A stretch of 56,720 bases of DNA, taken from the NCBI GenBank assembly GCA_030647325.1, contig JAUSJN010000070.1, positions 1 through 56,720 of the forward strand, given 5' to 3'. The translations under genes and the position numbers were made by a program. This document shows, piece by piece, positions 1 through 56,720 of the stretch. This DNA comes from Nanobdellota archaeon (GTDB taxonomy: Archaea; Nanobdellota; Nanobdellia; Woesearchaeales; GW2011-AR9). Under the pieces are notes generated by a model. That model did not search any database. It was not told where the DNA came from and saw only the letters and a list, made by a program, of their open reading frames with translations. Position 1 is the first letter of the stretch; each line of letters begins with the position of its first letter.

Positions 1-1
1 A

Positions 2-172
2 ACTCTCCTACAGCGCCTGCTCGGTTATGGGACCGTGTTTGTGCATGTAGGGAATACCGCTCTTGAACTGAGAGATGTTGATAATCCGCATGAAGTTTTA
101 AAAATGTTTGAGCGCTTGATAGAAGAGACCAGGAAAAATCAGCAAAATAGAAACTTTGCCAATAGGAATTAA
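2..172 (+). CDS. 3' fragment of a gene for a bacterial-PH (bPH_2/YdbT-like) domain protein; start lies upstream of the window
   Basis: Frame 2 is open from the window edge to TAA 170-172 (...LLGYGTVFVHVGNTALELRDVDNPHEVLKMFERLIEE...). It resembles the C-terminal part of bPH_2 domains. Absent from the ORF track because no start codon is in-window. Confidence 0.4.
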   Translation, partial: TLLQRLLGYGTVFVHVGNTALELRDVDNPHEVLKMFERLIEETRKNQQNRNFANRN

Positions 173-211
173 CAGTCAAAATATAACCAAGGGCAAAAAT
201 CAACTACCTCT

Positions 212-613
212 TTAGTTGGTTTTCTTTAAGCGTTCCAACTCTCGTAACCACATCAATCCTATCTTCACCATAAGCTTATTGAATTTGTCAGATAGCTTAT
301 ACGTTTTCTTGAAGAGATCATACTCGATCAAGCCCATCCCGCGCATAGGCGTAAGGATCCGGTCATAAAATTGTCTCTTATTGTAGGACATCCTCGCTTC
401 CTCTTGCAGGGGCGATTTGCCTTTTTCTTTTAGGATGATTTTTCCTTCATGAAGATTGTTGGCGAATAATCCCATCTCTGTCTTTCCGATCTCTCCCCCG
501 TTGATCGCCATGTACTTGATGAGCATCTTCGCTACTACTTCTTGCTGTTCAGTAGCGAAAATGACTGAATAAATATTTTCCGGCAGATTTTGTTGGTCTA
601 CTAAGATTACCAT
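212..613 (-). CDS. hypothetical protein (133 aa)
   Basis: Only long ORF in this interval. AT-rich TATA-like sequence just upstream of the start on the minus strand. No recognisable motif. Confidence 0.5.
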   Translation of the reverse strand: MVILVDQQNLPENIYSVIFATEQQEVVAKMLIKYMAINGGEIGKTEMGLFANNLHEGKIILKEKGKSPLQEEARMSYNKRQFYDRILTPMRGMGLIEYDLFKKTYKLSDKFNKLMVKIGLMWLRELERLKKTN

Positions 614-661
614 TTGTATAATAATGGTATATTAATATATAAATATTACATTAAATAGACC

Positions 662-799
662 AGAAAGCCTCGTCTTTTAAGGCGAGGATGAATGGCTTTC
701 TAGCCTATTTATGTCACAATAGGCGGGGTTAAGAAATCTTCTCCGTTCAAGCCACGCACTTTAGTGCGTGGTGAGAAGATTTCCCGCCTATTTATGACA
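662..799 (+). repeat. hairpin-module locus A: stem AGAAAGCC/GGCTTTCT around CCTCGTC-TTTTAA-GGCGAGG, then an 88-nt three-tier hairpin (712-799)
   Basis: Complementary arms read directly: TGTCACAATAGGCGGG/CCCGCCTATTTATGACA, GAAATCTTCTC/GAGAAGATTTC, GCCACGCAC/GTGCGTGG. Same layout as 18293-18379. Confidence 0.75.
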
Positions 800-861
800 T
801 TATGCTTTGAGAAGGAAGTGGAAGTCCGGCTTGAGCCTGGTATCCAGGGTCTTGCAAAAGA

Positions 862-871
862 TTTATAAATA
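862..871 (+). promoter_or_regulatory. TATA box of rps17e
   Basis: TTTATAAATA, centred about 27 nt upstream of ATG 893. Confidence 0.55.
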
Positions 872-892
872 AACTTGGCTCCGAGCTTAATT

Positions 893-1081
893 ATGGGTCG
901 TATCAAAACTACGTTTATCAAAAGGAAAACAAAAGGACTTTGGAACCTTCACCGGGAAAAGATTACCGATGATTTTGAGCAGAACAAAAAGTTCACTTCT
1001 GCCTACACCAGCGGGGGCAGCAAAAAACTTCGCAACGTCATCGCTGGTTACTTGACTCGGCTTAAAAAACAGGAAGAATAA
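893..1081 (+). CDS. rps17e: 30S ribosomal protein S17e
   Basis: MGRIKTTFIKRKTK...KKLRNVIAGYLTRL matches the S17e family pattern. ATG at 893 is preferred over the TTG at 875 used by the track. TTTATAAATA box at 862-871. Confidence 0.9.
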   Translation: MGRIKTTFIKRKTKGLWNLHREKITDDFEQNKKFTSAYTSGGSKKLRNVIAGYLTRLKKQEE

Positions 1082-1188
1082 GCCTAAGATTTTTACTTTT
1101 TATTTTTTCGAGATTTTCTACAGGGCCAAAACAAACAAAACCCTTATATATCTATTTTCCTTCTATCGTCTAAAAAGAGGTACAGAGA

Positions 1189-2838
1189 TTGCTCCCAGTT
1201 AAAGATATTAAAAGACTCCAAGAGATAGTTACGGTTCTCTTTGAGGAAGGCCTGGGTTATTATATAGCCAAGACTAACCTGCGTATCCATCTTCCCTGGC
1301 ATAAGCGCCTAAGATCGGTTCTTCCCATCTCCAACCGGCAGCGCCAGGCTATCATGTTGCGCCGGTCATTTGAACGTTTAGGGCCGACTTTTGTAAAGTT
1401 TGGACAATTACTATCCCTGCGGCCGGACCTGGTGCCGAAAGAATATTCAGAAGAGTTTGAAAAATTACAAGATAGAGTTCCTCCTTTCTCGTATTCAAAA
1501 GTCAAAAGCATAATCGAAGGTGATCTGCAGAAACCGTTAAACAAGTTATTCTCTTCTTTTGATAAAAAACCATTGGCTTCCGCATCGATGGCCCAAGTTC
1601 ATCGTGCCGTGCTCAAGTCAGGCAGGAAAATAGTGGTGAAAGTACAGAGGCCGAACCTCAAAGAGATAATTGACACCGACCTGGATATTCTTTTTCATCT
1701 CGCTCATACCCTGGAAAAGCATTTCTCTTCCATCAAAAATTATCATCCTGTCGATGTAGTCAAGGAATTTGCCTTATGGACCAGGAGAGAATTAAATTTT
1801 GAGATAGAAGGGCGCAATGCAACACTGTTGCGGGAAAAACTAAAAGGCAATAAAGAAATAATAATCCCTAAGATGTATCCTGCTTTTTCTTCCAAGAGAG
1901 TCCTCACCATGGATTACGTCGAAGGCATAAAAATGAGCGACATTTCAGCGCTGGATAAATACAAGCTCGACCGGAAAAAAATAGTGATGAATTATGTCAA
2001 TTCTATCCTTGAACAGGCATTGCTGCATGGATTGTTTCATGCTGATCCTCATCCGGCAAATATCTTTGTGCAGAAGAGCGGCAAATTGGCCTTTATCGAT
2101 TATGGCATCGTGGGAGAATTGAACCCTGGCGATAGGAAAAAAGTCATCCGTTTCATCACTTCCGTGCATGAGAAAGATTCCAACAAAAGCATGGATATCA
2201 TCATCTCTCTGGCAAAAGATATCAGTAAGGCGAATCTTCCTGCCTTTAAGACCGAGACCAGAACCATACTGGAAGAAGTATATAAAAGTTCGATCGAAGA
2301 GAAGAGCATAGGAAAAGCGCTTTATGAGATCATCGGCAAGGGCGCGCAGTATGGGGTCATTTTTGATTCAAATCATGTCTTGATGGCTAAATCTCTCTTC
2401 CAAGCAGAGGGATTAGCGATGCGCCTTTATCCCCAATTCAAGATTTCTGATGGATTAGATGAATTCTCTAAAAAGTATCTGCAGGAAACATATTCTCCTA
2501 AAAATGTGGTTACTGCAGCCGCCAAGAAGCTCTGGAGCCAGAAAGAATTACTGGAAGATCTGCCTGAACACATCTACAAGATAATAAAAAAGTTAGAGGA
2601 GCCTGATTCTCCCACCACCATCGATGTTTCGCAGATCAAGGAACTGGAGCGGGAGATGGAACATGTAAACAAGAGAAGAGTTTTAGGGATCATCATCGCC
2701 TCATTGATCCTTTCTTCTGCGATCCTTCTTTACCTGGAAGGAAGAACTGCTATTTTAGGTATTCCCGTGAGCGCGATCATGCTCGTCCTTACCCTGCTGC
2801 TATTAATCAAATTCATGTACATTCACAAGGAGGATTGA
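1189..2838 (+). CDS. ABC1/UbiB-family atypical protein kinase with C-terminal TM helices
   Basis: Motifs LGPTFVKFGQLLSLRPDLVP, ASASMAQVHRA, VVKVQRP, FHADPHPANIF, FIDYGIVG. Hydrophobic C-terminus. Confidence 0.9.
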   Translation: MLPVKDIKRLQEIVTVLFEEGLGYYIAKTNLRIHLPWHKRLRSVLPISNRQRQAIMLRRSFERLGPTFVKFGQLLSLRPDLVPKEYSEEFEKLQDRVPPFSYSKVKSIIEGDLQKPLNKLFSSFDKKPLASASMAQVHRAVLKSGRKIVVKVQRPNLKEIIDTDLDILFHLAHTLEKHFSSIKNYHPVDVVKEFALWTRRELNFEIEGRNATLLREKLKGNKEIIIPKMYPAFSSKRVLTMDYVEGIKMSDISALDKYKLDRKKIVMNYVNSILEQALLHGLFHADPHPANIFVQKSGKLAFIDYGIVGELNPGDRKKVIRFITSVHEKDSNKSMDIIISLAKDISKANLPAFKTETRTILEEVYKSSIEEKSIGKALYEIIGKGAQYGVIFDSNHVLMAKSLFQAEGLAMRLYPQFKISDGLDEFSKKYLQETYSPKNVVTAAAKKLWSQKELLEDLPEHIYKIIKKLEEPDSPTTIDVSQIKELEREMEHVNKRRVLGIIIASLILSSAILLYLEGRTAILGIPVSAIMLVLTLLLLIKFMYIHKED

Positions 2839-2842
2839 GAGA

Positions 2843-3172
2843 ATGGTTGAAAGAATAAAAAAAATTGTAGAAACGGGATATGGTTTAGGTCTGCTTAGTT
2901 TGGCAGAAGCAAAAAAAATCGCTTCCAAAGTAAAAAGAGATCTTCACTTAAGTGATGACGAAAGCCTTAAGCTGGCCCGCCAGTTGGTAGCGAATTCAAA
3001 ACAGGCTAGCAAAGACGTTCTAAGCACGGCTAACCGCTATTTTGAATCGGCGCTGGAAAAGTCCGGCGTAGCCAGCAAAGGGGAATTAATGGCGGCCAGA
3101 AAATTTCTGAAACGGCGTGCGCGAAGAGTGAAAGATAAGATGAAAGATAATCTGAAGAAAAAGAAGAGATAG
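2843..3172 (+). CDS. hypothetical helical, lysine-rich protein (109 aa), probably co-transcribed with the ABC1 kinase
   Basis: Starts 4 nt after the kinase stop. Predicted all-helical with a basic tail. Confidence 0.55.
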   Translation: MVERIKKIVETGYGLGLLSLAEAKKIASKVKRDLHLSDDESLKLARQLVANSKQASKDVLSTANRYFESALEKSGVASKGELMAARKFLKRRARRVKDKMKDNLKKKKR

Positions 3173-3204
3173 ATTTTATCTTTATTTCTTGCTTTCCCTA
3201 AACG

Positions 3205-3214
3205 TTTATAAATA
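3205..3214 (+). promoter_or_regulatory. TATA box of the aIF2-gamma gene
   Basis: TTTATAAATA, centred about 25 nt upstream of ATG 3235. Confidence 0.55.
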
Positions 3215-3234
3215 AACTGCTGTTCTAGGCTGTT

Positions 3235-4593
3235 ATGGGCCCTCGAAAAAAAAGTATGCCGGACGCAGCGGAAGAACCTAAGAAAACAACTCTTAAGGCT
3301 CCTAAAAAGTCCTCAAAGGCAAAGCCTTTGGAACACCCTGACGGCGTGAAGGAAAAAATAGAAACTGCTGGTCGAGAATCGGTTCAACCGGAATTAAATA
3401 TCGCTTTAGTGGGCCATGTTGACCACGGAAAAACAACTCTTACCGAAAGATTGAGCGGAAAATGGGCCGATACCCATTCTGAAGAATTAAAGCGTGGAAT
3501 CACTATCCGTCTGGGCTATGCTGACTTTTCCATCTATCTCTGTGAAAACTGCAATTATCTTACCACTAAAAAGAAATGCACTAAATGCAATGGTGAAGCA
3601 GTATTCCAGCGAAAAATATCATTAGTCGATGCGCCAGGACATGAATCTCTGATGGCGACCATGCTCTCCGGAGCAGCCATCGTTGACGGTGCGTTATTGT
3701 TAGTCGCTGCTAATGAAAAATGCCCTCAGCCACAGACCAAAGAGCACTTGATGGCCATCCACATCAGCGGGATAAAGAAGGTCATCGTGGTGCAGAACAA
3801 GATAGACTTAGTATCGTATGAAGAAGCTCTTGCCAATTACCAAGAAATAAAACAATTTTTGTCTTCGACAGAGTATAAGGATGCGCCGATCATCCCTATC
3901 TCCGCAAGAGCGAATGCCAATATCGATGTTTTGCTGAAAGCGATCCAGGAACATGTGCCGACTCCTAAGAGAGATTTGGAAAAAGACCCTCTTATGCTGG
4001 TAGCACGTTCTTTTGATATCAATAAGCCCGGATCACGACCGGAAAAATTAGCGGGTGGAGTCTTAGGCGGAACAGTTAAGCAGGGAAAATTCAAAGTAGG
4101 AGATGCTATCGAGATCTGTCCTGGTTACATGGTCGAGGAAAAGAATAAGAAAATTGCCAAACCTTTAAAATCAACTATCGCTCAGATTTTCTCTGGCGGC
4201 CAACCGGTCGAAGAGATCCTGCCCGGCGGGAGCATGGCCATCCGTACTACTCTAGATCCTTCTGTGGTGAAATCAGATTCTTTGACTGGTTCGATCGTCG
4301 GATTGCCAGGAAAGATTCCGGCAGTTCATTATCAAGTCAATTTAGAGACCTTTCTCCTAGAAAGAGTAGTCGGAACCAAAGAAGAGATGGAAGTCAAGCC
4401 TTTAGCGAAAGGTGAAGTCTTGATGTTGAACTGCAACTCTGCCGCAACTGTCGGCGTGGTGGTTGATCCTTCCAAGAAGAATACTATTTGCGCCCTGAAA
4501 AAACCGATCTGTGCCAACCCGGGAGATAGGATCACCATCTCTCGAAGAGTGGGAGACAGGTTTAGGTTGATCGGTTATGGAATTTTAAAATAA
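3235..4593 (+). CDS. eif2g: translation initiation factor aIF2 gamma subunit
   Basis: GTPase motifs GHVDHGKTTL, DAPGHE, NKID. Zinc knuckle CENC...CTKC. Lys-rich N-terminal extension. TATA box at 3205-3214. Confidence 0.95.
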   Translation: MGPRKKSMPDAAEEPKKTTLKAPKKSSKAKPLEHPDGVKEKIETAGRESVQPELNIALVGHVDHGKTTLTERLSGKWADTHSEELKRGITIRLGYADFSIYLCENCNYLTTKKKCTKCNGEAVFQRKISLVDAPGHESLMATMLSGAAIVDGALLLVAANEKCPQPQTKEHLMAIHISGIKKVIVVQNKIDLVSYEEALANYQEIKQFLSSTEYKDAPIIPISARANANIDVLLKAIQEHVPTPKRDLEKDPLMLVARSFDINKPGSRPEKLAGGVLGGTVKQGKFKVGDAIEICPGYMVEEKNKKIAKPLKSTIAQIFSGGQPVEEILPGGSMAIRTTLDPSVVKSDSLTGSIVGLPGKIPAVHYQVNLETFLLERVVGTKEEMEVKPLAKGEVLMLNCNSAATVGVVVDPSKKNTICALKKPICANPGDRITISRRVGDRFRLIGYGILK

Positions 4594-4640
4594 AATTCCG
4601 AATCCTCGCCTTCGGCTGCGGTTATGGAATATTGAAATAG
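4573..4640 (+). repeat. 21-nt duplication of the aIF2-gamma 3' end (4573-4593 and 4620-4640) flanking a 26-nt hairpin insert
   Basis: GGTTATGGAATTTTAAAATAA versus GGTTATGGAATATTGAAATAG. Both encode GYGILK-stop, and the three differences are all synonymous or stop-to-stop. Confidence 0.8.
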
Positions 4641-4641
4641 G

Positions 4642-4929
4642 TTAATCTTCTCTCTGCAAATCTTCAAATTGCCGTTCGTAAAAATTTGCATTATTCTTAT
4701 TAATTCCAACATAATATTTATTTAATTTTCTAAATTCTGCTTCTCCTAAGCCCAGCGAAGCAAAGTCTAATAGTCGGTCCAATACTTGTTCAATAGCTGC
4801 AGTTGAAGTTATATTGTTATTGATAATCTCGTCAATTGATTCTCTGACCGAAGGCATGATCTCTTCAATTTGCCTGTTAAGGTCACCAATCCTCTCAAAT
4901 ATGCTCTCATAATCAGTTCTGGCAGGCAT
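4642..4929 (-). CDS. hypothetical helical protein (95 aa)
   Basis: ORF convergent with aIF2-gamma. No recognisable motif. Confidence 0.45.
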   Translation of the reverse strand: MPARTDYESIFERIGDLNRQIEEIMPSVRESIDEIINNNITSTAAIEQVLDRLLDFASLGLGEAEFRKLNKYYVGINKNNANFYERQFEDLQRED

Positions 4930-4985
4930 TATACCTCTAGAGAGTAATTAACAACTATTTTATACTTATCTTTTTTCTTATCAGT

Positions 4986-5792
4986 ATGGTCAAGCTTATT
5001 AGCTACAATATTGAATATTGTGAGGGGATGGAAGGGATATGGTACCAGTATCTGCAGTTCTGGAAAATATTTTTCCCGCCCAGAGATCTTGAGAGAAGGA
5101 TGGTTGCTGCCCTTCATAAATTAAAACCGGATATACTAGCTCTTATAGAAGTAGATATCGGTTCTCTGCGTAGTAGAGGAGAGGATGAAGTCCGTTTTTT
5201 AGAAGAGAAGCTCGGTTTTACTAATTTTGTCGAGAAGGTAAAGTATCCTGTAAAAGGATGGTTAAAATTATTCCATCATATTCCGATCCTTAACAAGCAG
5301 GCTAACGCGTTAGTCTCACGATTTCCGTTCACCAAGGTCCGCTATCACGTCTTTCACGAAGGGACTAAAAGGATGATCATCGAGGCTACGGTAAAATGCC
5401 CTAATCCGGTAACACTGTTAGCCGCTCATCTCGCCTTAGGAAAAAAAACGAGGGCGAAACAGATCAAAGAATTGATTCGGATCGTCAATAACATAAAAAA
5501 TCCAGTCATTTTAATGGGCGACTTTAATACTTTTAATGGGGAACAAGAGATCAAGGACTTGTTGCAGAAAACTCATCTGAAAGATTTGATCAGCTTGGAT
5601 AAAAAATCAGTTCCGCTGACCGAACCGGCTTGGCATCCTACCCGTAGATTAGATTATATCCTTACTTCACCTCAGGTAAAAGTGAAGAAGTATTCGGTCT
5701 TAAAGTTTCATTTTTCAGATCATCTGCCCTTGATGATTGATTTTGACTTTAAGAAAGCAGGAAAAAAATCAGTAAAGAAACCAAACAACTAG
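4986..5792 (+). CDS. endonuclease/exonuclease/phosphatase (EEP) family protein
   Basis: N-terminal SYNIE and C-terminal DYIL...SDHLPL motifs typical of the EEP fold. Paralog at 49413-50219. Confidence 0.8.
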   Translation: MVKLISYNIEYCEGMEGIWYQYLQFWKIFFPPRDLERRMVAALHKLKPDILALIEVDIGSLRSRGEDEVRFLEEKLGFTNFVEKVKYPVKGWLKLFHHIPILNKQANALVSRFPFTKVRYHVFHEGTKRMIIEATVKCPNPVTLLAAHLALGKKTRAKQIKELIRIVNNIKNPVILMGDFNTFNGEQEIKDLLQKTHLKDLISLDKKSVPLTEPAWHPTRRLDYILTSPQVKVKKYSVLKFHFSDHLPLMIDFDFKKAGKKSVKKPNN

Positions 5793-5828
5793 AGTAACGT
5801 ATATAAATCCCAGGATATTACTTCTATT

Positions 5829-6239
5829 ATGAATAAAATTGCCCTGGCGGTGCTGCTTGGAGGTTTTGGGACGCAATTATTGAAGCTCTTGATCATTTTT
5901 TTCCGGCATAAATCCTTGTCATGGCATGATTTAGTCGTAACAGGGGGCATGCCTTCATCTCACTCCGCGTTTGTCGTTTCCTTAGCCAGTATAATCTACC
6001 TTGAAGAAGGGTTGTCTACGGCGTTTGTTATCAGCTTGGTTTTGGCAATGATTGTGCTTCGGGACGCTTTTGGAGTGCGCAGAACCGTAGGAATGGAAGG
6101 AAAACAGATCGAGAAGTTACTGAAGCTGCACAAATTAAAGTCAAAATTCCATTATTCTATGGGCCATACACCTTTACAAGTAGTGGTTGGAGCAGCTCTA
6201 GGGTTGGCATCGTCACTGGCAGTCTTCTTCCTGCTCTGA
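5829..6239 (+). CDS. divergent PAP2 / DUF212 (YuiD-like) membrane protein
   Basis: GGMPSSHSAFVVSLA, RDAFGVRR and GHTPLQVVVGA motifs. Several TM helices. Confidence 0.8.
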   Translation: MNKIALAVLLGGFGTQLLKLLIIFFRHKSLSWHDLVVTGGMPSSHSAFVVSLASIIYLEEGLSTAFVISLVLAMIVLRDAFGVRRTVGMEGKQIEKLLKLHKLKSKFHYSMGHTPLQVVVGAALGLASSLAVFFLL

Positions 6240-6278
6240 GGCGATTTCTGGCTTCTCTCTAATAAATTTAACGAAAGG

Positions 6279-6288
6279 TTTATAAATT
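6279..6288 (+). promoter_or_regulatory. TATA box of tfb
   Basis: TTTATAAATT, 40-50 nt upstream of the candidate starts. Confidence 0.45.
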
Positions 6289-6325
6289 AAAGATACGGGG
6301 TTATTGTATTAATAGCCATCAAGGC

Positions 6326-7261
6326 GTGATACTTATGATACGAAAAGCCCTTAAAGAATGTCCTGAATGTGCAAGCCGTAATATATTCAGGAACGTCGAA
6401 AAAGGCGAAACTATCTGCCGGGATTGCGGTCTGGTCATTGAAGATCGCATGGTAGATTTCTCTCAGGAATGGCGTAGTTTTGAAGATGATGGTGGCCAGG
6501 ACAGCAAACGAAGAACTGGAGCTCCTTCCAGCGCTACCCAATTCGATCAAGGATTAGGGACCGAAGTCGGTACTACCGCAGATTTCTATAAATTAGGATC
6601 GGATAGAGAAAGAGATAGATTCTTCAGACTGCGAAAATGGAATATCCGTATCAGCACTGCTATTGAACGGAACTTAAAAGTTGCCCTGGCAGAATTAAAG
6701 AGAGTAAGTTCATATTTACGATTGCCTAAATCTGTGGAAGAGGAAGCTGCCCGCATCTATAGATCAGCGGTGCAGAAGGGATTAGTACGAGGAAGATCCA
6801 TGGAATCAGTCGTAGCTGGCGCATTGTACGCAGCCTGCCGAAGACATGAGATTCCACGTACACTCGATGAGATGGGCGAAGCTTCCGGCATTGAGAAGAA
6901 AGAGATTGGAAGAACCTATCGTTTTGTTACCCGCGAACTGGAAATCAGCATCCGGCCCAGTAATCCAGCTGATTACATCCCTCGTTTTGCCTCTGCTTTG
7001 AAATTAAGCCCGGAAACACAGTCAAAAGCAGTTGAGATCCTTGAACAAGCAAGAGATATCGAATTGACTTCCGGACGAGGACCAACTGGAATTGCTGCTG
7101 CTGCATTGTATGTCGCTTCTTTGATCCACGGCGAAAAGAGAACGCAGCGAGAAGTTGCTGACGTCGCTGGAGTTACGGAAGTTACTATCAGGAATAGATA
7201 CAAAGAATTGATCAAGAAGCTGAAGTTAAGCAAAGACGTCGAGAAGACCAAGAAGAAGTAA
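6326..7261 (+). CDS. tfb: transcription initiation factor IIB (TFB)
   Basis: N-terminal Zn ribbon CPECAS...CRDCG and two cyclin-like repeats. The track start is GTG 6326; ATG at 6335 is an equally plausible start. TATA box at 6279-6288. Confidence 0.95.
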   Translation: MILMIRKALKECPECASRNIFRNVEKGETICRDCGLVIEDRMVDFSQEWRSFEDDGGQDSKRRTGAPSSATQFDQGLGTEVGTTADFYKLGSDRERDRFFRLRKWNIRISTAIERNLKVALAELKRVSSYLRLPKSVEEEAARIYRSAVQKGLVRGRSMESVVAGALYAACRRHEIPRTLDEMGEASGIEKKEIGRTYRFVTRELEISIRPSNPADYIPRFASALKLSPETQSKAVEILEQARDIELTSGRGPTGIAAAALYVASLIHGEKRTQREVADVAGVTEVTIRNRYKELIKKLKLSKDVEKTKKK

Positions 7262-7302
7262 TTATTTTTCTTATAAGTTGGTTTTAGGTGTTGGTATGAG
7301 AG

Positions 7303-8253
7303 ATGGAAAAATACGACCCAGAATTTGCACGAAAAATAGTGGAGCATTATCCTGCTGGTACTCAAGTAGAGAAAGCTCTTTATCTTGCTCAAATGTTTGG
7401 AAAGAGGACAGAGTTTGAAGCTGCTTTAAAGGATCATGGTAGAGGTGTAGGTTTTCGTCGCAATGGGAAAAGTTTGATTGATCTTCTTAATGATGTTTGT
7501 GTACAGAAAGCTGAGTTAGTAAAGCATGACAGAACTCCTCGCGTTTATTCTGTTAATAATAATTTTCTTGCTGTTGAGAATATTCAATGCGTTGATGATG
7601 ATGGGAAGGTATTTGAACAATATAACCATCTGGCTTTTAGTAAAGATATTTTTCGGAAGGGAGGAAAAATAATTAATTTTACTCCTTATAATGCGGCAGT
7701 TCATTGCGAGAAAAATGAATTATTTTTACCGAGTTTTGCCTTGACTTGTAATATTGTTGTTGCTTTGTCTCAAAATAGGGATAATGCTGATGCAAATGCA
7801 CTCTTACAACAATATAAAAACCAAGGCGGCGGTCACGGTTATCATGCACAAAATACAATTATCAATTATGCTATGGAAGAAATAATTCATTATCCTACTG
7901 CGGCAGATTTCAACCAAACGGTAGTAGTTAATGCCGGTCTAAGAAAAATGGGAAAATGTACCAAAGCATCCCTGCAGGATGATCTTTTGGAAAGAGCACT
8001 TAAAGATACTGCTCACACTCTTTATGTAAAACAATTGACCGGTCTTGCTAATCCGTTTGATCTTGTTGAAGTAGGAAAATACCTCGATAAGCCAGTAAGA
8101 TTATGGTTCCCTTGGGGCGGTCAAGGCGGCACTGCTTTTAATGAGAAATGGGCGGCGTGGCTTGGTTGTGTTGGTGATTACTTTTACCTTAGTGGTGATG
8201 GCATTCTTAGTAACTATGGCGCCGCTCGTGGGGTAAAATTAGTCGCACCGTAG
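7303..8253 (+). CDS. hypothetical protein (316 aa)
   Basis: Long ORF with no competing frame. No motif recognised. Confidence 0.6.
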   Translation: MEKYDPEFARKIVEHYPAGTQVEKALYLAQMFGKRTEFEAALKDHGRGVGFRRNGKSLIDLLNDVCVQKAELVKHDRTPRVYSVNNNFLAVENIQCVDDDGKVFEQYNHLAFSKDIFRKGGKIINFTPYNAAVHCEKNELFLPSFALTCNIVVALSQNRDNADANALLQQYKNQGGGHGYHAQNTIINYAMEEIIHYPTAADFNQTVVVNAGLRKMGKCTKASLQDDLLERALKDTAHTLYVKQLTGLANPFDLVEVGKYLDKPVRLWFPWGGQGGTAFNEKWAAWLGCVGDYFYLSGDGILSNYGAARGVKLVAP

Positions 8254-8276
8254 GCGAACAAAAAAGGTCTACAAAC

Positions 8277-9002
8277 ATGAAATCAACCGCACCAGGAACT
8301 TTAAAATCTATCGGAGAAATAAAAACTGCACTCGTTGATGATCATCACGAGGCATTCTATTGGTGGTGGAATTCTGAATTAGAAAGTGCAACCTTATTCC
8401 ATGTTGATGGCCATGATGATATGTCAGAAGCCATTGTTGATCGTCAAATAAAAGGAGCAGAAGATTATAAATCACTGAATATCGCAAATTTTATCTGTCC
8501 GGCTGTACATCATGGTATTATTTCTCACATCTATTGGCTGAATCCTCATTCCAAGGAAAGGACATTACTAGATTATGGAACACCAAAGACTTTTTTCTCC
8601 AAAAGAGATGTCATCCTCAATGAACAGAATTATAAATATGGCTGGGATTATCATGACGGAGATATGATCCGCAAGGGAAATGTTAAGATAATGCCACTGG
8701 ATGGATTTTCTATTCGTAAATCTATTCCTAAAAAAAGGCCATTGATCTTAGACATTGATTTAGATGCCTTTTGCTGCCACAGGAATAGTACTCTTGGAAA
8801 AAGTAAAGATTATAAAGGTGCGCTAGGTTTTGAAGAACGGATCAATCAAACTATGAACGTACTTGCTCAATTGCCAAAACCTGATTTAATCACTATCGCC
8901 AGCTCTCAGGGAGATGGAAAGTATAGATGTTATGTCCCCCCTTTTATGGTAGGTGATGTCAGCCGTTATCTTGCGCTTAATCTACGAACACTTTATGAAT
9001 AA
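8277..9002 (+). CDS. UPF0489-like protein (arginase/deacetylase-like fold, function unknown)
   Basis: DDHHEAFYWWW and HVDGHDDM near the N-terminus, and ILDIDLDAF, resemble the UPF0489 family signature. Confidence 0.55.
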   Translation: MKSTAPGTLKSIGEIKTALVDDHHEAFYWWWNSELESATLFHVDGHDDMSEAIVDRQIKGAEDYKSLNIANFICPAVHHGIISHIYWLNPHSKERTLLDYGTPKTFFSKRDVILNEQNYKYGWDYHDGDMIRKGNVKIMPLDGFSIRKSIPKKRPLILDIDLDAFCCHRNSTLGKSKDYKGALGFEERINQTMNVLAQLPKPDLITIASSQGDGKYRCYVPPFMVGDVSRYLALNLRTLYE

Positions 9003-9012
9003 TAAATTAGCC

Positions 9013-9996
9013 CTAAATCTTCTTTTTCAGGTCATCCCGGTCCAGATTTCGTATCACTACGCCGGTCTGTTCGATCACTTTTGCCGCAAACAGTGAACCT
9101 AATCTTCCTGCTTTCTCGAGAGGCCAGCCTTGACAAAGGGCATAGAGAAAACCAGCAGCGTAACAATCTCCCGCTCCGGTCGTGTCGATGACTTTTGCCG
9201 GGAAAGGATCAATTTTAGTTATGATCCCTTTTTCACAGATCAGCGATCCTCTTTTTCCTAATTTTACGACTACTATCTTGTTTTGCTTTCCGATCTCTTT
9301 TGCAGCCTGCTCATCTTCATGACCGGTGAACTCTTTCGCTTCCGCTTCGTTCACAAAAACGATATCGGCAAAATTCAATACTAAATCTTGCAGGAAAGCT
9401 TTGTTCCTTCTGATCACTCCCGGATCCGCTAAATCAATAGAGACTAACGTGTTATTTTTTTTCGCTAAGGCCAGGGCATGTAATACGGTTTCCCGAGTAG
9501 GTCCTTCGATCTGATATCCTTCGATGTGCAGAACCTTTCCCCGTTTAATATCTTCTTCAAGAAGATCTTCTTTTTGTAATGTAATCGCTGCTCCTAAATG
9601 GACAGAGAAAGTACGCTCAGCATCGGGAGTGATGAAAGTGATAGCATTTCCGGTTGCTGATGAATCATGATATATTCTAGGATCAACTCCCTGCTCTTTC
9701 ATCTCTTGTACATAGGTTTCTCCGTGTTTATCCCTGCCGACTCTCCCATAGAGAATTACTTTTCCTCCCAACAAGGCTATGCCGCGGATAGTATTGGCAG
9801 AAGAACCGCCCGGGACTGTTTTGATGCTGCATCGAGAATCGTTTAATTTTTCGAGCAGTTCTTTTGACTTTTTCTCATCAACTAAATGGAACTCTCCTTT
9901 CTTAAGATTCATCTCCAGTAGTTTGTGCTCCTCTATTTCTACCAATAGATCCATGATAGTATTTCCAAGTCCGATCACATCATAATCTTTAACCAT
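9013..9996 (-). CDS. PfkB-family carbohydrate/nucleoside kinase, probably adenosine kinase
   Basis: GG dipeptide region and C-terminal DTTGAGDCYAAGFLY motif. Adjacent to adenosylhomocysteinase. Confidence 0.8.
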   Translation of the reverse strand: MVKDYDVIGLGNTIMDLLVEIEEHKLLEMNLKKGEFHLVDEKKSKELLEKLNDSRCSIKTVPGGSSANTIRGIALLGGKVILYGRVGRDKHGETYVQEMKEQGVDPRIYHDSSATGNAITFITPDAERTFSVHLGAAITLQKEDLLEEDIKRGKVLHIEGYQIEGPTRETVLHALALAKKNNTLVSIDLADPGVIRRNKAFLQDLVLNFADIVFVNEAEAKEFTGHEDEQAAKEIGKQNKIVVVKLGKRGSLICEKGIITKIDPFPAKVIDTTGAGDCYAAGFLYALCQGWPLEKAGRLGSLFAAKVIEQTGVVIRNLDRDDLKKKI

Positions 9997-10030
9997 AACA
10001 AAATCTGTAGATCAATACCTATAGTGATTT

Positions 10031-11476
10031 TCAATACCTATAATGGTTTGGCTTGTATGGCCCACCCTTATTTAGGTTCAGATATGCTGTCTGCTTATCA
10101 GTAAGTTGGTCAATCTCTACCCCGATTTTCGTAAGATGCAGGCGCGCGACCTCTTCATCTAACAACTTAGGTAGGACATATACTCCTACCTCATAGTTCT
10201 TGGTCCATAAATCGATCTGAGCCAGAACTTGGTTGGTGAAAGAGCTGCTCATCACGAAACTAGGATGTCCAGTCGCGCATCCCAAATTGACTAGCCTTCC
10301 TTCAGCTAAAAGATAAATTTCCTTGCCGTCAGGGAATGCATACTTATCATACTGCGGCTTGATCTGTTCTCTTACTGCGCCAGAGTTAGAATTCAACCAA
10401 TTCATATCGATCTCAGTATCAAAATGACCGATGTTACAGACGATGGCTTGGTCTTTCATGGCCAGAAAATGCCTATCCACGATAATGTCGGTATTTCCAG
10501 TGGTAGTGATAAAGAGATCTCCTTCTTTGACCGCGTTATCCATCTTCTTTACTTCATATCCTTCCATCGCTGCCTGAAGAGCATTGATGGGATCTATTTC
10601 CGTGATTATGATTCGACAGCCGTATCCGCGCAAGGATTGTGCACAACCTTTGCCGACATCTCCATAACCAGCGATCACCGCAACTTTTCCTGCTAACATG
10701 ACGTCGGTAGCTCTTTTGATACCATCAACCAAGGATTCGCGGCAACCATAGAGATTATCAAATTTAGATTTGGTCACAGAGTCGTTGACATTGATGGCCG
10801 GGAAGAGTAATTTTCCTTCCTTCATCATCTGGTAAAGGCGATGGACTCCAGTAGTTGTCTCTTCAGAGACTCCTTTCACTTTTTTTGCTACCTGCTGCCA
10901 TCTGTTTTTATTTGCTGCGTATACTTCTTTAAGACAAAGCATCAGTTCGCGGAAATCCTCTCCCTCATTACTATAATTTTTTTCTAGAAGAGCAGGATTC
11001 TTCTCCACTTCCGCCCCTTTGTGGATCATGATGGTGGCATCTCCGCCATCGTCAACAATCAGATCCGGACCTGAACCATCGGGAAAAGTCAATGCCTGCA
11101 AGGTACACTGCCAATATTCTTTCAGATTTTCTCCTTTCCAGGCGAAGACCGGTATTCCTGCGCTTGCGATTGCCGCAGCAGCATGATCCTGGGTCGAGAA
11201 GATGTTACAGGAAGCCCAGCGTACCTTTGCACCAAGAACAGCTAAAGTCTCAATCAATACTGCAGTCTGAATGGTCATATGCAAAGAACCAGAAATCTTG
11301 ACACCGGCAAGTGGTTTTTGTTTTGTATATTTTTCACGAATCGCCATCAATCCAGGCATTTCTTTCTCCGCGACAGAAATCTCTTTCCTACCCCATTCTG
11401 CTAAGGAAATATCCTTTACTTTATAATCGACCTGATTTTGTTTTGTTTTTTCTGTTTGTAAAAGAGTATTGTGCAT
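10031..11476 (-). CDS. ahcY: adenosylhomocysteinase (SAH hydrolase)
   Basis: Full-length match to the family pattern: NAD site [10 protein letters not shown], plus [10 protein letters not shown] and the C-terminal [10 protein letters not shown]. Confidence 0.95.
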
Positions 11477-11533
11477 GAAAATTCCTCCTTTTGTGGTGAT
11501 TTGTTAATTTATTAGTGATTCCACAACGTAACC

Positions 11534-11542
11534 TATATAAAT
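11534..11542 (+). promoter_or_regulatory. TATA box of gatD
   Basis: TATATAAAT, about 27 nt upstream of ATG 11565. Confidence 0.5.
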
Positions 11543-11564
11543 CTTAAGAAATTATTTTCCTATA

Positions 11565-12857
11565 ATGGCTCAAGCGGGAGATAGGGTGAAAATCAACACC
11601 AAGAAAGGCTCAGAAGAAGGCATTTTAATGCCGAGTTCTGATAAAAAAACTATTCTCCTCAAGTTAGACAGTGGTTATAATGCCGGCTTTGATAACAAAG
11701 ATGTTTCCAACATAACTGTTTTAGCCAAAGCGGCGGCAAAAAAGAAAGTCATGGCAAAAATTACCCAGAATCCAGACCTTCCTACTATCGCTATCTTACA
11801 TACGGGAGGAACCATCGCTTCCAAAGTTGATTATCGTACCGGAGCGGTGGCTTCTGAATTCAGCCCGGAAGAATTGCTATCATTATTCCCGGAATTAAAA
11901 AATATCGCTAACCTTGAATCAGAATTGATCTCTCAGATGTGGAGCGATGATCTGCGCTTTGCTCATTTTTCGCTCATCGCTAAAGCCATTGAACGCCAAG
12001 TCAAGAAAGGCGTGAAAGGAATCATCATCGGCATGGGTACAGATAATCTAGCAGTCGCTTCCGCCGCATTATCCTTCATCGTGGAAAAATCGCCGGTGCC
12101 TATCGTTTTCGTAGGTGCGCAGCGTTCCTCTGACCGCGGCAGCAGCGATGCGGGGATGAATCTCATCTGCGCTGCTGAATTCGTGACCAGAACTGATTTC
12201 GGCGGAGTTGCGATCTGTATGCATGAATCATCGAGCGATAAGACCTGTGTTATCTTACCTGGAACAAAAACCTACAAATTACACTCCTCGCGCCGAGATG
12301 CATTTAAGGCGATCAACTCCTCCGCTCTTGCTAGTGTTGATTATAAGACCATGGAAATAAAATATCTTGGGAATAGTTACCAGAAACGGGCAGATACATT
12401 ATCGCTTAAACCAAAGATGGAAGAGAAAATTGGCTTGTTAAAAATTCATATAAATATGTTCCCGGAGCAATTTTCATTTTTCAAAGGATATAAAGGATTG
12501 ATCATCGAGGGAACCGGTCTAGGGCATACTCCTGGGCAAGCACCAAATAAAGAGAGCGCCATTCACAAAGAGATATATCCTGCTCTCAAAAAATTAATTG
12601 ATTCCGGCTGCGTAATTGTGATGACCACGCAATGCCTGTTTGGCGGCGTGAACATGAATATATACGATAAAGGCCGTGATCTGCTGGAATTAGGGGTACT
12701 TTCTGGAAAAGATTTGCTGGCCAATACAGCATTGGTGAAATTGTCATGGCTCTTGGGAAACCATTCCCGTGAAGAGACCAAGGAATTGGTCGGCCAAAAT
12801 CTGCGCGGTGAGATTAATGAGCGTCTGCAATTTGAAGAAGATTTCGTTAAAAAATAA
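11565..12857 (+). CDS. gatD: Glu-tRNA(Gln) amidotransferase subunit D
   Basis: N-terminal GatD-specific domain followed by an asparaginase-type domain (HTGGTIAS, GMGTDNL). Confidence 0.9.
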   Translation: MAQAGDRVKINTKKGSEEGILMPSSDKKTILLKLDSGYNAGFDNKDVSNITVLAKAAAKKKVMAKITQNPDLPTIAILHTGGTIASKVDYRTGAVASEFSPEELLSLFPELKNIANLESELISQMWSDDLRFAHFSLIAKAIERQVKKGVKGIIIGMGTDNLAVASAALSFIVEKSPVPIVFVGAQRSSDRGSSDAGMNLICAAEFVTRTDFGGVAICMHESSSDKTCVILPGTKTYKLHSSRRDAFKAINSSALASVDYKTMEIKYLGNSYQKRADTLSLKPKMEEKIGLLKIHINMFPEQFSFFKGYKGLIIEGTGLGHTPGQAPNKESAIHKEIYPALKKLIDSGCVIVMTTQCLFGGVNMNIYDKGRDLLELGVLSGKDLLANTALVKLSWLLGNHSREETKELVGQNLRGEINERLQFEEDFVKK

Positions 12858-12863
12858 GAGGAG

Positions 12864-13130
12864 ATGTTTATGAAACAGAAAGTGATGATCGGTTTGTTAT
12901 TATCAATATGCGTGCTCTTTATCTCCTGCACGTCGGCAGCTGAACAATGTTCAGTTGATGCCGATTGTGTTCCGGCTCCATGCTGCCATCCCACCGGTGC
13001 AGTGAACAAGGCTGATGCTCCTGATTGCAGCGGCGTCTTATGTACAGCAGTCTGTGAAGGTCCGTTAGACTGCGGCGCAGGAGAGATTAAATGTATGTCT
13101 AATAGATGTACAATCGTGCCTGTACAATGA
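12864..13130 (+). CDS. small secreted/lipoprotein-like Cys-rich protein (88 aa)
   Basis: Signal peptide ending in ISC. 13 Cys in the mature part. Stop overlaps the next start (ATGA). Confidence 0.6.
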   Translation: MFMKQKVMIGLLLSICVLFISCTSAAEQCSVDADCVPAPCCHPTGAVNKADAPDCSGVLCTAVCEGPLDCGAGEIKCMSNRCTIVPVQ

Positions 13131-13828
13131 TTCCTACCACTGTAAAAGAAGTGATCCGTGATTTTGTCTTCGGGATGGAAGACGGCTTAGTCTCTAATCT
13201 GGGCTTAGTGTTAGGAGTCGCCGCCGGGGGCGGAGATGCTTCTGTCATAGTCCTGGCGGGAGCAGCAAGTATGTTCGCGGGCGCTTTTTCCATGTCGGCA
13301 GGAAGTTACCTTTCTTCTAAATCCCAGCGAGAAGTATATGAGCATGAAATAGAATCTACCAAAGAGAGTTTGTTGCAAAATCCGCGTAAATGTTACCAAG
13401 AGATGCGCTCTTCGCTGGTGAAAGAAGGTCTTAACAAACAGGAAGTAGATAATCTCCTTAAGAAATCATCCCGTTATAAGCATCCTGAATTTGTCTGCAA
13501 CTACATGGTGCAGAAGAAAGTAGGGATCTCTAAAGAGAAGCTGGAAGTCCCGCTGACCAATGCTTTCACTATGTTCTTTTCTTTTTTAGTAGGATCGGCT
13601 TTCCCGATACTTCCCTTCCTATTTTCCAAGCTAAATTATTTAGAGTTATGGCCAGCTGCAGTGATATCATCAGCGTTAACTATTGCCGCTCTTTTCGGGG
13701 TAGGTTTGGCAAAAGCGAGTCATACTAAGCTAAACTGGTTTAAATCTGGGATAGAAGTCGTTTTTATAGGTTTAGCTGCAGGCCTGATCGGGTATTTTGT
13801 AGGGTGGTTAGTGGGACATTTAGGATAA
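13127..13828 (+). CDS. VIT1/CCC1-family iron/manganese transporter
   Basis: FGMEDGLVSNLGLVLGVA motif, central cytosolic helical segment, C-terminal TM helices. ATG 13127 (ATGA overlap with the upstream stop) is preferred over the track start 13106. Confidence 0.85.
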   Translation: MIPTTVKEVIRDFVFGMEDGLVSNLGLVLGVAAGGGDASVIVLAGAASMFAGAFSMSAGSYLSSKSQREVYEHEIESTKESLLQNPRKCYQEMRSSLVKEGLNKQEVDNLLKKSSRYKHPEFVCNYMVQKKVGISKEKLEVPLTNAFTMFFSFLVGSAFPILPFLFSKLNYLELWPAAVISSALTIAALFGVGLAKASHTKLNWFKSGIEVVFIGLAAGLIGYFVGWLVGHLG

Positions 13829-13866
13829 AAATATAGTCTTTATATGCAGAAGATTAAATAGTTTTA

Positions 13867-14109
13867 TTGCATTTACTGGCTTCTATGTTAGATGAAGTCG
13901 TTATTGATCAGATTTTCGAGAGGGAAAAGAGACGGAGAAAAGATTCCGGTTGGCAGCCTATCCCCTTGTATGAAGAACTGGAATTGCCTCGCGATGATTC
14001 TCAGGAAGGAGAACAGATAAAAATAGACGTCTGGGAACCGCAAAAGGATACTGTTGTGGATAATAATGTACTTGATTGTTATTCTCCGAATAAATATAAA
14101 GTTTTTTAA
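13867..14109 (+). CDS. hypothetical acidic protein (80 aa), doubtful
   Basis: ORF with a non-ATG track start (ATG at 13885). An antisense ORF of equal length exists. Confidence 0.3.
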   Translation: MHLLASMLDEVVIDQIFEREKRRRKDSGWQPIPLYEELELPRDDSQEGEQIKIDVWEPQKDTVVDNNVLDCYSPNKYKVF

Positions 14110-14131
14110 CCTAAGTTCCTTCTGAGATCGC

Positions 14132-14692
14132 ATGAAAGAACTTTCTTCCTCATTTTTTGCTCGAGATACAGTTACCGTAGCTCAGGAACTCTTGGGAAAG
14201 ATCATCTCTGTGGATGGGATACAGGCCCGCATAGTAGAAACAGAAGCCTATGGAAGAGATTCGGCTTCCCACGCTTACACCAGAACCGAGCGCAGCGCTT
14301 TGATGTACGATACGCACGGCCATGTCTATGTCTATCTGATCTACGGCATGTACTGGTGCCTAAATTTTACTTGCGACAAGAATGAAGCAGGTGCAGTATT
14401 GATCAGAGCGGTGGAACCTCTTACGGGAATAGAAACAATGAAGAAAAAGAGGAAAACAGAGAACATAGCTAATCTTTGTTCCGGACCAGGGAAATTATGC
14501 CTGGCGTTAGGGATTGATAAAAAGTACAACGGATTGAAAATAGGTAAAGAGATTAAAGTGTTTGATGATGGTTTTAAAGTTAGCAAAATTGCAACCAGTT
14601 CTAGAATCGGGATCAAAGATGCTTTGGACTTGCAATGGAGATTCTTTATTGAAGGGAATGGATACATAAGTAAAGTGAAGATTAATAAATAA
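14132..14692 (+). CDS. mpg: DNA-3-methyladenine glycosylase (Mpg/AAG family)
   Basis: FFARDTVTVAQELLGK, ETEAY, DSASHAY and LCLALGI motifs. Confidence 0.85.
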   Translation: MKELSSSFFARDTVTVAQELLGKIISVDGIQARIVETEAYGRDSASHAYTRTERSALMYDTHGHVYVYLIYGMYWCLNFTCDKNEAGAVLIRAVEPLTGIETMKKKRKTENIANLCSGPGKLCLALGIDKKYNGLKIGKEIKVFDDGFKVSKIATSSRIGIKDALDLQWRFFIEGNGYISKVKINK

Positions 14693-14714
14693 TCAGTTGA
14701 TTTTCTACTTCTAT

Positions 14715-14820
14715 GCGGAGGTGGGAGAGCGGTCAAATCCGCCACCTTGAGATGTAGTACAACTACACAAGAAGGGGTGGTCCCTTAGTGGGTACGCGTG
14801 TTCGATTCACGTCCTCCGCA
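14715..14820 (+). tRNA. tRNA-Leu(GAG) with a 22-nt canonical-position intron (14753-14774)
   Basis: Acceptor GCGGAGG/CCTCCGC plus discriminator A. D arm GGA..TCC. Anticodon stem CCACC/GGTGG with loop TTGAGA|intron|G. Long variable arm CCCTTAGTGGG. T arm GCGTG-TTCGATT-CACGT. No encoded CCA. Confidence 0.85.
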
Positions 14821-14839
14821 CTCCTTTATTCCCCCAAAA

Positions 14840-14849
14840 CTATATAAAC
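14840..14849 (+). promoter_or_regulatory. TATA box of the PAC2 gene
   Basis: CTATATAAAC, about 25 nt upstream of ATG 14870. Confidence 0.5.
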
Positions 14850-14869
14850 TCTAAATCATTTTTCTAAGC

Positions 14870-15682
14870 ATGAATGGCCTCTGGGAAGTAACTGCTGAAA
14901 CAAAATCCCTTCCTACCTTAAACAACCCTGTTTTAATAGAAGGGCTTCCCGGTATTGGTAATGTCGGCAAGATAGCAGTTGATTTCCTGGTAGAAGAATT
15001 GAAAGCCAAGAAGCTCTATTCATTTTTCTCCTACAAATTTCCCCATTCAGTCTTTGTGAACGATAAGAATCTGGTGGAGATGCCTAAATTAGAACTATAT
15101 TACAAACAGTTCGGCAAAGGAAGTAAAAAACATGATCTGCTCTTTTTAGTCGGCGACATCCAGCCTATCGATGAAGAGAGCTGCTATGCTTTCTGTGACG
15201 AAGTCTTGAAGATCGCCCAGCAAAATAAATGCAGCCATTTCATAACTACTGGCGGCATAGGCCTGCAGCATGTTCCAGATAAGCCAAAAGTATATTGCAC
15301 CGCAAACAATCAAGCTTTGCTACGGGAATATCTTAAGAAGGGCATGCCCCTGGAAAAAGAGATATTTGGTGTAGTCGGGCCTATTATCGGCGTTTCTGGA
15401 ATCCTTCTGGCTCTGGGGAAGAAAAAGAATCTCAACGGGGTGGCCTTGCTGGCAGAAACTTTCGGCAATCCTTTTTATTTAGGCATCAAAGGAGCTAAAG
15501 AGATCGTGCAGGTCTTAGAAAAGAAATTCAGCTGGAAGGTGAAAATTAAAAAAATCAATAAAGATATCCGAGAAGTCGAGAATCAATTATTGCAGAAAGC
15601 TACCGATTGGATGTCTGAAGAATTTGCCCAGCCGCAAGCCGGCGCGCATGGCAAGAAGAAAGACGTGCATTATATCGGGTAA
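14870..15682 (+). CDS. PAC2-family proteasome assembly chaperone
   Basis: LIEGLPGIGNVGKIAVDFL motif and overall family length. TATA box at 14840-14849. Confidence 0.8.
   Translation: MNGLWEVTAETKSLPTLNNPVLIEGLPGIGNVGKIAVDFLVEELKAKKLYSFFSYKFPHSVFVNDKNLVEMPKLELYYKQFGKGSKKHDLLFLVGDIQPIDEESCYAFCDEVLKIAQQNKCSHFITTGGIGLQHVPDKPKVYCTANNQALLREYLKKGMPLEKEIFGVVGPIIGVSGILLALGKKKNLNGVALLAETFGNPFYLGIKGAKEIVQVLEKKFSWKVKIKKINKDIREVENQLLQKATDWMSEEFAQPQAGAHGKKKDVHYIG
15651..15675 (+). repeat. left copy of a 25-nt perfect direct repeat (inside the PAC2 3' end)
   Basis: GCAAGAAGAAAGACGTGCATTATAT, identical to 16492-16516. Confidence 0.9.
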
Positions 15683-15684
15683 GA

Positions 15685-15903
15685 TTATTCTTTTAACCAG
15701 TTATATCCTTCTTTATTTTTGATATTGTGAATTTGTTGCAGCTTTTCCTTACCGTTTGGTGTTTGTAAGAGCTTATTTCTAAAAGAATCATGTTTTTCAA
15801 AGAGAGCATCAATAAAATCAGTATGAATTTTTTTCCATTTAGTCGGATTTTCTTTTACAAAAAGCGCCCATCGTTCCACTTGTTGCATATGTTCTTCCCT
15901 CAT
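15685..15903 (-). CDS. hypothetical 72-aa helical protein, partner of the nucleotidyltransferase
   Basis: 4-nt overlap with the upstream ORF 15900-16457. Lies inside the repeat-bounded cassette. Confidence 0.5.
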   Translation of the reverse strand: MREEHMQQVERWALFVKENPTKWKKIHTDFIDALFEKHDSFRNKLLQTPNGKEKLQQIHNIKNKEGYNWLKE

Positions 15904-16457
15904 AGCCGGAATCTCTTAATGAGTAATTTCACTGATTGTATCTCCGTCTCATCTACTTGTTCGGCATATACTATCCGTAAATGCCTTGCATCTTCTAAAT
16001 CTTTTGGACTTTTTAATAGTTCCTCTTTAAAGGCGATATTTACATTAACATTACTAAACCAAACATTTAAACCAGTAAGTTCTAATCTTACTCTATTTTT
16101 AAGTTGGTATTCATCTAAAATATCTTTCACAAACTTAACTTCCATCTCTGGAAGCTCTTTATCTTTCCAGGTAAAGCGAACTGAAGTATTATCTTTTAGG
16201 TAAGAATAAACTTCCTCTGCATCAGAAGATTGCATACAAACAAAACTTTTTTTTGTTAGGTCGTTGAAAAGTAGTTTGAATTTATCAAAGTTGAGTCTTT
16301 CAATAATCATATCGATATCTTCTGTTCCCCTGGTTCTTCCGGAAGCTATGGCTAAAAACCCAGAAACAACGATATATTTACAATGTTTCTCAACAATTAC
16401 GCAGAACTCTTCACAGAATTTGTCTAGGATGTTTCGGTCTTTGATTTGACGTTCCAT
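15900..16457 (-). CDS. nucleotidyltransferase-fold protein (minimal NTase/DUF2204-like)
   Basis: GFLAIASGRTRGTEDIDMII fits the G-x-[SG]...D-x-D signature of pol-beta-fold NTases. Own TATA (TTTATAAAAA, minus strand) and AGGAG just upstream. Confidence 0.6.
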   Translation of the reverse strand: MERQIKDRNILDKFCEEFCVIVEKHCKYIVVSGFLAIASGRTRGTEDIDMIIERLNFDKFKLLFNDLTKKSFVCMQSSDAEEVYSYLKDNTSVRFTWKDKELPEMEVKFVKDILDEYQLKNRVRLELTGLNVWFSNVNVNIAFKEELLKSPKDLEDARHLRIVYAEQVDETEIQSVKLLIKRFRL

Positions 16458-16491
16458 ACTCCTTAATTAGGCCAGATTTTTATAAATCTTA

Positions 16492-16516
16492 GCAAGAAGA
16501 AAGACGTGCATTATAT
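16492..16516 (+). repeat. right copy of the 25-nt direct repeat
   Basis: Identical to 15651-15675. Confidence 0.9.
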
Positions 16517-16523
16517 AGGATGA

Positions 16524-17180
16524 TCAATTAATACGATAAAAACCGATCTTTCTCCTTTTCTCTAATATCTCTTCGCCTTTATTTATTCTGTCTAATTTTC
16601 TGTTAAGGGCTTCTAATGTTTCTTTTAATGATTCTGCTGCCTTTTCTAACCTTTTAGATGCTGTTTCTAATTCTTTAAGTCCAGCTTCTAATTTGTGAAC
16701 ATTTTCTTTATAATCTCTTTGAAAATTGCCTTCCTTTCTGGTTGAAAACAGACCATCCCATAAACACAAGCTTCCTAAAGCGTAAACGGCCTCTGGATCT
16801 ATGGCTGGATCTTTATGGGCTGTCGGAGAATAGATCCTTACTCCGGTATTTTCTTTGATGATATAATCTTTGGAAAGATCAGATCTTTTTTCATCAAAGA
16901 GACGGGAAGGCACGATGACTGTATCTTCTGCCAAGCCTCCCTTATCCAGCAATTGATAGACTTTGTCCGCAAGATCGTCACAAGGCACCTCGGAGTAGAA
17001 ATCTCCCCAGTTCTGATGAGGGAAGCTGGGCGCTTGCTCTTGCATCAGAGTATAACTGTCAGCAGTGAGGATATGCAGTCCTGGAAATTCTTTTCCGATA
17101 AATAGTGTGTTATATCGATACAATTCTGGGATATGCTCTTGCGTCATTTTTATGCTCTCTGATCTTGGATTTTTTCTCAA
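16524..17180 (-). CDS. hypothetical protein (218 aa) with C-terminal coiled coil, co-transcribed with orc1/cdc6
   Basis: Start overlaps the cdc6 stop by 4 nt. C-terminal heptad-like KLEAGLKELETASKRLEKAAESLKETLEAL. Confidence 0.6.
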   Translation of the reverse strand: MRKNPRSESIKMTQEHIPELYRYNTLFIGKEFPGLHILTADSYTLMQEQAPSFPHQNWGDFYSEVPCDDLADKVYQLLDKGGLAEDTVIVPSRLFDEKRSDLSKDYIIKENTGVRIYSPTAHKDPAIDPEAVYALGSLCLWDGLFSTRKEGNFQRDYKENVHKLEAGLKELETASKRLEKAAESLKETLEALNRKLDRINKGEEILEKRRKIGFYRIN

Positions 17181-18259
17181 TACTCGGTCAGCTTCTTATC
17201 CGCATCATAATGGACGATGGTAGAATTCCCCTCGCCGGAAACGCTTCTTTCGGTATTGACAAATTTCCCTTCTTTTAATTTGATGATCCTGCGCTGGAAA
17301 CTCTTGTAGCTCATATCTCCGCCTCGTTCGGCATACAAGGCGAATATCTCTCCGATCTTTCTGCCGGTCTGCTCGCGTATTAAATCAAGGATATGTTTCA
17401 TCTCTTCATCCAGCCCTTCCTTGGGCTTGATATGGAAATCATCCACTTTCTTCAGCGCTTCTGCGACATGTGCAGGAGTGATTTTCCGGGAGCTTCGCTC
17501 TTCGGCGAGATTTCCTGCTTCGCGCATCAGATATAATCCCACCCTGACGTCGCTGGTCTCCGCGCATTTTTCCACTAATTCTTTGAACGCCTCTTCGTCC
17601 CAGCAGCTGTCCACAAAGGCATAATCGCGCCGCTGCTGCAAGATACCGGCGATCTCTGCTTCATTATACGGTCGGAAATAGACAAATTCCGGTCCTAGAC
17701 GACTTCTGATACGCTCATCAAGCTCGCCGTAAGTGTCGCGATAATTGGTGATGAGGAGGATGGACTTCCTGTAAATATCTTCCAAGATCGAATACAAAAA
17801 ATCCATGTCTTCTAATTTATCGATCTCATCAAAGATAAAAACCACACTGTTTTTGTTCAATTTTTGTTTTATTAATTCCAGCAGCTCACTGGTCTTTTTG
17901 TTTTGGATGAACTTATATCCTAGATCTTCACAGATTCTGGTGTAGACCTTAAATGTGGTATTCTCCTTCCAGCAATTCACATACATGGAGATCACCTCGC
18001 CGGTCTCTTCTTCCAATTCGCGCAAGACATGTTTGCAGGCGGTTGTTTTTCCGATTCCAGGAGCGCCATACACAAATAAGTTCCTTCCGTTATGCCCTTG
18101 CAGCAATGGCCGGATAGCCGTGGCAAAGCGCATCTGCTCATTTTCCCTAAACTTCAGGATCTTGGGCTGGAAATCGTAATCTAGGATGACCGTATCGCGG
18201 AACACCGTCTCCCCGCTGCGCAACATATCTTTGAATAGCGACATGATTTTAAGAATCAA
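17177..18259 (-). CDS. cdc6: Orc1/Cdc6 replication initiator
   Basis: AAA+ Walker A GAPGIGKT, Walker B VVFIFDEID, C-terminal winged-helix region. Confidence 0.95.
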   Translation of the reverse strand: MILKIMSLFKDMLRSGETVFRDTVILDYDFQPKILKFRENEQMRFATAIRPLLQGHNGRNLFVYGAPGIGKTTACKHVLRELEEETGEVISMYVNCWKENTTFKVYTRICEDLGYKFIQNKKTSELLELIKQKLNKNSVVFIFDEIDKLEDMDFLYSILEDIYRKSILLITNYRDTYGELDERIRSRLGPEFVYFRPYNEAEIAGILQQRRDYAFVDSCWDEEAFKELVEKCAETSDVRVGLYLMREAGNLAEERSSRKITPAHVAEALKKVDDFHIKPKEGLDEEMKHILDLIREQTGRKIGEIFALYAERGGDMSYKSFQRRIIKLKEGKFVNTERSVSGEGNSTIVHYDADKKLTEY

Positions 18260-18292
18260 AAGGTGGTTTATATTGTTTTTGCGTGTAAGGAG

Positions 18293-18545
18293 GTCATAAA
18301 AGTGCGGGAAAGCGTCTCACCTCGCCTTAAAAGGCGAGGCTTGAAAAGAGACGCTTTCTAACCCCCGCACTTTGTGACACAAGAAATACAACAAAGATTG
18401 TATTTCTGTGCAGAAGGACTTTGTCCTTCTTACATAAAAGGGCTGGATACTCCGCACTGAAGTGCGGAGCAAGAAAAGAAACAACGATTTCTTTTCTGCT
18501 CAGAAATGAAGTAGTTTCTTCATTTCTTGAGCTATCCGTCCTTTT
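18293..18545 (+). repeat. hairpin-module locus B upstream of orc1/cdc6: three-tier hairpin, alpha-beta pair (18378-18433), closing stem with hairpin plus a second alpha-beta pair (18469-18531)
   Basis: Arms read directly: GTCATAAAAGTGCGGG/CCCGCACTTTGTGAC; AAAGCGTCTC/GAGACGCTTT; CCTCGCC/GGCGAGG; CAC[A]AGAAATACA/TGTATTTCTGTG; GC[A]AGAAAAGAAA/TTTCTTTTCTGC; CTCAGAAATGAAG/CTTCATTTCT[T]GAG. Confidence 0.8.
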
Positions 18546-18602
18546 AATGTATAAAGATACTACTGCACTTTCATAAAACTTAAAAGCTCTTTTCATAAAA
18601 AT

Positions 18603-19313
18603 ATGGTTATGAAGGTTAAATCAGCAATTTTTGTTACCGCGCTTGTAGCTATGATACTAGTCCTTACTTCCTGCTCCTTCATTACCGGAGGAGCAACAGC
18701 TGGTGATGCCTGCAGCCCTTTAGAAGGCAGCGCTAAAGATAATTGTTATTTTGAATCTCAACAGTGCAGCAAGGTCAAGAATACCCAATTCCGGGATTCC
18801 TGTGTTGCTGAGTTAGCCAAGCAAAAAGATGACATAAAAGTATGTGATCTTATCGTTACCGGTAAGACTATGGGATTCTGCCAGCAGCAGATAGCGGTGC
18901 AGCAGGATAACTTTGAGCTATGTAAGGAGATAGGCGACGAATCATGGCAGGATACTTGTTATCATAAAATAGCTACGGCCAGGAATGACGTCGATAAATG
19001 CTCTTATATCACTGACTTTGATCTGAATCTGAACTGTGTCAAGAAAGTGGCGATAGCGACTCATGATGTTGAATTATGCGATCGGCTAAGCAAGCAGAAC
19101 AAAGCGGAATGTCTTTTTAAGATAGCCACAGAAACTCTTGATTCTGCGGTCTGCGCCGGGTTTACTGATGATAAATTGAATGCCGCTTCCTGTTATCTGA
19201 AGGTCGCTAAATTGAGTGATAATAAGGCAATCTGTAATAAGATCAGCATAAAAGATATCAAGGATACCTGTATCGCTTATTTTAATCAGAAAACAGCGGC
19301 ATTGTCTTCTTAG
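18603..19313 (+). CDS. Cys-rich repeat lipoprotein (236 aa)
   Basis: Lipobox-like LVLTSC, then about 8 repeats of a roughly 25-aa C-x-D-x-C-type unit (...D.C....A......C..I...). Confidence 0.7.
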   Translation: MVMKVKSAIFVTALVAMILVLTSCSFITGGATAGDACSPLEGSAKDNCYFESQQCSKVKNTQFRDSCVAELAKQKDDIKVCDLIVTGKTMGFCQQQIAVQQDNFELCKEIGDESWQDTCYHKIATARNDVDKCSYITDFDLNLNCVKKVAIATHDVELCDRLSKQNKAECLFKIATETLDSAVCAGFTDDKLNAASCYLKVAKLSDNKAICNKISIKDIKDTCIAYFNQKTAALSS

Positions 19314-19373
19314 GTTATGAAAGACGGAAAAGTCAATTGCGTTCTTCACGGAAGCTTTAGAAAAAATTTTGAT

Positions 19374-19715
19374 TTAAAAAAAGGGGAAATCAATTTTGCG
19401 ATAACCAACCCTTATTGAGCCAGCTCTAAATGGTGTAACGCCAACGCCCAGGGTTTCATAGATGTAGTCTCTTGCATTGTAAAGTTTTTCTCTATCTTCT
19501 CCTATAAGAACAGCACTAAGACCTTTTTTTGTTTCCGGATCAATACCCTTACTTCGTAGGTATGATGGAAAAAATGACATTAATCCAGCTTCACTAAACT
19601 GTGATTCTCTATATTCAATCTCACAATCATATTGCCAAGCAATGTATTCTGCATTAATATAAAGTTCCTTGTTACATACAGAATATAAAACAACTGTTTC
19701 GGTATTTGGTTCCAC
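19374..19715 (-). CDS. hypothetical protein (113 aa if GTG 19715 is the start)
   Basis: The track ORF 19374-19859 overlaps rpl37e out of frame. Only the part downstream of the rpl37e stop is plausible; the start is uncertain (GTG 19715, or an internal ATG). Confidence 0.35.
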   Translation of the reverse strand: MEPNTETVVLYSVCNKELYINAEYIAWQYDCEIEYRESQFSEAGLMSFFPSYLRSKGIDPETKKGLSAVLIGEDREKLYNARDYIYETLGVGVTPFRAGSIRVGYRKIDFPFF

Positions 19716-19716
19716 T

Positions 19717-19893
19717 TTAATTTCCAGAAGCTTTCTTATTCCACTTGTACGTTCGCATGGTAGCGGTCTGTCCGTATCCGCAGGAAGCGCACTTTTTCTT
19801 GATCTTGTGAAATGAAGGTTTTCCGCATCGTCTGCAGCGAAGGTGGTTTCTCTTCCCACTCTTCTTACCCATGCTGGCTGTTCCTTTTGACAT
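19717..19893 (-). CDS. rpl37e: 50S ribosomal protein L37e
   Basis: My translation: [58 protein letters not shown], with a C4 zinc ribbon. Directly downstream of the Sm gene, a conserved archaeal Sm-L37e pair. 58 aa, so missing from the ORF track. Confidence 0.9.
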
Positions 19894-19911
19894 AGTTCTT
19901 AACTCCTAATT

Positions 19912-20139
19912 TTATGCTGGAGAAATGATAGTGATAGTATCCCCGCGGATGAATACGGTGCCTACTTTTCTTTTTAATTCTCCGCTTTCGTATTCTTCTG
20001 CATCCTCTAAAACGGTATTGATATGAATATCAAAAGCTCGTAATCTTCCGGTGAAATGGTGACCGTTCTTGAGAACTACCATAACTGTTTTATTCCTTGC
20101 CGCGTTCAGCGTATCTAAAGGTCTTGATCCTTCTTCCAT
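19912..20139 (-). CDS. Sm-like archaeal protein (SmAP/LSm)
   Basis: Sm1/Sm2 motifs: VVLKNGHHFTGRLRAFDIHINTVLEDAEE ... VFIRGDTI. Confidence 0.9.
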   Translation of the reverse strand: MEEGSRPLDTLNAARNKTVMVVLKNGHHFTGRLRAFDIHINTVLEDAEEYESGELKRKVGTVFIRGDTITIISPA

Positions 20140-20220
20140 GTTTTAATTACACCCCATGTGTTTGGTATTCTAGGAAAGATGATGATATATAAAGGTTTCT
20201 AAAAATTTTATAAATTTTTG

Positions 20221-20441
20221 AAACGCGGAGAATTCCACCACTCTATAGAGTGGTGGTTTGCAAGCAAACCACTTATCAATGTGTGGAATTCTTGCGTGCT
20301 CAAAATTAGGCTGGGCGGTGCATGAAATGAAACGACGATTTCATTTCAGCACAGAAAATTGATAGTTTTCAATTTTCTTGTGAGCGAAGCAAACATGCCA
20401 TCGGTCTATTGACCGATGGTCCGCCCAGTCCTATTTTGACA
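20221..20441 (+). repeat. hairpin-module locus C: EcoRI-site backbone (AGAATTCCAC/GTGGAATTCT junction plus TCAAAATTAGGCTGG/CCAGTCCTATTTTGA stem) with alpha-beta-gamma hairpins nested in the second stem
   Basis: Complementary arms read directly. Backbone shared with 23159-23334. Confidence 0.8.
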
Positions 20442-20526
20442 CTCTGGAAGAGACAACCCCCATCTAGTCTGCGTGATTGTTATTGCTAACAGAAGAATTA
20501 TAAATACAATAGTTATTTTCTAGTGT

Positions 20527-21087
20527 ATGATTAATTTCCAAAAGCTCAGAAAAGATATCCAGGATTATGATTCAGAACGGGAACTTTTGATCAAGCAGAG
20601 CAGGGATGTCCTCAAGCTGAGCAAGCAGATCATCTATGCTGTACACCGGGATGAACTTACCGAAGCGGCTAAACTCATAAAACAGATCGAAGCTGAGAAA
20701 AAGAAACTGGATGCTATAGCCAAGCACAGCCGTAAGATGGGTAGCGAGGGAAGTTACAAAGTCGCCATCCAGGAGTATGCGGAAGCATTATTGTACTATC
20801 ACTTTGTCAAGGACGGAAAATTAGTTGATCTATCCATCGACACCGAACATTTCATCTTGGGATTGGCTGATCTTCCCGGCGAATTAGTCAGGAAAGCAGT
20901 ATTCCTGGCGGGAAAAGGTGAAGTAGAGAAAGTCATCAAGATCAAAGATGAAGTTGATACTATTTACGGAGAATTATTGAAATTTGATTTCCGCGACAAT
21001 GAAGTACGAAGAAAATTTGATTCTATCAAATATGATCTGCGGAAATTAGAAGATTTAGTGTTGGATCTGAAGTTGAAAGGAAGATAG
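20527..21087 (+). CDS. translin-family protein
   Basis: All-helical 186 aa. AIQEYAEALLYYHF and LGLADLPGELVR resemble translin/TRAX family motifs. Confidence 0.7.
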   Translation: MINFQKLRKDIQDYDSERELLIKQSRDVLKLSKQIIYAVHRDELTEAAKLIKQIEAEKKKLDAIAKHSRKMGSEGSYKVAIQEYAEALLYYHFVKDGKLVDLSIDTEHFILGLADLPGELVRKAVFLAGKGEVEKVIKIKDEVDTIYGELLKFDFRDNEVRRKFDSIKYDLRKLEDLVLDLKLKGR

Positions 21088-21105
21088 GCTTATTAAAAAT
21101 TAAGA

Positions 21106-21378
21106 ATGGCGTTTTCACTTTTAATGGATAAAGATGTACAAAGTTTTCTCCTGTTTATGTTTTTTGTCTTTGGATTTATGGTCCTAAATGATAAATATTG
21201 GAAATATAAAACAGGTTGGCGTTATTGGGTAGGCGTGATTTTATGTTCATTAGGGATATCTGGCTTTATTATCGATCTTCGTAATGTTAATTTTATAACC
21301 ATTTTAGCAAGTTTGACCTATATTGTTCCCGGTTCTGCAATTTGGCTTATAAAAGCTGAAAAAATGAAGAAAGGCTGA
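21106..21378 (+). CDS. small membrane protein (90 aa, 3 TM)
   Basis: Hydrophobic segments. Tandem with the next small membrane ORF. Confidence 0.5.
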   Translation: MAFSLLMDKDVQSFLLFMFFVFGFMVLNDKYWKYKTGWRYWVGVILCSLGISGFIIDLRNVNFITILASLTYIVPGSAIWLIKAEKMKKG

Positions 21379-21379
21379 G

Positions 21380-21583
21380 ATGGATACTAAATTACAAATT
21401 TTGAAAGATATCACCATTAGTTATATTTCTGGTATAGCGGGAGGTTTAGTTATTCTTTTTTCATTAGATAACAATAATTCCTTACAGCCAAAAGTATTTT
21501 ATTTTTACTTAGTATTAATTTACATCTTACTTTTACTATCAATTCTTCTAATATTTTGGATGTTTAGAAAAAATAAAACTTGA
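21380..21583 (+). CDS. small membrane protein (67 aa, 2 TM)
   Basis: Starts 1 nt after the previous stop. Two hydrophobic helices. Confidence 0.5.
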   Translation: MDTKLQILKDITISYISGIAGGLVILFSLDNNNSLQPKVFYFYLVLIYILLLLSILLIFWMFRKNKT

Positions 21584-21612
21584 CAATTTGCTAGAAGGAA
21601 TGTTGAAAAAAT

Positions 21613-21807
21613 TTACCTTCTCTTTTTCTTAACAACTTTACTAACTGCTTTCTTAACTTTACCCTTTCTTGTTCGCATCTTCGCCAATTTAATCATCTTA
21701 GCTACTTTAGAATGCTTGGGCTTGCCACTAGGGCCGCGGCTTTGGTTAGCATTTTTCTTACTTGCTTTAGAACTTCGTCCCTTCACTACTCTTTTTTTCT
21801 TTGCCAT
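21613..21807 (-). CDS. very basic Lys/Arg-rich 64-aa protein (possible nucleic-acid binding)
   Basis: About half of the residues are K/R. No clear TATA upstream, so it is uncertain. Confidence 0.4.
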   Translation of the reverse strand: MAKKKRVVKGRSSKASKKNANQSRGPSGKPKHSKVAKMIKLAKMRTRKGKVKKAVSKVVKKKRR

Positions 21808-22088
21808 AATATACTGGACTCGGTGAAAAAGTGGCCTGAAATAACGACCAACTCTTGTACGTGCCTATTGGTTTATTTTACAGGTGATCTTTTTCGCCCC
21901 ATACACAAGCGTTATTCAGCACAGGCTGCCCGAGGTGAGTTGTAGTCCAGACACCGAGGTAGTTGTTGAGTACCGAACAGAGGCTGCTATGGTTGCATCC
22001 TTTTCAGGACAACCGAACTGTCCACAAAGAGTAGAATAACTAAGGGGTATAAATAAGTTTGTTACTCCTACGATTAACAACACAAAAT

Positions 22089-22098
22089 CTTATAAAGA
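22089..22098 (+). promoter_or_regulatory. TATA box of the metallophosphoesterase gene
   Basis: CTTATAAAGA, about 26 nt upstream of ATG 22119. Confidence 0.45.
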
Positions 22099-22118
22099 GC
22101 CATTAGTCTTAACATTTC

Positions 22119-22715
22119 ATGAAAATCCTAGCTTTAAGCGATGTACATGGAGATCGGTTTTTCATGCAGGAAATGGCCGAAAAAGGAGCCGAAGAGAAGG
22201 TAGATCTAGTGCTCTTGGCTGGGGACTTAGTCGATGATTATGGAAATGCAGATGGTTTGATCGGTCCATTCAAGGCAAAAGGGCTGGAAGTGGCGATCAT
22301 CCCCGGGAATCATGAAGGCTTGGCAGAAGTACATTTCCTCGCTGAGAAGTATGGTATAAAAAATCTTCACGGGTATGTCATCAAAGTAGGCGATGTAGGG
22401 ATTTTCGGCTGCGGTTATGCCGACGTAGGCATCCATCAACTGTCAGAAAAAGAATTTTTTGAGACTCTTAAGAAAGCGCATGATTCACTGAAAGATGTTA
22501 AAAAGAAATTGATGGTCACTCACGTGCAGCCTAGTGAAAGCATACTTGGTTTAGGAATATTTCCTGGCAGTATAGGCGTGCGAAGAGCTATTGAAGAATT
22601 TAAACCGGATGTGCATATCTGCGGGCACATCCATGAGACGCATGGCATCGAAGAGATGATCGGTTCTACCCGGGTCATCAATGTGGGAAAAACTGGAAAA
22701 ATAATCGAGTTGTGA
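22119..22715 (+). CDS. calcineurin-like metallophosphoesterase
   Basis: SDVHGD, GDLVD, GNHE and GHIH motifs. TATA-like box at 22089-22098. Confidence 0.85.
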   Translation: MKILALSDVHGDRFFMQEMAEKGAEEKVDLVLLAGDLVDDYGNADGLIGPFKAKGLEVAIIPGNHEGLAEVHFLAEKYGIKNLHGYVIKVGDVGIFGCGYADVGIHQLSEKEFFETLKKAHDSLKDVKKKLMVTHVQPSESILGLGIFPGSIGVRRAIEEFKPDVHICGHIHETHGIEEMIGSTRVINVGKTGKIIEL

Positions 22716-23167
22716 ACATGTTACTAAAAACTATCGCCAGAGATTTCGCTCATCAGCATAAAATTGAACTTAATACCAGAAGAAATAGCTTAATTGGCAG
22801 AAAGGGAAGGTTAGTAGTAGGTTATTTGGAGAACAGTTTGAGACAAAAAGTATTTGTCAATAAATCATTTCCTCCTCTCGATGGCATTTATGAGAGCAGG
22901 ATAATTATCGATGATGATGGACAAAACCCGGTCTTGAAAATGAACATTCTGTACGGTTGTTTGGAAGATTACATCACTCAATTACACAAAGTTAAGACTG
23001 ATCTTTGCAAGGATATACATGGAATATTGATTGATTCTTATCTTGATCTAGAAAAATACCCTCAGCTTCCGGAAAATATCTTGCAAGAGCAATTGCCTAT
23101 CAGTATTCCTGACCATGTGGAGGATCTGCATGAACTACTTTGGAGTTTTTATCCTTACAAACGCTGA
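22712..23167 (+). CDS. hypothetical protein (151 aa)
   Basis: 4-nt overlap with the phosphoesterase gene. Its last codons and stop lie inside repeat element D. Confidence 0.55.
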   Translation: MNMLLKTIARDFAHQHKIELNTRRNSLIGRKGRLVVGYLENSLRQKVFVNKSFPPLDGIYESRIIIDDDGQNPVLKMNILYGCLEDYITQLHKVKTDLCKDIHGILIDSYLDLEKYPQLPENILQEQLPISIPDHVEDLHELLWSFYPYKR

Positions 23168-23334
23168 GAATTCCATCTATTGAATGGTGATTTGCTCCCA
23201 AACCGCTTATTAATTTGTGGAATTCTTGCGCATGAAAATAAACAACGATTTATTTTCAGCGCAGAAATACGATATTTTTCGTATTTCTTGCGTGCTCAAA
23301 ATTAGGCTGGACATTCGCCAGTCCTATTTTGACA
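23159..23334 (+). repeat. hairpin-module locus D: same backbone as C, with the alpha-beta pair (23228-23291) between the two backbone domains
   Basis: TGCTCAAAATTAGGCTGG and CCAGTCCTATTTTGACA are identical to locus C. The first domain is roughly 80 percent identical by eye. Confidence 0.8.
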
Positions 23335-23371
23335 TAAAAATATATTTAAACTGAAGTGCTTTAGAAGCGAT

Positions 23372-23500
23372 ATGCTCACCAACTGCCCGGAATGCCGTAA
23401 ACCATTGCACGAAGGCCAGCATCGGTATGCTGATGGATTGTTTAAGGTACAATATTGCAAGAAGTGCGGCTTTAGGAAGGAAACTCCTTTACAAGAATAA
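23372..23500 (+). CDS. 42-aa zinc-ribbon peptide (CxxC...CxxC), tentative
   Basis: My translation: MLTNCPECRKPLHEGQHRYADGLFKVQYCKKCGFRKETPLQE. Below the ORF-track cutoff. Confidence 0.35.
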   Translation: MLTNCPECRKPLHEGQHRYADGLFKVQYCKKCGFRKETPLQE

Positions 23501-23501
23501 A

Positions 23502-23912
23502 TTAATCAAGTTTCCGCAGAACTTTTTCTTTGAATAATATTTGCGTACGCTTTTCTATATCATCGCTTCCTTCCAAAGGCATTGAGTCTGATAAGTAAAT
23601 ACTAGATTGGGACCATTCATCTATCATCTGGCTGATAAATCCGTGATATTCCTTTGCCCTGTCTTTATATAAATCATGGCTTGGGTTTTTACAGTATTTT
23701 TCAAATCTTTGTTCAAGAATTTCGGGAATACTCTGCCAGATCGCCATGGTTATATCATCCTCGCAGAAGATATGGGAGAAATGTTCTAAATTTTTAAAGG
23801 CATATCTTTGAGCTTTTTCGTCAACTACCAGCACTCCGACAGGAATAAGATCTTTACGTGAATCGGTTAAGTCCGAACAGTATAAAGCAAGAGCGTAGCG
23901 CATTTCCATCAA
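23502..23912 (-). CDS. DUF3037-like protein (136 aa)
   Basis: N-terminal RYALALYCSDLTDSRKDLIPVGVLVV resembles the DUF3037 signature (Y..LRY.PD..RGE..NVGVV). Confidence 0.45.
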   Translation of the reverse strand: MMEMRYALALYCSDLTDSRKDLIPVGVLVVDEKAQRYAFKNLEHFSHIFCEDDITMAIWQSIPEILEQRFEKYCKNPSHDLYKDRAKEYHGFISQMIDEWSQSSIYLSDSMPLEGSDDIEKRTQILFKEKVLRKLD

Positions 23913-23927
23913 TATCCATTCATCAAA

Positions 23928-24254
23928 TTAATCAATTTTTCCCAATATGGCCAGGACCGTGTATGCACTGTCTTTAAGATCGCTTATCTTGTCGGTGATC
24001 GCCAACAACACTTCTTTTACCTTTCTGAGTCTCCGGTCATTAAATGGTTTGGTGATTATGGTGTCTTTTTTGGCTGGTCCATTCAAATCTTTGCACACTT
24101 CAATGATCTCCGTTAGACTCTTATTTGCCAGATCCAGTAAAGCTTGTTGTTCTTGATTATATCTGCTTTTATTTCTTCTGATCCTGTCAACAAATCTCGT
24201 TATAGTCGCAATATCTGTTTGATTCAATTTTTGTAGATCCATAATAGATATCAT
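23928..24254 (-). CDS. hypothetical helical protein (108 aa)
   Basis: Upstream of and co-oriented with the DUF3037-like ORF (15-nt spacer). Confidence 0.5.
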   Translation of the reverse strand: MISIMDLQKLNQTDIATITRFVDRIRRNKSRYNQEQQALLDLANKSLTEIIEVCKDLNGPAKKDTIITKPFNDRRLRKVKEVLLAITDKISDLKDSAYTVLAILGKID

Positions 24255-24283
24255 TTCTATTCACCTCTTTTTAGAAAATAACC

Positions 24284-24400
24284 TTTTGATAAAACACAAA
24301 AAGTGAAGAATATCACTTTTGTGCACCAACAAAGTAGTTTCTTTGTTGCGTGGGTTTATCAAAACCATTCAAGTGGAACATTCGCTTTGCTCAGTTCCAC
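24284..24400 (+). repeat. hairpin-module locus G: stem TTTTGATAAA/TTTATCAAAA enclosing an alpha-beta pair (24295-24352), followed by hairpin GTGGAAC/GTTCCAC
   Basis: CAC[A]AAAAGTGA-agaata-TCACTTTTGTG and CAC-CAACAAAG-tagttt-CTTTGTTG[C]GTG read directly. Confidence 0.7.
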
Positions 24401-24410
24401 GACATTGATT

Positions 24411-25757
24411 TTACATCATGCCTTTAGGTAATCTACCTCCCATCTTTTTCATCATTTTATTAATATCACCTTCTCCTTTGAACATCTTCATCAATTTCTT
24501 GCTCTGCCTATACTGTTTCAATAATTCGCGGACTTCTCCTACTTTTAGTCCTGATCCAGCCGCAATCCGATCCATACTTTCCGCAGAAATGATCTCTGGA
24601 TCTTCTAGTTCTTCTTTAGTCATAGAATCCATGGCGTATTTCCATTTCTCTAATTTTCCTTCCTGCACTTCCAGCATCTCCTTAGGCATCTTCAATGAAC
24701 CCATGCCGGGGATCATCTCCATGATCTTTCCAAATGACCCCATCTTTTTGAGAGATGACATCTGCTGATATAAATCAACTAAATTAAATTCTCCCTTCAG
24801 AAATTTTTCCTGCATATCCGCGGCATTTTCTTCTGTCATCACCTCTCTTGCTTTTTCGAGTAATGATTCCAGGTCTCCCATGCCGATCAATCTGCCTACA
24901 AAGCGCTGAGGATGGAATAATTCCAGATCATCTTGCTTTTCTCCTACCCCGATAAAGACGATCGGCGCTTTCGTAACTGCACAGGCTGATAACGCTCCAC
25001 CGCCTTTCGCCGTACCTTCTAATTTTGTGACAATCACGCCAGTTACACCACAAGTATCATGGAACGCCTGCGCCTGCTTCTGTGCTGCCTGTCCTAAATC
25101 AGCAGAAATAACCAATAGCTTTTCCTCAGCTTGCACTGCCTGGTGCAGCCCATTTAATTCTTTGATCAATTCATCAGATAAGGCATCTCTTCCCGCAGTA
25201 TCGACAATGACCACATCATATTCTTTCAATTTTTTTTCAAAAGCTAAATATATGTTGACTGGATCTTTTTCCTTTTTGATTCCCAGGAAATCAACCCCTA
25301 CCTCTTTGGCCAATTGTTCCAGCTGATCATATGCGGCAGGTCTCCAGGTATCAGTCTGCATCACCGCAACCTTATATCCGCGCTTCTTGTAGAATTTGGC
25401 CAGCTTCCCTGCAGTAGTGGTTTTCCCGCTGCCGAACAGGCCTACCAGCATGATCTGGGTAGGCTTTTTAGTGATCTTGATCTCATGCGCTTCCTTGCCT
25501 AAGAAATTAGTCAATTCATCGTATACTACTTTGATCAGATGTTCGCGTTTGGTGATTCCCGCCGGAGTGGCTTCCGAAGCCCGTTCCTTGATCCTCTTGC
25601 TGAGATCGAACACTAGCTGCACGTTTGTATCGGATTGTAGGAGCGCTCTCTGAATGTCTTTTACCAGCTCGTTGATGAGTTTTTCATCTACAAAAAGCGA
25701 TTTACTGATCTTGCTTAAAGTGTTCTTTAACGAATCTCCGAGTTTCTCGAGAACCAT
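24411..25757 (-). CDS. srp54: signal recognition particle protein SRP54
   Basis: GLFGSGKTTT, DTAGR and TKLEG GTPase motifs. Met-rich M domain. TATA at 25777-25786 (minus strand). Confidence 0.95.
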   Translation of the reverse strand: MVLEKLGDSLKNTLSKISKSLFVDEKLINELVKDIQRALLQSDTNVQLVFDLSKRIKERASEATPAGITKREHLIKVVYDELTNFLGKEAHEIKITKKPTQIMLVGLFGSGKTTTAGKLAKFYKKRGYKVAVMQTDTWRPAAYDQLEQLAKEVGVDFLGIKKEKDPVNIYLAFEKKLKEYDVVIVDTAGRDALSDELIKELNGLHQAVQAEEKLLVISADLGQAAQKQAQAFHDTCGVTGVIVTKLEGTAKGGGALSACAVTKAPIVFIGVGEKQDDLELFHPQRFVGRLIGMGDLESLLEKAREVMTEENAADMQEKFLKGEFNLVDLYQQMSSLKKMGSFGKIMEMIPGMGSLKMPKEMLEVQEGKLEKWKYAMDSMTKEELEDPEIISAESMDRIAAGSGLKVGEVRELLKQYRQSKKLMKMFKGEGDINKMMKKMGGRLPKGMM

Positions 25758-25776
25758 CTATTTTAGAAAGAGGGAT

Positions 25777-25786
25777 TTTATTTAAA
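25777..25786 (-). promoter_or_regulatory. TATA box of srp54
   Basis: Minus strand TTTAAATAAA, about 25 nt upstream of ATG 25757. Confidence 0.5.
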
Positions 25787-25787
25787 T

Positions 25788-25852
25788 CTGACTATTCTTT
25801 CATGGAATAGTCAGGGTCCGAACGAACGACCGAGGGCGGTGGTGAGTGACTG
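25788..25852 (+). repeat. element H1: palindrome CTGACTATTC/GAATAGTCAG plus GGGTCCGAACGAAC...GTGAGTGA, abutting the srp54 TATA box
   Basis: Shares TTTAAATCTKACTATTC...GGAATAGTMAGGGTCMGAACGAAC...GTGAGTGA with 39641-39727. Confidence 0.7.
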
Positions 25853-25891
25853 TTATTGAAGGAGAATAAAGAAAAAATAATCATTTCCTCC

Positions 25892-26422
25892 TCACTCAAA
25901 ATGCTTCCCTCTTCTCATCCCTGATTTAGGCGGAGTATAGGAAAACCAATCTTCCTTGGTAATAGGGTGGAAGTGATCTGCTTCCTCAATCAAGGCCTTG
26001 GCAGTAGTTTCCTGGACTGCGGCAATTTCGATACGAACGCCCTCTGATTTTAAGTGTGTTACCAGATCAAGATAGTCTGAATCTCCGGACATGATGATGA
26101 TGGTATCGACTTTCGAAGAGAGCTGGGTCGCTTTAATTGAAAGTGGAATATCCGCAGACTTATGGCAAGGAACGACTGAACCATAATACATCTCGTGCAA
26201 TCTTTCCGCCAATTTGGAGGAGATATTCTGTCCTTCCCGGAAATAGATCAACCGGTTTAATCCCCGCCCATTGAGAAGCTTGGGGATGAGCGTATCAAAA
26301 TTGACCATGGTATTGGTTGATTTACTTAAATCATGGATACTGCGCTCGATGTTATTTCCATCGCATAAAATCGCGACAGACTGATTGATAAGAACTTCTT
26401 TATTCGTCATAACTGTTTTCAC
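25892..26422 (-). CDS. NYN/LabA-like (PIN-like) domain protein
   Basis: AILCDGNN and IIMSGDSDY motifs of NYN/DUF88 domains. Confidence 0.75.
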   Translation of the reverse strand: MKTVMTNKEVLINQSVAILCDGNNIERSIHDLSKSTNTMVNFDTLIPKLLNGRGLNRLIYFREGQNISSKLAERLHEMYYGSVVPCHKSADIPLSIKATQLSSKVDTIIIMSGDSDYLDLVTHLKSEGVRIEIAAVQETTAKALIEEADHFHPITKEDWFSYTPPKSGMRRGKHFE

Positions 26423-26442
26423 CTTCTTTTTGTTAATATAAA

Positions 26443-26546
26443 TGAGCCTGCAGGGATTCGAACCCCGATATCGATTTTGGACACCTTTATGTTGCCCAAA
26501 TTAACCGGTCCGAAGCCGATTGTGCTATCCGTTACACCACAGGCCC
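26443..26546 (-). tRNA. tRNA-Arg(UCG) with an insertion of about 31 nt after the anticodon arm (variable-loop region)
   Basis: Minus-strand read: GGGCCTG TG GTGT-AACGGATA-GCAC A ATCGG-CTTCGGA-CCGGT, then 36 nt (a normal variable loop is 5 nt), then CGGGG-TTCGAAT-CCCTG CAGGCTC A. Confidence 0.75.
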
Positions 26547-26620
26547 ATGAAAATCTAAATATTAAAGCTTTTTTAAAAACATTGTGGTCTAGAAACAAAT
26601 ATAAATTGTGAAGCTATTGT

Positions 26621-27025
26621 TTGTTCATGAAAAGCGGTTTAGGATTTTTGCATACCTATCTTTACGCAGTTTTAACCATAGCTCTTCTCGGATTGACTGA
26701 CGCAGCCTTACGCCTCCTCAAAATGACTCCTCTGCTGTATGTGAGAATAGTGCCTTTAGTATTATTCCTCTTTTTTTTCTTTAACATCTTCTCTATGGCC
26801 ATATTTCGCCGCCATGATCTGCAAAGAATAGTATTTGTGCTTCCTCTTTATCACATCATCAGCTACATCGTTTTCTTGTCCCTGGGATTGTACCTTATTA
26901 TCACCGGATACAATCCGATCTGGTTGAGTTTCGCTCTTATCGGTATCCAAGCCGCTTCTTCACTTTTTGAGCTTGGATTCAGCATGTATCTGCTCATCAA
27001 GTCAGACTTTTCTCCAGCTCTATAA
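26621..27025 (+). CDS. membrane protein (134 aa, 4 TM)
   Basis: Hydrophobic throughout. ATG at 26627 is the likely start. Confidence 0.5.
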   Translation: MFMKSGLGFLHTYLYAVLTIALLGLTDAALRLLKMTPLLYVRIVPLVLFLFFFFNIFSMAIFRRHDLQRIVFVLPLYHIISYIVFLSLGLYLIITGYNPIWLSFALIGIQAASSLFELGFSMYLLIKSDFSPAL

Positions 27026-27455
27026 ATTCTTTTAGAAGGGAATCATTATCCATGCGGATGGAATAATCAGTATTATCTAATCTCTTGCTCTCTACAAAAG
27101 CGATAAATTTTTTCTTCTTCTCTTCGCTCCAATTCTCAAACAAGGTAGCGGTCTTGCAAAGGTAGTCGGTATCGCAATGCCCGATGCGCAGATCTTTTCC
27201 GTGCCGGGCTGGATGCAATGGACAGAGGTAGCATCCCTGCTCTTCGACCAGATTCCTGCATACCCCGTTGCGCAGGTCACGGGAAGGTCTTCTATCTCTG
27301 AATTGGATAAATTGTTCTTCGGTCTTTGGATCAGCGTGCTTGAACTCCAGATTATTTTTGAAAACAGCCTGCTTAATCTTCTCCTTAGATTCAAAATCAT
27401 GCCCGCAGCAGCCCATGCAGCCGCCGTTTAATTGGCATAACGGTGAGAAGGGCAT
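26997..27455 (-). CDS. YkgJ/UPF0153-like cysteine-cluster protein
   Basis: CQLNGGCMGCCGH cluster plus a further CxxC. Start moved to the ATG that overlaps the argS stop (TAATG) rather than the track start inside argS. Confidence 0.6.
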   Translation of the reverse strand: MPFSPLCQLNGGCMGCCGHDFESKEKIKQAVFKNNLEFKHADPKTEEQFIQFRDRRPSRDLRNGVCRNLVEEQGCYLCPLHPARHGKDLRIGHCDTDYLCKTATLFENWSEEKKKKFIAFVESKRLDNTDYSIRMDNDSLLKEFIELEKSLT

Positions 27456-29146
27456 TACATCTCCTCTGGCGCCTGGATCCCCAGCATATTCAATCCATTC
27501 TCTAATACCTGCCGTACACAATCTACCAACAATAATCGTGCTTTGGTCAAATTCTTATCCTCTGACAATACCGGGCATTTATGATAGAATTCGTTGAAAG
27601 CTTGAGCTAAGGCAATCAAATAATGCGCCAGGTGATGAGGCTTGTAACTTAGTGCAGATTTTTCAAGTACTTCCGGATATCCATACAGCTTCTTCACTAC
27701 TGCGATCTCTTCGGTCTGATCAAATAATTCAAAATTAACATGCGGTGAGACTCCCTGATTATGCTCTTTCACTGCCTTCCGCAAAATGGAACAGCTCCTT
27801 GCATGCGTGTACTGCAGATAGGGGGCAGTCTCTCCTTCAAACGATAACATCCTATCCCAGTCAAATTCGATGTCCCTGATCCGATCGTTGCTTACGTCGG
27901 AAAAGATGATAGCGCCTACTCCTATCATCACTGCCACTTCTTTTTTGTTTTGCAAAGTAGGATTTTTCTCCTCAATGATCTGCTCTGCCAAGTCTATCGC
28001 TTTATTGAGCACATCTTCTAGAAAAATGACCTGTCCTTTTCTGGTTGACATCTTTCCTTCAGGGAATCTGAACAGGCCGAAGTCGACATGTACTAGCTTC
28101 TTCTTGTCTATGCCGGCCAGCTCCAATACGGTAAACAATTGCCGGAAATGCAGTTTTTGTTCCGAACCGACCACATAGACCATTTTCTCCGGCTTGTACT
28201 TTTTCAGACGATACAACGCTGCAGCCAGATCTCTGGTATGGTAGGTTGAGGCGCCGTCTGATTTCCTCAGCATGAACGGCGGCATGTTGTACTTTTCCAG
28301 ATCGACGATCAATGCGCCTTCCGAGACTACGGTCTTTACTTTCTGCTGCAGTTCCTTGATGCTTGGTTCAAGCAGATTGTTATAAAATCCTTCTCCGTGG
28401 AAAGAATCAAAATTGACATCTAAAATCTTGTAGATGCGATGGAATTCCTGCAGGCTTAATTCCTTGAACTTTTCCCAGAGGGCGATAGATTCTTTGTCGC
28501 CGTCTTCTAATCTTTTAAACTCTGCCCGTGCCTCATCATCCAGGCTTTTGTCTTTTTCCGCTTCTTGATGGAATCTGACATATAATCCTAAAAGATATTT
28601 GATCGGTTCTTGTTTTAATTCCTCTTCTGAACCCCATTTTCTGAAAGCGACGATAAGTTTTCCGAACTGAGTGCCCCAATCACCGAGATGGTTGACCCCG
28701 AACACTTCATATCCTAAAGCGCGGTGAAGCTTGTACAGGCAGCTTCCAATAACTGTGGAGCGTAGATGGCCGATGCCGAAAGGCTTGGCGATGTTAGGTG
28801 AAGAGAATTCTACTATGATCTTTTTTCCTTTTCCCAGATCCTGCTTGCCAAACTCTTTCTGTTCCTGATATATATGGGAAAGAGTCTCTTCTATCACCAC
28901 TTTATTTTTCAGAAAAAAATTCAGGTACGGTCCGGCAACTTCGACTTTAGAGACAAAATCCGGCAACTTTAGTTTTCCCTTCAGCCTCTCCGCTTCTTCT
29001 TTAGCATTTTTTCCCAGCTTGAAGCAGGGAAAGGCATAATCCCCTAATTTTGGATCCGGCGGAACTACCATGAGATTGGCCAGCTCTTCCTCTGATAATC
29101 TTGTCTCTTTCTGCAATAAGGCGATCAATTCCTGTTTGAAATCCAT
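27455..29146 (-). CDS. argS: arginine--tRNA ligase
   Basis: Class I motifs SSPNIAKPFGIGHLRS (HIGH-like) and KMSTRKG (KMSKS-like). C-terminal DALR anticodon-binding domain. Confidence 0.95.
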   Translation of the reverse strand: MDFKQELIALLQKETRLSEEELANLMVVPPDPKLGDYAFPCFKLGKNAKEEAERLKGKLKLPDFVSKVEVAGPYLNFFLKNKVVIEETLSHIYQEQKEFGKQDLGKGKKIIVEFSSPNIAKPFGIGHLRSTVIGSCLYKLHRALGYEVFGVNHLGDWGTQFGKLIVAFRKWGSEEELKQEPIKYLLGLYVRFHQEAEKDKSLDDEARAEFKRLEDGDKESIALWEKFKELSLQEFHRIYKILDVNFDSFHGEGFYNNLLEPSIKELQQKVKTVVSEGALIVDLEKYNMPPFMLRKSDGASTYHTRDLAAALYRLKKYKPEKMVYVVGSEQKLHFRQLFTVLELAGIDKKKLVHVDFGLFRFPEGKMSTRKGQVIFLEDVLNKAIDLAEQIIEEKNPTLQNKKEVAVMIGVGAIIFSDVSNDRIRDIEFDWDRMLSFEGETAPYLQYTHARSCSILRKAVKEHNQGVSPHVNFELFDQTEEIAVVKKLYGYPEVLEKSALSYKPHHLAHYLIALAQAFNEFYHKCPVLSEDKNLTKARLLLVDCVRQVLENGLNMLGIQAPEEM

Positions 29147-29194
29147 AGTAATCAGAAACCAACTTGTTTTATATATTTTGCTGGGGATATGATC

Positions 29195-29848
29195 TCAATC
29201 AAAAGTGACAGAATTTCTCTTTTGGTCCAAAACTGCGACCTTCGTCTCTGCACCGCAGAAGGTCTGCAGTAATCCCACCGTTTCATCCACGATCTCTTTT
29301 TGTTTTGCAGGATTGACCGGAGGAAGGAATTCAAAATGGATCAAGGCGCACCAAGAATCCTTGTTTAACATAGTTTTTGCATTCTTCCAGTAATCCAGCT
29401 TTCTTCCTAATACTTTCTTGGCATCGCGATATTGCAGATCTTCTTTCTTAACTTCGAAGGTGATATCTCCCTTTATTTTTGTTGGATCGTCTGCGCCGAT
29501 GGGAACGATATGTTTCAAAGCGAGGTAGCGTAGAAGAGCGGTAACGGTATCTTTAGTCTCTAATTTTTGCTTGCGTAGCGCTTTTTGCAGCAATAATTCT
29601 ACCGAGGTATGGTAATGCTTTGCTTTCTTGCCGAATTCTTGTTTCGCCACATTCCATGGCGAGATCAAAAGATGGCTCTTGGCGGTATCTTTGTTGAAAC
29701 TGAGCTGGACTACTTTCTGTACCTCTGCCAGGAGATGATTTGCTTTCTTGGCTTGGCTCTTATTGTCGACACCGATAGCATAGATAAAATGAACTTTTAA
29801 TTTAGGATGGACTTTTTTGAACACTTCCTGCTTTAGGGTGATCTTCAT
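29195..29848 (-). CDS. B3/B4 tRNA-binding domain protein (PheT-related)
   Basis: LRYLALKHIVPIGADD and overall size resemble stand-alone B3_4 domain proteins. Downstream of argS. Confidence 0.55.
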   Translation of the reverse strand: MKITLKQEVFKKVHPKLKVHFIYAIGVDNKSQAKKANHLLAEVQKVVQLSFNKDTAKSHLLISPWNVAKQEFGKKAKHYHTSVELLLQKALRKQKLETKDTVTALLRYLALKHIVPIGADDPTKIKGDITFEVKKEDLQYRDAKKVLGRKLDYWKNAKTMLNKDSWCALIHFEFLPPVNPAKQKEIVDETVGLLQTFCGAETKVAVLDQKRNSVTFD

Positions 29849-30225
29849 TTTTTAGATCTCTTAGCTGTTTCCTCTTCATCATGCCCTAAAAATCCAAATA
29901 TTCTTCTGAAGATACCTTTCTTCTCATGAGCATGCTTGACCCCGAAGTGCTTGGTAAGAAGGTCCAGATCATTGCGGATGTCCTGCAAAAGCCTTATTTT
30001 TTTTCGTTCTCGTTGAATCTGCAATAGAGTGAGGATAACGTAGATACCAAATATCCCCCCCACTAGAATGCTTATTTTTTGCAATATCGGCCCGAGAGCA
30101 TCAGTAAGCAAATTATCTGGTAAATTAACTTCCGCTAAATCTATCGGAAGAGATTCTGCGGCCAGGACGCCATATAGGCTGACCAAAAATAACAATCCGA
30201 TAATCCAATTAATGCTCTTTTTCAT
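29845..30225 (-). CDS. membrane protein (126 aa, signal/TM plus one TM)
   Basis: 4-nt overlap with the downstream gene. Two hydrophobic segments. Confidence 0.55.
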   Translation of the reverse strand: MKKSINWIIGLLFLVSLYGVLAAESLPIDLAEVNLPDNLLTDALGPILQKISILVGGIFGIYVILTLLQIQRERKKIRLLQDIRNDLDLLTKHFGVKHAHEKKGIFRRIFGFLGHDEEETAKRSKK

Positions 30226-30426
30226 CTGACCTCTTTCTGAGAACTAATGTTTTTGGATATTTATAGCTTGTGGTTGAGATTAACCATAAATAATGGAAGA
30301 CATATAAATATTGCATAATCTCTGTCTTCCAAACTTTAGTTGAGGAGAAGTACATCCAAAACGATTGTCCTCAACTAAAAAGTCAAAAATTTTATAAAGA
30401 GACTAGGGGCTTTAAGCATAACTTAT

Positions 30427-30529
30427 AGCCCCGTCGTCTAGCGGACTAGGATAGAGCCTGAGTTGTTAAGTTACACTCAGCTAGAACCCTTTGGAGGCTT
30501 TGACAGCGGTTCGAATCCGCTCGGGGCTA
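30427..30529 (+). tRNA. tRNA-Gln(UUG) with a 30-nt intron at a non-canonical position (31/32 or 32/33)
   Basis: A1-U72 acceptor AGCCCCG/CGGGGCT (typical of archaeal tRNA-Gln). D arm GTCT-AGCGGACTA-GGAT. Anticodon stem GAGCC/GGCTT separated by 37 nt, of which only the 3' part gives a legal loop, C/T-T-TTG-G-A. T arm AGCGG-TTCGAAT-CCGCT. Confidence 0.75.
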
Positions 30530-30546
30530 ATTTTTTCATCTAAACC

Positions 30547-30556
30547 TTTTTAAATA
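30547..30556 (+). promoter_or_regulatory. TATA-like box far upstream of rps15, implying a leader of about 85 nt
   Basis: TTTTAAATAA, 110 nt upstream of ATG 30666. There is no closer TATA-like box. Confidence 0.4.
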
Positions 30557-30665
30557 AGCATCATTTTAACATTCCATTCGAGAGATAGGTCGGTCAAGGC
30601 TTACCTATACTGGAGATGAAGTAATTACTACTCATTCTCGAATTAAACATACGAGGTAATACAAT

Positions 30666-31118
30666 ATGGCAAAAATGCACTCAAGAGCACGAGGAAAAAG
30701 CGGAAGCACCAAACCGCTTAAGAAAGTTCCAGGCTGGGCTCCTTACAAAGGACCAGATGTAGAGAAACTTATCGTCAAGTACGCAAAAGCAGGGAAGAAT
30801 ACATCTGAAATAGGCCTGCTATTGAGGGACGCACACGGTGTAGGAAGCGTCAAAGCATCAACCGGAAAAAAAGTTTCAGGAATCCTCCAAGAAAAAGGAT
30901 TGACCAAAGAGATGCCGGAAGATTTACGAAATCTCATCAAGAAAATGGTCTATATCCAGCGGCACATGGGAAAGAACAAGCAGGACCAGACCGCTAAGCG
31001 CGGATTGCTGTTGACTAATTCCAAGATCAGGCGCTTGGTCAAGTACTACCAGCGCATAGAAAGACTTCCATCAGATTGGAAGTTGGACATGGACAGATTG
31101 AAGATTTATCTAGAATAA
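30666..31118 (+). CDS. rps15: 30S ribosomal protein S15 (uS15, S13e type)
   Basis: MAKMHSRARGKSGS... and C-terminal RRLVKYY..LP.DW match the family. GAGGT Shine-Dalgarno-like sequence 8 nt upstream. Confidence 0.95.
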   Translation: MAKMHSRARGKSGSTKPLKKVPGWAPYKGPDVEKLIVKYAKAGKNTSEIGLLLRDAHGVGSVKASTGKKVSGILQEKGLTKEMPEDLRNLIKKMVYIQRHMGKNKQDQTAKRGLLLTNSKIRRLVKYYQRIERLPSDWKLDMDRLKIYLE

Positions 31119-31246
31119 AATTTTATTTTTTCTTAATTTATTTTTTGATTCTATATCCTTAATCATTTTATTATTATCTTAAATTAAAAAATTGTCGATA
31201 AGAATTGATTACAGAAGAAAAGACCAAATAAAATAAAAAAAAATAC

Positions 31247-31627
31247 TTACAACATCGTCCGTATACTTTCAATATTAGAAGCGATCTCATAACCACGCTT
31301 GGTCAATTCCAATAATTTTAATCTTCCTTCTTTCTTGAATCTTATCAAATCTGATTTCTGCATCTCCTGCAAAATCTTGACTACATGCGAATAGGTGCAG
31401 TCAATCTGTTTCGCCAGCACAGAAGCATAGACATTTTCATTGGCGTTCTTTAACTCTACCAGCATCATTGCTGGCTTCTCTCGAAAAAATACGTCGAAGA
31501 TAGGCTTGTTGTTTGTTTTGTTCAAATTGGACACCCCCAAATTATCTCTTACACACAGAGAAAAAATACTTCTCTGCATGTTAGAAAATGTGTATTCACA
31601 CTTTCTATAATCCACCAGCCTCTTCAA
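31247..31627 (-). CDS. winged-helix (ArsR/MarR-like) transcriptional regulator
   Basis: C-terminal 80 aa: YASVLAKQIDCTYSHVVKILQEMQKSDLIRFKKEGRLK, an HTH plus wing pattern. Confidence 0.65.
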   Translation of the reverse strand: MKRLVDYRKCEYTFSNMQRSIFSLCVRDNLGVSNLNKTNNKPIFDVFFREKPAMMLVELKNANENVYASVLAKQIDCTYSHVVKILQEMQKSDLIRFKKEGRLKLLELTKRGYEIASNIESIRTML

Positions 31628-31802
31628 AAACTAGAGGCTTCAATCTTATATTTAAACATTTATCTATTGTAAAAGGCATATTGGAGTATAGTTATATAAA
31701 CCTTTTGTAACCTATGCTGGTAGTAAATAAAAATCCCCATAAACAAAACTTATAGTCTAAAAAACAGAATAATTTTTAATCTTTGGCTTTTGCCATCCAG
31801 AG

Positions 31803-33683
31803 ATGGATTCTTCTAACCTTTCTATAAAAGATTTTTTTCCATATCCGCAGATCCGGCCGGAACAAGGAAAATTATTTCAGGACCTTGATACTGCCTTTCA
31901 GCAGGAAAAGATCCTTCTTGCGCATGCACCGACCGGTTTAGGGAAAACTGCCACTGCCTTATCGGTTGCCCTATATCATGCTTTGGAAAAGAAAAAGCGG
32001 GTGCTCTTTCTTACCAGCCGGCATACCCAGCACGCCATCGCGGTAGAGACACTTCGAGAGATCAGGCAGAAAGGGGTTTCTTTTTCCAGTATCGATCTGG
32101 TCGGCAAAAGATCCATGTGCAGCCAGGAGATAGCAAGCTTGTTTGGCAGTGATTTCAATGATTTTTGTAAAACAATAGTCAGCAGGGGGGAATGCGAGTT
32201 TTACAATAATGTGCGCAGCAAGCAGCAGCTGACCGTAGAAGCAAAGAAAGCGGTAAGTGATCTGCAGCAATATGCACCGATGCATAATCAAGAGATCATG
32301 GCCTTTTCCAAAGAACAGCAGATGTGCGGATACGAACTGGCCATAGCCTTGGCAAAAACTGCGACCATAATCATCGCCGATTACAATTATCTTTTCAATC
32401 CTTATATACAGCAGAATTTTTTTACTAAAATTGATGCGGAGTTAAAGGATGTGATCGTGATAATTGATGAAGGACATAATCTTCCTTCTCGCGTGGTTGA
32501 GGTGCTTAGTTCCAATCTCAGCAGCATCACCATCAAGAATGCCGTGCTGGAAGCGAAAAAATTTGGCTATAACGGGTTATTGTTCTGGCTGCAGGAATTG
32601 GTACGGATCTTGAATGAATTGCAGGTTGCGATTGATTCATCAGATTTTGGGATTAAGGAAAAATTAGTCACCAAAGATGAGTTCACTTCCCAGGTCAATG
32701 CCGTAGTTGAGTATGATGAGTTGATCAACGAGTTGGAGCTCGCGGCAGAAGAAGTTCGCCGCAAGCAGAAGAAAAGTTACCTTGGGGGGATCGCTGCCTT
32801 CTTGGAAGCCTGGAAAGGGGAGGATAAGGGATTTACCCGGATTCTTGCGGAAAAAGATGGAAATTACGGGCCGGTGACCACCTTGAGTTATCAATGCCTT
32901 GATCCGCGCCTCATCACCGAACCTATCTTTAAAGAAATTTTTGCCGGAGTGATCATGAGTGGGACGCTTACGCCGTTATTCATGTATCGCGAGGTATTAG
33001 GAATCGCTAGAGCAGTAGAAAAAGAATATGGCTCGCCCTTTCCGCCGGAAAATAAGTTGAGCTTGATCGTCCCTGAGACCAGCACTAAATATAATCTGCG
33101 CGGTGAAGCGATGTTTAGGAAGATCGCTGAGATTTGTGCAGAGATAGCTTCTCTGATTCCCGGCAATGTGGCTTTCTTCTTCCCTTCGTATCAACTGCGC
33201 GATTCCATCGCCAATAATCTTCATACTTCCAAGAAATTATTCTTTGAGAAAAAAGAGATGTCTTCGGAAGATAAAAATACCTTCCTGGCAGAATTTAAGG
33301 AATATAAAAGTAAAGGCGGCATTTTGCTGGGCGTGTCTGGCGCTAACTTCGCCGAAGGCATAGATTTTCCCGGCGATCTGTTGAACGGAGTAGTTGTGGT
33401 GGGCTTGCCGTTAGGAAAACCTAACCTGCATACCAAAGAGATCGTCAAGTATTACGAGGAGAAATTTGGCAAAGGATGGGATTATGGGTATATCTATCCG
33501 GCCATCTCAAAATGCATCCAGTCAGCTGGACGATGCATCAGGAGCGAGACTGACAAAGGGGCGGTGATCTACTTAGACGAGCGCTTTGCCTGGCAGAATT
33601 ATCATGCTTGCCTGCCAAGAGAAGGATTGCGGGTGACCAAAGAGTATAAAGGATTGTTGAAGGAATTTTTTGGAAATAGTTGA
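31803..33683 (+). CDS. xpd: XPD/Rad3-family 5'-3' DNA helicase
   Basis: Walker A APTGLGKT and DEGH box VIIDEGHNL. Cys cluster (C..C..C..C) in the Fe-S domain region. C-terminal QSAGRCIR motif VI. Confidence 0.9.
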   Translation: MDSSNLSIKDFFPYPQIRPEQGKLFQDLDTAFQQEKILLAHAPTGLGKTATALSVALYHALEKKKRVLFLTSRHTQHAIAVETLREIRQKGVSFSSIDLVGKRSMCSQEIASLFGSDFNDFCKTIVSRGECEFYNNVRSKQQLTVEAKKAVSDLQQYAPMHNQEIMAFSKEQQMCGYELAIALAKTATIIIADYNYLFNPYIQQNFFTKIDAELKDVIVIIDEGHNLPSRVVEVLSSNLSSITIKNAVLEAKKFGYNGLLFWLQELVRILNELQVAIDSSDFGIKEKLVTKDEFTSQVNAVVEYDELINELELAAEEVRRKQKKSYLGGIAAFLEAWKGEDKGFTRILAEKDGNYGPVTTLSYQCLDPRLITEPIFKEIFAGVIMSGTLTPLFMYREVLGIARAVEKEYGSPFPPENKLSLIVPETSTKYNLRGEAMFRKIAEICAEIASLIPGNVAFFFPSYQLRDSIANNLHTSKKLFFEKKEMSSEDKNTFLAEFKEYKSKGGILLGVSGANFAEGIDFPGDLLNGVVVVGLPLGKPNLHTKEIVKYYEEKFGKGWDYGYIYPAISKCIQSAGRCIRSETDKGAVIYLDERFAWQNYHACLPREGLRVTKEYKGLLKEFFGNS

Positions 33684-33711
33684 AGAAGGAACCCTATCAG
33701 GTCTGTTCTTT

Positions 33712-34545
33712 TCAGATATACTGTAATCGTAATCTTGCAGTTTCTATTGATTGATCTTTGAATGATGGCAAATCGCTCCATAAGGAATACTTCCTGTTTT
33801 GCGATGGAAAATTCCAAAAGATACTTATTGCAGGATCAACAGGCACCCAATATCCTTTTCCATTTTTTTGATGAATAAATGCTTCAGCCCACATATGGCC
33901 TCCATCATCTTCTGGTTTTTGGTCATGAACTTTTCCGAAAACGGTTCTAACTTTCAGTCCAAGCTGCTTAATCTTGCCTGCAGTAAAAGTAGAAATTGCT
34001 TTACAATCGCCGCTTATTTTCCCAGTGGTTCTATATTCTTCCAGTAATTCTTCAAAATCATAAAACCCTTTCATTCTCGCATTATTATTATTTTTAGATT
34101 GTCTTACTTCATCAAAAATAATATTTAATTCTGTACGCGTAAGTAATTGGAGAAAAGGACGGTCATATTTAATTTTGTTTGGACAATGTTTGGTTGTAAA
34201 TCTATAGTGCCCATCCTTTACAACTTCCATGTTCTCGGAATGGAAGAGCGGATTTTCCGGAGGAAAAGATTGAATTTCAAAAATATGCTCTTCAGAGTCT
34301 TTACATCTAATCTCTCCTGCATAGACTAAATCCGCTTGAATATTTTTCTCGGGGATTACAATAAGGTCATTTATGTATCCTCTCTGACCTAACTCCTCTT
34401 TTTCTTTTGCCGGAATTTCGAACCATCTATTAAAGTCTAGAGCCAGGTCTAGTGGAAATTCTTCTTCTTCTAGATCAGCTAAATTAACATATTTTGGTGA
34501 GATCAATCTTGGAATTTTATCTTCCAACAATTTTTCGTAGCTCAT
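33712..34545 (-). CDS. transglutaminase-like cysteine protease domain protein
   Basis: GDCKAIS (Cys), GGHMWAEAF (His) and WVPVDP (Asp) form a transglutaminase-core triad. Confidence 0.7.
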   Translation of the reverse strand: MSYEKLLEDKIPRLISPKYVNLADLEEEEFPLDLALDFNRWFEIPAKEKEELGQRGYINDLIVIPEKNIQADLVYAGEIRCKDSEEHIFEIQSFPPENPLFHSENMEVVKDGHYRFTTKHCPNKIKYDRPFLQLLTRTELNIIFDEVRQSKNNNNARMKGFYDFEELLEEYRTTGKISGDCKAISTFTAGKIKQLGLKVRTVFGKVHDQKPEDDGGHMWAEAFIHQKNGKGYWVPVDPAISIFWNFPSQNRKYSLWSDLPSFKDQSIETARLRLQYI

Positions 34546-34682
34546 TTTCTTTTCCCCGTAAGCATCCTTTGGGTGGCCAATTCTATGAAGTGGCTCTTAT
34601 TGCGAAAGATACCGTTCTTTACCTTCTGTTCGACTTCTTTGATAGTGTCCTCTTCCATTGATACTGATACCTTGATTTTCAT
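34542..34682 (-). CDS. ribbon-helix-helix (CopG/Arc-like) protein, 46 aa
   Basis: My translation: MKIKVSVSMEEDTIKEVEQKVKNGIFRNKSHFIELATQRMLTGKRK. Stop overlaps the start of the transglutaminase-like gene (ATGA). Below the ORF-track cutoff. Confidence 0.6.
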   Translation of the reverse strand: MKIKVSVSMEEDTIKEVEQKVKNGIFRNKSHFIELATQRMLTGKRK

Positions 34683-34935
34683 GTTAGTAAGAAGTAGTAA
34701 GATTTGCCCCTAAGTTATAAACTTTTCTAGAAATTAACTACTTTCAAGGAGTATTAACTTTTCTTAACTTTTTCCCCACCAGTATACTAAATAGTAACAT
34801 TTATATATCTGTTGTGCTTTACAGTAGAAATAGTAAGGCGTTTGGGCACATAACAATGTGAGCAGGGGTCCCTTAGAAATTCTACCACCCTCACCCCCTC
34901 TTTGGGGCCCCTTTTCAATCTATCTTTCTAGAACA

Positions 34936-34945
34936 TTTATAAATA
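34936..34945 (+). promoter_or_regulatory. TATA box of ORF 34965-35588
   Basis: TTTATAAATA, about 25 nt upstream of the ATG. Confidence 0.5.
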
Positions 34946-34964
34946 ACTATGAAGATACAATTTT

Positions 34965-35588
34965 ATGGCAGAAGAACAACTAGCATTTTTACAGGATTAC
35001 CCAACTGGGCTTTACCGAACCATTTTTAACTGCACTTTAGATAAAGGACTAAACTTACATACAGATGACCGGGAAAGATTCCGAAGAAATTTAGAGGCAA
35101 TTTCATCTAATCCTGAAAGAAGATATATTCAAACACCGCAACAATTTTTTGAAAGATGGTTAAACGGTCGTCGCGGTGAAGAACCCCAGTTGAATGAATA
35201 TTCACGGTTAGGGTTTGAGCTTCAGATGCCCATAGTTAAAACAATAACCTATGATGAGGGGGCAGTTTTTGGCAGAATTGAAGGATTAGCACTCGCTTCT
35301 GATTTTGGTTATTCTAGTAATTTTGGAAGTTCTTTAGTTTTTGCTATTAACGATATCTCTACCGAAAGGGCTTTAGTTTACAGCGATGAAGAAGAGAGGA
35401 TAAAAACTGATCCGTTGTCTAAAAAAAATCTAAGGCTTCAACGGATATACGGCTTTCCAGATGGTCCTCAGGAATATCCTTTTGCTTCTGTTAATCCATT
35501 AAAATCTCTTGAATATACCTGGTCTTTAATCAATATCTCTCCTGAAGAAGTCTATGGGGCGTTAAAAGAAATTGGATTTGTCTGGTAA
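34965..35588 (+). CDS. hypothetical protein (207 aa)
   Basis: TTTATAAATA at 34936-34945, about 25 nt upstream of the ATG. No motif recognised. Confidence 0.55.
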   Translation: MAEEQLAFLQDYPTGLYRTIFNCTLDKGLNLHTDDRERFRRNLEAISSNPERRYIQTPQQFFERWLNGRRGEEPQLNEYSRLGFELQMPIVKTITYDEGAVFGRIEGLALASDFGYSSNFGSSLVFAINDISTERALVYSDEEERIKTDPLSKKNLRLQRIYGFPDGPQEYPFASVNPLKSLEYTWSLINISPEEVYGALKEIGFVW

Positions 35589-35615
35589 CTCTATTTTTTC
35601 TAATTTAATCTTCTT

Positions 35616-37133
35616 CTATTCCGGACAGCTCTCAAACACATCTGCTACCGTTAAGGTAAAGGCGATCTTAGAAATGTTAGGATGGGTTAAAACCTGGCTG
35701 GTCTGGCCTTCATGGAGCCAGATGACTTTTTCATTGATAACTTCTCCAGTCTGCTTGGTAAGGATATTTATGGGCACGATCGGTAATTCTCCTTTACAAT
35801 ACTGGGGCATCTGCATGGTTTTCCATTCCAATGCACCGGCGCCGGTATAACTTCCCTGTTTTGGTTTCAAATCATACGTTTCTCCGTCGCTGGTGAGTAC
35901 CTTCATAGCATAATAGCTACATAATTTGGAACAGTCTCCTTGGCCGGTATAAAGTGTGCTAAGGCTATTGCAGGTATTAGCTATGCAATAAAGCCCATAA
36001 GCACATTCGCGGTTGTCATTGCACTGCCCTCCCTGCTGCAAGCCAGGTCCTTTAACTTCAGTCGTATCACAGACTCCAGAATTATCTGAATCCAGGCAGC
36101 AGGCATCTCCGGCCGGGTTAAGTAGATGAGGGGGAGTACATTCTACGGTGTAAGTGTTTTCTCCGCTGGTGCCGTTTTCTTGTCCGCCGATTAATTTCTT
36201 GAAAAAAATAGCTTCTCCGGTGCTGGCCTGCAATATCAATAAACCACCGATGATGACCAGGATGCTTACTGCAGCAATGATAATCATCTTTTTTGGATCG
36301 GCCATATCGTAAGCAGGCCGTCGAGCGGTAGTTTTGCTTGCTGAACGCGGTTCAGCCCGGGCGGTTTCTCTTGCTTCCGGCTGAGAAGATTTGTAGCGGC
36401 GGTAATTCTGTTTTACGGTCTGGTCATACGCTTTTTCTATATCGCTGTCCATCCATCCTGCTTTACGTAATTCCTGCTTGATCTGGTGCTGTTTCTTTCC
36501 TTGCTGGATGCTATTGTGGATATAATTGACTATTTCCGGATTGACCATCTTCTGATTTCGATTGATGTAATAATATGCACCCCAGCCTGCCCCACCCAAT
36601 AATAGGATTACAAAAATAATCGTAATGATACGGCTGGATGATTGTCGCTCAGTCAAGGTCTTCTGCAAAGAATCCAAGGTCTGCTGCAATCCTGCTAATC
36701 CGGTAGCGATGGTATTGGTCTTGGAAGAAAGATCCTGGCCAGTATTTTGCAAAGTAGCAAGTTCTGATTGCAAGGTAGAAATCTGGCTTTGGATGGTGAG
36801 GATCTCTCCCTTAGTTAAAGATAAGTCTGAACTGAGGGTAGCTAAGTTGTTTTCCAAACTGGCTATCTTTTCTTCTAATGCGGTGATTTTTTGATCAGTG
36901 CTCTGCGCAGCAGGTGTCGGGGCAACTGCCGCCGGGGCGGCTTCAGCAGCCGGTTCTGCCGGAGCTTCTACCAAAAAACAAGTCTGCGTATCGGGATTAC
37001 AATAATAAGAATCACCATTCTGGCTTAAGGTGCTGCAATCTAAAGAACAGGAATAGCCGGTATCCACATCCGCTAAGGAAGAGATAGCAAATATTGCAAC
37101 TAATACTAATACTAAAACAGCTATCTTTTTCAT
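35616..37133 (-). CDS. surface/membrane protein: signal peptide, Cys motif, Ala/Pro linker, coiled coil, two TM helices, C-terminal Cys-rich ectodomain
   Basis: Domain order read from the translation (LEEKIASLENNLATLSSDL... heptads; TM IITIIFVILLLGGAGWGAYYYI and IIIAAVSILVIIGGLLIL). Confidence 0.7.
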   Translation of the reverse strand: MKKIAVLVLVLVAIFAISSLADVDTGYSCSLDCSTLSQNGDSYYCNPDTQTCFLVEAPAEPAAEAAPAAVAPTPAAQSTDQKITALEEKIASLENNLATLSSDLSLTKGEILTIQSQISTLQSELATLQNTGQDLSSKTNTIATGLAGLQQTLDSLQKTLTERQSSSRIITIIFVILLLGGAGWGAYYYINRNQKMVNPEIVNYIHNSIQQGKKQHQIKQELRKAGWMDSDIEKAYDQTVKQNYRRYKSSQPEARETARAEPRSASKTTARRPAYDMADPKKMIIIAAVSILVIIGGLLILQASTGEAIFFKKLIGGQENGTSGENTYTVECTPPHLLNPAGDACCLDSDNSGVCDTTEVKGPGLQQGGQCNDNRECAYGLYCIANTCNSLSTLYTGQGDCSKLCSYYAMKVLTSDGETYDLKPKQGSYTGAGALEWKTMQMPQYCKGELPIVPINILTKQTGEVINEKVIWLHEGQTSQVLTHPNISKIAFTLTVADVFESCPE

Positions 37134-37235
37134 GGTTCTCTTTTTGGTACAGACTAATTTCTGGATTTATATACTTTTGGTTTTCTTTTCTGCTGTTCAG
37201 TAATATTTAAATAACCGGGCTATCATCTGTTTCTC

Positions 37236-38531
37236 ATGCTTGACATACGAATTGTTCGCGAACATCCTGAAGTAGTAAAAGCTTCAGAAAAAAAGCGCGG
37301 CAGAAACCCAGAGATAGTCGATCAGGTTCTCAAACTGGATGAATCCTGGAAGAAAGAACTCAAGAAAGTAGAAGAGTTGAAGCATAAGCGCAATGTCGTC
37401 TCTCAGGAGATTAATCAGGCCAAGAAAAACAAAAAAGAAAAAGAAGCGGTCAAGAAAATCAAAGAGATGCAGGAGGTAGTCCAAGAGATCAAGGAACGAG
37501 AGTACAGTGCCGATAGTTTCCTGCAGCAGCGAAATGAAGTCCTAAAAAAAATAGGGAATATCCTGGACAAAGAAGTACCTGTAGGTAAAGATGAAAATGA
37601 TAATGTGGAGCTTAAAAAATGGGGCAAGATCGTTAAACCATCTTTCCCATTAAAAGATCATATCGAACTGGGATTAGAATTGGATCTATTTGATCTGGAT
37701 ACCGCCGCATCCGTCTCCGGAGCACGTTTCTATTATCTCAAGAATGAGGCAGTATTGCTCGATATGGCCTTGCAGCGGTTTGCTGTTGATGTCTTGCTGA
37801 AACATGGCTTTTCCATGCACTGGCCGCCATTCATGCTGAATAAAGCGGCACTAGAAGGCGGAGTAAATCTCTCTGAGTTTGAAGATACTATCTACAAGAT
37901 CGAAGGTGAAGATCTTTATCTCATCGGAACTTCTGAACATCCCTTGTTAGCCTTGAAAAAAGACCAAGTCTTGCAGGAAAATGAATTACCGAACATGATC
38001 GGCGGCATCAGCACCTGTTTCCGGAAAGAAGCTGGCGCGCACGGCCGGGATACCAAAGGAATTTTCCGTGTACATCAGTTTAACAAAGTAGAACAGATCG
38101 TCATCTGCAAGCCCGAAGAGTCAGCCAAATATTTCAAAGAGATGCAGGCCATCTCAGAATCCATTTTCCAGCAATTGGAAATACCTTATCATGTTGTTGC
38201 GGTATGCAGCGGTGACATAGGCAATAAGCAATCCTTGCAATACGATATTGAAGCCTGGTTCCCCGGTCAGAATGACAAGAAAGGTGCGTATAGGGAAGTC
38301 ACTTCCTGCAGCAACTGTTTAGAATATCAGGCGGTGACCTTGAACACCAAATTTATGGCTAAGGATGGAGAGAGAAAGTACGTGCATATGTTGAACAATA
38401 CGGCTATTGCCACTTCTCGTGCTATTGTCGCCATCATCGAGAACGGTCAGACCAAAGAAGGAACGGTCAAGATCCCTAAAGTATTATGGCCGTATATGAA
38501 TGGGATCAAGGAATTGAAGAGAAAGAAGTAA
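37236..38531 (+). CDS. serS: serine--tRNA ligase
   Basis: N-terminal coiled-coil arm. Class II motifs (FRKEAGAHGRDTKGIFRVHQF, and the region ending ...NNTAIATSRAIVAIIEN). Confidence 0.95.
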   Translation: MLDIRIVREHPEVVKASEKKRGRNPEIVDQVLKLDESWKKELKKVEELKHKRNVVSQEINQAKKNKKEKEAVKKIKEMQEVVQEIKEREYSADSFLQQRNEVLKKIGNILDKEVPVGKDENDNVELKKWGKIVKPSFPLKDHIELGLELDLFDLDTAASVSGARFYYLKNEAVLLDMALQRFAVDVLLKHGFSMHWPPFMLNKAALEGGVNLSEFEDTIYKIEGEDLYLIGTSEHPLLALKKDQVLQENELPNMIGGISTCFRKEAGAHGRDTKGIFRVHQFNKVEQIVICKPEESAKYFKEMQAISESIFQQLEIPYHVVAVCSGDIGNKQSLQYDIEAWFPGQNDKKGAYREVTSCSNCLEYQAVTLNTKFMAKDGERKYVHMLNNTAIATSRAIVAIIENGQTKEGTVKIPKVLWPYMNGIKELKRKK

Positions 38532-38538
38532 AAATAAT

Positions 38539-39228
38539 ATGAATGAAAAGGCAATATCTCTAAAAGATAAAAGTGTATTCGGCGTTCTGAAAGATTCTCT
38601 TCTTAATGCTTCTGTCGGTTTTTTAAATCAGGAATCAAAGTTTTCATCCCTTAGCAGAGTCTTAATAAGAAAGAATAACTCAACCTATTTTGAAAGGTTT
38701 TATCAAGAATTTGAGGAACTAAATCAGGCTGGAAAAGTTAAGGCTGGGTTTACAGAAAGTGATGAGGGAATGGAATGCCTATACCTTCTTATTGATTGCT
38801 TTGAAAAATATCCTATGAAAGAGGACAAATTTAAGATTCTTAAAAGAATCTACTTTATTGCATGCCAACATGATATAAAAGAGTTTGAGGTTCTACCATC
38901 TGCGTATATGAAAATAGCCGTTACTTTAGAGTCAGAAGAAATACTAATTCTAGCTGGATGCCTAAAGTTACAATTGTCTGGTCGAGCAGGCAATAGCGAT
39001 ATCGTTAATAACCCTCATCTATGGTCACTTGAAATTGCCAAATTATCTGGCTTAAAAACAAAGGAGCTTGTAGATTCCTACGCAGAAAAATTGGCGACCA
39101 AGATGATATTATATGCTCTTCATAAATCAGGTGGATTTGAATCAAATGGTGGAAAGAACGGCAGATTAACTTCATTAGGTCTCGAACTGTGTAAATTTCT
39201 TGAAGAGAAGGATGTTACTTTAAGTTAA
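38539..39228 (+). CDS. hypothetical protein (229 aa)
   Basis: Starts 7 nt after the serS stop. No motif recognised. Confidence 0.55.
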   Translation: MNEKAISLKDKSVFGVLKDSLLNASVGFLNQESKFSSLSRVLIRKNNSTYFERFYQEFEELNQAGKVKAGFTESDEGMECLYLLIDCFEKYPMKEDKFKILKRIYFIACQHDIKEFEVLPSAYMKIAVTLESEEILILAGCLKLQLSGRAGNSDIVNNPHLWSLEIAKLSGLKTKELVDSYAEKLATKMILYALHKSGGFESNGGKNGRLTSLGLELCKFLEEKDVTLS

Positions 39229-39469
39229 TTTTTCTTTCATTCTTACACAAGAATAGTTTTTGCACAAAGCCGCAAAATAAATAAACTATTTAAATGAGTG
39301 CAACTTATGATGTTCTATGAAAAAGAGAAATAAAACAATATTTTTGTTAGTTGTATTTTTATTAATTGTGATTATAATGGTAATAGGGGCATATTATATT
39401 GGGGTCCCGCCTCAAGGGGCTTTTGATTCAGAAATGATTGTACGCTCCTAATCTAAAATAATTAAAAAA

Positions 39470-39608
39470 GCGCCACCGCCCGGATTTGAACCGGGAATTC
39501 CTTACGGAACAGAATATCTGCAGGAACGCACTCTCATCATAGGCATCAGCCATTTTCGTGTGCGCGCATCATAGCAATCCTGCGCAATACCGGATTATGC
39601 GACGGTGG
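39470..39608 (-). tRNA. tRNA-Ser(GCU) with a long (about 46-56 nt) intron after position 37
   Basis: Minus-strand read: GCCACCG TC GCA-TAATCCGGTAT-TGC G CAGGA-TTGCTA|intron|, closing with TCCTG or TTCTG. Long variable arm TTCC-GTAA-GGAA. T arm CCCGG-TTCAAAT-CCGGG. CGGTGGC plus G73. The intron 3' boundary is ambiguous. Confidence 0.7.
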
Positions 39609-39640
39609 CAATAATCTAAGAGCAAAACTTCTACTTTTGT

Positions 39641-39727
39641 TTTTAAATCTTACTATTCCACAAATTAAATCTAAATTGTCAAGAAGTGATGGAATAGTAA
39701 GGGTCAGAACGAACCGTGTGAGTGATA
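39641..39727 (+). repeat. element H2: palindrome CTTACTATTCCA/TGGAATAGTAAG plus GGGTCAGAACGAAC...GTGAGTGA, abutting the putative tRNA-Ser TATA box
   Basis: Second copy of element H (see 25788-25852). Confidence 0.7.
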
Positions 39728-39771
39728 GACTTTTACTATAGAAGAAAAGATAATTAAAAATGAAAGAAACC

Positions 39772-40173
39772 TTACTCCTGTTCATTCGGGAAAGGAGCAT
39801 TTCTGTGGATCTTTGCAAAGTAGGGCACTGCCACAACATAATCTTCGCCGAATCCTGCGATATCTCCTTCGATCGCTTCACAGGTCTTTCGCAACTTAGA
39901 GATCGCTCTTTTCAGTTCAACCAGATCCTTTTCTCGTAAAGGCTTGATGTTGATCAAGGCGATAGTTGATCCTTCCCGCAAGACGTCAAGAACAGATTTT
40001 ATATCCTCAAATTCTTCCATAACAAAAGGGCGGACTACTACTTTGGTTTTCTCATCCTTTGAAGCTCCTGTCTCTAGCTCCACATAATTGTCTCCTTGTG
40101 TTGCTTCCTCCTGTTCTTCAGCAGGCCGTGTAAATTTTTCCTTTAATTGTAAAAAAAAGTCTCTCATGTTCAC
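39772..40173 (-). CDS. sepF: cell division protein SepF (DUF552)
   Basis: C-terminal VVVRPFVMEEFEDIKSVLDVLREGSTIALINIKPL...DIAGFGEDYVVAVP matches the SepF domain pattern. Confidence 0.8.
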   Translation of the reverse strand: MNMRDFFLQLKEKFTRPAEEQEEATQGDNYVELETGASKDEKTKVVVRPFVMEEFEDIKSVLDVLREGSTIALINIKPLREKDLVELKRAISKLRKTCEAIEGDIAGFGEDYVVAVPYFAKIHRNAPFPNEQE

Positions 40174-40271
40174 ACCCTCTTGTTTTTTATTTTATCCCCC
40201 TGAAATTAATGCTATATGTTCTTCTCAATAGGAAGAAACTACTATATAAATGTTTTTATGCTGCATACTAA

Positions 40272-41699
40272 TTATTCGCCTATTCTGAATATATTAGAGT
40301 ATGCTTTCCGGCGTTGTCCCTTCTTGCGTTCAAACTCAGTCTCTGCACGAGGAAGGCTGAAGGTGCCGAGGATGTTCAGCTTTGCTTTGATCTTATAGGT
40401 GATCAATCGGTGTTCGTGAGCATCTAATTCCGCTAATGACCATATCACTTTGGTCCCATTCTTGGCCTGCTTGGTCTCTTGCGGCTTAAGCGTTCCCAGT
40501 TCTAGGCTTTTATCAACATTGGCGATGCTCGGTACGATATCGGTGACGGTGACATTCCTGATCGGCTTGCTGGAATGGTTCCTGAGTTCGAGAGTTATTT
40601 TTATCTCTGATAATGTCCCTTCATCTCCTCTGGCGGTTACTGCGGTTTTTTGTAAGCTGAGGGGTGATTGTATGTACCAGTAGAATACTCCGAACAAGAC
40701 TAAAGCAGCCAAGACATAGACCAGGACGCGGTAATTTATCACCACTGGGATCTCTACCGATTCATTAGGGCCTAATTCTGCTTCCCAGGTCAAATATCGC
40801 TCACCGTCGATCACTTCGCTCTGGCCATCGCTCTTTATGATGGGAAGCATCCATAATGAAACAGGATCTTTTACTTGTTGCGTGTTGCGTACGTTTCCCG
40901 TGTTGCGTACGGTCAAGGTTCTAAATTTTTTGAGGTAAGTCATCTCTTCCGTCGGTGTAACTTCAAATGGCGGCAGTAATGATAAGATCTCTATCTTTTG
41001 TTCAATGACCTTAACTGCCTCTCCTTTGCTTTCAAAGACGAAGAAGAGCGTGTATTCCTTAGGCTGCATGTACGGATTAGGCACGATGCTGAACTCTACT
41101 GTTTTCTTGCCCTGCGGGGGAAGTTCGACATCGACTTCTTTTTGAAATTCCGGGATCTCGGTCTCGATCCTGATCTTCAGGTCATTTAGATTCAGCGGAT
41201 TACGGTTTTCTAAAAATAATTTTATTGACAACGGTTCATTAGGATTTATTTTTTCATCCATATCCACATTTACCCGGATAGTAGGAAGGTAGTCTAAGGG
41301 ATCTTTTGCCTTGAGATAGATCTTTAACTCCTCGGTATGAGGATCGCTCTTATCTCCTTGGACAGTTAGATGGACAAAATAAATTCCAGGAGATAGGTCT
41401 TGAAGTGCTTTTGCCCTGATGGTGGTTGTATATGAATGCCCTGGCTCCAATACGATCACTTTGTCTTTTAATGGGAAGGGATCAACATTCCAGGATTGCC
41501 CGGATTGCAAGGAATAAAGGTTATAGGTCTGAGTCTGGCCTTCTTTGTTGGTGATAGTTAAACTGAAGGTGGCGTATTCTGCGGGAGTGATCTCATTCTT
41601 GATCGGTGCGGAAGATACAGTTGTTTCAGCAGCAACGACGACAGAAAATAGGGCTAAAAGTAATATACACAGTAAAATAAAAGACTTTTTCCACCTCAC
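40272..41699 (-). CDS. large surface protein with repeated beta-rich (CARDB/COG1470-like) domains and a TM segment near residue 330
   Basis: Signal peptide. Repeated ...TFSLTITNKEG / ...LTVRNTGN / ...LELRNHS motifs typical of NEW3/CARDB-like domains. TM VLVYVLAALVLFGVFYWYI. Confidence 0.65.
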   Translation of the reverse strand: MRWKKSFILLCILLLALFSVVVAAETTVSSAPIKNEITPAEYATFSLTITNKEGQTQTYNLYSLQSGQSWNVDPFPLKDKVIVLEPGHSYTTTIRAKALQDLSPGIYFVHLTVQGDKSDPHTEELKIYLKAKDPLDYLPTIRVNVDMDEKINPNEPLSIKLFLENRNPLNLNDLKIRIETEIPEFQKEVDVELPPQGKKTVEFSIVPNPYMQPKEYTLFFVFESKGEAVKVIEQKIEILSLLPPFEVTPTEEMTYLKKFRTLTVRNTGNVRNTQQVKDPVSLWMLPIIKSDGQSEVIDGERYLTWEAELGPNESVEIPVVINYRVLVYVLAALVLFGVFYWYIQSPLSLQKTAVTARGDEGTLSEIKITLELRNHSSKPIRNVTVTDIVPSIANVDKSLELGTLKPQETKQAKNGTKVIWSLAELDAHEHRLITYKIKAKLNILGTFSLPRAETEFERKKGQRRKAYSNIFRIGE

Positions 41700-41874
41700 G
41701 TCATCTACACCTCGCTAAATTAAATCAGAACTAGTATTTAAAGAATTCGTTTTTGAGCTTTGGAAACATTTATATATTCTTTTCTTTTAATTTAGGTTAA
41801 AAAGAGATGTAATATAGATGATAAAAAACAAAGATTTTTTAGCATCTTCCAAAAATCAGGAGGATTTTTGTTAG

Positions 41875-42417
41875 ATGGTAGAAGAAAGCGCTTTCCGAGG
41901 CATGATCGGGTTCTTGAATAAGTTAGGGGTATATGATGTTATCCTCCCCTTCTTGCTAGTATTCACCATAATATTCGCTATTCTGGAAAAGACTAAGATA
42001 TTTGGCACTGAAAAAGATGGCATGACTAAAAAGAACATCAACGCCATGGTTGCGTTTGTGATTGGGTTCTTGGTCATCGCTTCTACCAGACTCGTCGCGG
42101 TCATCAACGAAGTAATGGCTAATGTAGTCTTGCTGATCGTCCTAGGGGTATGCTTCTTATTGTTAGTCGGAGTCTTTTTTGCTGGAAAGGATGAATTCTC
42201 TCTGGAGAAATTCCCGGTTTGGCAGCAGTTCTTCATGGTGGTCATGTTAATAGGCATCGTGATCATCTTCCTTAATGCTCTAGGGTGGCTTCAATATCTA
42301 TTTGACTTATTTGAAAACATCAATGCCGACTGGGCCGCATCATTAATATTCATCATCATCATCATTGGGTTTATAGTCTGGATAACCTATACCCCCAAAG
42401 GAGAATCTAAAAAATAA
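41875..42417 (+). CDS. polytopic membrane protein, paralog 1 of 3
   Basis: N-terminal GVYDVILPFLLVFTIIFAILEKTKIFG, shared with the next two ORFs. AGGAGG upstream. Confidence 0.7.
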   Translation: MVEESAFRGMIGFLNKLGVYDVILPFLLVFTIIFAILEKTKIFGTEKDGMTKKNINAMVAFVIGFLVIASTRLVAVINEVMANVVLLIVLGVCFLLLVGVFFAGKDEFSLEKFPVWQQFFMVVMLIGIVIIFLNALGWLQYLFDLFENINADWAASLIFIIIIIGFIVWITYTPKGESKK

Positions 42418-42433
42418 AAGAGGAGGTTAAAAT

Positions 42434-43012
42434 ATGGTCAGCGCAAGTTTCACTAATCTCGCAGGATATTTTCAAGCATACGGAGTGATGGATTTCCTGC
42501 TTCCATTCATCTTGGTATTTACCATCATCTACGCCGTCACGGCAAAGTTAGCTTTATTCAAAGATCACAAGCAATTCCGCGTGGTTATCGCTTTGGTATT
42601 AGCATTATTATTCGTCGTTCCTCACATCACCGGCAATTACCCTCTCGGTTACGATCCGGTACAAGTGATGAATGAATCATTGCCGAGCATCTCTCTCGTA
42701 TCGATCGCGGCTATCATGGTCTTGCTTTTGATGGGCATCTTTGGCGCTGATTTCAGTGCCGCTGCCGCTCCCTTTATAGCTATAGTGTCGTTAGCATTTG
42801 TCGCTTACATCTTCGGCGCTTCTCTTGGTTTGTGGAGGGGCCCCTATGATATCTTTTACTGGTGGTCGTCTGACATAACAGAGCTGATGATCGTCCTTTT
42901 GATCTTCGGATTAGTAGTATGGTTTATCGTGAAAGAACCTAGTAAGCCTGGAGACAGAGGCGTAATTGGCAAGATGTTAGATGAATTTGGCAGATATGTG
43001 GAGAAGAGATAA
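42434..43012 (+). CDS. polytopic membrane protein, paralog 2 of 3
   Basis: GVMDFLLPFILVFTIIYAVTAKLALF motif. GAGGAGG Shine-Dalgarno-like sequence upstream. Confidence 0.7.
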   Translation: MVSASFTNLAGYFQAYGVMDFLLPFILVFTIIYAVTAKLALFKDHKQFRVVIALVLALLFVVPHITGNYPLGYDPVQVMNESLPSISLVSIAAIMVLLLMGIFGADFSAAAAPFIAIVSLAFVAYIFGASLGLWRGPYDIFYWWSSDITELMIVLLIFGLVVWFIVKEPSKPGDRGVIGKMLDEFGRYVEKR

Positions 43013-43018
43013 ACTAAC

Positions 43019-43558
43019 ATGGCTTCACCATTAGACTTAGGGATCCTGAACCTTTTTGATTTCGTCTTTCCAGTCCTGCTGGTCTGGGCTTTTGTCTTTG
43101 CCTTGCTGCAGAAAACTAAAGTGATCGGTGAGTCTATCGGCATCAACGCCATCATCGCCAGCGCAACTGCCCTGACTGTGCTGCTTTCCAGATCGGTCAT
43201 CGACTTGATCAATTTCATCATCCCCTGGTTTGCTATCGCCATTATTTTCTTTGTCTTGATGGTCTTGCTCTTTATGATCATGGGCGCAAAGGACATCACT
43301 GCGTACAAGCAGACTAACGTGCAGTGGGTCATTATCGCGATAGGGATCTTGATCGTGGTCGCTGGCTTTGGAAAAGTCTTAGGACAGACTTTACTTGAAG
43401 AAGGCGCCCAAGCGGGCACGGTCGTGGAAGGGGCAGACGGTGTCGCTACCGGCGGTTTCCAGCAGAATGTGTATGCGACTTTATTCCATCCTAAAGTCCT
43501 GGGATTATTGATAGTCTTTACTATAGTTGTTTTTACAGTGGCCTTGCTGAGCGGATAG
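43019..43558 (+). CDS. polytopic membrane protein, paralog 3 of 3
   Basis: LFDFVFPVLLVWAFVFALLQKTKVIG motif. 6-nt spacer to paralog 2. Confidence 0.7.
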   Translation: MASPLDLGILNLFDFVFPVLLVWAFVFALLQKTKVIGESIGINAIIASATALTVLLSRSVIDLINFIIPWFAIAIIFFVLMVLLFMIMGAKDITAYKQTNVQWVIIAIGILIVVAGFGKVLGQTLLEEGAQAGTVVEGADGVATGGFQQNVYATLFHPKVLGLLIVFTIVVFTVALLSG

Positions 43559-43574
43559 GCTGTTACAAAAAGAG

Positions 43575-43910
43575 GTGTGTGTGTTAATGGTACAAAGAAT
43601 AGTTTTTGTTGGGTTGGGATTGTTAGCAGTCGCTTTGTTGGTAGTTGGTTTAAATGGGAATATTACCGGAAATGCTTTTGCTTATAATCTAAAGCGTAGT
43701 TGCATGGATAGTGATGGGGGTAAAAACCCTGGCGTCGCGGGAGTGGCTGAGGTCAAGAGCTTAGCATCGGTAAAATCGCAAGGATTTGCTGACACCTGTA
43801 AGGGTCAAAGATTTGTTCTTGAGCATTACTGCGATGAGGTCAAACACTTAAGGGAAACCATCAGTTGCCCCAATGGCTGTAAGGATGGAGCTTGTTTGCC
43901 TTCTAAGTAA
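43575..43910 (+). CDS. small secreted Cys-containing protein (about 107 aa from ATG 43587)
   Basis: Signal/TM IVFVGLGLLAVALLVVGL, then a 6-Cys domain. Same operon direction as the three paralogs. Confidence 0.55.
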   Translation: MCVLMVQRIVFVGLGLLAVALLVVGLNGNITGNAFAYNLKRSCMDSDGGKNPGVAGVAEVKSLASVKSQGFADTCKGQRFVLEHYCDEVKHLRETISCPNGCKDGACLPSK

Positions 43911-43928
43911 GTTTTTATTTTTTTAATT

Positions 43929-44169
43929 ATGCAAAAAAATAGCCAGAAAACTATTGACTAAAGTCAATGTCCACAGAAAAACAACGATTTTTCTGGGACG
44001 CCGAAAAAGTCGTTGCTTTTTCGTGCGGATGAATGATGCTATGGCTATTTTTGCATCCTAAAAATGTGTGGTTTAGAAACCGTCTCTTTTTCAAACCTTG
44101 CACTTTAGTGTGTGCTGTAAGCACGACCAAAAAGGTACTAACTTTTTGTGGACATGGTGAGACGGTTTC
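43929..44169 (+). repeat. hairpin-module locus E: stem ATGCAAAAAAATAGCCA/TGGCTATTTTTGCAT enclosing an alpha-beta pair (43971-44027), then a GAAACCGTCTC/GAGACGGTTTC-closed domain
   Basis: CC[A]CAGAAAAA-caacga-TTTTTCTGGG and CGC-CGAAAAAG-tcgttg-CTTTTTCG[T]GCG read directly. Confidence 0.75.
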
Positions 44170-44177
44170 ACGCATTT

Positions 44178-44603
44178 TTATGATTTCAAGAATTTAATGA
44201 TATTTCTATCTTTATCATACACTCTTGCCCTGGTTTCCTCTATAGATAATTTTCTGGCAAAATCCAAGATCATGCTGCTTATTACTCCATCAATAGATAT
44301 CTTATAGATAGGTTTTCCCTGTTGATGCAAGAATTCTGCTTCACCAAAGACTCCCGCACCAAAATTTCCGTCTTCAAAGGCAAGGAAAACTCCTGCACTC
44401 GTGGCAGGGAGTACTTCCTGAAAGAAATAATCCATTCCCTTGCCTTGCTTGGAATGTCGTTGATACCCTTCCTGATGATGAGGCTGATTAGGATTTTCAA
44501 CTTGAAATGTTGGGAGCTCTCGTTCTATAATTTTAACTAGCTCTATTTCTAGAGGTATATCGTAAAAGCTGATGGGGTGCCCAAAATAAATGCTCGGTTT
44601 CAT
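44178..44603 (-). CDS. hypothetical protein, possibly nucleoside 2-deoxyribosyltransferase-like fold
   Basis: MKPSIYFGHPIS... and ...GAGVFGEAEFLHQQGKPIY weakly resemble the DUF4406/NDT-like family. Confidence 0.45.
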   Translation of the reverse strand: MKPSIYFGHPISFYDIPLEIELVKIIERELPTFQVENPNQPHHQEGYQRHSKQGKGMDYFFQEVLPATSAGVFLAFEDGNFGAGVFGEAEFLHQQGKPIYKISIDGVISSMILDFARKLSIEETRARVYDKDRNIIKFLKS

Positions 44604-44651
44604 GCAGGATAAAAAAATAGAAAGCGCTTATAATTATTTTGATATTAGAAC

Positions 44652-45230
44652 TTACTTATGAGAATGCCTTTTCTTCAGGTCATCTTTTACTGAAGACAAT
44701 TCTTTGACATTTTCCACAAACGTAGGTATAACGTCCTTGAATACTTTTCCTACCGCTTTCAATTCCGTGCCTACATCCCGCATCCTGGTATCATAATCTT
44801 CTAATTTGCCTAAGACCGCTTCATGCAGCATCTTGAAATCTTCCTTTAATTTATCGACATCATTCTGCAGCTTGTTCTGCTTCTCTTCATTCTTGTTTTT
44901 CCATTCGATGATTTTTTTTACTTCACCGATCAAGTCATCCCATTTCGCATCGATCATGCTTTCTGCGATTTCCTCCATACGCTCGTAAATATTGCCCATG
45001 TCTTCTTGGTAAGAAGGCTGTGGAGAACGCATCTCTGGCTGCATGGTGGAATAAGATTCAGGAGCGGAAGGCGCGGATTGATCAGCTTGGGCGATAGCGT
45101 CGCTGATCTGCTGTTGATTATATCCTTGCTGCGACAATTCGTCTACGATGATGTCATCAGTAAGTCCTTGCTGACGGAGTTGTAATACTTCAGAAACTGG
45201 GGATGCTTTCTTATCAAGTAACGCCATCAT
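44652..45230 (-). CDS. coiled-coil protein (192 aa) with N-terminal helical domain and Q/P/S-rich linker
   Basis: Heptad-rich C-terminal half (KKIIEWKNKNEEKQNKLQNDVDKLKEDFKMLHEAV...). Confidence 0.6.
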   Translation of the reverse strand: MMALLDKKASPVSEVLQLRQQGLTDDIIVDELSQQGYNQQQISDAIAQADQSAPSAPESYSTMQPEMRSPQPSYQEDMGNIYERMEEIAESMIDAKWDDLIGEVKKIIEWKNKNEEKQNKLQNDVDKLKEDFKMLHEAVLGKLEDYDTRMRDVGTELKAVGKVFKDVIPTFVENVKELSSVKDDLKKRHSHK

Positions 45231-45288
45231 ATGCCTCTTTTACACTTCTTTGTGATGATGATAATCTAACCCTATTTAAATTTATTCT

Positions 45289-45672
45289 CTAGTGCTTCTT
45301 GCTTCTCTCTGCTAATTTAGCTTCTATAGCTTTCTCCAGATCTCTTTGGGTCACAAAATTGAGCGGATTCCAAAACTCTATATATTTCTTTAAGATCGCC
45401 ACTTCTTCCCCGCCAGCGGTCTGCTTCAATTCGTTGATGATGAGAGTCATCTTCTGATTCATCTTTTCCTGCTCATGGCGTATCTCCATCAAGTCGTCAC
45501 TGAGCGTCTTAAAATCCTTGTTGAGTTTATTGGCCCGTTTGATGAAATCATTCTTGAGCACATCCACTTCCCGGAGAAGATTATTTGCTTTACTCTCTAA
45601 TCCTTTGACCCAGACATAGAGTTTTGCCGGATCAAATCCAGAAGCCGGAGGCATTTCCACTGGTTTAGCCAT
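45289..45672 (-). CDS. coiled-coil protein (127 aa)
   Basis: Heptad-rich. Upstream of and co-oriented with 44652-45230. Confidence 0.6.
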   Translation of the reverse strand: MAKPVEMPPASGFDPAKLYVWVKGLESKANNLLREVDVLKNDFIKRANKLNKDFKTLSDDLMEIRHEQEKMNQKMTLIINELKQTAGGEEVAILKKYIEFWNPLNFVTQRDLEKAIEAKLAERSKKH

Positions 45673-45754
45673 ATCTTTCTTTTTAAGGAAGAGAACATAA
45701 TAAAGTTATGTGAGTATTGGAGAGTGGGAAACTTTGTAATTTTAAAATTCTTTT

Positions 45755-45819
45755 TGCGCCGATGCAAGAAAACTATAAGTTTTCTGCACAGAAATATGAT
45801 ATTCTTCATATTTCTTGTG
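45755..45819 (+). repeat. hairpin-module locus F: alpha-beta pair
   Basis: GC[A]AGAAAAC-tataa-GTTTTCTGC and CAC-AGAAATATGA-tattct-TCATATTTCT[T]GTG. Confidence 0.75.
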
Positions 45820-45969
45820 GCGGTGCGACGGTTGCTACGCAACCTACACGACAGCCCGTAGGGCGCATCCCCAGTCGTGCCGCACGCCATGGCGCAAGAC
45901 AAACCGGGGGACGTCCCTTACGGGGTGGTTTGTAGGACGAAGTCCGTCTTGCCGCCATGATGGCGTGCA
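45820..45969 (+). other. 150-nt strongly GC-rich, helix-dense non-coding segment (candidate structured RNA; strand unknown)
   Basis: Hairpins GGTTGC-tac-GCAACC, CACGAC...GTCGTG around GCCC-gta-GGGC, and GGAC-gaa-GTCC. Long-range helix GCACGCCAT-GGCG-CAAGAC (45882-45900) with GTCTTG-CCGCC-atg-ATGGCGTGC (45946-45968). Confidence 0.5.
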
Positions 45970-46035
45970 AGAAGTTACTAGTATCAAATAGTTTAGAAAA
46001 TATAATAAACCCTTCTTCTATATAACATCTAAAAG

Positions 46036-48330
46036 ATGGTGCTGGAAAAATCTAAAGCTTGTTTTGAATATGAGACTTATCACGAAGGAGAGAACAAGAT
46101 CCTGAAGATATCCTGCGAAAACTGCAGTTTCCCTCCTTCTATCGAATACAGCGATATCTGCATGTCAAAAGTGATCGACACCCTCCAAGCAGTTACCGGT
46201 GTTACCACCATCATCCTTTCTCAGCAGCGTGAATATCAATACGACTATGATCAAGTCTCACTCCTCAATGAGCTAGTTTCTGTATACAAGCATCTGACCC
46301 AGGAGGAGCGCTTCAGCTATTCGCATTTAGTGGTAGATCCCCTGCACGAGCGATACATCCGCAGCTCCTACGCGCAATTCCAGCGGCTTATCTCCAAAAG
46401 CCTGAAAGAAGATCCTTTTGCAGCATTTGTCGAACTAAAACGTCTGGAAACGAGAGAAAAAATAAAATTGAATTCTCTCATCGATGCCCGGCATGCTGCC
46501 AGCCAGCGGAAATTCTTAACTGTCCTTGACGCGGTCATCAAGACCATCGAGAATATCAAACTGATCAAACATCTCATGCCCCTCAGCCATGATTATAAAG
46601 TAGGCCAGAGGGAAATCTACGGCAATATCTTCCATCCCACCACCAAACCGGATTTCATGTTCACCAAGCTGCTCACCGAGTTTCCGGAAGGAAATCTGGA
46701 AGACAGCTACAACTTTAAAGTAGGAGAAGATGAGTGCGAAGTGAATGTTTTTTCTTTTGACGACAACGTAAAAGTGCTTTACCATCTGACCCCGCCGGAA
46801 TTTATTTTCACCGAGGAAGAATACGAACTGCTGGATGATGCCAAACGCATCATGTCTGAACACAAGCCGTCAAAAGAAGAATTTGTCGATCCGGCGCGCA
46901 TGCGGGAAGTATTCTTCAACATCGGAAAAGATATGCTCACCGATTTAGCTCAGCATCAGAATCTACGCATCAAAGATGAGAAGATGAGCCAATTGGCCCA
47001 GGCCCTGCTTCGGCATACCGTCGGTTTCGGGTTGATCGAGCTTCTTCTTTCAGATCCTAAAGTGCAGGACGTCAACGTCAACTCGCCTAACGGAGCGCTG
47101 CCGGTATTCATCGTGCATCAGGATTATGGAGATTGCTACACCAACATCTATCCCACTATCCTAGAAGTGGAAAGCTGGGCTACAAAATTGCGTCTTATCT
47201 CTGGACGGCCACTAGACGAAGCTAATCCTATTTTAGATACTGAACTGAAGGTAGAAGGTTTCACTTCCAGGGTTTCTGCCCTTACCGCGCCGTTAAGCCC
47301 GACTGGCTTAGCTTTTTCATTTCGGCGACATAGAGATTTTCCCTGGACTTTTCCGCTTTACATGCAGCCAAAAATTAGATTTGTCGATGCTATCGGCGCA
47401 GGATTGTTAAGTTTCTTGATTGAGAATAATGCCACCATCCTGGTTGCAGGAACCAGAAGTTCTGGAAAAACTTCCCTATTAGGTTCCTTCCTTACTGAGA
47501 TCATGCGGCGTGCCAGGATACTGACTATTGAAGATACCTTTGAACTGCCTTCTGAATCCATCCGTAAGCTAGGCTACAATATTGAATCTCTCAAAGTCGC
47601 ATCTGCCTTATCGGCGCCAGGTTCGGAAGTTGATCCGTCCATAGGGATAAGATCCACGCTTCGTCTAGGTGATTCGGCCATCTTTGTCGGCGAAGTTCGT
47701 TCGAAAGAAGCCATCGCCTTATTTGAAGCCATGCGGGTCGGAGCTGCTGCCAACGTAGTGGCGGGAACTATCCACGCTGACTCTCCGTATGGAGTATTTG
47801 ACCGGGTGGTCAATGATATCGGTGTTCCGAGAACTTCATTCAAGGCCATCGATATCATCGTGATAGCTAATCCGGTCATTTCCGGATTGAAAAAATACAA
47901 ACGCATCTTACGCATCACCGAAGTGCGCAAGGAGTGGGAAGAAGATCCTCTTCGGGAAAATGGCTTTGTCGATCTGATGGTGTACAATCCAGTGACCGAT
48001 AAGCTGGAGATCACTGACGAACTGCGCAATGGAAATTCTGACGTCTTAAAGAGGATGGCCGGCAGGGTGAAAGAATTTGCCGGCGACTGGGATGCGGTAT
48101 GGAATAATATTCTATTACGGGCGAATTGCAAACAGGCCATCGTCGATGCTTTTTCTGAGACCGGCGATGAAAACATCCTGGAAGCAGAATTCGTCGTGAA
48201 AGCGAATGATATATTCAGGCTGATCTCCGAGAAAGTGAAGACCAAAAGCGGCAAGACGGATACCGATAAGATCTTATTTGAATTCAAGGAATGGCTAAGG
48301 AAAGAGTCTAAGAAGAAACAGGAAGAATGA
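46036..48330 (+). CDS. FlaI/VirB11/GspE-superfamily secretion (type IV filament) ATPase with a roughly 330-aa N-terminal extension
   Basis: VGFGLIELLLSDPKVQDVNVNSP, Walker A GTRSSGKTS, Walker B RILTIEDTFEL, His box GTIHADSPYGVFDR. Confidence 0.85.
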   Translation: MVLEKSKACFEYETYHEGENKILKISCENCSFPPSIEYSDICMSKVIDTLQAVTGVTTIILSQQREYQYDYDQVSLLNELVSVYKHLTQEERFSYSHLVVDPLHERYIRSSYAQFQRLISKSLKEDPFAAFVELKRLETREKIKLNSLIDARHAASQRKFLTVLDAVIKTIENIKLIKHLMPLSHDYKVGQREIYGNIFHPTTKPDFMFTKLLTEFPEGNLEDSYNFKVGEDECEVNVFSFDDNVKVLYHLTPPEFIFTEEEYELLDDAKRIMSEHKPSKEEFVDPARMREVFFNIGKDMLTDLAQHQNLRIKDEKMSQLAQALLRHTVGFGLIELLLSDPKVQDVNVNSPNGALPVFIVHQDYGDCYTNIYPTILEVESWATKLRLISGRPLDEANPILDTELKVEGFTSRVSALTAPLSPTGLAFSFRRHRDFPWTFPLYMQPKIRFVDAIGAGLLSFLIENNATILVAGTRSSGKTSLLGSFLTEIMRRARILTIEDTFELPSESIRKLGYNIESLKVASALSAPGSEVDPSIGIRSTLRLGDSAIFVGEVRSKEAIALFEAMRVGAAANVVAGTIHADSPYGVFDRVVNDIGVPRTSFKAIDIIVIANPVISGLKKYKRILRITEVRKEWEEDPLRENGFVDLMVYNPVTDKLEITDELRNGNSDVLKRMAGRVKEFAGDWDAVWNNILLRANCKQAIVDAFSETGDENILEAEFVVKANDIFRLISEKVKTKSGKTDTDKILFEFKEWLRKESKKKQEE

Positions 48331-48375
48331 TTGTTTATCTTTAATTCGGAAATGTTTTTATAATAGGGCGATGTA

Positions 48376-49401
48376 GTGAAGCTCATGAAATACCGCATCA
48401 TCACCCACGGGAACTGTACGGATGGCTATTGCAGCGCTTTTGTGGTCAAAAAATTCTTCAATGTTTTCTTTGGAACAACCTTGACCGAGCAGGAAATCCA
48501 GGAGATCCCTGTCCTGGGAGTACAGCCGCAGGATATTCAGGCAGGAAAAGTCCATTTCTCTTCCGGAGATATCGTGGTTGACCTTCCTCCGTCGGAAACG
48601 AAAATCTTCTTCTGGTGCGACCATCATCTGACTAATAAACCAACCGCATCACTCCCTAAAAATTATCATTGGAAAGCCACTCCCAGCTGTAGCGGATTCC
48701 TGATCGATATCGCTCTTGAAAAAGGAGCTAAGTCCAGCAAGGAACTTCTGGAATTCAGGAAAGTCATCGATATTAATGACGGTGCTGCCTATACTAAAAA
48801 GGATATCAAGGATTGCTATTATAAACGTAAAAATTACCAGCAGCATTCCCCCCTCCAGAAATTGGCCATGATCGGATCGATGTTCAATACCCGTGACCGC
48901 ATCCTTAACGACGAGATCTTCCGGACCTTGCTTACTTCTGATCTGGGAGAGACTCCTCTCTCCAGCGAGTCATTATGGCAATTAAACCCATTGATATTTC
49001 ATCGCGCCCAGTTAGAAAGCTTTGAGCTATGGAGAAAGAATGTGGATACCTACCTCGCCTATGATGCAGAAGCGCAATGTGTGATACAAGATGATAGAAA
49101 AGCAAAAATTAATATTGGCGTCCCTGACCGGTTTTATTCTTACATGAAATTTCCTGAAGCAAGTTACCATGTGAATCTACGGATCATCGATGAAGAAAAA
49201 AAAGCGCGTGTTGGTATCGGTTCAAATATATTTCACAAAGAGCGCTGCAAAGTCAATATCAGCGAACTTTGCCAGGAATTGGGAAAGAAGTTTGGCGGTT
49301 CCGGCGGCGGGCATTTCTATGTCGGCGGAGCGGTAGTTAGGGCTGATAAAGTGGATGAAGCGCTCGCGTTCATTTTGGAAGCGTTTAAGAAGAAAGAGTA
49401 A
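48376..49401 (+). CDS. DHH/DHHA1-like phosphoesterase
   Basis: HGNCTDGYCSA, CDHHLTN and GGSGGGHFYVGGA resemble DHH motifs I, III and the DHHA1 GGGH motif. ATG at 48385 is the likely start. Confidence 0.6.
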   Translation: MKLMKYRIITHGNCTDGYCSAFVVKKFFNVFFGTTLTEQEIQEIPVLGVQPQDIQAGKVHFSSGDIVVDLPPSETKIFFWCDHHLTNKPTASLPKNYHWKATPSCSGFLIDIALEKGAKSSKELLEFRKVIDINDGAAYTKKDIKDCYYKRKNYQQHSPLQKLAMIGSMFNTRDRILNDEIFRTLLTSDLGETPLSSESLWQLNPLIFHRAQLESFELWRKNVDTYLAYDAEAQCVIQDDRKAKINIGVPDRFYSYMKFPEASYHVNLRIIDEEKKARVGIGSNIFHKERCKVNISELCQELGKKFGGSGGGHFYVGGAVVRADKVDEALAFILEAFKKKE

Positions 49402-49412
49402 TTGTCACAATA

Positions 49413-50219
49413 ATGATCTTCACGGTAATGTCCTACAACCTCGAAAGAGGATTTCATAGCCGCGATCACCTTCTCGAAGCGCATCGCCTACGGGCAGTGC
49501 AACATGCAGTCCAGCAGATCAAGCCGAATTTTCTGGCACTTACTGAAGCGTGTTACGGCGGTCCTAATTCGCAGGGGATCAAGATGGACTATCAATCGCT
49601 TTTTGATTTTAAGTATGGTCAATTTGGAAGCTATCCTGTAATAGGACCAAGAAAAAGTGATGAAGGCGGAAACTGTCTGTTATCGCAATTTCCGATGCAG
49701 GGCCAAGCGATACAATTATCCTACAAAGGAGCAGTCCGTGGGAAAGTTCAGCTGGAGGATAAAATTCTTACCGTTGAGGTGGTACATCCTTCCTATTCTG
49801 TTGATGATAAGGAAAAAATTTCAACCTTACGTCCGTTGATAAGCGGCCGTCAAGAGCCTTATCTTCTTACTGGAGATTTTAATACCGTCCATCCTGATGA
49901 TAAGTATGATTGGGATCAATTGGTCTGTGATCTACGGTCATATGATCCTGAAAAAGCAGCATGGATCGTGGAAAACTGGCGCAAAGCAGAGCTGGTCTCT
50001 TGGTTGCTTGAAAAGGGTCTTCATGATGCTTTTCCTCCTGAGTCCAGGCAATCGACGGTCCCCACTCCATATACCTATGGAAAAAAAATGGCTGGAGTGC
50101 GAATGGATTTCACTTTCCATTCTCCGGGTCTTAAAGTACTGGAAGCGTACGTCCTAAAGAATGAAGATACAGAAATTGCTTCAGACCATTATCCGATCGT
50201 GGTCAAGTTTGAGATGTGA
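49413..50219 (+). CDS. endonuclease/exonuclease/phosphatase (EEP) family protein, second copy
   Basis: SYNLE near the N-terminus, LTGDFN, and C-terminal SDHYPIV. 11-nt spacer after the DHH gene. Confidence 0.8.
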   Translation: MIFTVMSYNLERGFHSRDHLLEAHRLRAVQHAVQQIKPNFLALTEACYGGPNSQGIKMDYQSLFDFKYGQFGSYPVIGPRKSDEGGNCLLSQFPMQGQAIQLSYKGAVRGKVQLEDKILTVEVVHPSYSVDDKEKISTLRPLISGRQEPYLLTGDFNTVHPDDKYDWDQLVCDLRSYDPEKAAWIVENWRKAELVSWLLEKGLHDAFPPESRQSTVPTPYTYGKKMAGVRMDFTFHSPGLKVLEAYVLKNEDTEIASDHYPIVVKFEM

Positions 50220-50220
50220 T

Positions 50221-50586
50221 TTATTTCTTATAACACACATCACAGCCTTTCAGATCCCCTTCGATCTGGGCATGCAGCTTACACAATACTTTTGATTTCT
50301 TGATAAACTCGTTGATAGTTTGAATCTGATGGAAAGCACTTTCATTGTCAACTATTCTTTCAGCAGATTTTTTGATAAAGTCTTTTACTTCTGCGGGAAA
50401 AGTGATCTCTTTTGCTCTTTTCTCTGAAACATATTGAGAAACAGCGGCTTCAGTTATATTCAACAACTTAGCGATCTCTTTCTGTGCCTTTCCTTTTTCT
50501 TTTAGGGCTGCAACTAACTCTCTTCTTATCGCTGGCAGGATATACCAGACCTCAATTTCCTGAGGGTGTTGTGCGGGCACTTTCAT
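50221..50586 (-). CDS. HTH-domain transcriptional regulator with C-terminal Cys motif
   Basis: KAQKEIAKLLNITEAAVSQYVS helix-turn-helix. C-terminal C..H...C..C. Confidence 0.65.
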   Translation of the reverse strand: MKVPAQHPQEIEVWYILPAIRRELVAALKEKGKAQKEIAKLLNITEAAVSQYVSEKRAKEITFPAEVKDFIKKSAERIVDNESAFHQIQTINEFIKKSKVLCKLHAQIEGDLKGCDVCYKK

Positions 50587-50658
50587 GATAGTTATAAACT
50601 GTCGAGAAGTTAAAAATCTATTGGAGAAATATGTAAAAAGAAAATAAAAAAGAAAAAA

Positions 50659-51786
50659 CTAATTTAGCAGTTCAGCATCCACTAATCCGTAGCCAAACAG
50701 GTTATCCTTACCTACTGCACCAAGATCATCAGCAGTGTTTTGTAGTAATGCTCTTACTTCAACATTACTCATCAACGGATTTGCTTGGATAGCTAAAGCA
50801 GCAACTCCAGAAACGTGCGGGGTAGCCATGCTGGTTCCACTCAGAGTAGCATATCCTCCGTCCTTATAGGTAGACAGGATGCTTACACCAGGGGCAGCTA
50901 ATTCTACTTCTGGTCCGACATTGCTGAAAGATGCTAGATTGTTATTACTATCGGTTGCAGAAACAGCCACAACAGAATCGTAGGCAGCAGGGTAGGATAC
51001 CGCTCCGCCGTAATCATTACCGGCAGCCGCTACTAACAATACGCCGTCAGCATAAGCAGCATCAACTGCGTTATGGAATGCCTGCACATCTGAACTTGAA
51101 CCTAAACTCATGGATACTACCTTCGCACCGCTTTGCACGCAGTAATCAATCCCTGCGATAACATCGCTCAAATATCCGGATCCTTGCCGATTGAGAACTT
51201 TTGCTGCTAACAGCGAAGCGCTTGGCGCAACTCCAACTACCCCGATGGTATTATCAACTGCGGCAATCGTTCCTGCAACATGGGTTCCATGGCCATTATC
51301 ATCATCCCATTTAGTGGAATCAATAGTTGCTCCTTTAGCAACAAAGTTTTTACCGCCAACGATGTTTGCCTGCAAATCAGGATGGTCTTTATCGATTCCG
51401 GTATCAACGACGCAAACAGTTACGCCCAACCCAGTATTGTTTGAAAGCTCAGCATCTACCTTGTCAACTCCCCAGGGCAATTGCTGTGCCGGTTGGGAAG
51501 GAGCAGGTTTCCCAGAAGCATGAGCTTCTGCATCATATTCAACATTTACAACATTAGAATTTTGTAACAAGCCTTGAAGCGAATTTGCTGGTACTTCAAC
51601 CGCTAAGACGTTTTCAAGTAAAGCATAACTATGCAGAACTCTTCCACCTGCCTGGCTTACTACACCAGCATCTGGTTTTCCTTTAAATTCTAAAAATACT
51701 CGTACTTTCTCTGGATTTCCAGCTGCCGTTGCCAACGCTGACAACATCAGGATAGAAATCATCATTATAACAATTAATTTTTTCAT
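50659..51786 (-). CDS. secreted subtilisin-like serine protease (S8)
   Basis: Signal peptide, I9-like propeptide, catalytic D (VVDTGID), H (HGTHVAG) and S (GTSMATPH). Confidence 0.9.
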   Translation of the reverse strand: MKKLIVIMMISILMLSALATAAGNPEKVRVFLEFKGKPDAGVVSQAGGRVLHSYALLENVLAVEVPANSLQGLLQNSNVVNVEYDAEAHASGKPAPSQPAQQLPWGVDKVDAELSNNTGLGVTVCVVDTGIDKDHPDLQANIVGGKNFVAKGATIDSTKWDDDNGHGTHVAGTIAAVDNTIGVVGVAPSASLLAAKVLNRQGSGYLSDVIAGIDYCVQSGAKVVSMSLGSSSDVQAFHNAVDAAYADGVLLVAAAGNDYGGAVSYPAAYDSVVAVSATDSNNNLASFSNVGPEVELAAPGVSILSTYKDGGYATLSGTSMATPHVSGVAALAIQANPLMSNVEVRALLQNTADDLGAVGKDNLFGYGLVDAELLN

Positions 51787-51870
51787 ATTCTTACCTCCTA
51801 CTTCAGTTGATGAACTAAACTTGTGGTCGTCATTTAAATAGTTTGTGTTGTTAAATTGTGAAAAATTATT

Positions 51871-53007
51871 CTAGAAAACCTTCCTTAAAGAACTAATAAT
51901 CTCAGCAAGCACTTTCACAACAGTATCAACATCTTTTTTACTGCTATATCTGCCTAAACTAAAACGTATGCTTCCGCGAGCTGATCTCTCTGGCACTTTC
52001 ATCGCTTTCAAAACAGGGCTTACTGTGATTTCATTCGCAGTACAGGCACTTCCAGCAGATGCATAAATGCCTTTTTGATCCAGGTACGACAACACTGTCT
52101 CTGCTTCTGTTCCTTCAAATGATAGGTGAACATTGTTAGGTAACCTTTCTCTGGGATGTCCATTGAGAAAAGTATTTGGTATTTTTTTCATGACTTCAGA
52201 AATAAAATGATCCCGCAGCTTTTTCAATTTCGCATTCTCGCTTTCTTTTTCCTGCTGCGCTAATTCCAATGCTTTTGTGAATCCGGCAATTGCAGGGACA
52301 TTTTCTGTACTGGAACGCAATCCTGACTCCTGTCCTCCGCCATGAATCAATGGCTGGAGTTCTATGCCCTCTTTCACATAAAGTAATCCTGTTCCTTTTG
52401 GTCCATAGATCTTGTTGCTGTTCAAGGTCAATAGATCAACACTTAGATCTTTCACATTCAAATCCAATCCTCCAGCCTGACAGGCATCAGTATGAAATAA
52501 TACTTTTTTCTTTTTTGCGACAGCGGCGATCTCTTTGATCGGTTGGATAGCGCCCACTTCATGATTTGCATACATGATAGAGATCAAAATAGTTTTTTTG
52601 GTGATTGCCTTCTCCACCGCTTTAGGATCAACCCTTCCATACCTATCGACATCAAGATAGGTCACAGAAAATCCTTCTTGTTCCAGATACTTGCAGGTTT
52701 CCAACACCGCTTTATGCTCCACTTTGCTGGTGATGAGGTGCTTTCCTTTCTTTTGGTAAGCATGCGCGATTCCTTTAATTACAAGATTAATACTTTCAGT
52801 TCCGCTGGAAGTGAAAATAACTTTATCTTTCTCATTTGCATTCAAAATCTTCTTAACTTTTTCCCGAGAAACTTCTAATACTTCTTTCGCTTTCTTTCCG
52901 GCATCATGCATGCTGCTGGGATTGGCAAAATATCTTTCAACTTCAGTAATCACTTTACGAACTTCCTGTCGTACTGGTGTAGCTGCGGCATAGTCTAGGT
53001 AGATCAT
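51871..53007 (-). CDS. cysteine desulfurase (NifS/IscS-type, class V aminotransferase)
   Basis: SSGTESINL, HTDACQ, PLP-lysine SNKIYGPKG, catalytic SAGSACT. Confidence 0.9.
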   Translation of the reverse strand: MIYLDYAAATPVRQEVRKVITEVERYFANPSSMHDAGKKAKEVLEVSREKVKKILNANEKDKVIFTSSGTESINLVIKGIAHAYQKKGKHLITSKVEHKAVLETCKYLEQEGFSVTYLDVDRYGRVDPKAVEKAITKKTILISIMYANHEVGAIQPIKEIAAVAKKKKVLFHTDACQAGGLDLNVKDLSVDLLTLNSNKIYGPKGTGLLYVKEGIELQPLIHGGGQESGLRSSTENVPAIAGFTKALELAQQEKESENAKLKKLRDHFISEVMKKIPNTFLNGHPRERLPNNVHLSFEGTEAETVLSYLDQKGIYASAGSACTANEITVSPVLKAMKVPERSARGSIRFSLGRYSSKKDVDTVVKVLAEIISSLRKVF

Positions 53008-53008
53008 T

Positions 53009-53296
53009 TTAGACTCCCAGCATCTCCCGCAATTCTTCTGAAGGTTTCCACGGTGGTGTAAAGGTGACTTCGATGCTTACTTCTTCTGCCCCCTGCTCGA
53101 AGATCATCTTCTTCAGATCTTCCACCATCTGCGGCCCGAAAGGACACATCACGGAAGTGAAGGTCAGAACTACTTTCACTTTCTTCTCGTCTATCTTGGT
53201 TTCATAGATCAAACCTAAAGTCCAGACGTCGATGTTCAGTTCAGGATCTTCATATTTCTTGAAGACATTTTCGATCAATTGTTCTTTGGTTATCAT
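53009..53296 (-). CDS. SufT/MIP18-like (DUF59) Fe-S assembly protein
   Basis: LTFTSVMCPFGP motif. Embedded in the SUF operon. Confidence 0.8.
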   Translation of the reverse strand: MITKEQLIENVFKKYEDPELNIDVWTLGLIYETKIDEKKVKVVLTFTSVMCPFGPQMVEDLKKMIFEQGAEEVSIEVTFTPPWKPSEELREMLGV

Positions 53297-54060
53297 TTTG
53301 CCAATCCCTCGAACCCTTTCTCATTGATATGCTGTGCCAATTCATGGCCGCCGGTCTTCACAATTTTTCCGTGGTATAGGATGCTTACCTGATCCGGCTT
53401 CAGATATTCCAGGAATTTGCTGTAATGGGTGATCACGATGATCCCCATATCTTTTTCTTTACGTACTCTTTCGATCCCTTCCGCGACGGTCTTCATGGCG
53501 TCTACATCAAGTCCGGAATCGGTCTCATCTAATAACGCATAACTTGGTTCTAACATCGCCAATTGCAGTATTTCCATTCTCTTCTTCTCTCCGCCGGAAA
53601 ATCCTTGGTTAAGATAACGCTTGCTGAATGAGCTGTCAATCTTCAACTGCGCCATCTTCTCTTTCAATAATTTATGGAAATCAACCACTGAATAAGGCGC
53701 AAGATTTTTCTTTTCCCTTAGATTATTCACGGCAGTGCGCAGGAAATTGCTGATAGTCACCCCGGAAATTTCCGAAGGGTATTGGAAGGATAGAAACAGT
53801 CCTTTCTGTGCTCGCATTTCTGGTTTTGCCATAGTGATATCTTCTCCATCCAGCAAGATTTTTCCTTTGGTGATCTTATATTTCGGATGCCCCATCAAGG
53901 CGTGCGCTAAGGTAGATTTCCCTGAGCCATTTGGTCCCATCAGCGCATGCACTTTTCCGGGATAGAATGTAAGCGTAACCCCTTTGATGATCTCTTTTCC
54001 ATCCACTTCTACGTGTAGACCGACAATCTCTAATCTTTTCGTATCTTTCATGGTAATCAT
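53293..54060 (-). CDS. sufC: Fe-S cluster assembly ATPase SufC
   Basis: GPNGSGKST, FSGGEKKR and LLDETDSGLD. Start moved to ATG 54060 (ATGA overlap with the upstream stop) instead of the track start 54108. Confidence 0.9.
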   Translation of the reverse strand: MITMKDTKRLEIVGLHVEVDGKEIIKGVTLTFYPGKVHALMGPNGSGKSTLAHALMGHPKYKITKGKILLDGEDITMAKPEMRAQKGLFLSFQYPSEISGVTISNFLRTAVNNLREKKNLAPYSVVDFHKLLKEKMAQLKIDSSFSKRYLNQGFSGGEKKRMEILQLAMLEPSYALLDETDSGLDVDAMKTVAEGIERVRKEKDMGIIVITHYSKFLEYLKPDQVSILYHGKIVKTGGHELAQHINEKGFEGLAK

Positions 54061-55667
54061 ATCTCCTCCATAGCATGATGCAAGGTTTTCAGGGAGAGCA
54101 AAGCGCATTTTGTTCTGGTATGGCTGATAGGTATTCCTAGCAGACCGAATACTTCTTGCTGATTGAATCTCTTTGCATCTTCAACATTTTTTCCCTTCAG
54201 ATTTTCCGTCAATAAAGATGCAGAGGCTTGGCTGATCGCACAGCCATTCCCGGTGAATGAGATCTCCTCGATATTGTTTCCTTCAGTTTTGACGTAGATC
54301 GTGATGATGTCTCCACACAAGGGATTAACCTCGCGGTGTTTTACAGTATACTGCAGCATCTCTTTTTTATTCCTCGGAGATTTATAGTGGTCAATAACAT
54401 TCTCTTTATAGATTTCCTGCTCTTCGGTCAGATCACTGGGAGCAATTTCACTTCGATTAATAGTATTTGTTTCTGTTCCCATCTCTCCAACCATTTTCTT
54501 CACCGCTTCAACCAGGCGATCAACATCTTCCATAGTATTGTAAAGGTAAAATGAAACTCGGAGACTCCCATCTATCCCTAGTTTGGAAAACAATGGCATG
54601 GCACAATGGAATCCGCCGCGCACCGCAATGTTTTCCTTATCCAGCATTTCACTTGCATCGTGCGGGTGTATCCCTTCGACTGTAAAAGAAATGACTGGTC
54701 CTCTATTTTCAGTACTAGCTGGTCCAACAATGGTCACGTCGGGAATTGCAGACAGTTTTTCTAAAGCATATGCTGTCAATTCTTGTCCATGGGTAGTTAT
54801 GTTTTCCATGCCTGTCTCTTGCAGATACTCAATCGCTGCCATCAATCCTGCTGCACCGGCCAGGTTAGGAGTTCCTGCTTCAAATTTCCAGGGCAGGTCA
54901 TTCCAGCTTGCTCGTTCAAAGCTGACCTCGCGGATCATATCGCCTCCGAACAAGAAAGGCTGCATCTTTTCCAGCAATCCTTTTCTTCCATACAATACAC
55001 CTATTCCTGTCGGAGCGCACATCTTGTGTCCGGAGAATACCATGAAATCACAGCTCAATTCTTTCACATCTACTGGCATATGCGGAACGGATTGCGCAGC
55101 ATCAACGATCATCACTGCATCTACTTTATGTGCCATCTCTGCCAATTCTTTGACTGGATTGATGGTTCCCAACACGTTTGAGAGGTGTACCACAGAAACT
55201 ATCTTGGTTTTTTCTGTAATCAACTCTGTAGCTTTCTCCAGATCTAATCTAAAATATTTTGTGACAGGAATAAATTTTAATACTGCGCCTCTCTCTTCAG
55301 CGATCTGCTGCCAGGGAACAATATTGCTGTGATGTTCCATCTCGCTTAGGACTATCTCATCTCCTGCCTTCAAATTCTTTCCCAGAGAATATGCTAATAG
55401 ATTCAATCCTTCCGTGGTCCCTTTGGTAAAAATAACCTCTTCAAAATCAGCACCGATAAATTTCGCGACTGTTTCATGTGCTTTTTCGTACAACACTGTT
55501 GCTTTCTGTGCTAATTTGTAAATTCCCCGATGGACGTTGGCATTATCCTGCTCATAATATTCTTTTATTGCTAGGATTACTTTTGCTGGTTTCTGACTCG
55601 TGGAACTATTGTCGAGGTAAATTAAACCATTTTTCAGTATTGGGAAATCTTCTTTTGCAGTTATCAT
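54057..55667 (-). CDS. sufS: SufS cysteine desulfurase fused to a C-terminal SufU/IscU-like scaffold domain
   Basis: N-terminal about 400 aa: HHSNIVPWQ, SGHKMCAPTGIGVLYG, RGGFHCAMPL. C-terminal about 130 aa: NPLCGD, GNGCAISQASASL, TRTKCALLS. Confidence 0.85.
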   Translation of the reverse strand: MITAKEDFPILKNGLIYLDNSSTSQKPAKVILAIKEYYEQDNANVHRGIYKLAQKATVLYEKAHETVAKFIGADFEEVIFTKGTTEGLNLLAYSLGKNLKAGDEIVLSEMEHHSNIVPWQQIAEERGAVLKFIPVTKYFRLDLEKATELITEKTKIVSVVHLSNVLGTINPVKELAEMAHKVDAVMIVDAAQSVPHMPVDVKELSCDFMVFSGHKMCAPTGIGVLYGRKGLLEKMQPFLFGGDMIREVSFERASWNDLPWKFEAGTPNLAGAAGLMAAIEYLQETGMENITTHGQELTAYALEKLSAIPDVTIVGPASTENRGPVISFTVEGIHPHDASEMLDKENIAVRGGFHCAMPLFSKLGIDGSLRVSFYLYNTMEDVDRLVEAVKKMVGEMGTETNTINRSEIAPSDLTEEQEIYKENVIDHYKSPRNKKEMLQYTVKHREVNPLCGDIITIYVKTEGNNIEEISFTGNGCAISQASASLLTENLKGKNVEDAKRFNQQEVFGLLGIPISHTRTKCALLSLKTLHHAMEEI

Positions 55668-56720
55668 TTTCCTACCCTTTCTTGAATAGTATCCCGTATT
55701 TCTTCTCTAGTTTTCTCATGAGGTAATCTTTGCAAGATCGGATCCAAGAAAGCCATCACTAACATATGTTTTGCTCTTCCTTCATCCAATCCTCGGGAAA
55801 GCAGATAGAACAGCTGTTCCTCATCGATCTGCCCTACGGTCGTTCCATGCGAGCAAGAGACATCATCATTCTCGACTTCCAGGATAGGGATGGCATTACA
55901 ACGCGCTTCATCTCCCAGCAGCAGCAGGTCGGATCTCTGGTCGCCTTGACAATTGACGGAATTCTTTTCGACCCGTATGGTCCCGCGATGCATAGCTCTG
56001 GACTTATCGCTGAGAATCCCTTTCGCCAGCATCATTGACGTAGTGTTGCTATGTTCATGGAACGCAGTTGAATCGATATCGCCTTGCTGTGTTCCAGTAC
56101 CGACAATAGCCTGATACTGCTGTGCTGCTGCTCCTGCTTCCCGCAGATGGCTTCTTAGTTGAATCTGGGTAAATCCTTTTCCGATAGCAAAGTCAAACCA
56201 CTGGATACTTGCATCCCGTAATACTTCTGCACGTTTTGTAGTCAATGAATGTGTTCCTTCTGCTTCATCGTGGATGGTGCAATAGGTGATCTTAGCGTTT
56301 GCTTGAGCATAGATCTGGATGATCTGACTTTTGTAATGTGCTTCTATTGTTGAAGCGGTCTTTTCTACAACAGTCGCCTGGCTTCCCTCTTCTGCGATCA
56401 CCATAATATTTTCTGCAGAGGCCATGGTCTTTGCTTTAGAGTCAATGATGATTGGATCTTCAACTAGGGTGTGGTTTGGAATGATAATCACCGTAGCATC
56501 AGCAGCATGGGCGTAGTGCAAGGCTAATAATTTATTCTCGGTGGAGACTAATGTTTGTCCATACTTAGAAATAAATTCCTCTCCTAATTCTGAAAGCTTG
56601 CAGATTTTTACTCTTGCATCAGCGATGATCTCGGCATCTTCTGCTTTCTGCATCTCCGCAAATACTTTTTCCCAATCGACAGCAAGGTGTAATGAAAATC
56701 CATTCCCGTACTTGAAGGTA
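55664..56720 (-). CDS. SufB/SufD-family Fe-S assembly protein, 5' end outside the window
   Basis: The reading frame stays open upstream of the track ATG (56653) to the window edge (TFKYGNGFSLHLAVDWEKVFAEMQKA...). C-terminal SufBD beta-helix pattern (CSHGTTVGQIDEEQLFYLLSRGL). Confidence 0.8.
   Translation of the reverse strand, partial: TFKYGNGFSLHLAVDWEKVFAEMQKAEDAEIIADARVKICKLSELGEEFISKYGQTLVSTENKLLALHYAHAADATVIIIPNHTLVEDPIIIDSKAKTMASAENIMVIAEEGSQATVVEKTASTIEAHYKSQIIQIYAQANAKITYCTIHDEAEGTHSLTTKRAEVLRDASIQWFDFAIGKGFTQIQLRSHLREAGAAAQQYQAIVGTGTQQGDIDSTAFHEHSNTTSMMLAKGILSDKSRAMHRGTIRVEKNSVNCQGDQRSDLLLLGDEARCNAIPILEVENDDVSCSHGTTVGQIDEEQLFYLLSRGLDEGRAKHMLVMAFLDPILQRLPHEKTREEIRDTIQERVGK

Follow-up and report, generated by a model that had tools for sequence, protein, structure and literature searches.

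Archaeal replication origins (oriC) usually lie beside orc1/cdc6 and consist of inverted ORB repeats around an AT-rich unwinding element (DUE). In a Nanobdellota archaeon, which belongs to the DPANN archaea, the spacer upstream of orc1/cdc6 is packed with hairpins, and the question arises of whether this DNA is an origin or a spacer colonized by dispersed repeats, the two readings left side by side by a first-pass annotation. The DNA studied here is a stretch of 56,720 nt (JAUSJN010000070.1; 'the window'), which was compared with 147 loci, designated by L-numbers; together with the window these amount to about 1.6 Mb, with each genome only partly covered. The reading as a colonized spacer is strongly supported, since the modules are missing from the spacer of close relatives and the composite element recurs in unrelated contexts, whereas the reading as an origin was not borne out: the hairpin-packed DNA by cdc6 is probably not a replication origin.

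The orc1/cdc6 spacer in the window and in relatives

The features of the locus are the following, where DHE denotes a double-hairpin element.

17177–18244, minus strand: orc1/cdc6, 355 aa, with Pfam matches to AAA_22 and Cdc6_lid
18265–18283, minus strand: conserved core of the predicted cdc6 promoter, GGTTTATATTGTTTTTGCG, kept in all syntenic relatives, empty spacers included
18284–18555, no strand assigned: lineage-specific insertion of 272 nt between the two promoters, made of the composite and two nested double-hairpin elements
18293–18379, plus strand: first half of the backbone of the composite, a three-tier hairpin with copies elsewhere and compensatory pairs
18380–18432, no strand assigned: DHE-1, CA-AGAAATACAA/loop CAAAGA/TTGTATTTCT-GTGC-AGAAGGAC/TTT/GTCCTTCT-TA
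18433–18469, plus strand: second half of the backbone, with the closing stem 5' arm AAAAGGGCTGGATA (18436–18449) and the hairpin CTCCGCAC-TGAA-GTGCGGAG (18450–18469)
18470–18529, no strand assigned: DHE-2, CA-AGAAAAGAAA/CAACGA/TTTCTTTTCT-GCTC-AGAAATGAAG/TAGTTT/CTTCATTTCT-TG
18530–18555, plus strand: 3' end of the backbone, with the closing stem 3' arm TATCCGTCCTTTT (18533–18545) and the conserved terminus TTAATGTATA
18556–18602, plus strand: conserved region, predicted promoter of the divergent neighbor (..CTACTnnAnTTnCATAAAACTTAAAAG..), from the spacer alignment of seven genomes
18603–19313, plus strand: divergent neighbor gene, Cys-rich with a hydrophobic N-terminus

The five parts into which the first-pass annotation had divided the spacer were all recovered in place, and the cdc6 start, which it had put at 18259, is corrected to the ATG at 18244. 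The protein is a member of a conserved 355-aa Woesearchaeota/Nanoarchaeota family, and among PDB structures it is closest to Aeropyrum ORC1 2V1U (8e-25) and Sulfolobus 2QBY. On the minus strand CGCAAAAACAATATAAACC precedes the ATG by about 25 nt, a leaderless-type arrangement, and distant relatives carry a comparable AATATAAA/TTAATATAA box ahead of cdc6; the conserved core at 18265–18283 is predicted to act as the cdc6 promoter. At the other end of the spacer, 18556–18602 contains the longest uninterrupted stretch of invariant positions in the seven-genome alignment, and its position about 25 nt upstream of a conserved ATG suggests that it is the promoter of the neighbor. The neighbor gene, which has no Pfam match, is syntenic in L002, L003, L004, L006, L007 and L008, with the in-frame ATG at 18609 as the probable conserved start.

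Between the two promoters, the three-tier hairpin is built from the stems AAAGTGCGGG/CCCGCACTTT, GAAAGCGTCTC/GAGACGCTTTC and CCTCGCCTT/AAGGCGAGG, and its layout does equal that at 712–799, as had been proposed, on the opposite strand. The first hairpin pair of the spacer occupies 18382–18430, within DHE-1, while the closing stem 18436–18449/18533–18545 holds the TGAA-looped hairpin and a second hairpin pair (18472–18527). The heptamer CCGCACT occurs at 18301–18307 (minus), 18365–18371 (plus), 18452–18458 (plus) and 18461–18467 (minus), so that four of the six copies in the whole window fall in this spacer. Folded as RNA, the spacer has a minimum free energy of −139 kcal/mol compared with −75 ± 4.8 for shuffled sequences (z = −13.4); the minus strand gives z = −12.4, and 18284–18555 folded with DNA parameters gives z = −14.4. 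In a scan of the whole window with 150-nt folds, excess structure was almost confined to the repeat loci, with two further weak windows. An open reading frame of 89 aa at 18327–18596 on the minus strand was rejected as a gene; it is a by-product of the palindromes.

In the syntenic relatives L002 and L004 (Cdc6 92% identical) and L007 (84%) the spacer is about 100 nt long and holds only the two conserved divergent promoter cores, the block 18284–18555 being missing. In L003, L006 and L008 the identical point between the promoters is occupied by other inserts, and among more distant relatives nine of 17 have 29–90 nt upstream of cdc6. Judged by this distribution, the block is a lineage-specific insertion.

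Composite backbones and nested double-hairpin elements

The repeats are intergenic, polymorphic in insertion and nested within one another, their stems covary, their centers and targets follow a dinucleotide rule, and they are spread through Woesearchaeota-like contigs. Their presence in some genomes and absence from related ones points to mobility, and they seem to constitute an undescribed family with a regular insertion rule.

The composite backbone, about 150 nt long and terminating in ..TTTTAATGTATA, comprises the three-tier hairpin and a second hairpin with a closing stem. It is found uninterrupted in unrelated gene contexts on other metagenome contigs (L073/L127, L099 and L138). At cdc6, 18433–18469 is collinear with L073, L099 and L127, and the 3' end (18530–18555) is kept in these three loci, in L140 and in window copy A; L140 carries the right end of the backbone together with DHE-2, 99% identical, in a different gene context. 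Further copies of the three-tier hairpin lie on the minus strand of the window at 710–799 and 44060–44182 and in L049, L067, L073, L099, L122, L127 and L138. In an alignment of eight copies, 11 of the 33 pairs show compensatory double changes. A public contig breaks off inside the composite element at cdc6.

The other repeat loci of the window are as follows.

640–800, minus strand: second full composite (subfamily A), three-tier plus second hairpin without a nested DHE, collinear with L049
20228–20440, plus strand: type C composite, with a GAATTCCA..TGGAATTC hairpin, a closing stem AAAATTAGGCTGG../..CCAGTCCTATTTT and a DHE (20321–20380) in the loop
23168–23345, plus strand: second type C composite, with a DHE (23231–23290) at a different point (TTGCG^TGCTC)
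43930–44182, no strand assigned: closing stem and DHE-like pair (43972–44023) followed by the three-tier hairpin at 44060–44182 (minus), with an insertion in the apical stem
45762–45955, plus strand: DHE (45767–45815) and a GC-rich long hairpin (45822–45955) within a common closing stem

The L002 spacer that matches the locus at 20228–20440 has only about 64 nt, the elements at 45762–45955 are missing from the syntenic L109 spacer, and the empty site for the DHE at 23231–23290 is found in the window itself, at 20292. Of the seven repeat loci in the window, four are situated between divergent promoters, the cdc6 copy among them.

The double-hairpin elements are all built as CA-[10-bp hairpin, loop MAACKA or its complement]-G N'N' C-[10-bp hairpin]-TG, with invariant flanks C-A ... 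T-G and a stem base AGAAA/TTTCT, and their insertion conforms to NN-[CA-hairpin-G N'N' C-hairpin-TG]-NN, in which the target NN is duplicated and complementary to the central N'N'. DHE-1 lies between CA repeats at 18378–18379 and 18433–18434 and has the complementary center TG, whereas DHE-2 lies between AG repeats at 18468–18469 and 18530–18531 and has the center CT; both are clean gaps relative to the uninterrupted backbones of L073 and L099, which read GTGACATAAAAGG and CGGAGCTATCC, respectively, at these points. Both were inserted into unpaired junctions of the backbone, and DHE targets in general often fall in a loop, linker or junction belonging to another hairpin element. Pairing between the central N'N' and the NN beside the element holds in 60–61 of 61 elements on each side, with three pair types. 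The change NN → NN-[element]-NN, with the center complementary to NN, describes all of 12 independent filled/empty pairs as well as the cases within the window, the empty sites carrying NN once and the filled sites on both sides. A target duplication of 4 nt was rejected: the outermost positions agree in only about half of the elements, from which the duplicated unit is a dinucleotide.

Among 61 non-redundant elements, 96–97% of the cells are paired compared with 76% in shuffles, and cells with double changes number 311 compared with 93 ± 12 (a value reached in none of 500 shuffles), whereas G·U accounts for only about 0.7% of the pair cells. This combination of stem covariation and nearly pure Watson–Crick pairing argues for a constraint at the level of DNA. 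A perfect hairpin is identical on both strands, so that orientation is set by the loops alone, and the description of the 5' arms as purine-rich on one strand was dropped. Wobble-type mismatches, related to loop orientation, gave strand counts of 12 and 3, which are small numbers.

A loose search pattern, in which inner stems, loops and flanks were left unconstrained, found three elements in the window (none expected) and matches in at least 120 metagenome contigs, many of them from groundwater samples, whereas none was found in 2.9 million viral contigs. In about 76% of the matches listed all five unconstrained inner pairs were perfect, compared with about 0.2% by chance. Only 12 of 132 elements lie within long open frames, compared with 73% of random positions. 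The window holds 6–7 DHEs in 56.7 kb, whereas the loci of relatives hold three in 367 kb, which indicates a lineage-specific expansion. Nested hairpin repeats seem to be widespread in Woesearchaeota/Nanoarchaeota, whose very small genomes would not be expected to carry such 'junk', and repeats of this kind break short-read assemblies. They are seemingly undescribed; no report of hairpin repeats or MITEs in DPANN or Woesearchaeota was found in the openly accessible literature.

Replication, RNA and host function

It is likely that the spacer consists of two divergent promoters and an inserted non-autonomous palindromic mobile element with smaller ones nested in it, and that it has no conserved role in replication. 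That the cluster is instead the chromosomal origin, with the inverted CCGCACT copies as ORB-like Orc1/Cdc6 sites and either the AT-rich tail or hairpin extrusion as the unwinding element, is very improbable. Its position immediately upstream of a genuine orc1/cdc6, abutting the start at 18244, and its inverted repeats beside an AT-rich stretch resemble an archaeal oriC, and lineages are known to vary in their ORB sequences (PMC4010727). However, all 272 nt are missing in relatives with 84–92% identical Cdc6, the 29–90 nt upstream of cdc6 in distant relatives (nine of 17) are too short for an ORB/DUE origin, which argues against this reading, and the architecture is not kept at the orthologous locus, L002, L004 and L007 being empty and L003, L006 and L008 different. 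The relatives had been named beforehand as a check, in the form of a canonical ORB/DUE origin at cdc6 without the modules; the modules are indeed missing there, but such an origin is not seen in their place.

The repeats themselves are unlike those of an origin in being neither conserved nor ORB-like but parts of dispersed mobile elements. The CCGCACT copies, which the first-pass annotation had considered as ORB-like, amount to no more than the arms of two stems in the hairpins of the mobile composite, and its remark that the same modules occur far from cdc6 is confirmed by the copy at 710–799 and by those in other genomes. With the ORB consensus sequences TCCANNGGAAA, TTCCANNGGAA and TTACANTTGAAAT, no site with one mismatch or fewer was present in 18245–18602, and canonical ORB patterns formed no cluster anywhere in the window. 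The AT-rich tail, which had been listed as the fifth part of the spacer, coincides at 18556–18602 with the conserved BRE/TATA region of the neighbor in the seven genomes, its predicted promoter, with no separate DUE visible. GC and AT skew over the window and the 8-kb cdc6 flanks of ten loci showed no consistent switch at cdc6; this is a weak test, since gene orientation dominates the local signal and leaves it uninformative. We consider it probable that the hairpin cluster lacks a conserved role in replication initiation, a statement which covers the cluster only and not the placement of an origin near cdc6. Hairpin-dense DNA beside a DPANN orc1/cdc6 should not be annotated as oriC on looks alone, and a tempting false positive is thereby removed.

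Two further explanations concern what maintains the hairpins. The composite and the DHEs could be structured non-coding or cis-regulatory RNAs (a multi-copy sRNA family, terminators or mRNA stabilizers) under selection at the RNA level, which would agree with the strong covariation, the conserved unpaired nucleotides (the CUUGAAAAG internal loop and the UAAA/UGAA apical loops), the conserved T·G pair in one orientation at the base of the three-tier hairpin, the TATA-like box at the 3' end of the composite and the location of some copies between convergent genes (23168–23501 and 43911–44177). This is improbable: the pairs are almost exclusively Watson–Crick, at four loci, that of cdc6 among them, the repeats sit between divergent promoters, ahead of the transcription starts on both sides, and the scarcity of G·U together with these locations, which are expected to be untranscribed, favors a DNA-level over an RNA-level constraint. 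In addition, the loop motif occurs in either orientation, the elements are two-fold symmetric as DNA palindromes would be, and their presence/absence and nesting are those of mobile DNA. No Rfam family matches them: with Rfam 15 at the gathering threshold the sole match in the window was a tRNA (26443–26546), and a permissive search of the spacer gave nothing relevant (best 26 bits compared with a gathering score of 52.7).

There is similarly little likelihood that the elements, although mobile, are maintained because the host has co-opted them as sites for DNA-binding or nucleoid proteins, as promoter insulators or as recombination sites. Such co-option would explain why the stems remain perfect despite sequence divergence, and the conserved loop motif and stem base, the repeated occupation of the promoter-to-promoter site in several lineages and the secondary roles of this kind known for bacterial REP elements (PMC3733652) speak for it; close relatives nevertheless lack the elements at the same loci, their density varies more than tenfold between related genomes and no candidate binding protein was found. 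The perfect covarying stems in diverged copies do indicate that every hairpin remains under selection. They are not fully explained by selfish DNA alone, and a host function such as protein binding, nucleoid structure or promoter insulation may operate alongside mobility.

Likeness to known elements and a possible mechanism

REP, BIME and REPIN sequences are mobilized by RAYT Y1 transposases. They are short, intergenic, high-copy palindromes, often arranged as inverted dimers including 'heterodimers' with unlike stems or loops, sometimes 1–2 bp apart or inside other palindromes, and are non-coding with lineage-specific abundance (PMC3733652, PMC3116915). The DHEs share the non-coding intergenic palindromes, high copy number, inverted dimers (26-nt hairpins in inverted pairs, within the 20–40 nt of extragenic REP palindromes), nesting and lineage-specific abundance. 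They differ in their archaeal (DPANN) host, in having perfect rather than imperfect stems, in ending in CA...TG rather than carrying a terminal GTAG or CGTC tag, and in the absence of a RAYT homolog from the window and the 147 loci, where the lowest E value in a tblastn search with E. coli RayT was 0.39 (about 1.6 Mb of partial genomes). A center complementary to the duplicated target dinucleotide is, to our knowledge, not a described feature of REP elements.

In IS608 and ISDra2 of the IS200/IS605 group, a short guide at the hairpin foot reportedly pairs with the cleavage and target sites. The DHEs resemble these in their hairpin-bearing DNA, in a short internal sequence complementary to the flank or target and in targets that would be single-stranded upon hairpin folding; by analogy, the center may act as a guide. 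They are, however, 56–60 nt long, two-fold symmetric and non-coding, with no ORF for a TnpA in or near them, they share one central 'guide' instead of having one per end, and they show an apparent 2-nt duplication, with NN on both sides, whereas IS608 makes none.

Classical prokaryotic MITEs (such as Sulfolobus SM elements and Correia) are likewise small, non-autonomous and intergenic, with short target duplications and nesting; the DHEs, with their 2-nt duplication and CA/TG termini, lack long terminal inverted repeats, no related parent IS was found among the ORFs near elements or the roughly 50 window ORFs, and their copies vary in stem sequence while pairing stays perfect. Organelle genomes of eukaryotes contain tiny, non-coding double hairpins or hairpins that are sporadically distributed and flanked by short direct repeats. 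They are alike in these respects but without sequence similarity, and we know of no center/target complementarity reported for them. They include Allomyces mitochondrial double-hairpin elements (Paquin 2000, as cited in PMC4478555 and PMC2800124), sponge repetitive hairpin-forming elements and yeast GC clusters, the last with direct repeats AG/ACT, and their units merge and shuffle, the mobilizing enzyme being unknown (PMC4478555, PMC2800124). No example from DPANN appears in a 2024 review of MITEs in prokaryotes (PMC10969869).

In the mechanism that we propose, a palindromic backbone of about 150 nt would have landed between two conserved leaderless-type promoters, and two DHEs would then have invaded its unpaired junctions. 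Movement would take place at the level of DNA, with the elements in their hairpin fold on single strands or extruded DNA, and the central tetranucleotide would pair with the target or end dinucleotides and position cleavage and joining, a role analogous to guide/cleavage-site pairing in IS200/IS605. A putative enzyme encoded elsewhere in the genome would act in trans. Among the roughly 50 ORFs of the window, Pfam detected only housekeeping genes, with no transposase and no Y1_Tnp, and when 708 ORFs lying within 2.5 kb of elements were clustered, the largest family had six members and none was enriched. Element load compared with gene content across MAGs (phylogenetic profiling) offers a route to the responsible enzyme.

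The complementarity of center and flank could arise in the act of insertion, or selection for structure could maintain it. A bolder and somewhat unlikely possibility, which we put forward tentatively, is that with the DHEs, DPANN archaea carry a new class of mobile DNA that is self-guided, in which the central G-N'N'-C pairs with a dinucleotide in single-stranded DNA of a loop or junction and so chooses the site, with a structure-specific enzyme acting in trans; if so, one mutation in the center would re-program the target. The strict center–target dinucleotide rule provides a testable handle on this possibly new DNA-guided integration. Identical stem pairs have differing centers in eight of 24 groups, which fits a heritable guide and a center written at insertion alike.

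The cdc6 gene and its structured upstream spacer

The spacer extends from the cdc6 ATG at 18244 (−) to the ATG of the divergent neighbour gene at 18603 or 18609; the first-pass annotation had placed the cdc6 start at 18259, where an upstream TTG merely opens the ORF listing. The 355-aa product (17177–18244, −) carries the Pfam domains AAA_22 and Cdc6_lid, its closest solved structures are Aeropyrum ORC1 2V1U (8e-25) and Sulfolobus 2QBY, and, judged from its sequence, it is a genuine Orc1/Cdc6. Its family of 355-aa proteins is tightly conserved and comes, by the source-record labels Woesearchaeota, Nanoarchaeota or Nanoarchaeia, from DPANN archaea. The protein is short, its alignment to 2V1U stops at residue 309, and a C-terminal winged-helix (Cdc6_C) domain was not detected in it with Pfam at E ≤ 1e-3; this DPANN family may have a diverged DNA-binding domain. 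The cdc6 gene overlaps the next gene downstream, and about 50 further ORFs of the window, with no transposase among them, represent the housekeeping of a DPANN archaeon (eIF2-gamma, TFB, SRP54, ArgRS, SerRS, XPD, ribosomal protein S15 and others). Two paralogous endonuclease/exonuclease/phosphatase family proteins, at 4986–5792 (+) and 49413–50219 (+) within 57 kb of a reduced genome, are nucleases without any link to the hairpin repeats. An Rfam tRNA match at 26443–26546 (−, 48.6 bits), in a window where ARAGORN finds zero tRNA, probably contains an intron because it is 104 nt long, and could represent an archaeal tRNA whose intron is non-canonical.

All five parts described earlier for the spacer were found in place, and the four CCGCACT copies form the arms of two hairpin stems.

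Structured features of the spacer and of the window
18293–18379: three-tier hairpin
18382–18430: hairpin pair
18436–18449 with 18533–18545: closing stem, enclosing the CTCCGCAC-TGAA-GTGCGGAG hairpin and a second hairpin pair
18450–18469: hairpin CTCCGCAC-TGAA-GTGCGGAG, inside the closing stem
18472–18527: second pair, of 10-bp hairpins, inside the closing stem
~650–850, 20150–20450, 23150–23350, 24260–24370 (hairpin scan), 43900–44200 and 45700–46000: six other structured loci

The RNA minimum free energy of the spacer is −139 kcal/mol, compared with −75 ± 4.8 for shuffled sequences (z −13.4), with z −12.4 for the minus-strand RNA and z −14.4 for 18284–18555 folded with DNA parameters. Scanned at 150 nt along its full length, the window showed strong excess structure only in the spacer and at the six other loci. 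Two weak windows (30251–30400 and 41751–41900) each hold several unrelated intergenic hairpins that were assigned to no module family. An 89-aa ATG-initiated ORF across the hairpin cluster (18327–18596, −) is a by-product of the palindromes that annotation could mistake for a gene. A public short-read contig (L001, Logan SRR13727527_248398), 100% identical to 7177–18328, stops within the three-tier hairpin, 84 nt upstream of the cdc6 ATG; hairpin repeats evidently break assemblies.

The spacer in relatives and the composite element

The spacer had been proposed to be either a replication origin candidate or a spacer colonised by hairpin modules. A scan of species-representative genomes gave 27 cdc6 loci, six of which are syntenic with the window over cdc6 and the neighbour gene (Cdc6 84–92% and DNA about 75–85% identical). 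Two spacer blocks are conserved in all seven aligned genomes, GGTTTATATTGTTTTTGCG by cdc6 and ..CTACTATAnTTCCATAAAACTTAAAAG.. by the neighbour gene, each about 25 nt from its start codon, the spacing expected of BRE/TATA promoters of leaderless mRNAs; we infer that they are the promoters of the two genes. Between these blocks, three relatives (L002, L004 and L007) have about 10 nt or less, L006 has about 40 nt with a small GTCAT..ATGAC hairpin, L003 about 60 nt, L008 about 210 nt of different structured DNA, and the window 272 nt (18284–18555). Since the relatives' spacers have differing or missing content, the hairpin block 18284–18555 is a lineage-specific insertion.

The inserts of L003 (~1065–1130), L006 (~2700–2745) and L008 (~1380–1590) at this promoter-to-promoter site are all different; the L006 hairpin resembles the ends of the window's composite element, and the L008 block includes a long closing stem of its own as well as a hairpin with an AAACGA loop. 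Either inserts have landed at this site repeatedly, or an old insert has decayed in a different way in every lineage. The sister genomes L010 (~4700–4860) and L009 (~9860–9900) differ by an approximately 120-nt long-stem hairpin, AATAGGTC...GACCTATT, at the neighbour-gene end of the cdc6 spacer, a presence/absence case of another hairpin element.

Copies of the three-tier hairpin, sought through its conserved unpaired segments CTCACC ... GGYTTGAA, were found on seven further contigs and at two more places in the window. In contigs L073/L127 and L099, in gene contexts unrelated to cdc6, it forms the opening half of a composite of about 150 nt without interruptions, in the order GTCATGAAAGTGCGGG..CTCACC..GGCTTGAAAAGAG..CCCCGCACTTTGTGACATAAAAGGGCTGGATACTCCGnACTnAAGTnCGGAGCTATCCGTCCTTTTAATGTATA; L138 has the same half. 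The stretch 18293–18553 is collinear with this composite save two clean extra blocks, 18380–18432 and 18470–18529, and contig L140 carries the composite's right end and the second block at 99% identity across 96 nt in another gene context. Another full composite, from a sister subfamily and collinear with contig L049, lies on the other strand at 640–800. Eight three-tier copies, two of them after a nested element had been excised by hand, support 33 base pairs, 11 with compensatory double changes, and conserve the internal loops.

The general archaeal origin architecture combines ORB repeats and a DUE (PMC4010727). No ORB-type motif was found in the spacer in a search with consensus patterns, and the relatives' spacers lack the block; the origin reading is not supported. 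Local skews near cdc6 are uninformative. The AT-rich tail, listed earlier among the five parts, is the conserved putative promoter of the neighbour gene in the seven-genome alignment, and what the syntenic relatives share upstream of cdc6 is the two promoter-like blocks, not the hairpin modules. The cdc6-upstream intergenic region is only 29–90 nt long in 9 of the 17 loci at 66–75% Cdc6 identity, and on the sequences compared the clade as a whole leaves no space immediately upstream of cdc6 in which an ORB/DUE origin would fit. The colonised-spacer alternative proved correct: the insertion is lineage-specific, and the same composite occurs in contexts unrelated to cdc6.

At 45822–45955, an imperfect hairpin some 135 nt long and rich in GC (~60%) is enclosed, together with a double-hairpin element, by a closing stem TTCTTTTTGCGCC/GGCGTGCAAGAAG (236-nt fold, z −8.4). 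It has zero Rfam matches and is missing from the syntenic spacer of L109, and therefore looks like another inserted module type and not a conserved RNA gene.

Double-hairpin elements and their insertion rule

The two extra blocks are double-hairpin elements (DHE-1 and DHE-2) of a family with six to seven members in the window. An intentionally permissive pattern, GAAA N14-18 TTTC W G NN C AGAAA N14-18 TTTCTTG, which leaves inner stems, loops and flanks unconstrained, matched at least 120 metagenome contigs, many from groundwater samples, and none of 2.9 million viral contigs, with 0 matches expected in shuffled window sequence. Among the matches listed, 28 of 120 loci encode homologues of proteins from a small set of Woesearchaeota reference loci (31–90% identity; 19 at ≥50%). 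The window genome has about ten times the DHE load of relatives' loci. Also among the matches listed, the elements are intergenic (12/132 within long open frames versus 73% of random positions), in about 76% of hairpins each of the five unconstrained inner pairs is Watson–Crick, compared with about 0.2% by chance, and there are 64 stem variants. The loops follow a single motif, MAACKA, which can point either way. The ORFs within 2.5 kb of DHEs show no enriched family.

In 61 non-redundant DHEs, standard pairs occupy 96–97% of stem cells (76% when shuffled), compensatory double changes number 311 cells (93 ± 12 shuffled; 0/500 shuffles as high) and just about 0.7% of cells hold G·U pairs. An A·G or C·T mismatch at stem position 8 recurs in one hairpin subfamily (e.g. 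L079, L089 and L113: AGAAATGAGA..TCGCATTTCT); with 17 of 29 mismatches at this position, it is not random mutation.

The architecture is two-fold symmetric, NN-[CA-hairpin1-GN'N'C-hairpin2-TG]-NN, where NN is the target and N'N' the central dinucleotide. In 51 of 56 DHEs the dinucleotide left of CA equals that right of TG and is the complement of the centre, whereas shuffling centres among DHEs gives about 17/56 (maximum 29 in 1000 shuffles). Each flank pairs with the centre in 60–61 of 61 DHEs, with three pair types, and the next outward position pairs in only about half, so the covarying unit is exactly the dinucleotide. In twelve independent filled/empty pairs and the window cases (DHE-1, DHE-2 and 23231–23290, the last against the uninterrupted linker at 20292), NN occurs once in the empty site and twice in the filled one, and the centre is its complement in every case. 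The backbone linker TTGCGTGCTC was entered by two different DHEs two bases apart, the one after CG having the centre GCGC and the one after TG the centre GCAC. DHEs keep strictly Watson–Crick hairpins and obey a centre/target complementarity rule.

Frequent targets are loops of other DHE hairpins, another DHE's central linker and composite hairpin junctions, all unpaired when the DNA is folded. At L122:1887–2250 one DHE lies within the central GAAC linker of a second, with a DHE variant inside a three-tier hairpin stem, and at L067:1629–1795 one occupies the apical loop of a three-tier hairpin.

Proposed movement and relation to known repeats

DHEs and composites are small elements of non-coding DNA that some genomes have and others lack at orthologous sites, and that nest in each other. 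They would move at the DNA level, their hairpins forming on single-stranded or extruded DNA, with a trans-acting enzyme presumably encoded elsewhere in the genome. An RNA-level role for the cdc6-spacer copy is less likely, because this copy lies between two divergent promoters and G·U pairs are almost absent from DHE stems. For insertion, the central tetranucleotide might pair with the end and target dinucleotides and so position cleavage and joining, analogous to the guide/cleavage-site pairing of IS200/IS605 elements; this specific guide mechanism is held as less likely than not. Alternatively, the target could serve as template for the centre during insertion, or selection for extended stems could maintain the centre/flank match. 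Identical stem pairs with different centres, found in 8 of 24 groups, are compatible with guide, templating and selection models alike.

In behaviour and architecture, DHEs are nearest to bacterial REP/BIME/REPIN dimers (PMC3733652, PMC3116915), with a further resemblance to mitochondrial double-hairpin elements and GC clusters (PMC4478555, PMC2800124). Unlike REPs, however, they are without the GTAG/CGTC tag, a defining REP feature; no RAYT/Y1 homologue was found in the approximately 1.6 Mb searched, which covers a fraction of any one genome. Classical MITEs have a parent IS, and no IS related to DHEs was found among the window ORFs or the ORFs within 2.5 kb of the elements. The searchable literature, itself of incomplete coverage, yielded no account of repeats like these from DPANN archaea. 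The colonising elements appear to be a novel variety of small palindromic mobile DNA with an unusually explicit insertion rule.

Follow-up and report, generated by a model that had tools for sequence, protein, structure and literature searches.

The 56,720-nt stretch of Nanobdellota DNA analysed here (contig JAUSJN010000070.1, below 'the window') carries at positions 20221..20441 an intergenic element, locus C, in which two adjacent bulged hairpins, alpha and beta, are nested in a larger palindromic backbone. The same pair of hairpins recurs in other spacers of the window, and the question that it raises is at which level the fold is used: the preliminary description allowed for either a multi-copy structured RNA or a hairpin repeat acting as DNA.

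Architecture of locus C and of the repeat unit

Locus C is a composite repeat unit of 221 nt, with no strand assigned, in which a J module is followed by an S module that encloses alpha, beta and gamma. The predicted fold reproduces all four parts reported for it earlier, including the junction (AGAATTCCAC/GTGGAATTCT) with two hairpins inside and the backbone stem (TCAAAATTAGGCTGGGCGG/CCGCCCAGTCCTATTTTGA) with two single-base bulges. In this fold, the J module (20223..20297) consists of the stem CGC..GAGAATTCCAC / GTGGAATTCT-T-GCG around two small hairpins and is built like a beta unit with a filled loop; a second copy lies at 23167-23230 (family D5). The backbone stem of the S module (20300..20439; TCAAAATTAGGCTGG...CCAGTCCTATTTTGA, with two one-base bulges) closes a loop that holds, in locus C, a nested insert made of a GCGG-stem, alpha, beta and gamma; elsewhere the S stem closes a simple 7-nt loop (23293-23335, family D18). 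The alpha unit (20320..20350, plus strand) reads GC, an unpaired A, a 10-bp stem (TGAAATGAAA/TTTCATTTCA) with the loop CGACGA, and GC, and the beta unit (20351..20382, plus strand), which is an alpha-type unit inverted, reads AC, a 10-bp stem (AGAAAATTGA/TCAATTTTCT) with the loop TAGTTT, an unpaired T, and GT. The gamma hairpin (20398..20419; CCATCGGTC TATT GACCGATGG) is again seen in the predicted fold and, like the J and S modules, has no strand assigned. Folded as single-stranded DNA, the minus strand of locus C (-64.2 kcal/mol, z = -11.6) is as stable as the plus strand (-62.7 kcal/mol, z = -11.4).

A gapless alignment of alpha with the reverse complement of beta shows both to be a single 31-nt unit; the 62-nt pair therefore consists of one motif present twice in inverted orientation, and the pair reads alike from either strand. 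Each unit has a 2-3 bp clamp, an unpaired A, an 8-10 bp stem, a 6-nt loop and the clamp again, with the outer half of the stem conserved ([A/T]GAAA), the inner half free but complementary, and the loop close to CAACGA (CAACGA, AAACTA or AGAATA in the alignment). The clamps noted earlier exist, but they are 2-3 bp long and often AC/GT or CAC/GTG, not G/C-only and 2-4 bp. Small corrections also apply to two individual copies: beta has no proper clamp in the copy at 18378, and in the copy at 45764 an 8-bp alpha stem closes a loop of 3 nt. An alternative in which the unpaired A and T belong to a 9-bp terminal inverted repeat (GCAAGAAAT/ATTTCTTGC) was rejected, as these termini match no better within than between copies; columns 32 and 62 covary, which supports the clamp model.

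All six further alpha-beta pairs listed in the preliminary description are present in the window, together with other hairpin modules. A cluster of pairs lies directly upstream of the Orc1/Cdc6 gene (17177-18259). Here U1 (18296..18376, no strand assigned), a long three-tier hairpin module (AAAGTGCGGG / AAAGCGTCTC / CCTCGCCT-TAAA-AGGCGAGG...), is part of an insert of about 270 bp with three hairpin units in the Orc1 spacer, and modules related to it are found at 650-800 of the window and at 7040-7090 of the metagenome locus L087. U1 is followed by an alpha-beta pair with a short, imperfect beta (18379..18433, plus strand, 49.5 bits) and by U3 (18434..18552, plus strand), whose S-like closing stem (CATAAAAGGGCTGGATA / TATCCGTCCTTTTAATG) encloses the hairpin CTCCGCAC-TGAA-GTGCGGAG and the pair at 18469-18530. 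A second composite (23167..23335, plus strand) joins a J-like module, an alpha-beta pair (23230-23291) and a simple S hairpin (23293-23335). The pair at 24294..24352 has 8-bp stems, an ambiguous orientation (no strand assigned) and, as had been noted for one copy, C as the unpaired base of beta. Further downstream, a stem-closed element (43930..44056, plus strand; TGCAAAAAAATAGCCAG / CTATGGCTATTTTTGCA), with a related copy in L044, surrounds the hairpin ATTGACT-AAA-GTCAAT and the pair at 43971-44027, whose two loops, CAACGA in alpha and TCGTTG in beta, are exact reverse complements. The last pair (45764..45818, plus strand) is inserted at the edge of a GC-rich structured element; the orthologue of this element in L073 is empty there and has a different pair 13 nt away.

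Perfect hairpins with stems of 7 bp or more form 10 adjacent pairs in the window, vs. a mean of 0.15 in 40 dinucleotide-preserving shuffles, and 6 of those adjacent pairs have the full clamp-plus-bulge architecture, vs. 0 in the shuffles. On average there is a pair every 8 kb or so, in addition to several other hairpin modules, and all seven pairs (7/7) lie outside larger ORFs, in divergent, tandem and convergent spacers. Besides Orc1/Cdc6, the genes of the window include those for an Lsm protein, translin, SRP54 and a type IV secretion-type ATPase, and the loci with Orc1 homologues belong to Woesearchaeota/Nanoarchaeota MAGs (DPANN archaea).

We scanned public metagenomes with an exact pattern that left the inner five stem positions of each arm free and fixed no more than the loop of alpha, the junction between alpha and beta, and the outer stem. 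This identified 74 loci, mostly from groundwater (Hainich and Rifle-type samples); the same scan of viral contigs gave 0 matches, and phage and plasmid records showed no similarity to the elements. Covariance models of the unit (R1) and the pair (R2) matched, in the window and elsewhere, almost exclusively adjacent (+)(-) doublets and practically never single units. Further copies, for which a scan with such a model had been suggested, are numerous: R2 matches about 120 positions in the 74 loci, compared to 2-3 in 367 kb around the Orc1 genes of related species.

In 52 distinct copies with 22 different inner 5-mers, the free inner 5 bp are Watson-Crick paired in 98.8% of cases, compared to 47% when the arms are swapped between copies. 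In 37 aligned pairs, 98.5% of the cells are paired (41-51% in slid controls), a value that is partly built in because this set was pre-filtered at 9/10 pairs or more, and 175 double-sided changes stand against 1 one-sided change. A relaxed scan, blind to sequence and allowing two mismatches per stem, found 57 of 67 unique pairs to be free of mismatches, with G:T or A:C in 5 of 1285 stem cells; the unpaired base was A in 53/57 on the 5' arm and T in 52/57 on the 3' arm. The earlier argument from compensatory variation is thereby strongly upheld, and it is beyond doubt that selection acts on the fold. The near-absence of wobble pairs, together with the equal stability of the two strands, makes DNA, or both strands, a better candidate for the level of the fold than a single RNA.

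Insertion, polymorphism and nesting

The spacers of related genomes differ in the presence and absence of the elements, a comparison that the preliminary description had singled out as informative. At the point of the Orc1 spacer where the window has the insert of about 270 bp, L004, L002 and L007 are empty and their two promoter cores abut, and L003, L005, L006 and L008 have other, unrelated inserts. Locus C is absent from the Lsm-translin spacer of L002, with 63 bp in its place, and L002 has a pair at a position where the window has none. Comparison of L004 with L006 shows a 58-nt pair as a precise insertion into a structured element common to both.

The boundaries are sharpest in L037, where a pair lies within a Bro-N/DinD gene and excision of exactly 62 nt (nt 619-680, GCAAG...CTTGC) mends the frame. 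The mended protein reads GYSD|EWIEKRVRG across the junction, aligns without gaps to P0122 (79% identity) and has thousands of homologues that cover 95-98% of its length. This repair places the ends of the element at the ends of the clamps and shows that a target-site duplication is absent. An archaeal bulge-helix-bulge intron was considered for this copy and rejected, the exon flanks being unable to pair when inspected by eye. An IS200-like element has an empty left end in L105 (TTCTTCAC|ACCTAAAAA) and a pair at that point in L046 and L078, the latter with a second pair at another point, and in L048, L049 (CTTC|ATTTCT), L092 and L093 pairs are nested in the loops or stems of other pairs. We found no target-site duplication at any resolved junction (including L037, L105 vs. 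L046/L078, L049 and L092), and the flanks of the insertions are unrelated except for a weak preference for C/T at -1 and G/A at +1.

Larger composites behave in the same way. With exactly the same boundaries and 90-96% identity, locus C is found in three unrelated contexts (L053, L095 and L097), that is, in four including the window. Across these four copies, stems vary less than loops and linkers; several one-sided mismatches occur in J, S and gamma, and compensatory changes are seen in the J module of L097 (GAATTC -> GTATTC/GAATAC) and in the beta unit of L095 (TTGA/TCAA -> TAGA/TCTA). A derivative of U3 (18434-18552) of about 105 nt, with a common 21-nt internal deletion and the same pair, occurs in at least five flanking contexts. 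Identical copies, too, recur in contexts that are unrelated. As judged from the sequences compared, the modules insert into spacers, into the loops and stems of each other, into other mobile elements and occasionally into genes, and they apparently also travel as tandem or nested composites, locus C being one such composite of 221 nt. Intergenic positions account for 41 of the 51 classifiable copies, and the arrangement of the genes flanking these 41 (20 tandem, 13 divergent, 8 convergent) is close to random, which argues against a role as terminators.

From these comparisons we infer that the pairs are mobile. Of the two readings offered earlier, that of a DNA-level repeat is favoured by insertion polymorphism, exact insertions, nesting, mosaics and strand symmetry, whereas a structured RNA is unlikely. 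With a probability of roughly 0.6, the 62 nt of the alpha-beta pair form a miniature mobile DNA element that is non-autonomous and belongs, together with the J, S, U1 and gamma modules, to a lineage-specific hairpin-module family of groundwater Woesearchaeota (DPANN).

Known hairpin elements and candidate enzymes

The behaviour of the pairs is best read as REPIN/BIME-like, that is, as an archaeal counterpart of bacterial REP/REPIN elements. To our knowledge, no REP/REPIN-like system has been described in archaea, and the literature on hairpin repeats in Woesearchaeota and on archaeal REP/RAYT systems yielded nothing specific, in agreement with the earlier statement that no archaeal equivalent is described. 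By analogy of behaviour, the closest systems would be bacterial REPINs/BIMEs and the double-hairpin or repetitive hairpin elements of mitochondria. The likeness to REP/BIME elements or IS200/IS605 ends that had been proposed is one of behaviour. The data do not support placing the pairs in REP/BIME, among IS200/IS605-derived elements or among classical MITEs: the defining tag, the fixed target and the target-site duplication were looked for and not seen, and the hairpin orientation differs.

Like REP, BIME and REPIN elements, which are mobilised by RAYT Y1 enzymes, the pairs are short imperfect palindromes with an unpaired base, present in many copies, mostly extragenic and lineage-specific. 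As in REPINs, the replicating entity is a doublet of inverted units with strand-symmetric geometry, and the stems evolve by compensatory change and persist for long; mosaic composites with other motifs are a further likeness to BIMEs and REPINs. Unlike REPs, the pairs have an archaeal (DPANN) host, and the GTAG/CGTC tag of REPs is absent from the unit alignments A2 and A4, in which units start with GC/AC + A + [A/T]GAAA. They also differ from REPINs in that alpha and beta are built on different stems and, unlike the arms of a REPIN, are not paired to one another. The inner stem half pairs perfectly although its sequence is hypervariable, and a copy may be nested in another or lie within a gene. 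No RAYT, which in REP systems is a single-copy gene flanked by the repeats, was found among the loci examined here.

The ends of IS200/IS605 elements and of their gene-less derivatives (PATEs) are likewise defined by hairpins with an unpaired base, need no terminal inverted repeat and leave no target-site duplication; a minimal PATE is just two hairpins, and Y1 transposases occur in the same populations as the pairs. However, the left-end and right-end hairpins of IS200/IS605 resemble each other and point the same way on the active strand, whereas the units here are inverted; cleavage sites of IS200/IS605 lie 10-19 nt from the hairpins, whereas the boundaries here are at the hairpin feet; and the target is a specific 4-5 nt, compared to a weak Y|G here. 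Mitochondrial hairpin elements (Allomyces double-hairpin elements, sponge repetitive hairpin elements, yeast GC clusters and Volvox palindromes) resemble the pairs in size (26-80 nt), in having two hairpins, in occupying spacers, other repeats and sometimes genes, and in insertion polymorphism between relatives, and the Allomyces elements also lack a flanking duplication (PMC2800124). They differ in belonging to eukaryote organelle genomes, in their unrelated sequence, and in that no conserved signature of loop plus unpaired base has been described for them. Small size, non-autonomy, structure and a high density in small genomes are shared with MITEs and Rickettsia palindromic elements, and in-frame insertion into genes with the latter. 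In a MITE census, one Woesearchaea genome had 105 MITEs per Mb, among the highest archaeal densities, and the double-hairpin family is not described there (PMC11602168). Classical MITEs have terminal inverted repeats of at least 10-15 bp and target-site duplications of 2-10 bp, whereas the pairs have no duplication and their 9-nt termini are complementary only through the family consensus.

The window contains no Y1/HUH gene, as had been observed, and no reverse transcriptase gene was found in it. A tblastn search with IS200/IS608 transposase sequences as queries identified one Y1 transposase gene (Pfam PF01797, E = 2 × 10−32), located in L046 at a distance of 170 bp from a pair. This copy is frameshifted, with fragments in L056 and L078, and it belongs to a multi-copy IS of about 1 kb with 680 homologues, mostly on contigs of about 1 kb. 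The search for TnpA or RAYT homologues thus succeeded in so far as Y1 genes occur in the same populations (remnants in L046, L056 and L078; L103-L108), but it did not yield a cognate partner: the Y1 genes outside the window are multi-copy and IS200-like, without flanking alpha or beta units, and no cognate enzyme was found among the window and metagenome loci examined. We considered the pair in L046 as part of this IS200-like element and rejected the idea, as L105 has the same IS with an empty site, the end hairpins of the IS are GC-rich, unlike alpha and beta, and 17 loci with the transposase family hold no pair. On this comparison the IS200-like element is a target of pair insertion, not its carrier.

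We propose a trans-acting enzyme, encoded in another part of the genome, that would recognise the element in the form of a DNA cruciform or folded single strand. Recognition would involve the loop, the unpaired base and the outer stem, the features that are conserved, whereas the inner stem would need only to pair; it is this contrast that points to recognition of the folded form of DNA. The inverted arrangement would present a unit in the recognised orientation once per strand, which is the geometry of REPINs and not that of IS200/IS605 ends. The enzyme would cut at the foot of each hairpin and paste the element between a pyrimidine and G, and an HUH/Y1 RAYT-like enzyme acting on single-stranded or cruciform DNA is the leading candidate. 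The lack of G:T intermediates would suggest, speculatively, a correction or copying from arm to arm, and ordinary mutation plus selection does not account for their total lack, for which an arm-copying or repair step may be needed.

Copies conserved in place and alternative explanations

Some copies are kept in place far better than the genes around them, which is unexpected for selfish DNA. In one gene family, a 63-nt variant lies in frame after RVRGV|R, with a 7-nt beta loop that restores the frame, and adds 21 residues to the protein. It is present in L096, L081, L120, L121 and P0246 and absent from P0245, P0248, P0249, P0252, P0258 and P0259; DNA identity of the copy among four of the genes is 95-98%, compared to about 50% (at the protein level) for the neighbouring coding sequence, and in L121 the clamp shows an in-situ compensatory change (GC/GC -> GT/AC).

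A second case concerns the DGR of L087, which has a template repeat at 6849-6998 and three variable repeats that differ from it only at T positions (plus strand). The IMH of VR1 is immediately followed by a pair that adjoins the native hairpin GCGCC-GTGA-GGCGC, and another pair lies 21 nt after the IMH of VR3; VR2 and the DGR of L010 have none. L077 (reverse transcriptase identity 88%) and L035 (58%) retain the VR1-type copy, in which a compensatory change is seen (CTGA/TCAG -> CCGA/TCGG). A pair right downstream of an IMH is thus seen for two of the three variable repeats in L087 and in the related L077 and L035, but not for the seven window copies or most others. Reverse transcriptase genes lie less than 500 bp from pairs in L035, L040, L077 and L087; enrichment beside DGR reverse transcriptases was rejected as a result and kept as a lead only, three of these four cases being one inherited arrangement. 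A link of pairs to DGR target sites is possible.

Conservation in place leaves room for recent horizontal spread or for a host or cis function. The latter would make the pairs cis-acting DNA structures of the host, i.e., cruciform or hairpin sites for recombination, replication or chromatin organisation, or DGR target hairpins, with their spread being secondary. The nucleotide conservation and compensatory change within the gene family, the position of the L087 pairs where DGR target hairpins are expected, the retention of the VR1-type copy, the perfect strand symmetry and the slower change of stems in the four locus C copies are all consistent with this explanation, which we nevertheless regard as unlikely: close relatives are without elements at the same spacers and show no apparent harm, the L037 copy disrupts a conserved gene, copies are nested in each other and in an IS, VR2 of L087 and the L010 DGR have no pair, the DGR associations amount to only about two independent ones, and the window has no reverse transcriptase.

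A bolder proposal, also unlikely, combines mobility with such use by the host. The 62-nt double hairpin would be the complete cis-acting substrate of an undescribed transposition pathway, handled as a cruciform or as folded strands, with its arms re-copied from each other, and would in places have been co-opted by the host, e.g., as a DGR target hairpin. Re-copying or repair of the arms would explain the perfect palindromes, the hypervariable inner stems and the lack of G:T intermediates, and co-option would explain the copies long conserved in place.

It is improbable that the pair is a multi-copy structured RNA, i.e., a double hairpin serving as a protein-binding or stabilising motif of transcripts or as a small RNA gene. 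Such a role would fit the very strong covariation, the conserved loops and unpaired base, and the one copy that forms part of an ORF and is transcribed and translated with it. Functional RNA helices normally use G:U, however, and the stems show almost no wobble pairs and a single one-sided change, with both strands folding equally well. A search of Rfam 15 found no match to a known family, with only a tRNA reaching the gathering score and nothing relevant up to E = 5, and ARAGORN found nothing for the region. The copies share no common promoter, their flanks are unrelated, they have no orientation bias relative to genes, and several, judging from the sequence, are placed upstream of both genes of a divergent pair, between their TATA boxes.

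Still less probable is a retro-mobile element, copied via RNA by a reverse transcriptase such as the DGR enzyme and inserted without duplication. The absence of target-site duplications and the reverse transcriptase genes close to pairs would agree with this, and the same argument has been made for the mitochondrial double-hairpin elements of Allomyces (PMC2800124). Against it, three of the four reverse transcriptase loci represent one inherited arrangement, the exactness of the boundaries does not depend on how the surroundings are transcribed, the two strands of the element are symmetric and the window has no reverse transcriptase. Mobilisation of unrelated RNAs is not known for DGR enzymes. 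ORB-like origin repeats bound by Orc1/Cdc6, or bidirectional transcription terminators, are hardly credible despite the cluster directly upstream of the Orc1/Cdc6 gene and the T-rich 3' stem arms, given that ORB repeats are conserved, flank an unwinding element and are kept among relatives, whereas the Orc1 spacer of the relatives is empty or differently filled, that copies are dispersed over 27 kb and many unrelated loci, and that 13/41 copies lie between divergent gene starts with no excess at gene 3' ends.

The double-hairpin repeats are a real and well-defined new family of miniature hairpin repeats, in a domain in which none has been characterised. With its exact ends and defined sequence, the 62-nt element is a clean substrate that could serve to seek the enzyme that moves hairpin repeats, a question that extends to bacterial REPINs and to mitochondrial hairpin elements. 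The elements are also likely to fragment metagenome assemblies of these lineages. DPANN genomes are tiny and streamlined, yet the window is rich in pairs and hairpin modules, and elements of this family break genes, extend a protein, sit in other mobile elements and adjoin DGR targets.

Alpha-beta pairs in genes and mobile elements

In an uncharacterised gene family, a 63-nt alpha-beta pair (two inverted hairpin units) is read in-frame, contributing the peptide KKTDNDQFSAQKSDNSSDFL. Members lie in four of the compared loci (L096 1435-2373, minus strand; L081 2964-3926, plus strand; L120 1501-2604; and L121 322-1251); they share a conserved RVRGVR motif and are without a Pfam domain, and the C-terminal tails past the element vary among homologues.

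Pairs were also found beside a diversity-generating retroelement (DGR), which occupies positions 5740-11819 of L087 and is present in L077, L035, L040 and L010 as well. The L087 DGR comprises a reverse transcriptase gene (5740-6825, plus strand), a template repeat (6849-6998) whose sense lies on the minus strand, convergent with the reverse transcriptase gene, and three paralogous genes, each with a variable repeat at its 3' end. In two of these three variable repeats, an alpha-beta pair lies shortly past the IMH, the element at the repeat's 3' end.

An IS200-like element that encodes a 218-aa Y1 transposase has received at least two alpha-beta insertions. It is about 1 kb long and ends in GC-rich hairpins, the left end bearing a long imperfect hairpin as well. 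This element is multi-copy, occurring on contigs of about 1 kb; among its copies (L105 1250-2200, L046 5600-6600 and L078 200-600), that in L046 has decayed by frameshift and that in L078 has been reduced to a remnant by deletion.

The same derivative of about 105 nt, which carries an alpha-beta pair, is found in L045, L098 and L099, with the left flank of L045 matching that of L098 and its right flank that of L099. These mixed flanks could reflect either recombination at the repeat or a chimeric assembly across it.

Structured spacers and further hairpin modules

Within an AT-rich spacer, positions 45820-45935 of the window form a structured GC-rich element, the orthologue of which lies at about 7440-7660 in L073. 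The closing helix, TTGCGCCRTGGCG / CGCCACTGGCGCAA, is kept in L073, and the two orthologues carry different alpha-beta pairs at insertion points 13 nt apart. The element, which is without a match in Rfam, is possibly a non-coding RNA that has escaped annotation.

In relatives, a structured element some 150 nt long lies in the Lsm-translin spacer (L004 1790-2000; L006 880-1000); it has the closing stem GGCAAYAACA... / ...TGCGTSAKTGTTRTTGCC and a motif, GACAACCCCC, similar to a sequence, TTCAACCCCGCTC, from the IS200-like element's right-end region. Only the 3' half of this spacer element is found in the window (20442-20490).

More hairpin modules of the same repertoire occur at 650-800 and 44085-44120, including CCTCGTCT-TTTA-AGGCGAGG, CCACGCAC-TTTA-GTGCGTGG and the closing stem GCCTATTTATG; the hairpins U1 and epsilon, at 18296-18469, are related to them. 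Just 3' of the pair at 24294 lies an inverted repeat, AGTGGAAC-N14-GTTCCACG (24372-24403), built, like the stem of the J hairpin module, of GTGGAA/TTCCAC cores, which may resemble the cores of origin-recognition boxes in archaea.

tRNAs and a small open reading frame

Rfam alone identified a tRNA with a long intron past the anticodon arm (26443-26546, minus strand), ARAGORN reporting no tRNAs over the window. Neither of them picked up another tRNA-like sequence (about 30425-30530, plus strand), whose anticodon region carries a long insert. Directly 3' of the composite of hairpin modules at 23167-23335, an unannotated 43-codon open reading frame (23373-23504, plus strand) with two CxxC motifs (MLTNCPECRKPL...YCKKCG) probably encodes a zinc-ribbon protein.

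Follow-up and report, generated by a model that had tools for sequence, protein, structure and literature searches.

The REP/BIME repeats of enterobacteria are short extragenic imperfect palindromes that form mosaics and are associated with a RAYT gene. A REP unit has a palindrome of 20-40 nt next to a conserved GTAG-like 5' tetranucleotide, and REPs flank the RAYT gene. Their loops are themselves targets: the IS elements IS1397 and ISKpn1 insert preferentially into the loops of REP palindromes. In plants, nested MITEs arise from the self-insertion of Stowaway- and Tourist-type elements. Prokaryotic MITEs include, for example, the Correia element of Neisseria, the pneumococcal RUP and the SM elements of Sulfolobus (PMC10969869). 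For archaea, the same review lists MITEs only from Sulfolobus, Halobacterium, Haloquadratum, Desulfurococcus and few others, and nesting is unmentioned (PMC10969869). The PATEs of Haloquadratum are non-autonomous elements derived from IS200/IS605 (PMC3119063), and the Rickettsia palindromic elements (RPEs) are palindromic repeats that contribute codons to an ORF (PMC10969869). Elements of the IS200/IS605 type insert 3' of a specific tetra- or pentanucleotide.

The locus of special interest in this study (locus D) comes from a Nanobdellota archaeon and lies within a stretch of 56,720 nucleotides (GCA_030647325.1 JAUSJN010000070.1:1-56720), which was analyzed as a whole and is called the window in the following. 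We consider it likely that locus D consists of two layers of selfish non-coding mobile DNA, namely an old backbone and an alpha-beta module that invaded this backbone later. It represents a self-nesting repeat family of uncultured groundwater and soil archaea that is apparently undescribed; a full-text literature search found no description of these elements.

Structure of Locus D

The window contains two composite repeats with a common backbone, locus C and locus D, and all coordinates and sequence strings that the initial annotation gave for them were reproduced. As stated there, the 18-mer TGCTCAAAATTAGGCTGG (20297-20314 in C, 23293-23310 in D) and the 17-mer CCAGTCCTATTTTGACA (20425-20441 and 23318-23334) are identical in the two loci. 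Both occur nowhere else in the window, and the chance expectation for such matches is about 0.1, even allowing three mismatches. The string GTGGAATTCTTGCG is found at 20283-20296 in C and at 23217-23230 in D. Counted from 23159 to 23230, domain 1 of D shares 82% identity with domain 1 of C.

Locus D is a composite of a decayed backbone and one nested alpha-beta module (23162..23334, plus strand). Domain 1 of the backbone (23162..23230, plus strand) is predicted to fold into an outer stem, GAGAATTCCA...TGGAATTCTT, around two degraded inner hairpins; it contains the triplets CGC (23162-23164, Arg) and TGA (23165-23167, stop), both on the plus strand. Domain 2 (23293..23334, plus strand) is an imperfect hairpin of TGCTCAAAATTAGGCTGG and CCAGTCCTATTTTGACA with the end ...TTTTGACA. 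Its loop is ACATTCG in D and comprises 110 nt in C (20315-20424). The module between the two domains (23231..23290, plus strand; nhmmer 59 bits) has a length of 60 bp and terminal inverted repeats CATGAAA...TTTCTTG. It is composed of an alpha hairpin (23231-23259, plus strand, loop CAACGA) and a beta hairpin (23262-23290, plus strand, loop TATTTT). On both sides it is bordered by CG (23229..23230 and 23291..23292, plus strand), which the flank comparison identifies as a 2-bp target-site duplication: empty backbones read CTTGCGTGCTC, with CG present once, in locus C and 28 other copies.

In-silico removal of 23231-23292 joins GTGGAATTCTTGCG to TGCTCAAAATTAGG and thus restores the junction of C exactly, as stated in the initial annotation. 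The 8-bp direct repeat TTCTTGCG (23223-23230 and 23285-23292) had been noted at both edges of this stretch. Only its CG is a duplication, and TTCTTG is not: the left one is part of a backbone stem (GGAATTCTTG), the right one belongs to the terminal repeat of the module, which reads TTTCWTG in every module. The shared flank string is shorter in other copies with a module at this position, e.g. CTTGCG in L048 and TGCG in L010. The junction between domain 1 and the alpha hairpin was also recovered in a second assembly, Logan contig L030, which encodes a protein identical to the 149-aa protein of the window.

Insertion at the 3' End of the Host Gene

This 149-aa protein (P0001) matches no Pfam family and has few homologues. 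Its gene (22718..23167, plus strand) has its last codon CGC and the TGA inside the inserted element. The ORF had been given as 22712-23167; TGA at 23165-23167 does end the gene, but ATG at 22718 is the more likely start. Four distinct orthologous sites (L001, L023, L024, L027) share the synteny with the window, i.e. genes for LSm, translin, a metallophosphoesterase, the host ORF, a small zinc-ribbon protein and SRP54. SRP54 is about 95% identical; hence, the genomes of the window and of the orthologous loci are close relatives. The L001 protein shows 86% amino acid identity to the window protein. The element, of about 173-176 nt, is absent from all four sites.

The orthologs (P0002-P0010) terminate with ...SFYP[SY] plus zero to four residues. 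All stop at the ancestral TAA, except L001, which has TGA directly before TAA. The gene ends read ccttac TGA TAAAAATATATTTAAACTGAAG in L001, ccttct gaa TAA AAATATATTTAAAC in L027, ccttct gga TAA AATATTTAAAC in L023 and ccctca aaa TAA ATATGTATTTAAAC in L024. In the window, ccttac AAA is followed by 173 inserted nt (CGCTGAG...TTTTGACA) and then by TAAAAATATATTTAAACTGAAG. The displaced TAA is found at 23335..23337 (plus strand), and the conserved AAATATATTTAAAC follows the ancestral TAA upstream of the next small gene. The end of the ORF in the window is therefore supplied by the element, as the initial annotation had stated, and the orthologs end with ...SFYP[SY]x-TAA, this TAA now being just 3' of the element.

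Because the element is absent from the orthologs and TAA now lies 3' of it, its position is exactly before the ancestral TAA. The empty site expected for D, ccttacAAA^TAAAAATAT, aligns colinearly with ccctcaAAATAA of L024, ccttctGAATAA of L027 and ccttacTGATAA of L001; no indel is needed if AAA is the native last codon and 23162-23334 is the insert, and in this case the element supplies CGC (Arg) and TGA. Judging from these alignments, D as a whole is an insertion between the last sense codon and the original stop. According to the empty-site comparisons, AAA (Lys; 23159..23161, plus strand) is probably a pre-existing target triplet within a left-flank motif, TTNAAA. The mobile part of D therefore probably starts at 23162 (CGC), not at 23159; the left boundary of the backbone is uncertain by these 3 nt, AAA being either target or element. 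Of the gene end that the element was thought to supply, Arg and TGA stand, but Lys AAA is probably native to the gene. The effect of the element on the host gene is probably negligible.

Backbone Family

Backbone copies were collected by exact 18-20-mers, and divergent members are therefore under-sampled. When the GTDB representatives, one genome per species, were scanned for the 18-mer, 13 true copies and seven chance matches in bacteria were obtained. The true copies come from two SMAG soil MAGs and three Hainich groundwater bins, with the label Nanoarchaeota or Candidatus Nanoarchaeia, and from three binchicken MAGs labelled 'uncultured Methanosarcinales'. These labels denote related organisms: L027, whose MAG is labelled 'Methanosarcinales', shares synteny with the window, and the NYN protein of L008, which comes from a 'Nanoarchaeia' MAG, is 84% identical to the NYN protein of the window. 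Syntenic relatives carry both labels, Nanoarchaeota/Nanoarchaeia and 'Methanosarcinales'. A metagenome scan with the domain 1 pattern, which is blind to the downstream content, added 55 loci from aquifer, groundwater and soil samples, with about 50 further copies.

From these public MAGs and metagenomes, 44 distinct complete copies of 97-513 nt were parsed; 28 of them contain no alpha-beta module, 12 contain one, and four contain two to four. The backbone is built from two imperfect hairpin domains without coding capacity. It lacks terminal inverted repeats: its ends, AAACGC... and ...TTTTGACA, are not inverted copies of each other. Bare backbones measure 113-118 nt (L085, L083, L017). In the commonest form, of 154-160 nt, the domain 2 loop carries GCGGT, a 'gamma' hairpin and CCGC. 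Shorter copies (L046, L049, L078, L043, L034) are internal deletions across short homologies, e.g. TCTATTGA. For gamma the direction of change is ambiguous: bare copies, among them L085, L048 and L010, resemble gamma forms shortened by microhomology deletion.

The empty sites of D (L001, L023, L024, L027) are complemented by a second filled/empty pair. The empty L077 reads gctgAAA^AACGCCGAGCG, and the filled L038 reads gctgAAA, the element (CGCGGAG...TTTTGACA) and AACGCCGAGCG, with no target duplication and no loss of sequence. AAA is already present in the empty L077 (gctgAAA^AACGCC). The comparison of D with its four orthologs likewise gave no target duplication at the backbone ends, and across copies the left and right flanks mismatch in every register. 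As the initial annotation had proposed, the backbone itself is thus an insertion, present or absent between genomes. Directly 5' of CGC, the motif TTNAAA is found in 50 out of 54 copies, and it resembles the backbone 3' end TTTTGACA. An ATA variant of AAA tracks one subfamily, which also fits AAA/ATA as element DNA.

Backbone copies are intergenic and show no orientation bias, the upstream genes being co-oriented in 20 cases and opposed in 19. The idea that backbone elements land in gene 3' ends does not apply as a rule: 45 of 80 flanks face a gene 3' end, and D is the sole copy out of 54 that touches a gene, contributing one codon, and the only one that supplies a stop codon. There is no general preference of the backbone for gene 3' ends.

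Alpha-Beta Module

A profile was built from six modules and run on 0.6 Mb of element-bearing loci, where it detected about 31 full-length modules. The module is a 60-bp unit of two perfectly Watson-Crick hairpins. All 20 distinct modules possess the terminal inverted repeats CAWGAAA...TTTCWTG, which are formed by the outer arms; none of these modules varies in the terminal pairs C1-G29 and C32-G60 or in the GAAA/TTTC runs. Modules occur in both orientations, and inverted ones show the reverse complements GAAAACTATC and AATCGTTGTT as loops.

The flanking dinucleotides are identical at 15 out of 15 distinct insertion sites (TG/CA at nine, CG at two, AG/CT at two, GA and TA at one each); the chance of such agreement is at most about 1/16 per site. 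At six sites (c, c', d, e, beta loop and delta linker) the dinucleotide is present once in empty copies. Identical flanks at 15 sites together with a single dinucleotide in the empty state are the signature of a target-site duplication. Of the 15 duplications, 12 are TG, CA or CG, and part of the agreement is therefore due to a target preference; a duplication of 2 bp is also short.

The module occupies at least seven different sites. Site c (CTTGCG^TGCTC, duplication CG) is occupied in D, L048, L010, L080, L081, L069, L031 and L042, and site c' (CTTGCGTG^CTCAAAA, duplication TG) is occupied by an inverted module in L050, L044 and L065. These two sites are only 2 nt apart, and yet CG is duplicated at c (CTTGCG^) and TG at c' (CTTGCGTG^). 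Site d (GGCGGTG^AGCGAAG, TG) is shared by C, L070, L074 and L065, and site e inside gamma (AACATG^CTACC, TG) by L031 and L042. Modules are also found within other modules: the linker of another module type, 'delta' (GGGACG^CCAATG, CG), holds two different modules in L069, and the loop of another module's beta hairpin (GATA^TTC, TA) is occupied in L069, L031 and L042. Various non-backbone sites, with AG, CA, CT, GA or TG duplicated, are known from positions 18470 and 45765 of the window and from L011, L021, L049, L055, L078 and L044. Every insertion point falls on a loop or linker in the predicted structure of the host element. This could reflect structure-directed targeting, or survivorship if stem insertions disable the host element.

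Locus C (20221..20441, plus strand) is a young gamma-containing backbone, whose domain 1 is 100% identical to that of L061, with one alpha-beta module; its architecture is the same as in L070 and L074. The module (20321..20380, plus strand) lies between duplicated TG (20319-20320 and 20381-20382) and is identical to the L074 module at 60/60 positions, and empty copies at this site d read GGCGGTGAGCGAAGC. The initial annotation described an alpha-beta-gamma insert of 110 nt in C. The 110 nt are present, but only 20321-20382 (the 60-nt module plus TG) were inserted: because GCGGT...gamma...CCGC belongs to the commonest backbone form, the insertion comprises 62 nt, not 110, and gamma is no part of a mobile alpha-beta-gamma unit. 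The element of C is missing from the LSm-translin spacers of L023, L024 and L002. A clean empty site for C was sought there and given up, as the spacer is too divergent for base-by-base alignment.

Two further insertions are located in the window. One module (18470..18529, plus strand) lies in a different host repeat with AG duplicated (18468-18469 / 18530-18531), and this composite also occurs at L069 8718-8777. A shorter relative of 53 nt (45765..45817, plus strand), bordered by TG (45763-45764 / 45818-45819), adjoins GC-rich hairpins.

Relative Age and Nesting

No other domain 1 is more than 82% identical to that of D, which also has a 4-nt deletion; this marks D as an old copy. The module of D, by comparison, is 58/60 (97%) identical to the module at the same site of L048, which belongs to a different backbone subfamily. 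Since the backbone of D is divergent but its module near-identical to that of L048, the module is younger than this backbone copy, and it most likely entered the backbone in place. At another pair of orthologous sites, with flanks 82-88% identical, L085 is bare (113 nt) and L074 contains gamma and a module (217 nt); the two are one backbone insertion with different contents. One site-c composite is found in five different genomic flanks (L010, L080, L069, L031, L042). As these flanks are unrelated, whole composites still move together. Within 500 nt, three or four modules may be stacked, and one module can lie in the loop of another.

The nested mobility postulated in the initial annotation is strongly supported by the aligned copies with and without the module: most copies are without it (28 of the 44 backbones), it sits at differing positions (at least seven sites) and in both orientations, and each time a 2-bp duplication is seen.

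Hairpins and Alternative Explanations

Both loci are predicted to form very stable folds (D: -66 kcal/mol, z = -8.9; C: -105 kcal/mol, z = -11.8, each versus shuffled sequence). Over the stems of 20 distinct modules, 99.1% of the cells are standard pairs, all but one of them Watson-Crick. Compensatory double changes affect 13 of the 22 stem pairs (83 cells), and a one-sided change is confined to one cell, the sole G-U among 440; shuffle and slide controls for stem pairing all gave far lower values. The module loops ACAACGAT and GATAGTTTTC are conserved. In the backbone, changes are compensated as well (GAGAATTCC/GGAATTCTT, GAGTATTCC/GGAATACTT, GAGTATACC/GGTATACTG), and there are also conserved G.T mismatches. 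Stable folds, compensated stems and an intergenic location, often just past genes, could suggest that the backbone, whether it carries modules or not, represents a structured ncRNA gene or a cis-regulatory RNA (terminator, stabiliser) with variable expansion segments. We regard this as extremely unlikely, because the element is absent at orthologous sites in close relatives, occurs at unrelated loci in no preferred orientation to genes, and ranges from 97 to 513 nt in length. A gathering-threshold Rfam scan of the whole window found only a tRNA, and a scan of 18200-23600 at E <= 5 returned only noise and nothing meaningful. The near-absence of wobble pairs (one G-U, and one one-sided versus 83 double changes) and the absence of an orientation bias point to hairpins that the mobilising machinery recognises as DNA, not to a function in RNA, and for these two reasons the RNA-level reading was dropped. 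An insertion resembling BHB introns was rejected too: inspection revealed no bulge-helix-bulge at the junctions, nor is the host backbone a conserved RNA gene.

What has to be weighed next is whether the module transposes at all, or whether the mosaics result from recombination, gene conversion or replication template-switching among hairpin repeats. Recombination clearly occurs. The single exception to flank identity is L075, where CG precedes and TG follows the module. This copy is a recombinant of a site-c and a site-e module; the DNA between the two was deleted, and domain 2 lacks its 5' arm. The internal deletions across short homologies in L046, L049, L078, L043 and L034 are further cases. 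Gene conversion could also give identical modules at the same site of different backbone subfamilies. Such processes, however, predict neither an exact local duplication of 2 bp at 15 sites, nor both orientations, nor insertion into non-repeat DNA (L055, L078, L044), and we judge them very unlikely as the origin of the nesting. That repeat-induced chimeric joins during assembly created it has a practically negligible probability. Short-read contigs do often break here (L001, L002, L022 and L030 end in or beside a repeat), but the junctions recur across assemblies and samples (window and L030; L048 and L057; L013, L072 and L056; L015, L039 and L062), the architectures are internally consistent and the duplications exact. 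Another explanation could be a single hairpin-specific system that moves both layers, the 2 bp being a crossover or overlap dinucleotide, or the product of another structure-specific enzyme, and not of a DDE cut. Serine-recombinase transposons such as Tn4451 or IS607 have a dinucleotide of this kind. All units are hairpins, and conserved loops (ACAACGAT, GATAGTTTTC) and covarying stems suggest structure-specific recognition; the target dinucleotides are biased to TG/CA/CG, the insertion points are loops and linkers of hairpins, and no DDE transposase was seen. Yet the dinucleotide differs among closely related modules, and no recombinase was found either. Moreover, the backbone is without a duplication and the module always has one, which suggests two mechanisms and renders a common system rather unlikely. 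We thus retain two successive insertions, of the backbone and then of the module, as the preferred explanation.

Possible Mechanism

The filled and empty sites show that a non-autonomous mobile element of one kind is nested in one of another kind. According to the model of two successive insertions, the backbone would have inserted 3' of ...AAA, before the TAA stop and without target duplication, so that the gene would read through CGC to the TGA within the element and gain one Arg. Later, the module would have entered the CG of the single-stranded linker between the backbone domains, thereby duplicating CG. We presume that the module is moved in trans by a DDE-type transposase with 2-nt staggered target cuts. 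For the backbone, we suggest a single-strand mechanism in which hairpins are recognised, as with IS200/IS605 TnpA or RAYT. The grounds for this are ends without inverted repeats, the missing duplication and the 5' motif that resembles the 3' end. Insertions into loops and linkers may be the ones observed because they leave the hairpins of the host element, and hence its mobility, intact.

A corresponding enzyme was sought in several ways. No transposase was found in the window; for the 20 ORFs scanned there, Pfam matched housekeeping families only and no transposase, with several ORFs left without a family. An all-against-all blastp of ORFs >= 150 aa in the 0.6 Mb revealed syntenic orthologs only and no multi-copy ORF family. 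Within the fetched loci, only two weak candidates, both due to chance, were obtained for long CAWGAAA...TTTCWTG pairs accompanied by a 2-bp duplication; unpaired backbone ends, none of which lay beside a transposase, were traced to truncation, to chance or, in L053 and L055, to a related subfamily; and no full IS with tnpA (Y1 HUH)/tnpB and backbone-like ends was detected. In viral contigs, the domain 1 pattern had no match, and the domain 2 pattern had three chance matches within a phage coding region. As no transposase was found, we infer all of the enzymology.

A more far-reaching hypothesis, which we advance with considerable reserve as a possible but doubtful one, is that the modules, perhaps together with the backbone, are substrates of an unrecognised structure-specific transposition system in DPANN-type archaea. 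Such a system would recognise extruded or single-stranded hairpins with the conserved loops ACAACGAT and GATAGTTTTC. It would insert hairpins, with a 2-nt stagger, into the loops and linkers of other hairpins and so lead to 'matryoshka' repeats of more than 500 nt.

Comparison with Known Systems

DPANN archaea are generally regarded as having small, streamlined genomes. Hence, active-looking, mutually parasitic, tiny non-coding elements in DPANN-labelled lineages represent an unexpected mobile load. With its 60 bp, its exact 2-bp duplication and its strongly covarying stems of Watson-Crick pairs only, the module offers a clean minimal substrate for the identification of the enzyme, and it bears on the question of how little DNA a transposon needs. 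On the practical side, the repeats break short-read assemblies, give rise to spurious ORFs and may change the end of a gene, as in D. The presence or absence of elements and their nesting order could mark strain or lineage history in groundwater and soil metagenomes.

With regard to gene ends, RPEs insert in frame within genes and encode a peptide, whereas here one of 54 copies gives a codon and a stop. The layering of element in element is shared with the nested MITEs of plants, where nesting likewise exposes the target duplication and the preference, and the modular build with the BOX repeats of Streptococcus pneumoniae. These systems differ in domain of life, size class and sequence, and the density found here is three or four modules per 500 nt. 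The backbone may be compared with PATEs: it has no terminal inverted repeats and no duplication (in two filled/empty comparisons), imperfect hairpins near both ends, and a short motif directly 5' (TTNAAA, of which AAA may be target or element) that resembles the 3' end TTTTGACA. It differs in that its left hairpin starts only 0-3 nt from the boundary and that the fetched loci yielded no full IS with corresponding ends.

With REP/BIME, the family has in common the mosaics of imperfect palindromes and a second element that inserts into palindrome loops. Differences are that the aligned copies have no GTAG-type head, that units carry a duplication where REPs have none, and that no RAYT gene was seen in these incomplete genomes. 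Compared with IS1397-type insertion, the invader is a tiny non-autonomous hairpin pair and not a full IS, and the hosts are archaea. The alpha-beta module is closest to MITEs, as it is small, non-coding and multicopy and shows terminal inverted repeats, a target-site duplication, variable presence and both orientations. No cognate IS is known for it (none in the window or in the 0.6 Mb of loci). It differs by its size of 60 bp, by two hairpins that are perfect throughout, with conserved loops and covarying stems, and by a duplication of variable 2 bp, not TA, mostly within other repeats. The module may be among the smallest mobile units of prokaryotes that combine terminal inverted repeats with a duplication, and its hosts, DPANN-labelled MAGs, are not among the MITE-bearing archaea of the review (PMC10969869).

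Hairpin modules and their host repeats

The alpha-beta module, a 60-bp hairpin pair flanked by a 2-bp target-site duplication, is also found outside the backbone, the dispersed non-coding repeat composed of hairpin domains 1 and 2. The region 18300-18560 forms another composite hairpin array in the window; here a module with an AG duplication (18470-18529) lies within a host repeat other than the backbone, which reads GGCTGGATA-CTCCGCACTGAAGTGCGGAG...CTATCCGTCC, and this host repeat occurs again with the same module at a fetched locus (L069, 8718-8777). The array further includes a beta-like hairpin (18380-18415), and the ORFs called at 18317-18596 are probably spurious. A short relative of the module, with a TG duplication, lies at 45765-45817 and is followed by a series of GC-rich hairpins (region 45717-45960); the 72-aa ORF at 45717-45935 is probably an artefact of these repeats.

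Backbone copies of other loci contain module types beyond alpha-beta. One of them, delta (CAGTGAAAcaaagaTTTCACTG-GGACGC-CAATGAAGtcgttgCTTCATTG), is inserted in the loop of the first inner hairpin of domain 1 (L010, L035, L043, L044, L069 and L080), and an additional hairpin pair (CTAAAAAATC.../CACAAAAATG...) is inserted in the 3' arm of the same domain at GTGGAA^TACTTGCG (L031 and L042). Because two loci (L053 and L055) represent a related subfamily with the same domain 1 and a different domain 2 (GTGTTCAAWAAGA...TCTCTTTTTGACA), the backbone family is wider than exact-match scans reveal.

Genomic context of the elements

In the window, backbone locus C occupies the intergenic spacer between the LSm and translin genes. 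This spacer is apparently a hotspot of hairpin elements: in related genomes it contains other long inverted repeats (L023, 270-380; L024, 230-400, e.g. AAAGCGTCGTCGTCTAGGCCAAG...CTTGCGGCCAAGACGACGCTTT). The closely related, syntenic MAGs with the same elements (L005-L022, L027) bear conflicting taxonomic labels, i.e. Nanoarchaeota or Candidatus Nanoarchaeia according to two submitters versus 'uncultured Methanosarcinales' according to a third, and the window's housekeeping genes do not discriminate between these labels.

A block of about 215 nt (21812-22030), with a small Lys-rich ORF (21613-21807, minus strand) on one side and the metallophosphoesterase gene on the other, shows 97-100% DNA identity among the orthologous loci (L002, L023, L024 and, in part, L027), while the flanking protein genes reach only 60-95% amino-acid identity. 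The block has no match in Rfam, even at E <= 5, and its folding z-scores are weak (-1.8 and -0.8). It is a conserved non-coding element.

ARAGORN reported no tRNA in the whole window, including the one predicted by Rfam on the minus strand at 26443-26546 (48.6 bits). Since the Rfam call spans 104 nt, this tRNA presumably contains an intron.

Follow-up and report, generated by a model that had tools for sequence, protein, structure and literature searches.

A GC-rich island between two divergent archaeal promoters consists of head-to-head three-way-junction units and is probably a nested composite of a mobile repeat family

Locus F, a GC-rich island at positions 45755-45969 of the 56,720-nt window (the whole stretch of DNA analysed here, contig JAUSJN010000070.1), is probably a nested composite representing an undescribed, REP/REPIN-like family of structure-constrained mobile repeats of DPANN archaea. 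Its GC-rich domain is made of two inverted, back-to-back copies of one ~100-nt hairpin unit with a three-way junction. These units make up a family that is dispersed across genomes in differing copy numbers; they appear and disappear at orthologous sites and nest one within another. Compensatory changes keep the fold intact, on one strand per unit. Locus F is neither a housekeeping RNA gene nor an RNA gene specific to this locus.

The source genome (Nanobdellota archaeon, GCA_030647325.1; 958 kb, 42% GC, 90% complete) carries locus F between two divergent core promoters, both of which fire outward (Table 1). The upstream neighbour, on the minus strand with its start codon at 45672, encodes a 127-aa coiled-coil protein, and the downstream neighbour, on the plus strand with its ATG at 46036, encodes a 764-aa FlaI/VirB11-like ATPase that matches Pfam T2SSE and has close homologues in Nanoarchaeota/Woesearchaeota MAGs. 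GC content is 0.59-0.65 inside the island versus 0.31-0.44 in the flanks, which bears out the GC peak described in an earlier note on this DNA, and every helix listed there was recovered at its place. These are the CGCC (45757-45760) and GGCG (45819-22) that flank a double hairpin on either side, the GGTTGC/GCAACC and CACGAC/GTCGTG helices of the left unit, a composite helix that pairs 45882-45900 with 45946-45968, and the inner AAACC/GGTTT, CCC-ttac-GGG and GGAC-gaa-GTCC helices. The palindrome CGCC-N-GGCG occurs three times in locus F at a spacing of ~75 nt. A stretch of 161 nt reaches a minimum free energy (MFE) of -75.2 kcal/mol on both strands, with z = -3.0 (plus) and -3.9 (minus) against dinucleotide shuffles. 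The two overlapping open reading frames that the note had set aside as artefacts (45717-45935 plus and 45597-45902 minus) do exist, and they have no Pfam match.

Covariance model R1 gave exactly two matches in the window, corresponding to the left and right units of locus F (Table 1). Read on its own strand, a unit runs from P1, its closing stem, through an internal loop to P2, P3 with its knob, a GUA junction, P4, the return strands and an A-rich tail. P2 has the consensus GGCG + CAAGAC / GUCUUG-C-CGCC, and the P3 arm bears a conserved knob of 21 nt, GGGG-nnn-GCCC-UnC-GGGC. P4 is a hypervariable hairpin after a conserved GUAGG, with a GG start, a CC end and commonly a GAA loop. Invariant unpaired nucleotides are the knob GGGG and the GUAGG, and nearly all units have GTAGG before the P4 hairpin and CCGTC after it, a position that corresponds to the internal junction of the ~100-nt three-way junction.

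Table 1. Features of locus F and its promoter spacer (positions in the window)
Feature	Position	Strand	Details
Coiled-coil gene promoter block	45697-45727	-	ataataaagttatgtgagtattggagagtgg, also given as ataataaagttatgtgagtattgg; kept at equal distance from the gene in same-genus genomes
Lineage-specific filler between both promoter blocks	45728-45993		
Left unit, whole	45756-45901	-	R1 match 45799-45901, 83.5 bits, E 3e-19
Left unit outer end	45756-45764	-	GCGCC 45756-60 is the P1 3' strand (minus reading) and pairs with GGCGC 45891-95
GATG, remnant of small loop of left unit	45761-64		
Alpha-beta double-hairpin mini-element	45765-45817	- (canonical orientation)	53 nt, followed by TG 45818-19
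Left unit body, three-way junction	45818-45901	-	
Left unit P2	45819-29 with 45881-88	-	GGCGG-TGCGAC with CGCACGCC
Left unit P4	45830-44	-	GGTTGC-tac-GCAACC
Left unit P3	45847-52 with 45874-79	-	CACGAC/GTCGTG around knob 45853-73, enclosing GCCC-gta-GGGC
Right unit, whole	45882-45974	+	R1 match 45878-45975, 99.5 bits, E 3e-23
Right unit P1	45882-88 with 45962-68	+	GCACGCC with GGCGTGC
Right unit P2	45891-99 with 45947-56	+	GGCG-CAAGA with TCTTG-C-CGCC
Right unit P3	45900-05 with 45927-32	+	Bears knob GGGGGACGTCCCTTACGGGGT 45906-26
Right unit junction	45932-34	+	GTA
Right unit P4	45935-45	+	GGAC-gaa-GTCC
Right unit A-rich tail	45969-74	+	AAGAAG
ATPase promoter block	45994-46013	+	agaaaatataataaac, also given as cagaaaatataataaac; conserved in 13 same-genus genomes, ~45 nt before the start

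At the third base pair of P4 (columns 198/258 of alignment A2), 23 of 55 units have A.G or G.A and 29 have A-U or U-A, so that a purine-purine pair is tolerated at this one position. Six units also carry tandem G.A/A.G in P3. The knob is a module common to several repeat families and found in many genera: a long palindromic repeat of a different family, ctctgtagaa...ttctacagag, bears the same 21-nt knob, GGGGGnnGTCCCTTACGGGG, at its centre and is present in the source genome at C50:1520-1740, C50:8700-8900, C33:8700-8900 and C12:12740-12940.

The earlier note had proposed a search for homologous islands in related MAGs and a covariation analysis; homologues were found, and they carry compensatory changes. 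Across 20 aligned homologous units, 96.3% of the cells pair and both sides have changed in 12 of the 25 pairs, a level that none of 500 shuffles reached, while slid controls paired at 36-45%. Four helices have covariation support. P1 was evaluated apart from the alignment because MAFFT could not align it: a unit's own 5' and 3' flanks gave -15.2 kcal/mol versus -10.7 when cross-paired between units (0/2000 permutations). Paired cells in 56 distinct units on R1 comprised 1238 Watson-Crick, 50 G.U, 6 A.C and 47 A.G/G.A combinations, where the G.U counts are not independent events, many being inherited from subfamily founders, and the alignment is one fitted to R1. MFE folds in the unit orientation were on average 3.4 kcal/mol more stable than those of the complements (Wilcoxon p = 0.0009). 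Even so, these measures all point the same way: selection acts on the fold of one strand per unit and hence on a single-stranded form, either RNA or single-stranded DNA. Because each unit has its G.U pairs on its own strand and the doublet is inverted, one transcript cannot hold both units in the selected fold. These results support the fold of locus F as a stable, evolutionarily maintained nucleic-acid structure.

Units were detected well beyond locus F. BLAST within the source genome, which has three units, revealed that 45885-45973 is 88% identical to a single unit at C69:6693-6792. At the family level, 25 of 114 genomes had BLAST matches, often with several in each, and the R1 census of the same family, which scored 34 candidates per genome and whose unit counts are therefore lower bounds, detected at least 150 units in 37 of the 114 genomes (0-16 per genome). 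Counts among 16 congeners ranged from none in four genomes to 13-16 in four, and an order-wide sample had units in 59 of 301 genomes, many of them with counts at the scoring cap. Adjacent units follow a strict geometry, with all 40 of 40 pairs head-to-head (-,+) and 32 of them overlapping by 21-24 nt at their 5' ends. Within a doublet, the 5' P1 strand of either unit is the 3' P2 strand of its partner, so only one unit is fully foldable per strand and the opposite strand has the other unit in sense. The overlapping 5' ends also leave no room for promoters, which argues strongly against independently transcribed RNA genes. One orthologous spacer with the same flanking genes contains doublets in opposite orientation in two genomes (L007, G070:C47, versus L011, G060:C26), reflecting either inversion of the quasi-palindrome or independent insertions.

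Comparison of orthologous sites revealed that the presence of units is patchy. With R1 at E<=0.1, none of 80 related genomes had a unit within 800 nt of its ATPase ortholog. The GC-rich domain, which the earlier note had interpreted as an RNA gene of the ATPase spacer, is instead one copy of a dispersed and patchy repeat that these relatives lack at that place. In 13 congeners the ATPase promoter block is kept, as is the coiled-coil block wherever the coiled-coil gene still adjoins. The DNA between the promoter blocks differs in every congener: one has ~48 nt there, some have other repeats and several have a small zinc-finger ORF. Because this DNA differs everywhere and relatives have no unit there, the corresponding stretch in the source genome is lineage-specific filler. 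The ATPase-upstream spacer of G059, G061, G062, G069, G071 and G072 contains a ~150-aa ORF with the motif CPFHxExTPSF...CYGC (e.g. L120:268-726, minus), which by eye looks like a CHC2 (primase-type) zinc finger; the source genome is without this ORF.

The second unit locus in the source genome, C69, allowed a closer comparison. This unit is antisense to both adjoining genes, and its flanks, when joined, have a contiguous match in six congeners. The site is empty in G071, while in G060, G061 and G065 the unit is absent and the flanking spacer has diverged. Only a bare hairpin, GCGCCAATGGTGGCGTGC, with an A-rich tail is present in G069, equivalent to the P1 hairpin without the three-way-junction core. 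Such solo GC-rich hairpins, GCGCCA-NGG-TGGCGTGC followed by an A-rich tail, were found at C30:19202-19216 of the source genome and at this G069 orthologue of C69:6693-6792; they are either landing pads for the core or scars of core loss by recombination between flanking CGCC-N-GGCG junctions, and both readings are DNA-level dynamics. The filled and empty C69 sites gave no convincing target-site duplication, and at locus F itself neither a clear target-site duplication nor a precise empty site can be defined because the spacer is too diverged.

The alpha-beta module within locus F belongs to another small repeat, CAAGAAA-hairpin-TTTCTGnnCAGAAA-hairpin-TTTCTTG, for which a regular-expression scan detected about two dozen copies in the 958-kb genome, in both orientations and with covarying stems. 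The locus F copy has its canonical loops on the minus strand and differs from the closest copy (C54:3432-3486) by a 7-nt deletion in one hairpin. It occupies a CGCC-N-GGCG loop of the left unit, the one that lies between P1 and P2. At this place 12 other doublets have GCGCC, then 3-6 nt, then GGCGG, whereas locus F has GCGCC-GATG-(53 nt)-TG-GCGG. Full-length homologues of the whole 45756-45975 element exist without the module, and in further unit copies alpha-beta modules or different inserts are found elsewhere in the unit. Alpha-beta copies likewise occupy differing positions in paralogous host repeats. Since doublets elsewhere lack the module and inserts lie elsewhere in other copies, the alpha-beta element is a later insertion; the earlier note had seen it as fused to the GC-rich domain, where other doublets have a mere 3-6 nt. 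With the module present, the P1 flanks of the left unit score only -4.8 kcal/mol, because the insertion separates P2 from P1.

A GC-rich island in an AT-rich genome is often the sign of a housekeeping RNA, and no SRP RNA was detected in this 90%-complete MAG by RF01857, a helix-8 motif search or Rfam on 20 GC-rich islands, both of which would favour a divergent single-copy housekeeping RNA at locus F, whether SRP RNA, RNase P RNA or a tRNA-like RNA. We consider this extremely improbable, given that the source genome has two further unit copies and relatives have as many as 16, that 80 relatives lack a unit in the corresponding spacer, and that Rfam gave only chance matches at E<=10. A window-wide Rfam search at the gathering score, which the earlier note had suggested, returned only an intron-containing tRNA away from locus F, and a permissive search of 45600-46100 returned only chance miRNA and snoRNA matches (E 0.08-9.6); ARAGORN predicted neither tRNA nor tmRNA at locus F. 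The tRNA gene, at 26443-26546 (-), has a 33-nt intron after the anticodon loop and scores 48.6 bits in Rfam, but ARAGORN, run with bacterial defaults, misses it. RNase P RNA has a partial match elsewhere (C1:5073-5227), cut by the contig end, and SRP RNA at locus F is excluded by unit copy number and missing synteny; locus F is neither of these RNAs, whose conserved motifs the earlier note could not match there. Reading the AUGAUG/GAU internal loop as a K-turn or as a box C/D or H/ACA element was rejected by eye, as there is no tandem G.A and the loop sequence is variable between copies. The proposal of a structured RNA of unknown class therefore holds for the fold and its absence from Rfam, but not for an RNA gene, since the units are multi-copy and patchy and the spacer of 80 relatives is free of them.

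Two other readings accept the family and dispute its nature. The units may be multi-copy small structured RNAs with regulatory or protein-scaffolding roles, or RNA elements of untranslated regions, for which dispersal would be secondary. Strong covariation in four helices, the excess of G.U over A.C (50 vs 6) on the unit sense strand, the invariant unpaired GGGG of the knob and GUAGG, and sense folds that are more stable than antisense folds all point in this direction. We nonetheless regard it as unlikely: the 40/40 head-to-head doublets with their 5' overlap prevent both units from being sense in one transcript and leave no promoter room, locus F lies between outward-firing promoters, the C69 unit is antisense to both of its neighbours, and many congeners have no units. 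Inspection by eye near the units likewise gave no conserved TATA/BRE at a fixed distance and no T-rich terminator 3' of them. Alternatively, the units may be architectural or regulatory DNA recruited by the host (protein binding sites, cruciform insulators, or replication or recombination signals) and selected rather than selfish, as the placement of locus F exactly between two divergent core promoters, its regularly spaced CGCC-N-GGCG palindromes and the conservation of the family across an order might suggest. We see only a slim chance of this, because the spacer functions in 80 relatives that have no unit there, close relatives differ in copy number from 0 to >13, and long-range compensatory changes together with the G.U asymmetry point to a single-strand fold rather than recognition of double-stranded DNA. 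The order-wide conservation of the three-way junction and knob and the strand-specific G.U pairs would fit a functional RNA or a host-recruited element equally well.

We favour a mobile repeat family, with locus F as non-coding repeat DNA built up in layers between the two divergent promoters. The first layer is the head-to-head doublet of ~100-nt GC-rich units, and the second is the alpha-beta mini-element, a later arrival in the left unit's small hairpin loop. The units probably propagate as mobile DNA, and a putative trans-acting enzyme would use their single-stranded fold as its substrate, most plausibly in DNA that is exposed as a single strand during replication. GC-rich hairpin loops of resident repeats (CGCC-N3-6-GGCG) may be favoured landing sites, a preference that would generate both doublets and nests. 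More tentatively, the three-way-junction unit with its invariant knob could be the cis-acting handle of an unrecognised mobilisation system for single-stranded nucleic acid, a possibility that we raise with considerable doubt. Such a system would be order-wide, would act on single-stranded DNA or possibly on an RNA intermediate, and would use an enzyme other than the canonical IS200/RAYT Y1 transposase; its preferred landing in resident GC-rich hairpin loops would account for doublets that are always head-to-head and overlapping and for the self-nesting together with alpha-beta modules.

Counting against a mobile repeat are the presence of only three units in the source genome, the missing target-site duplication and empty site at locus F, and the lack of a mobilising enzyme in our searches. 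REP/REPIN elements are mobilised by RAYT Y1 transposases, and a RAYT gene is typically flanked by the repeats. Y1_Tnp (PF01797) had no match in the source genome, which is 90% complete, and its distribution does not track that of the units, being present in 43 of 114 family genomes overall versus 4 of the 10 with unit-length BLAST matches. No unit lay within ~1 kb of 10 same-genus Y1 genes, and no GC-rich inverted repeats were seen beside the same-genus Y1 genes that were checked. Nor did any protein gene recur beside units at 16 loci, where only spurious ORFs across the repeat recurred. Phage and plasmid records had no match to the units, and we found no description of such repeats in DPANN archaea in the literature.

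These observations have consequences for how small archaeal genomes are read. A structured island of high GC content in an AT-rich DPANN genome should not by default be annotated as an RNA gene, the one described here being a nested repeat composite. Despite their supposed streamlining, genomes of ~1 Mb contain several families of tiny repeats that interact with each other, are under structural selection and reshape promoter spacers. The elaborate order-wide fold, the strict doublet geometry and the lack of an identifiable transposase make the family a tractable entry to a mobilisation or maintenance mechanism in uncultured archaea.

Among known repeats, the units are most readily compared with bacterial REP/BIME/REPIN elements, which are likewise short, GC-rich, extragenic hairpin repeats that differ in copy number between genomes, typically occur as inverted pairs, can fold into larger structures and keep their structure by compensatory change. 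REP-type palindromes (Di Nocera et al. 2013, PMC3733652) are 20-40-bp hairpins with an unpaired GTAG or CGTC tag at one end. A GTAG motif also adjoins a hairpin in the units, as GTAGG-hairpin-CCGTC, but there it lies at an internal junction and not at an unpaired end. Unlike the simple 20-40-bp REP hairpin, the unit has ~100 nt, a three-way junction and a conserved 21-nt knob, and the two units of a doublet share 21-24 nt. It is found in DPANN archaea, and there is no RAYT/Y1 gene in the source genome and none tied to or flanked by units. Membership in the REP/RAYT system fails on its defining enzyme, although in behaviour the units resemble REP/REPIN elements.

Miniature inverted-repeat elements (MITEs) such as the Neisseria Correia, pneumococcal RUP/BOX and Sulfolobus SM elements are also small non-coding repeats (100-250 bp) with inverted-repeat symmetry that insert in intergenic DNA and in each other and vary in presence between relatives. 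In contrast to MITEs, the units have no autonomous IS with matching ends that we could find and no clear target-site duplication, and they are structurally constrained over their whole length on one strand rather than at the termini only; the inverted repeats at their ends follow from the quasi-palindromic make-up of the element as a whole. To our knowledge, neither the non-autonomous, IS200/IS605-derived PATEs nor integron attC sites have a three-way-junction architecture. The units further differ from PATEs in that no TnpA is encoded in the source genome or linked to units, and from attC sites in having no core sites (GTTRRRY). What the units have in common with both is that function appears to lie in a strand-specific single-strand fold, whose sequence drifts while its structure stays.
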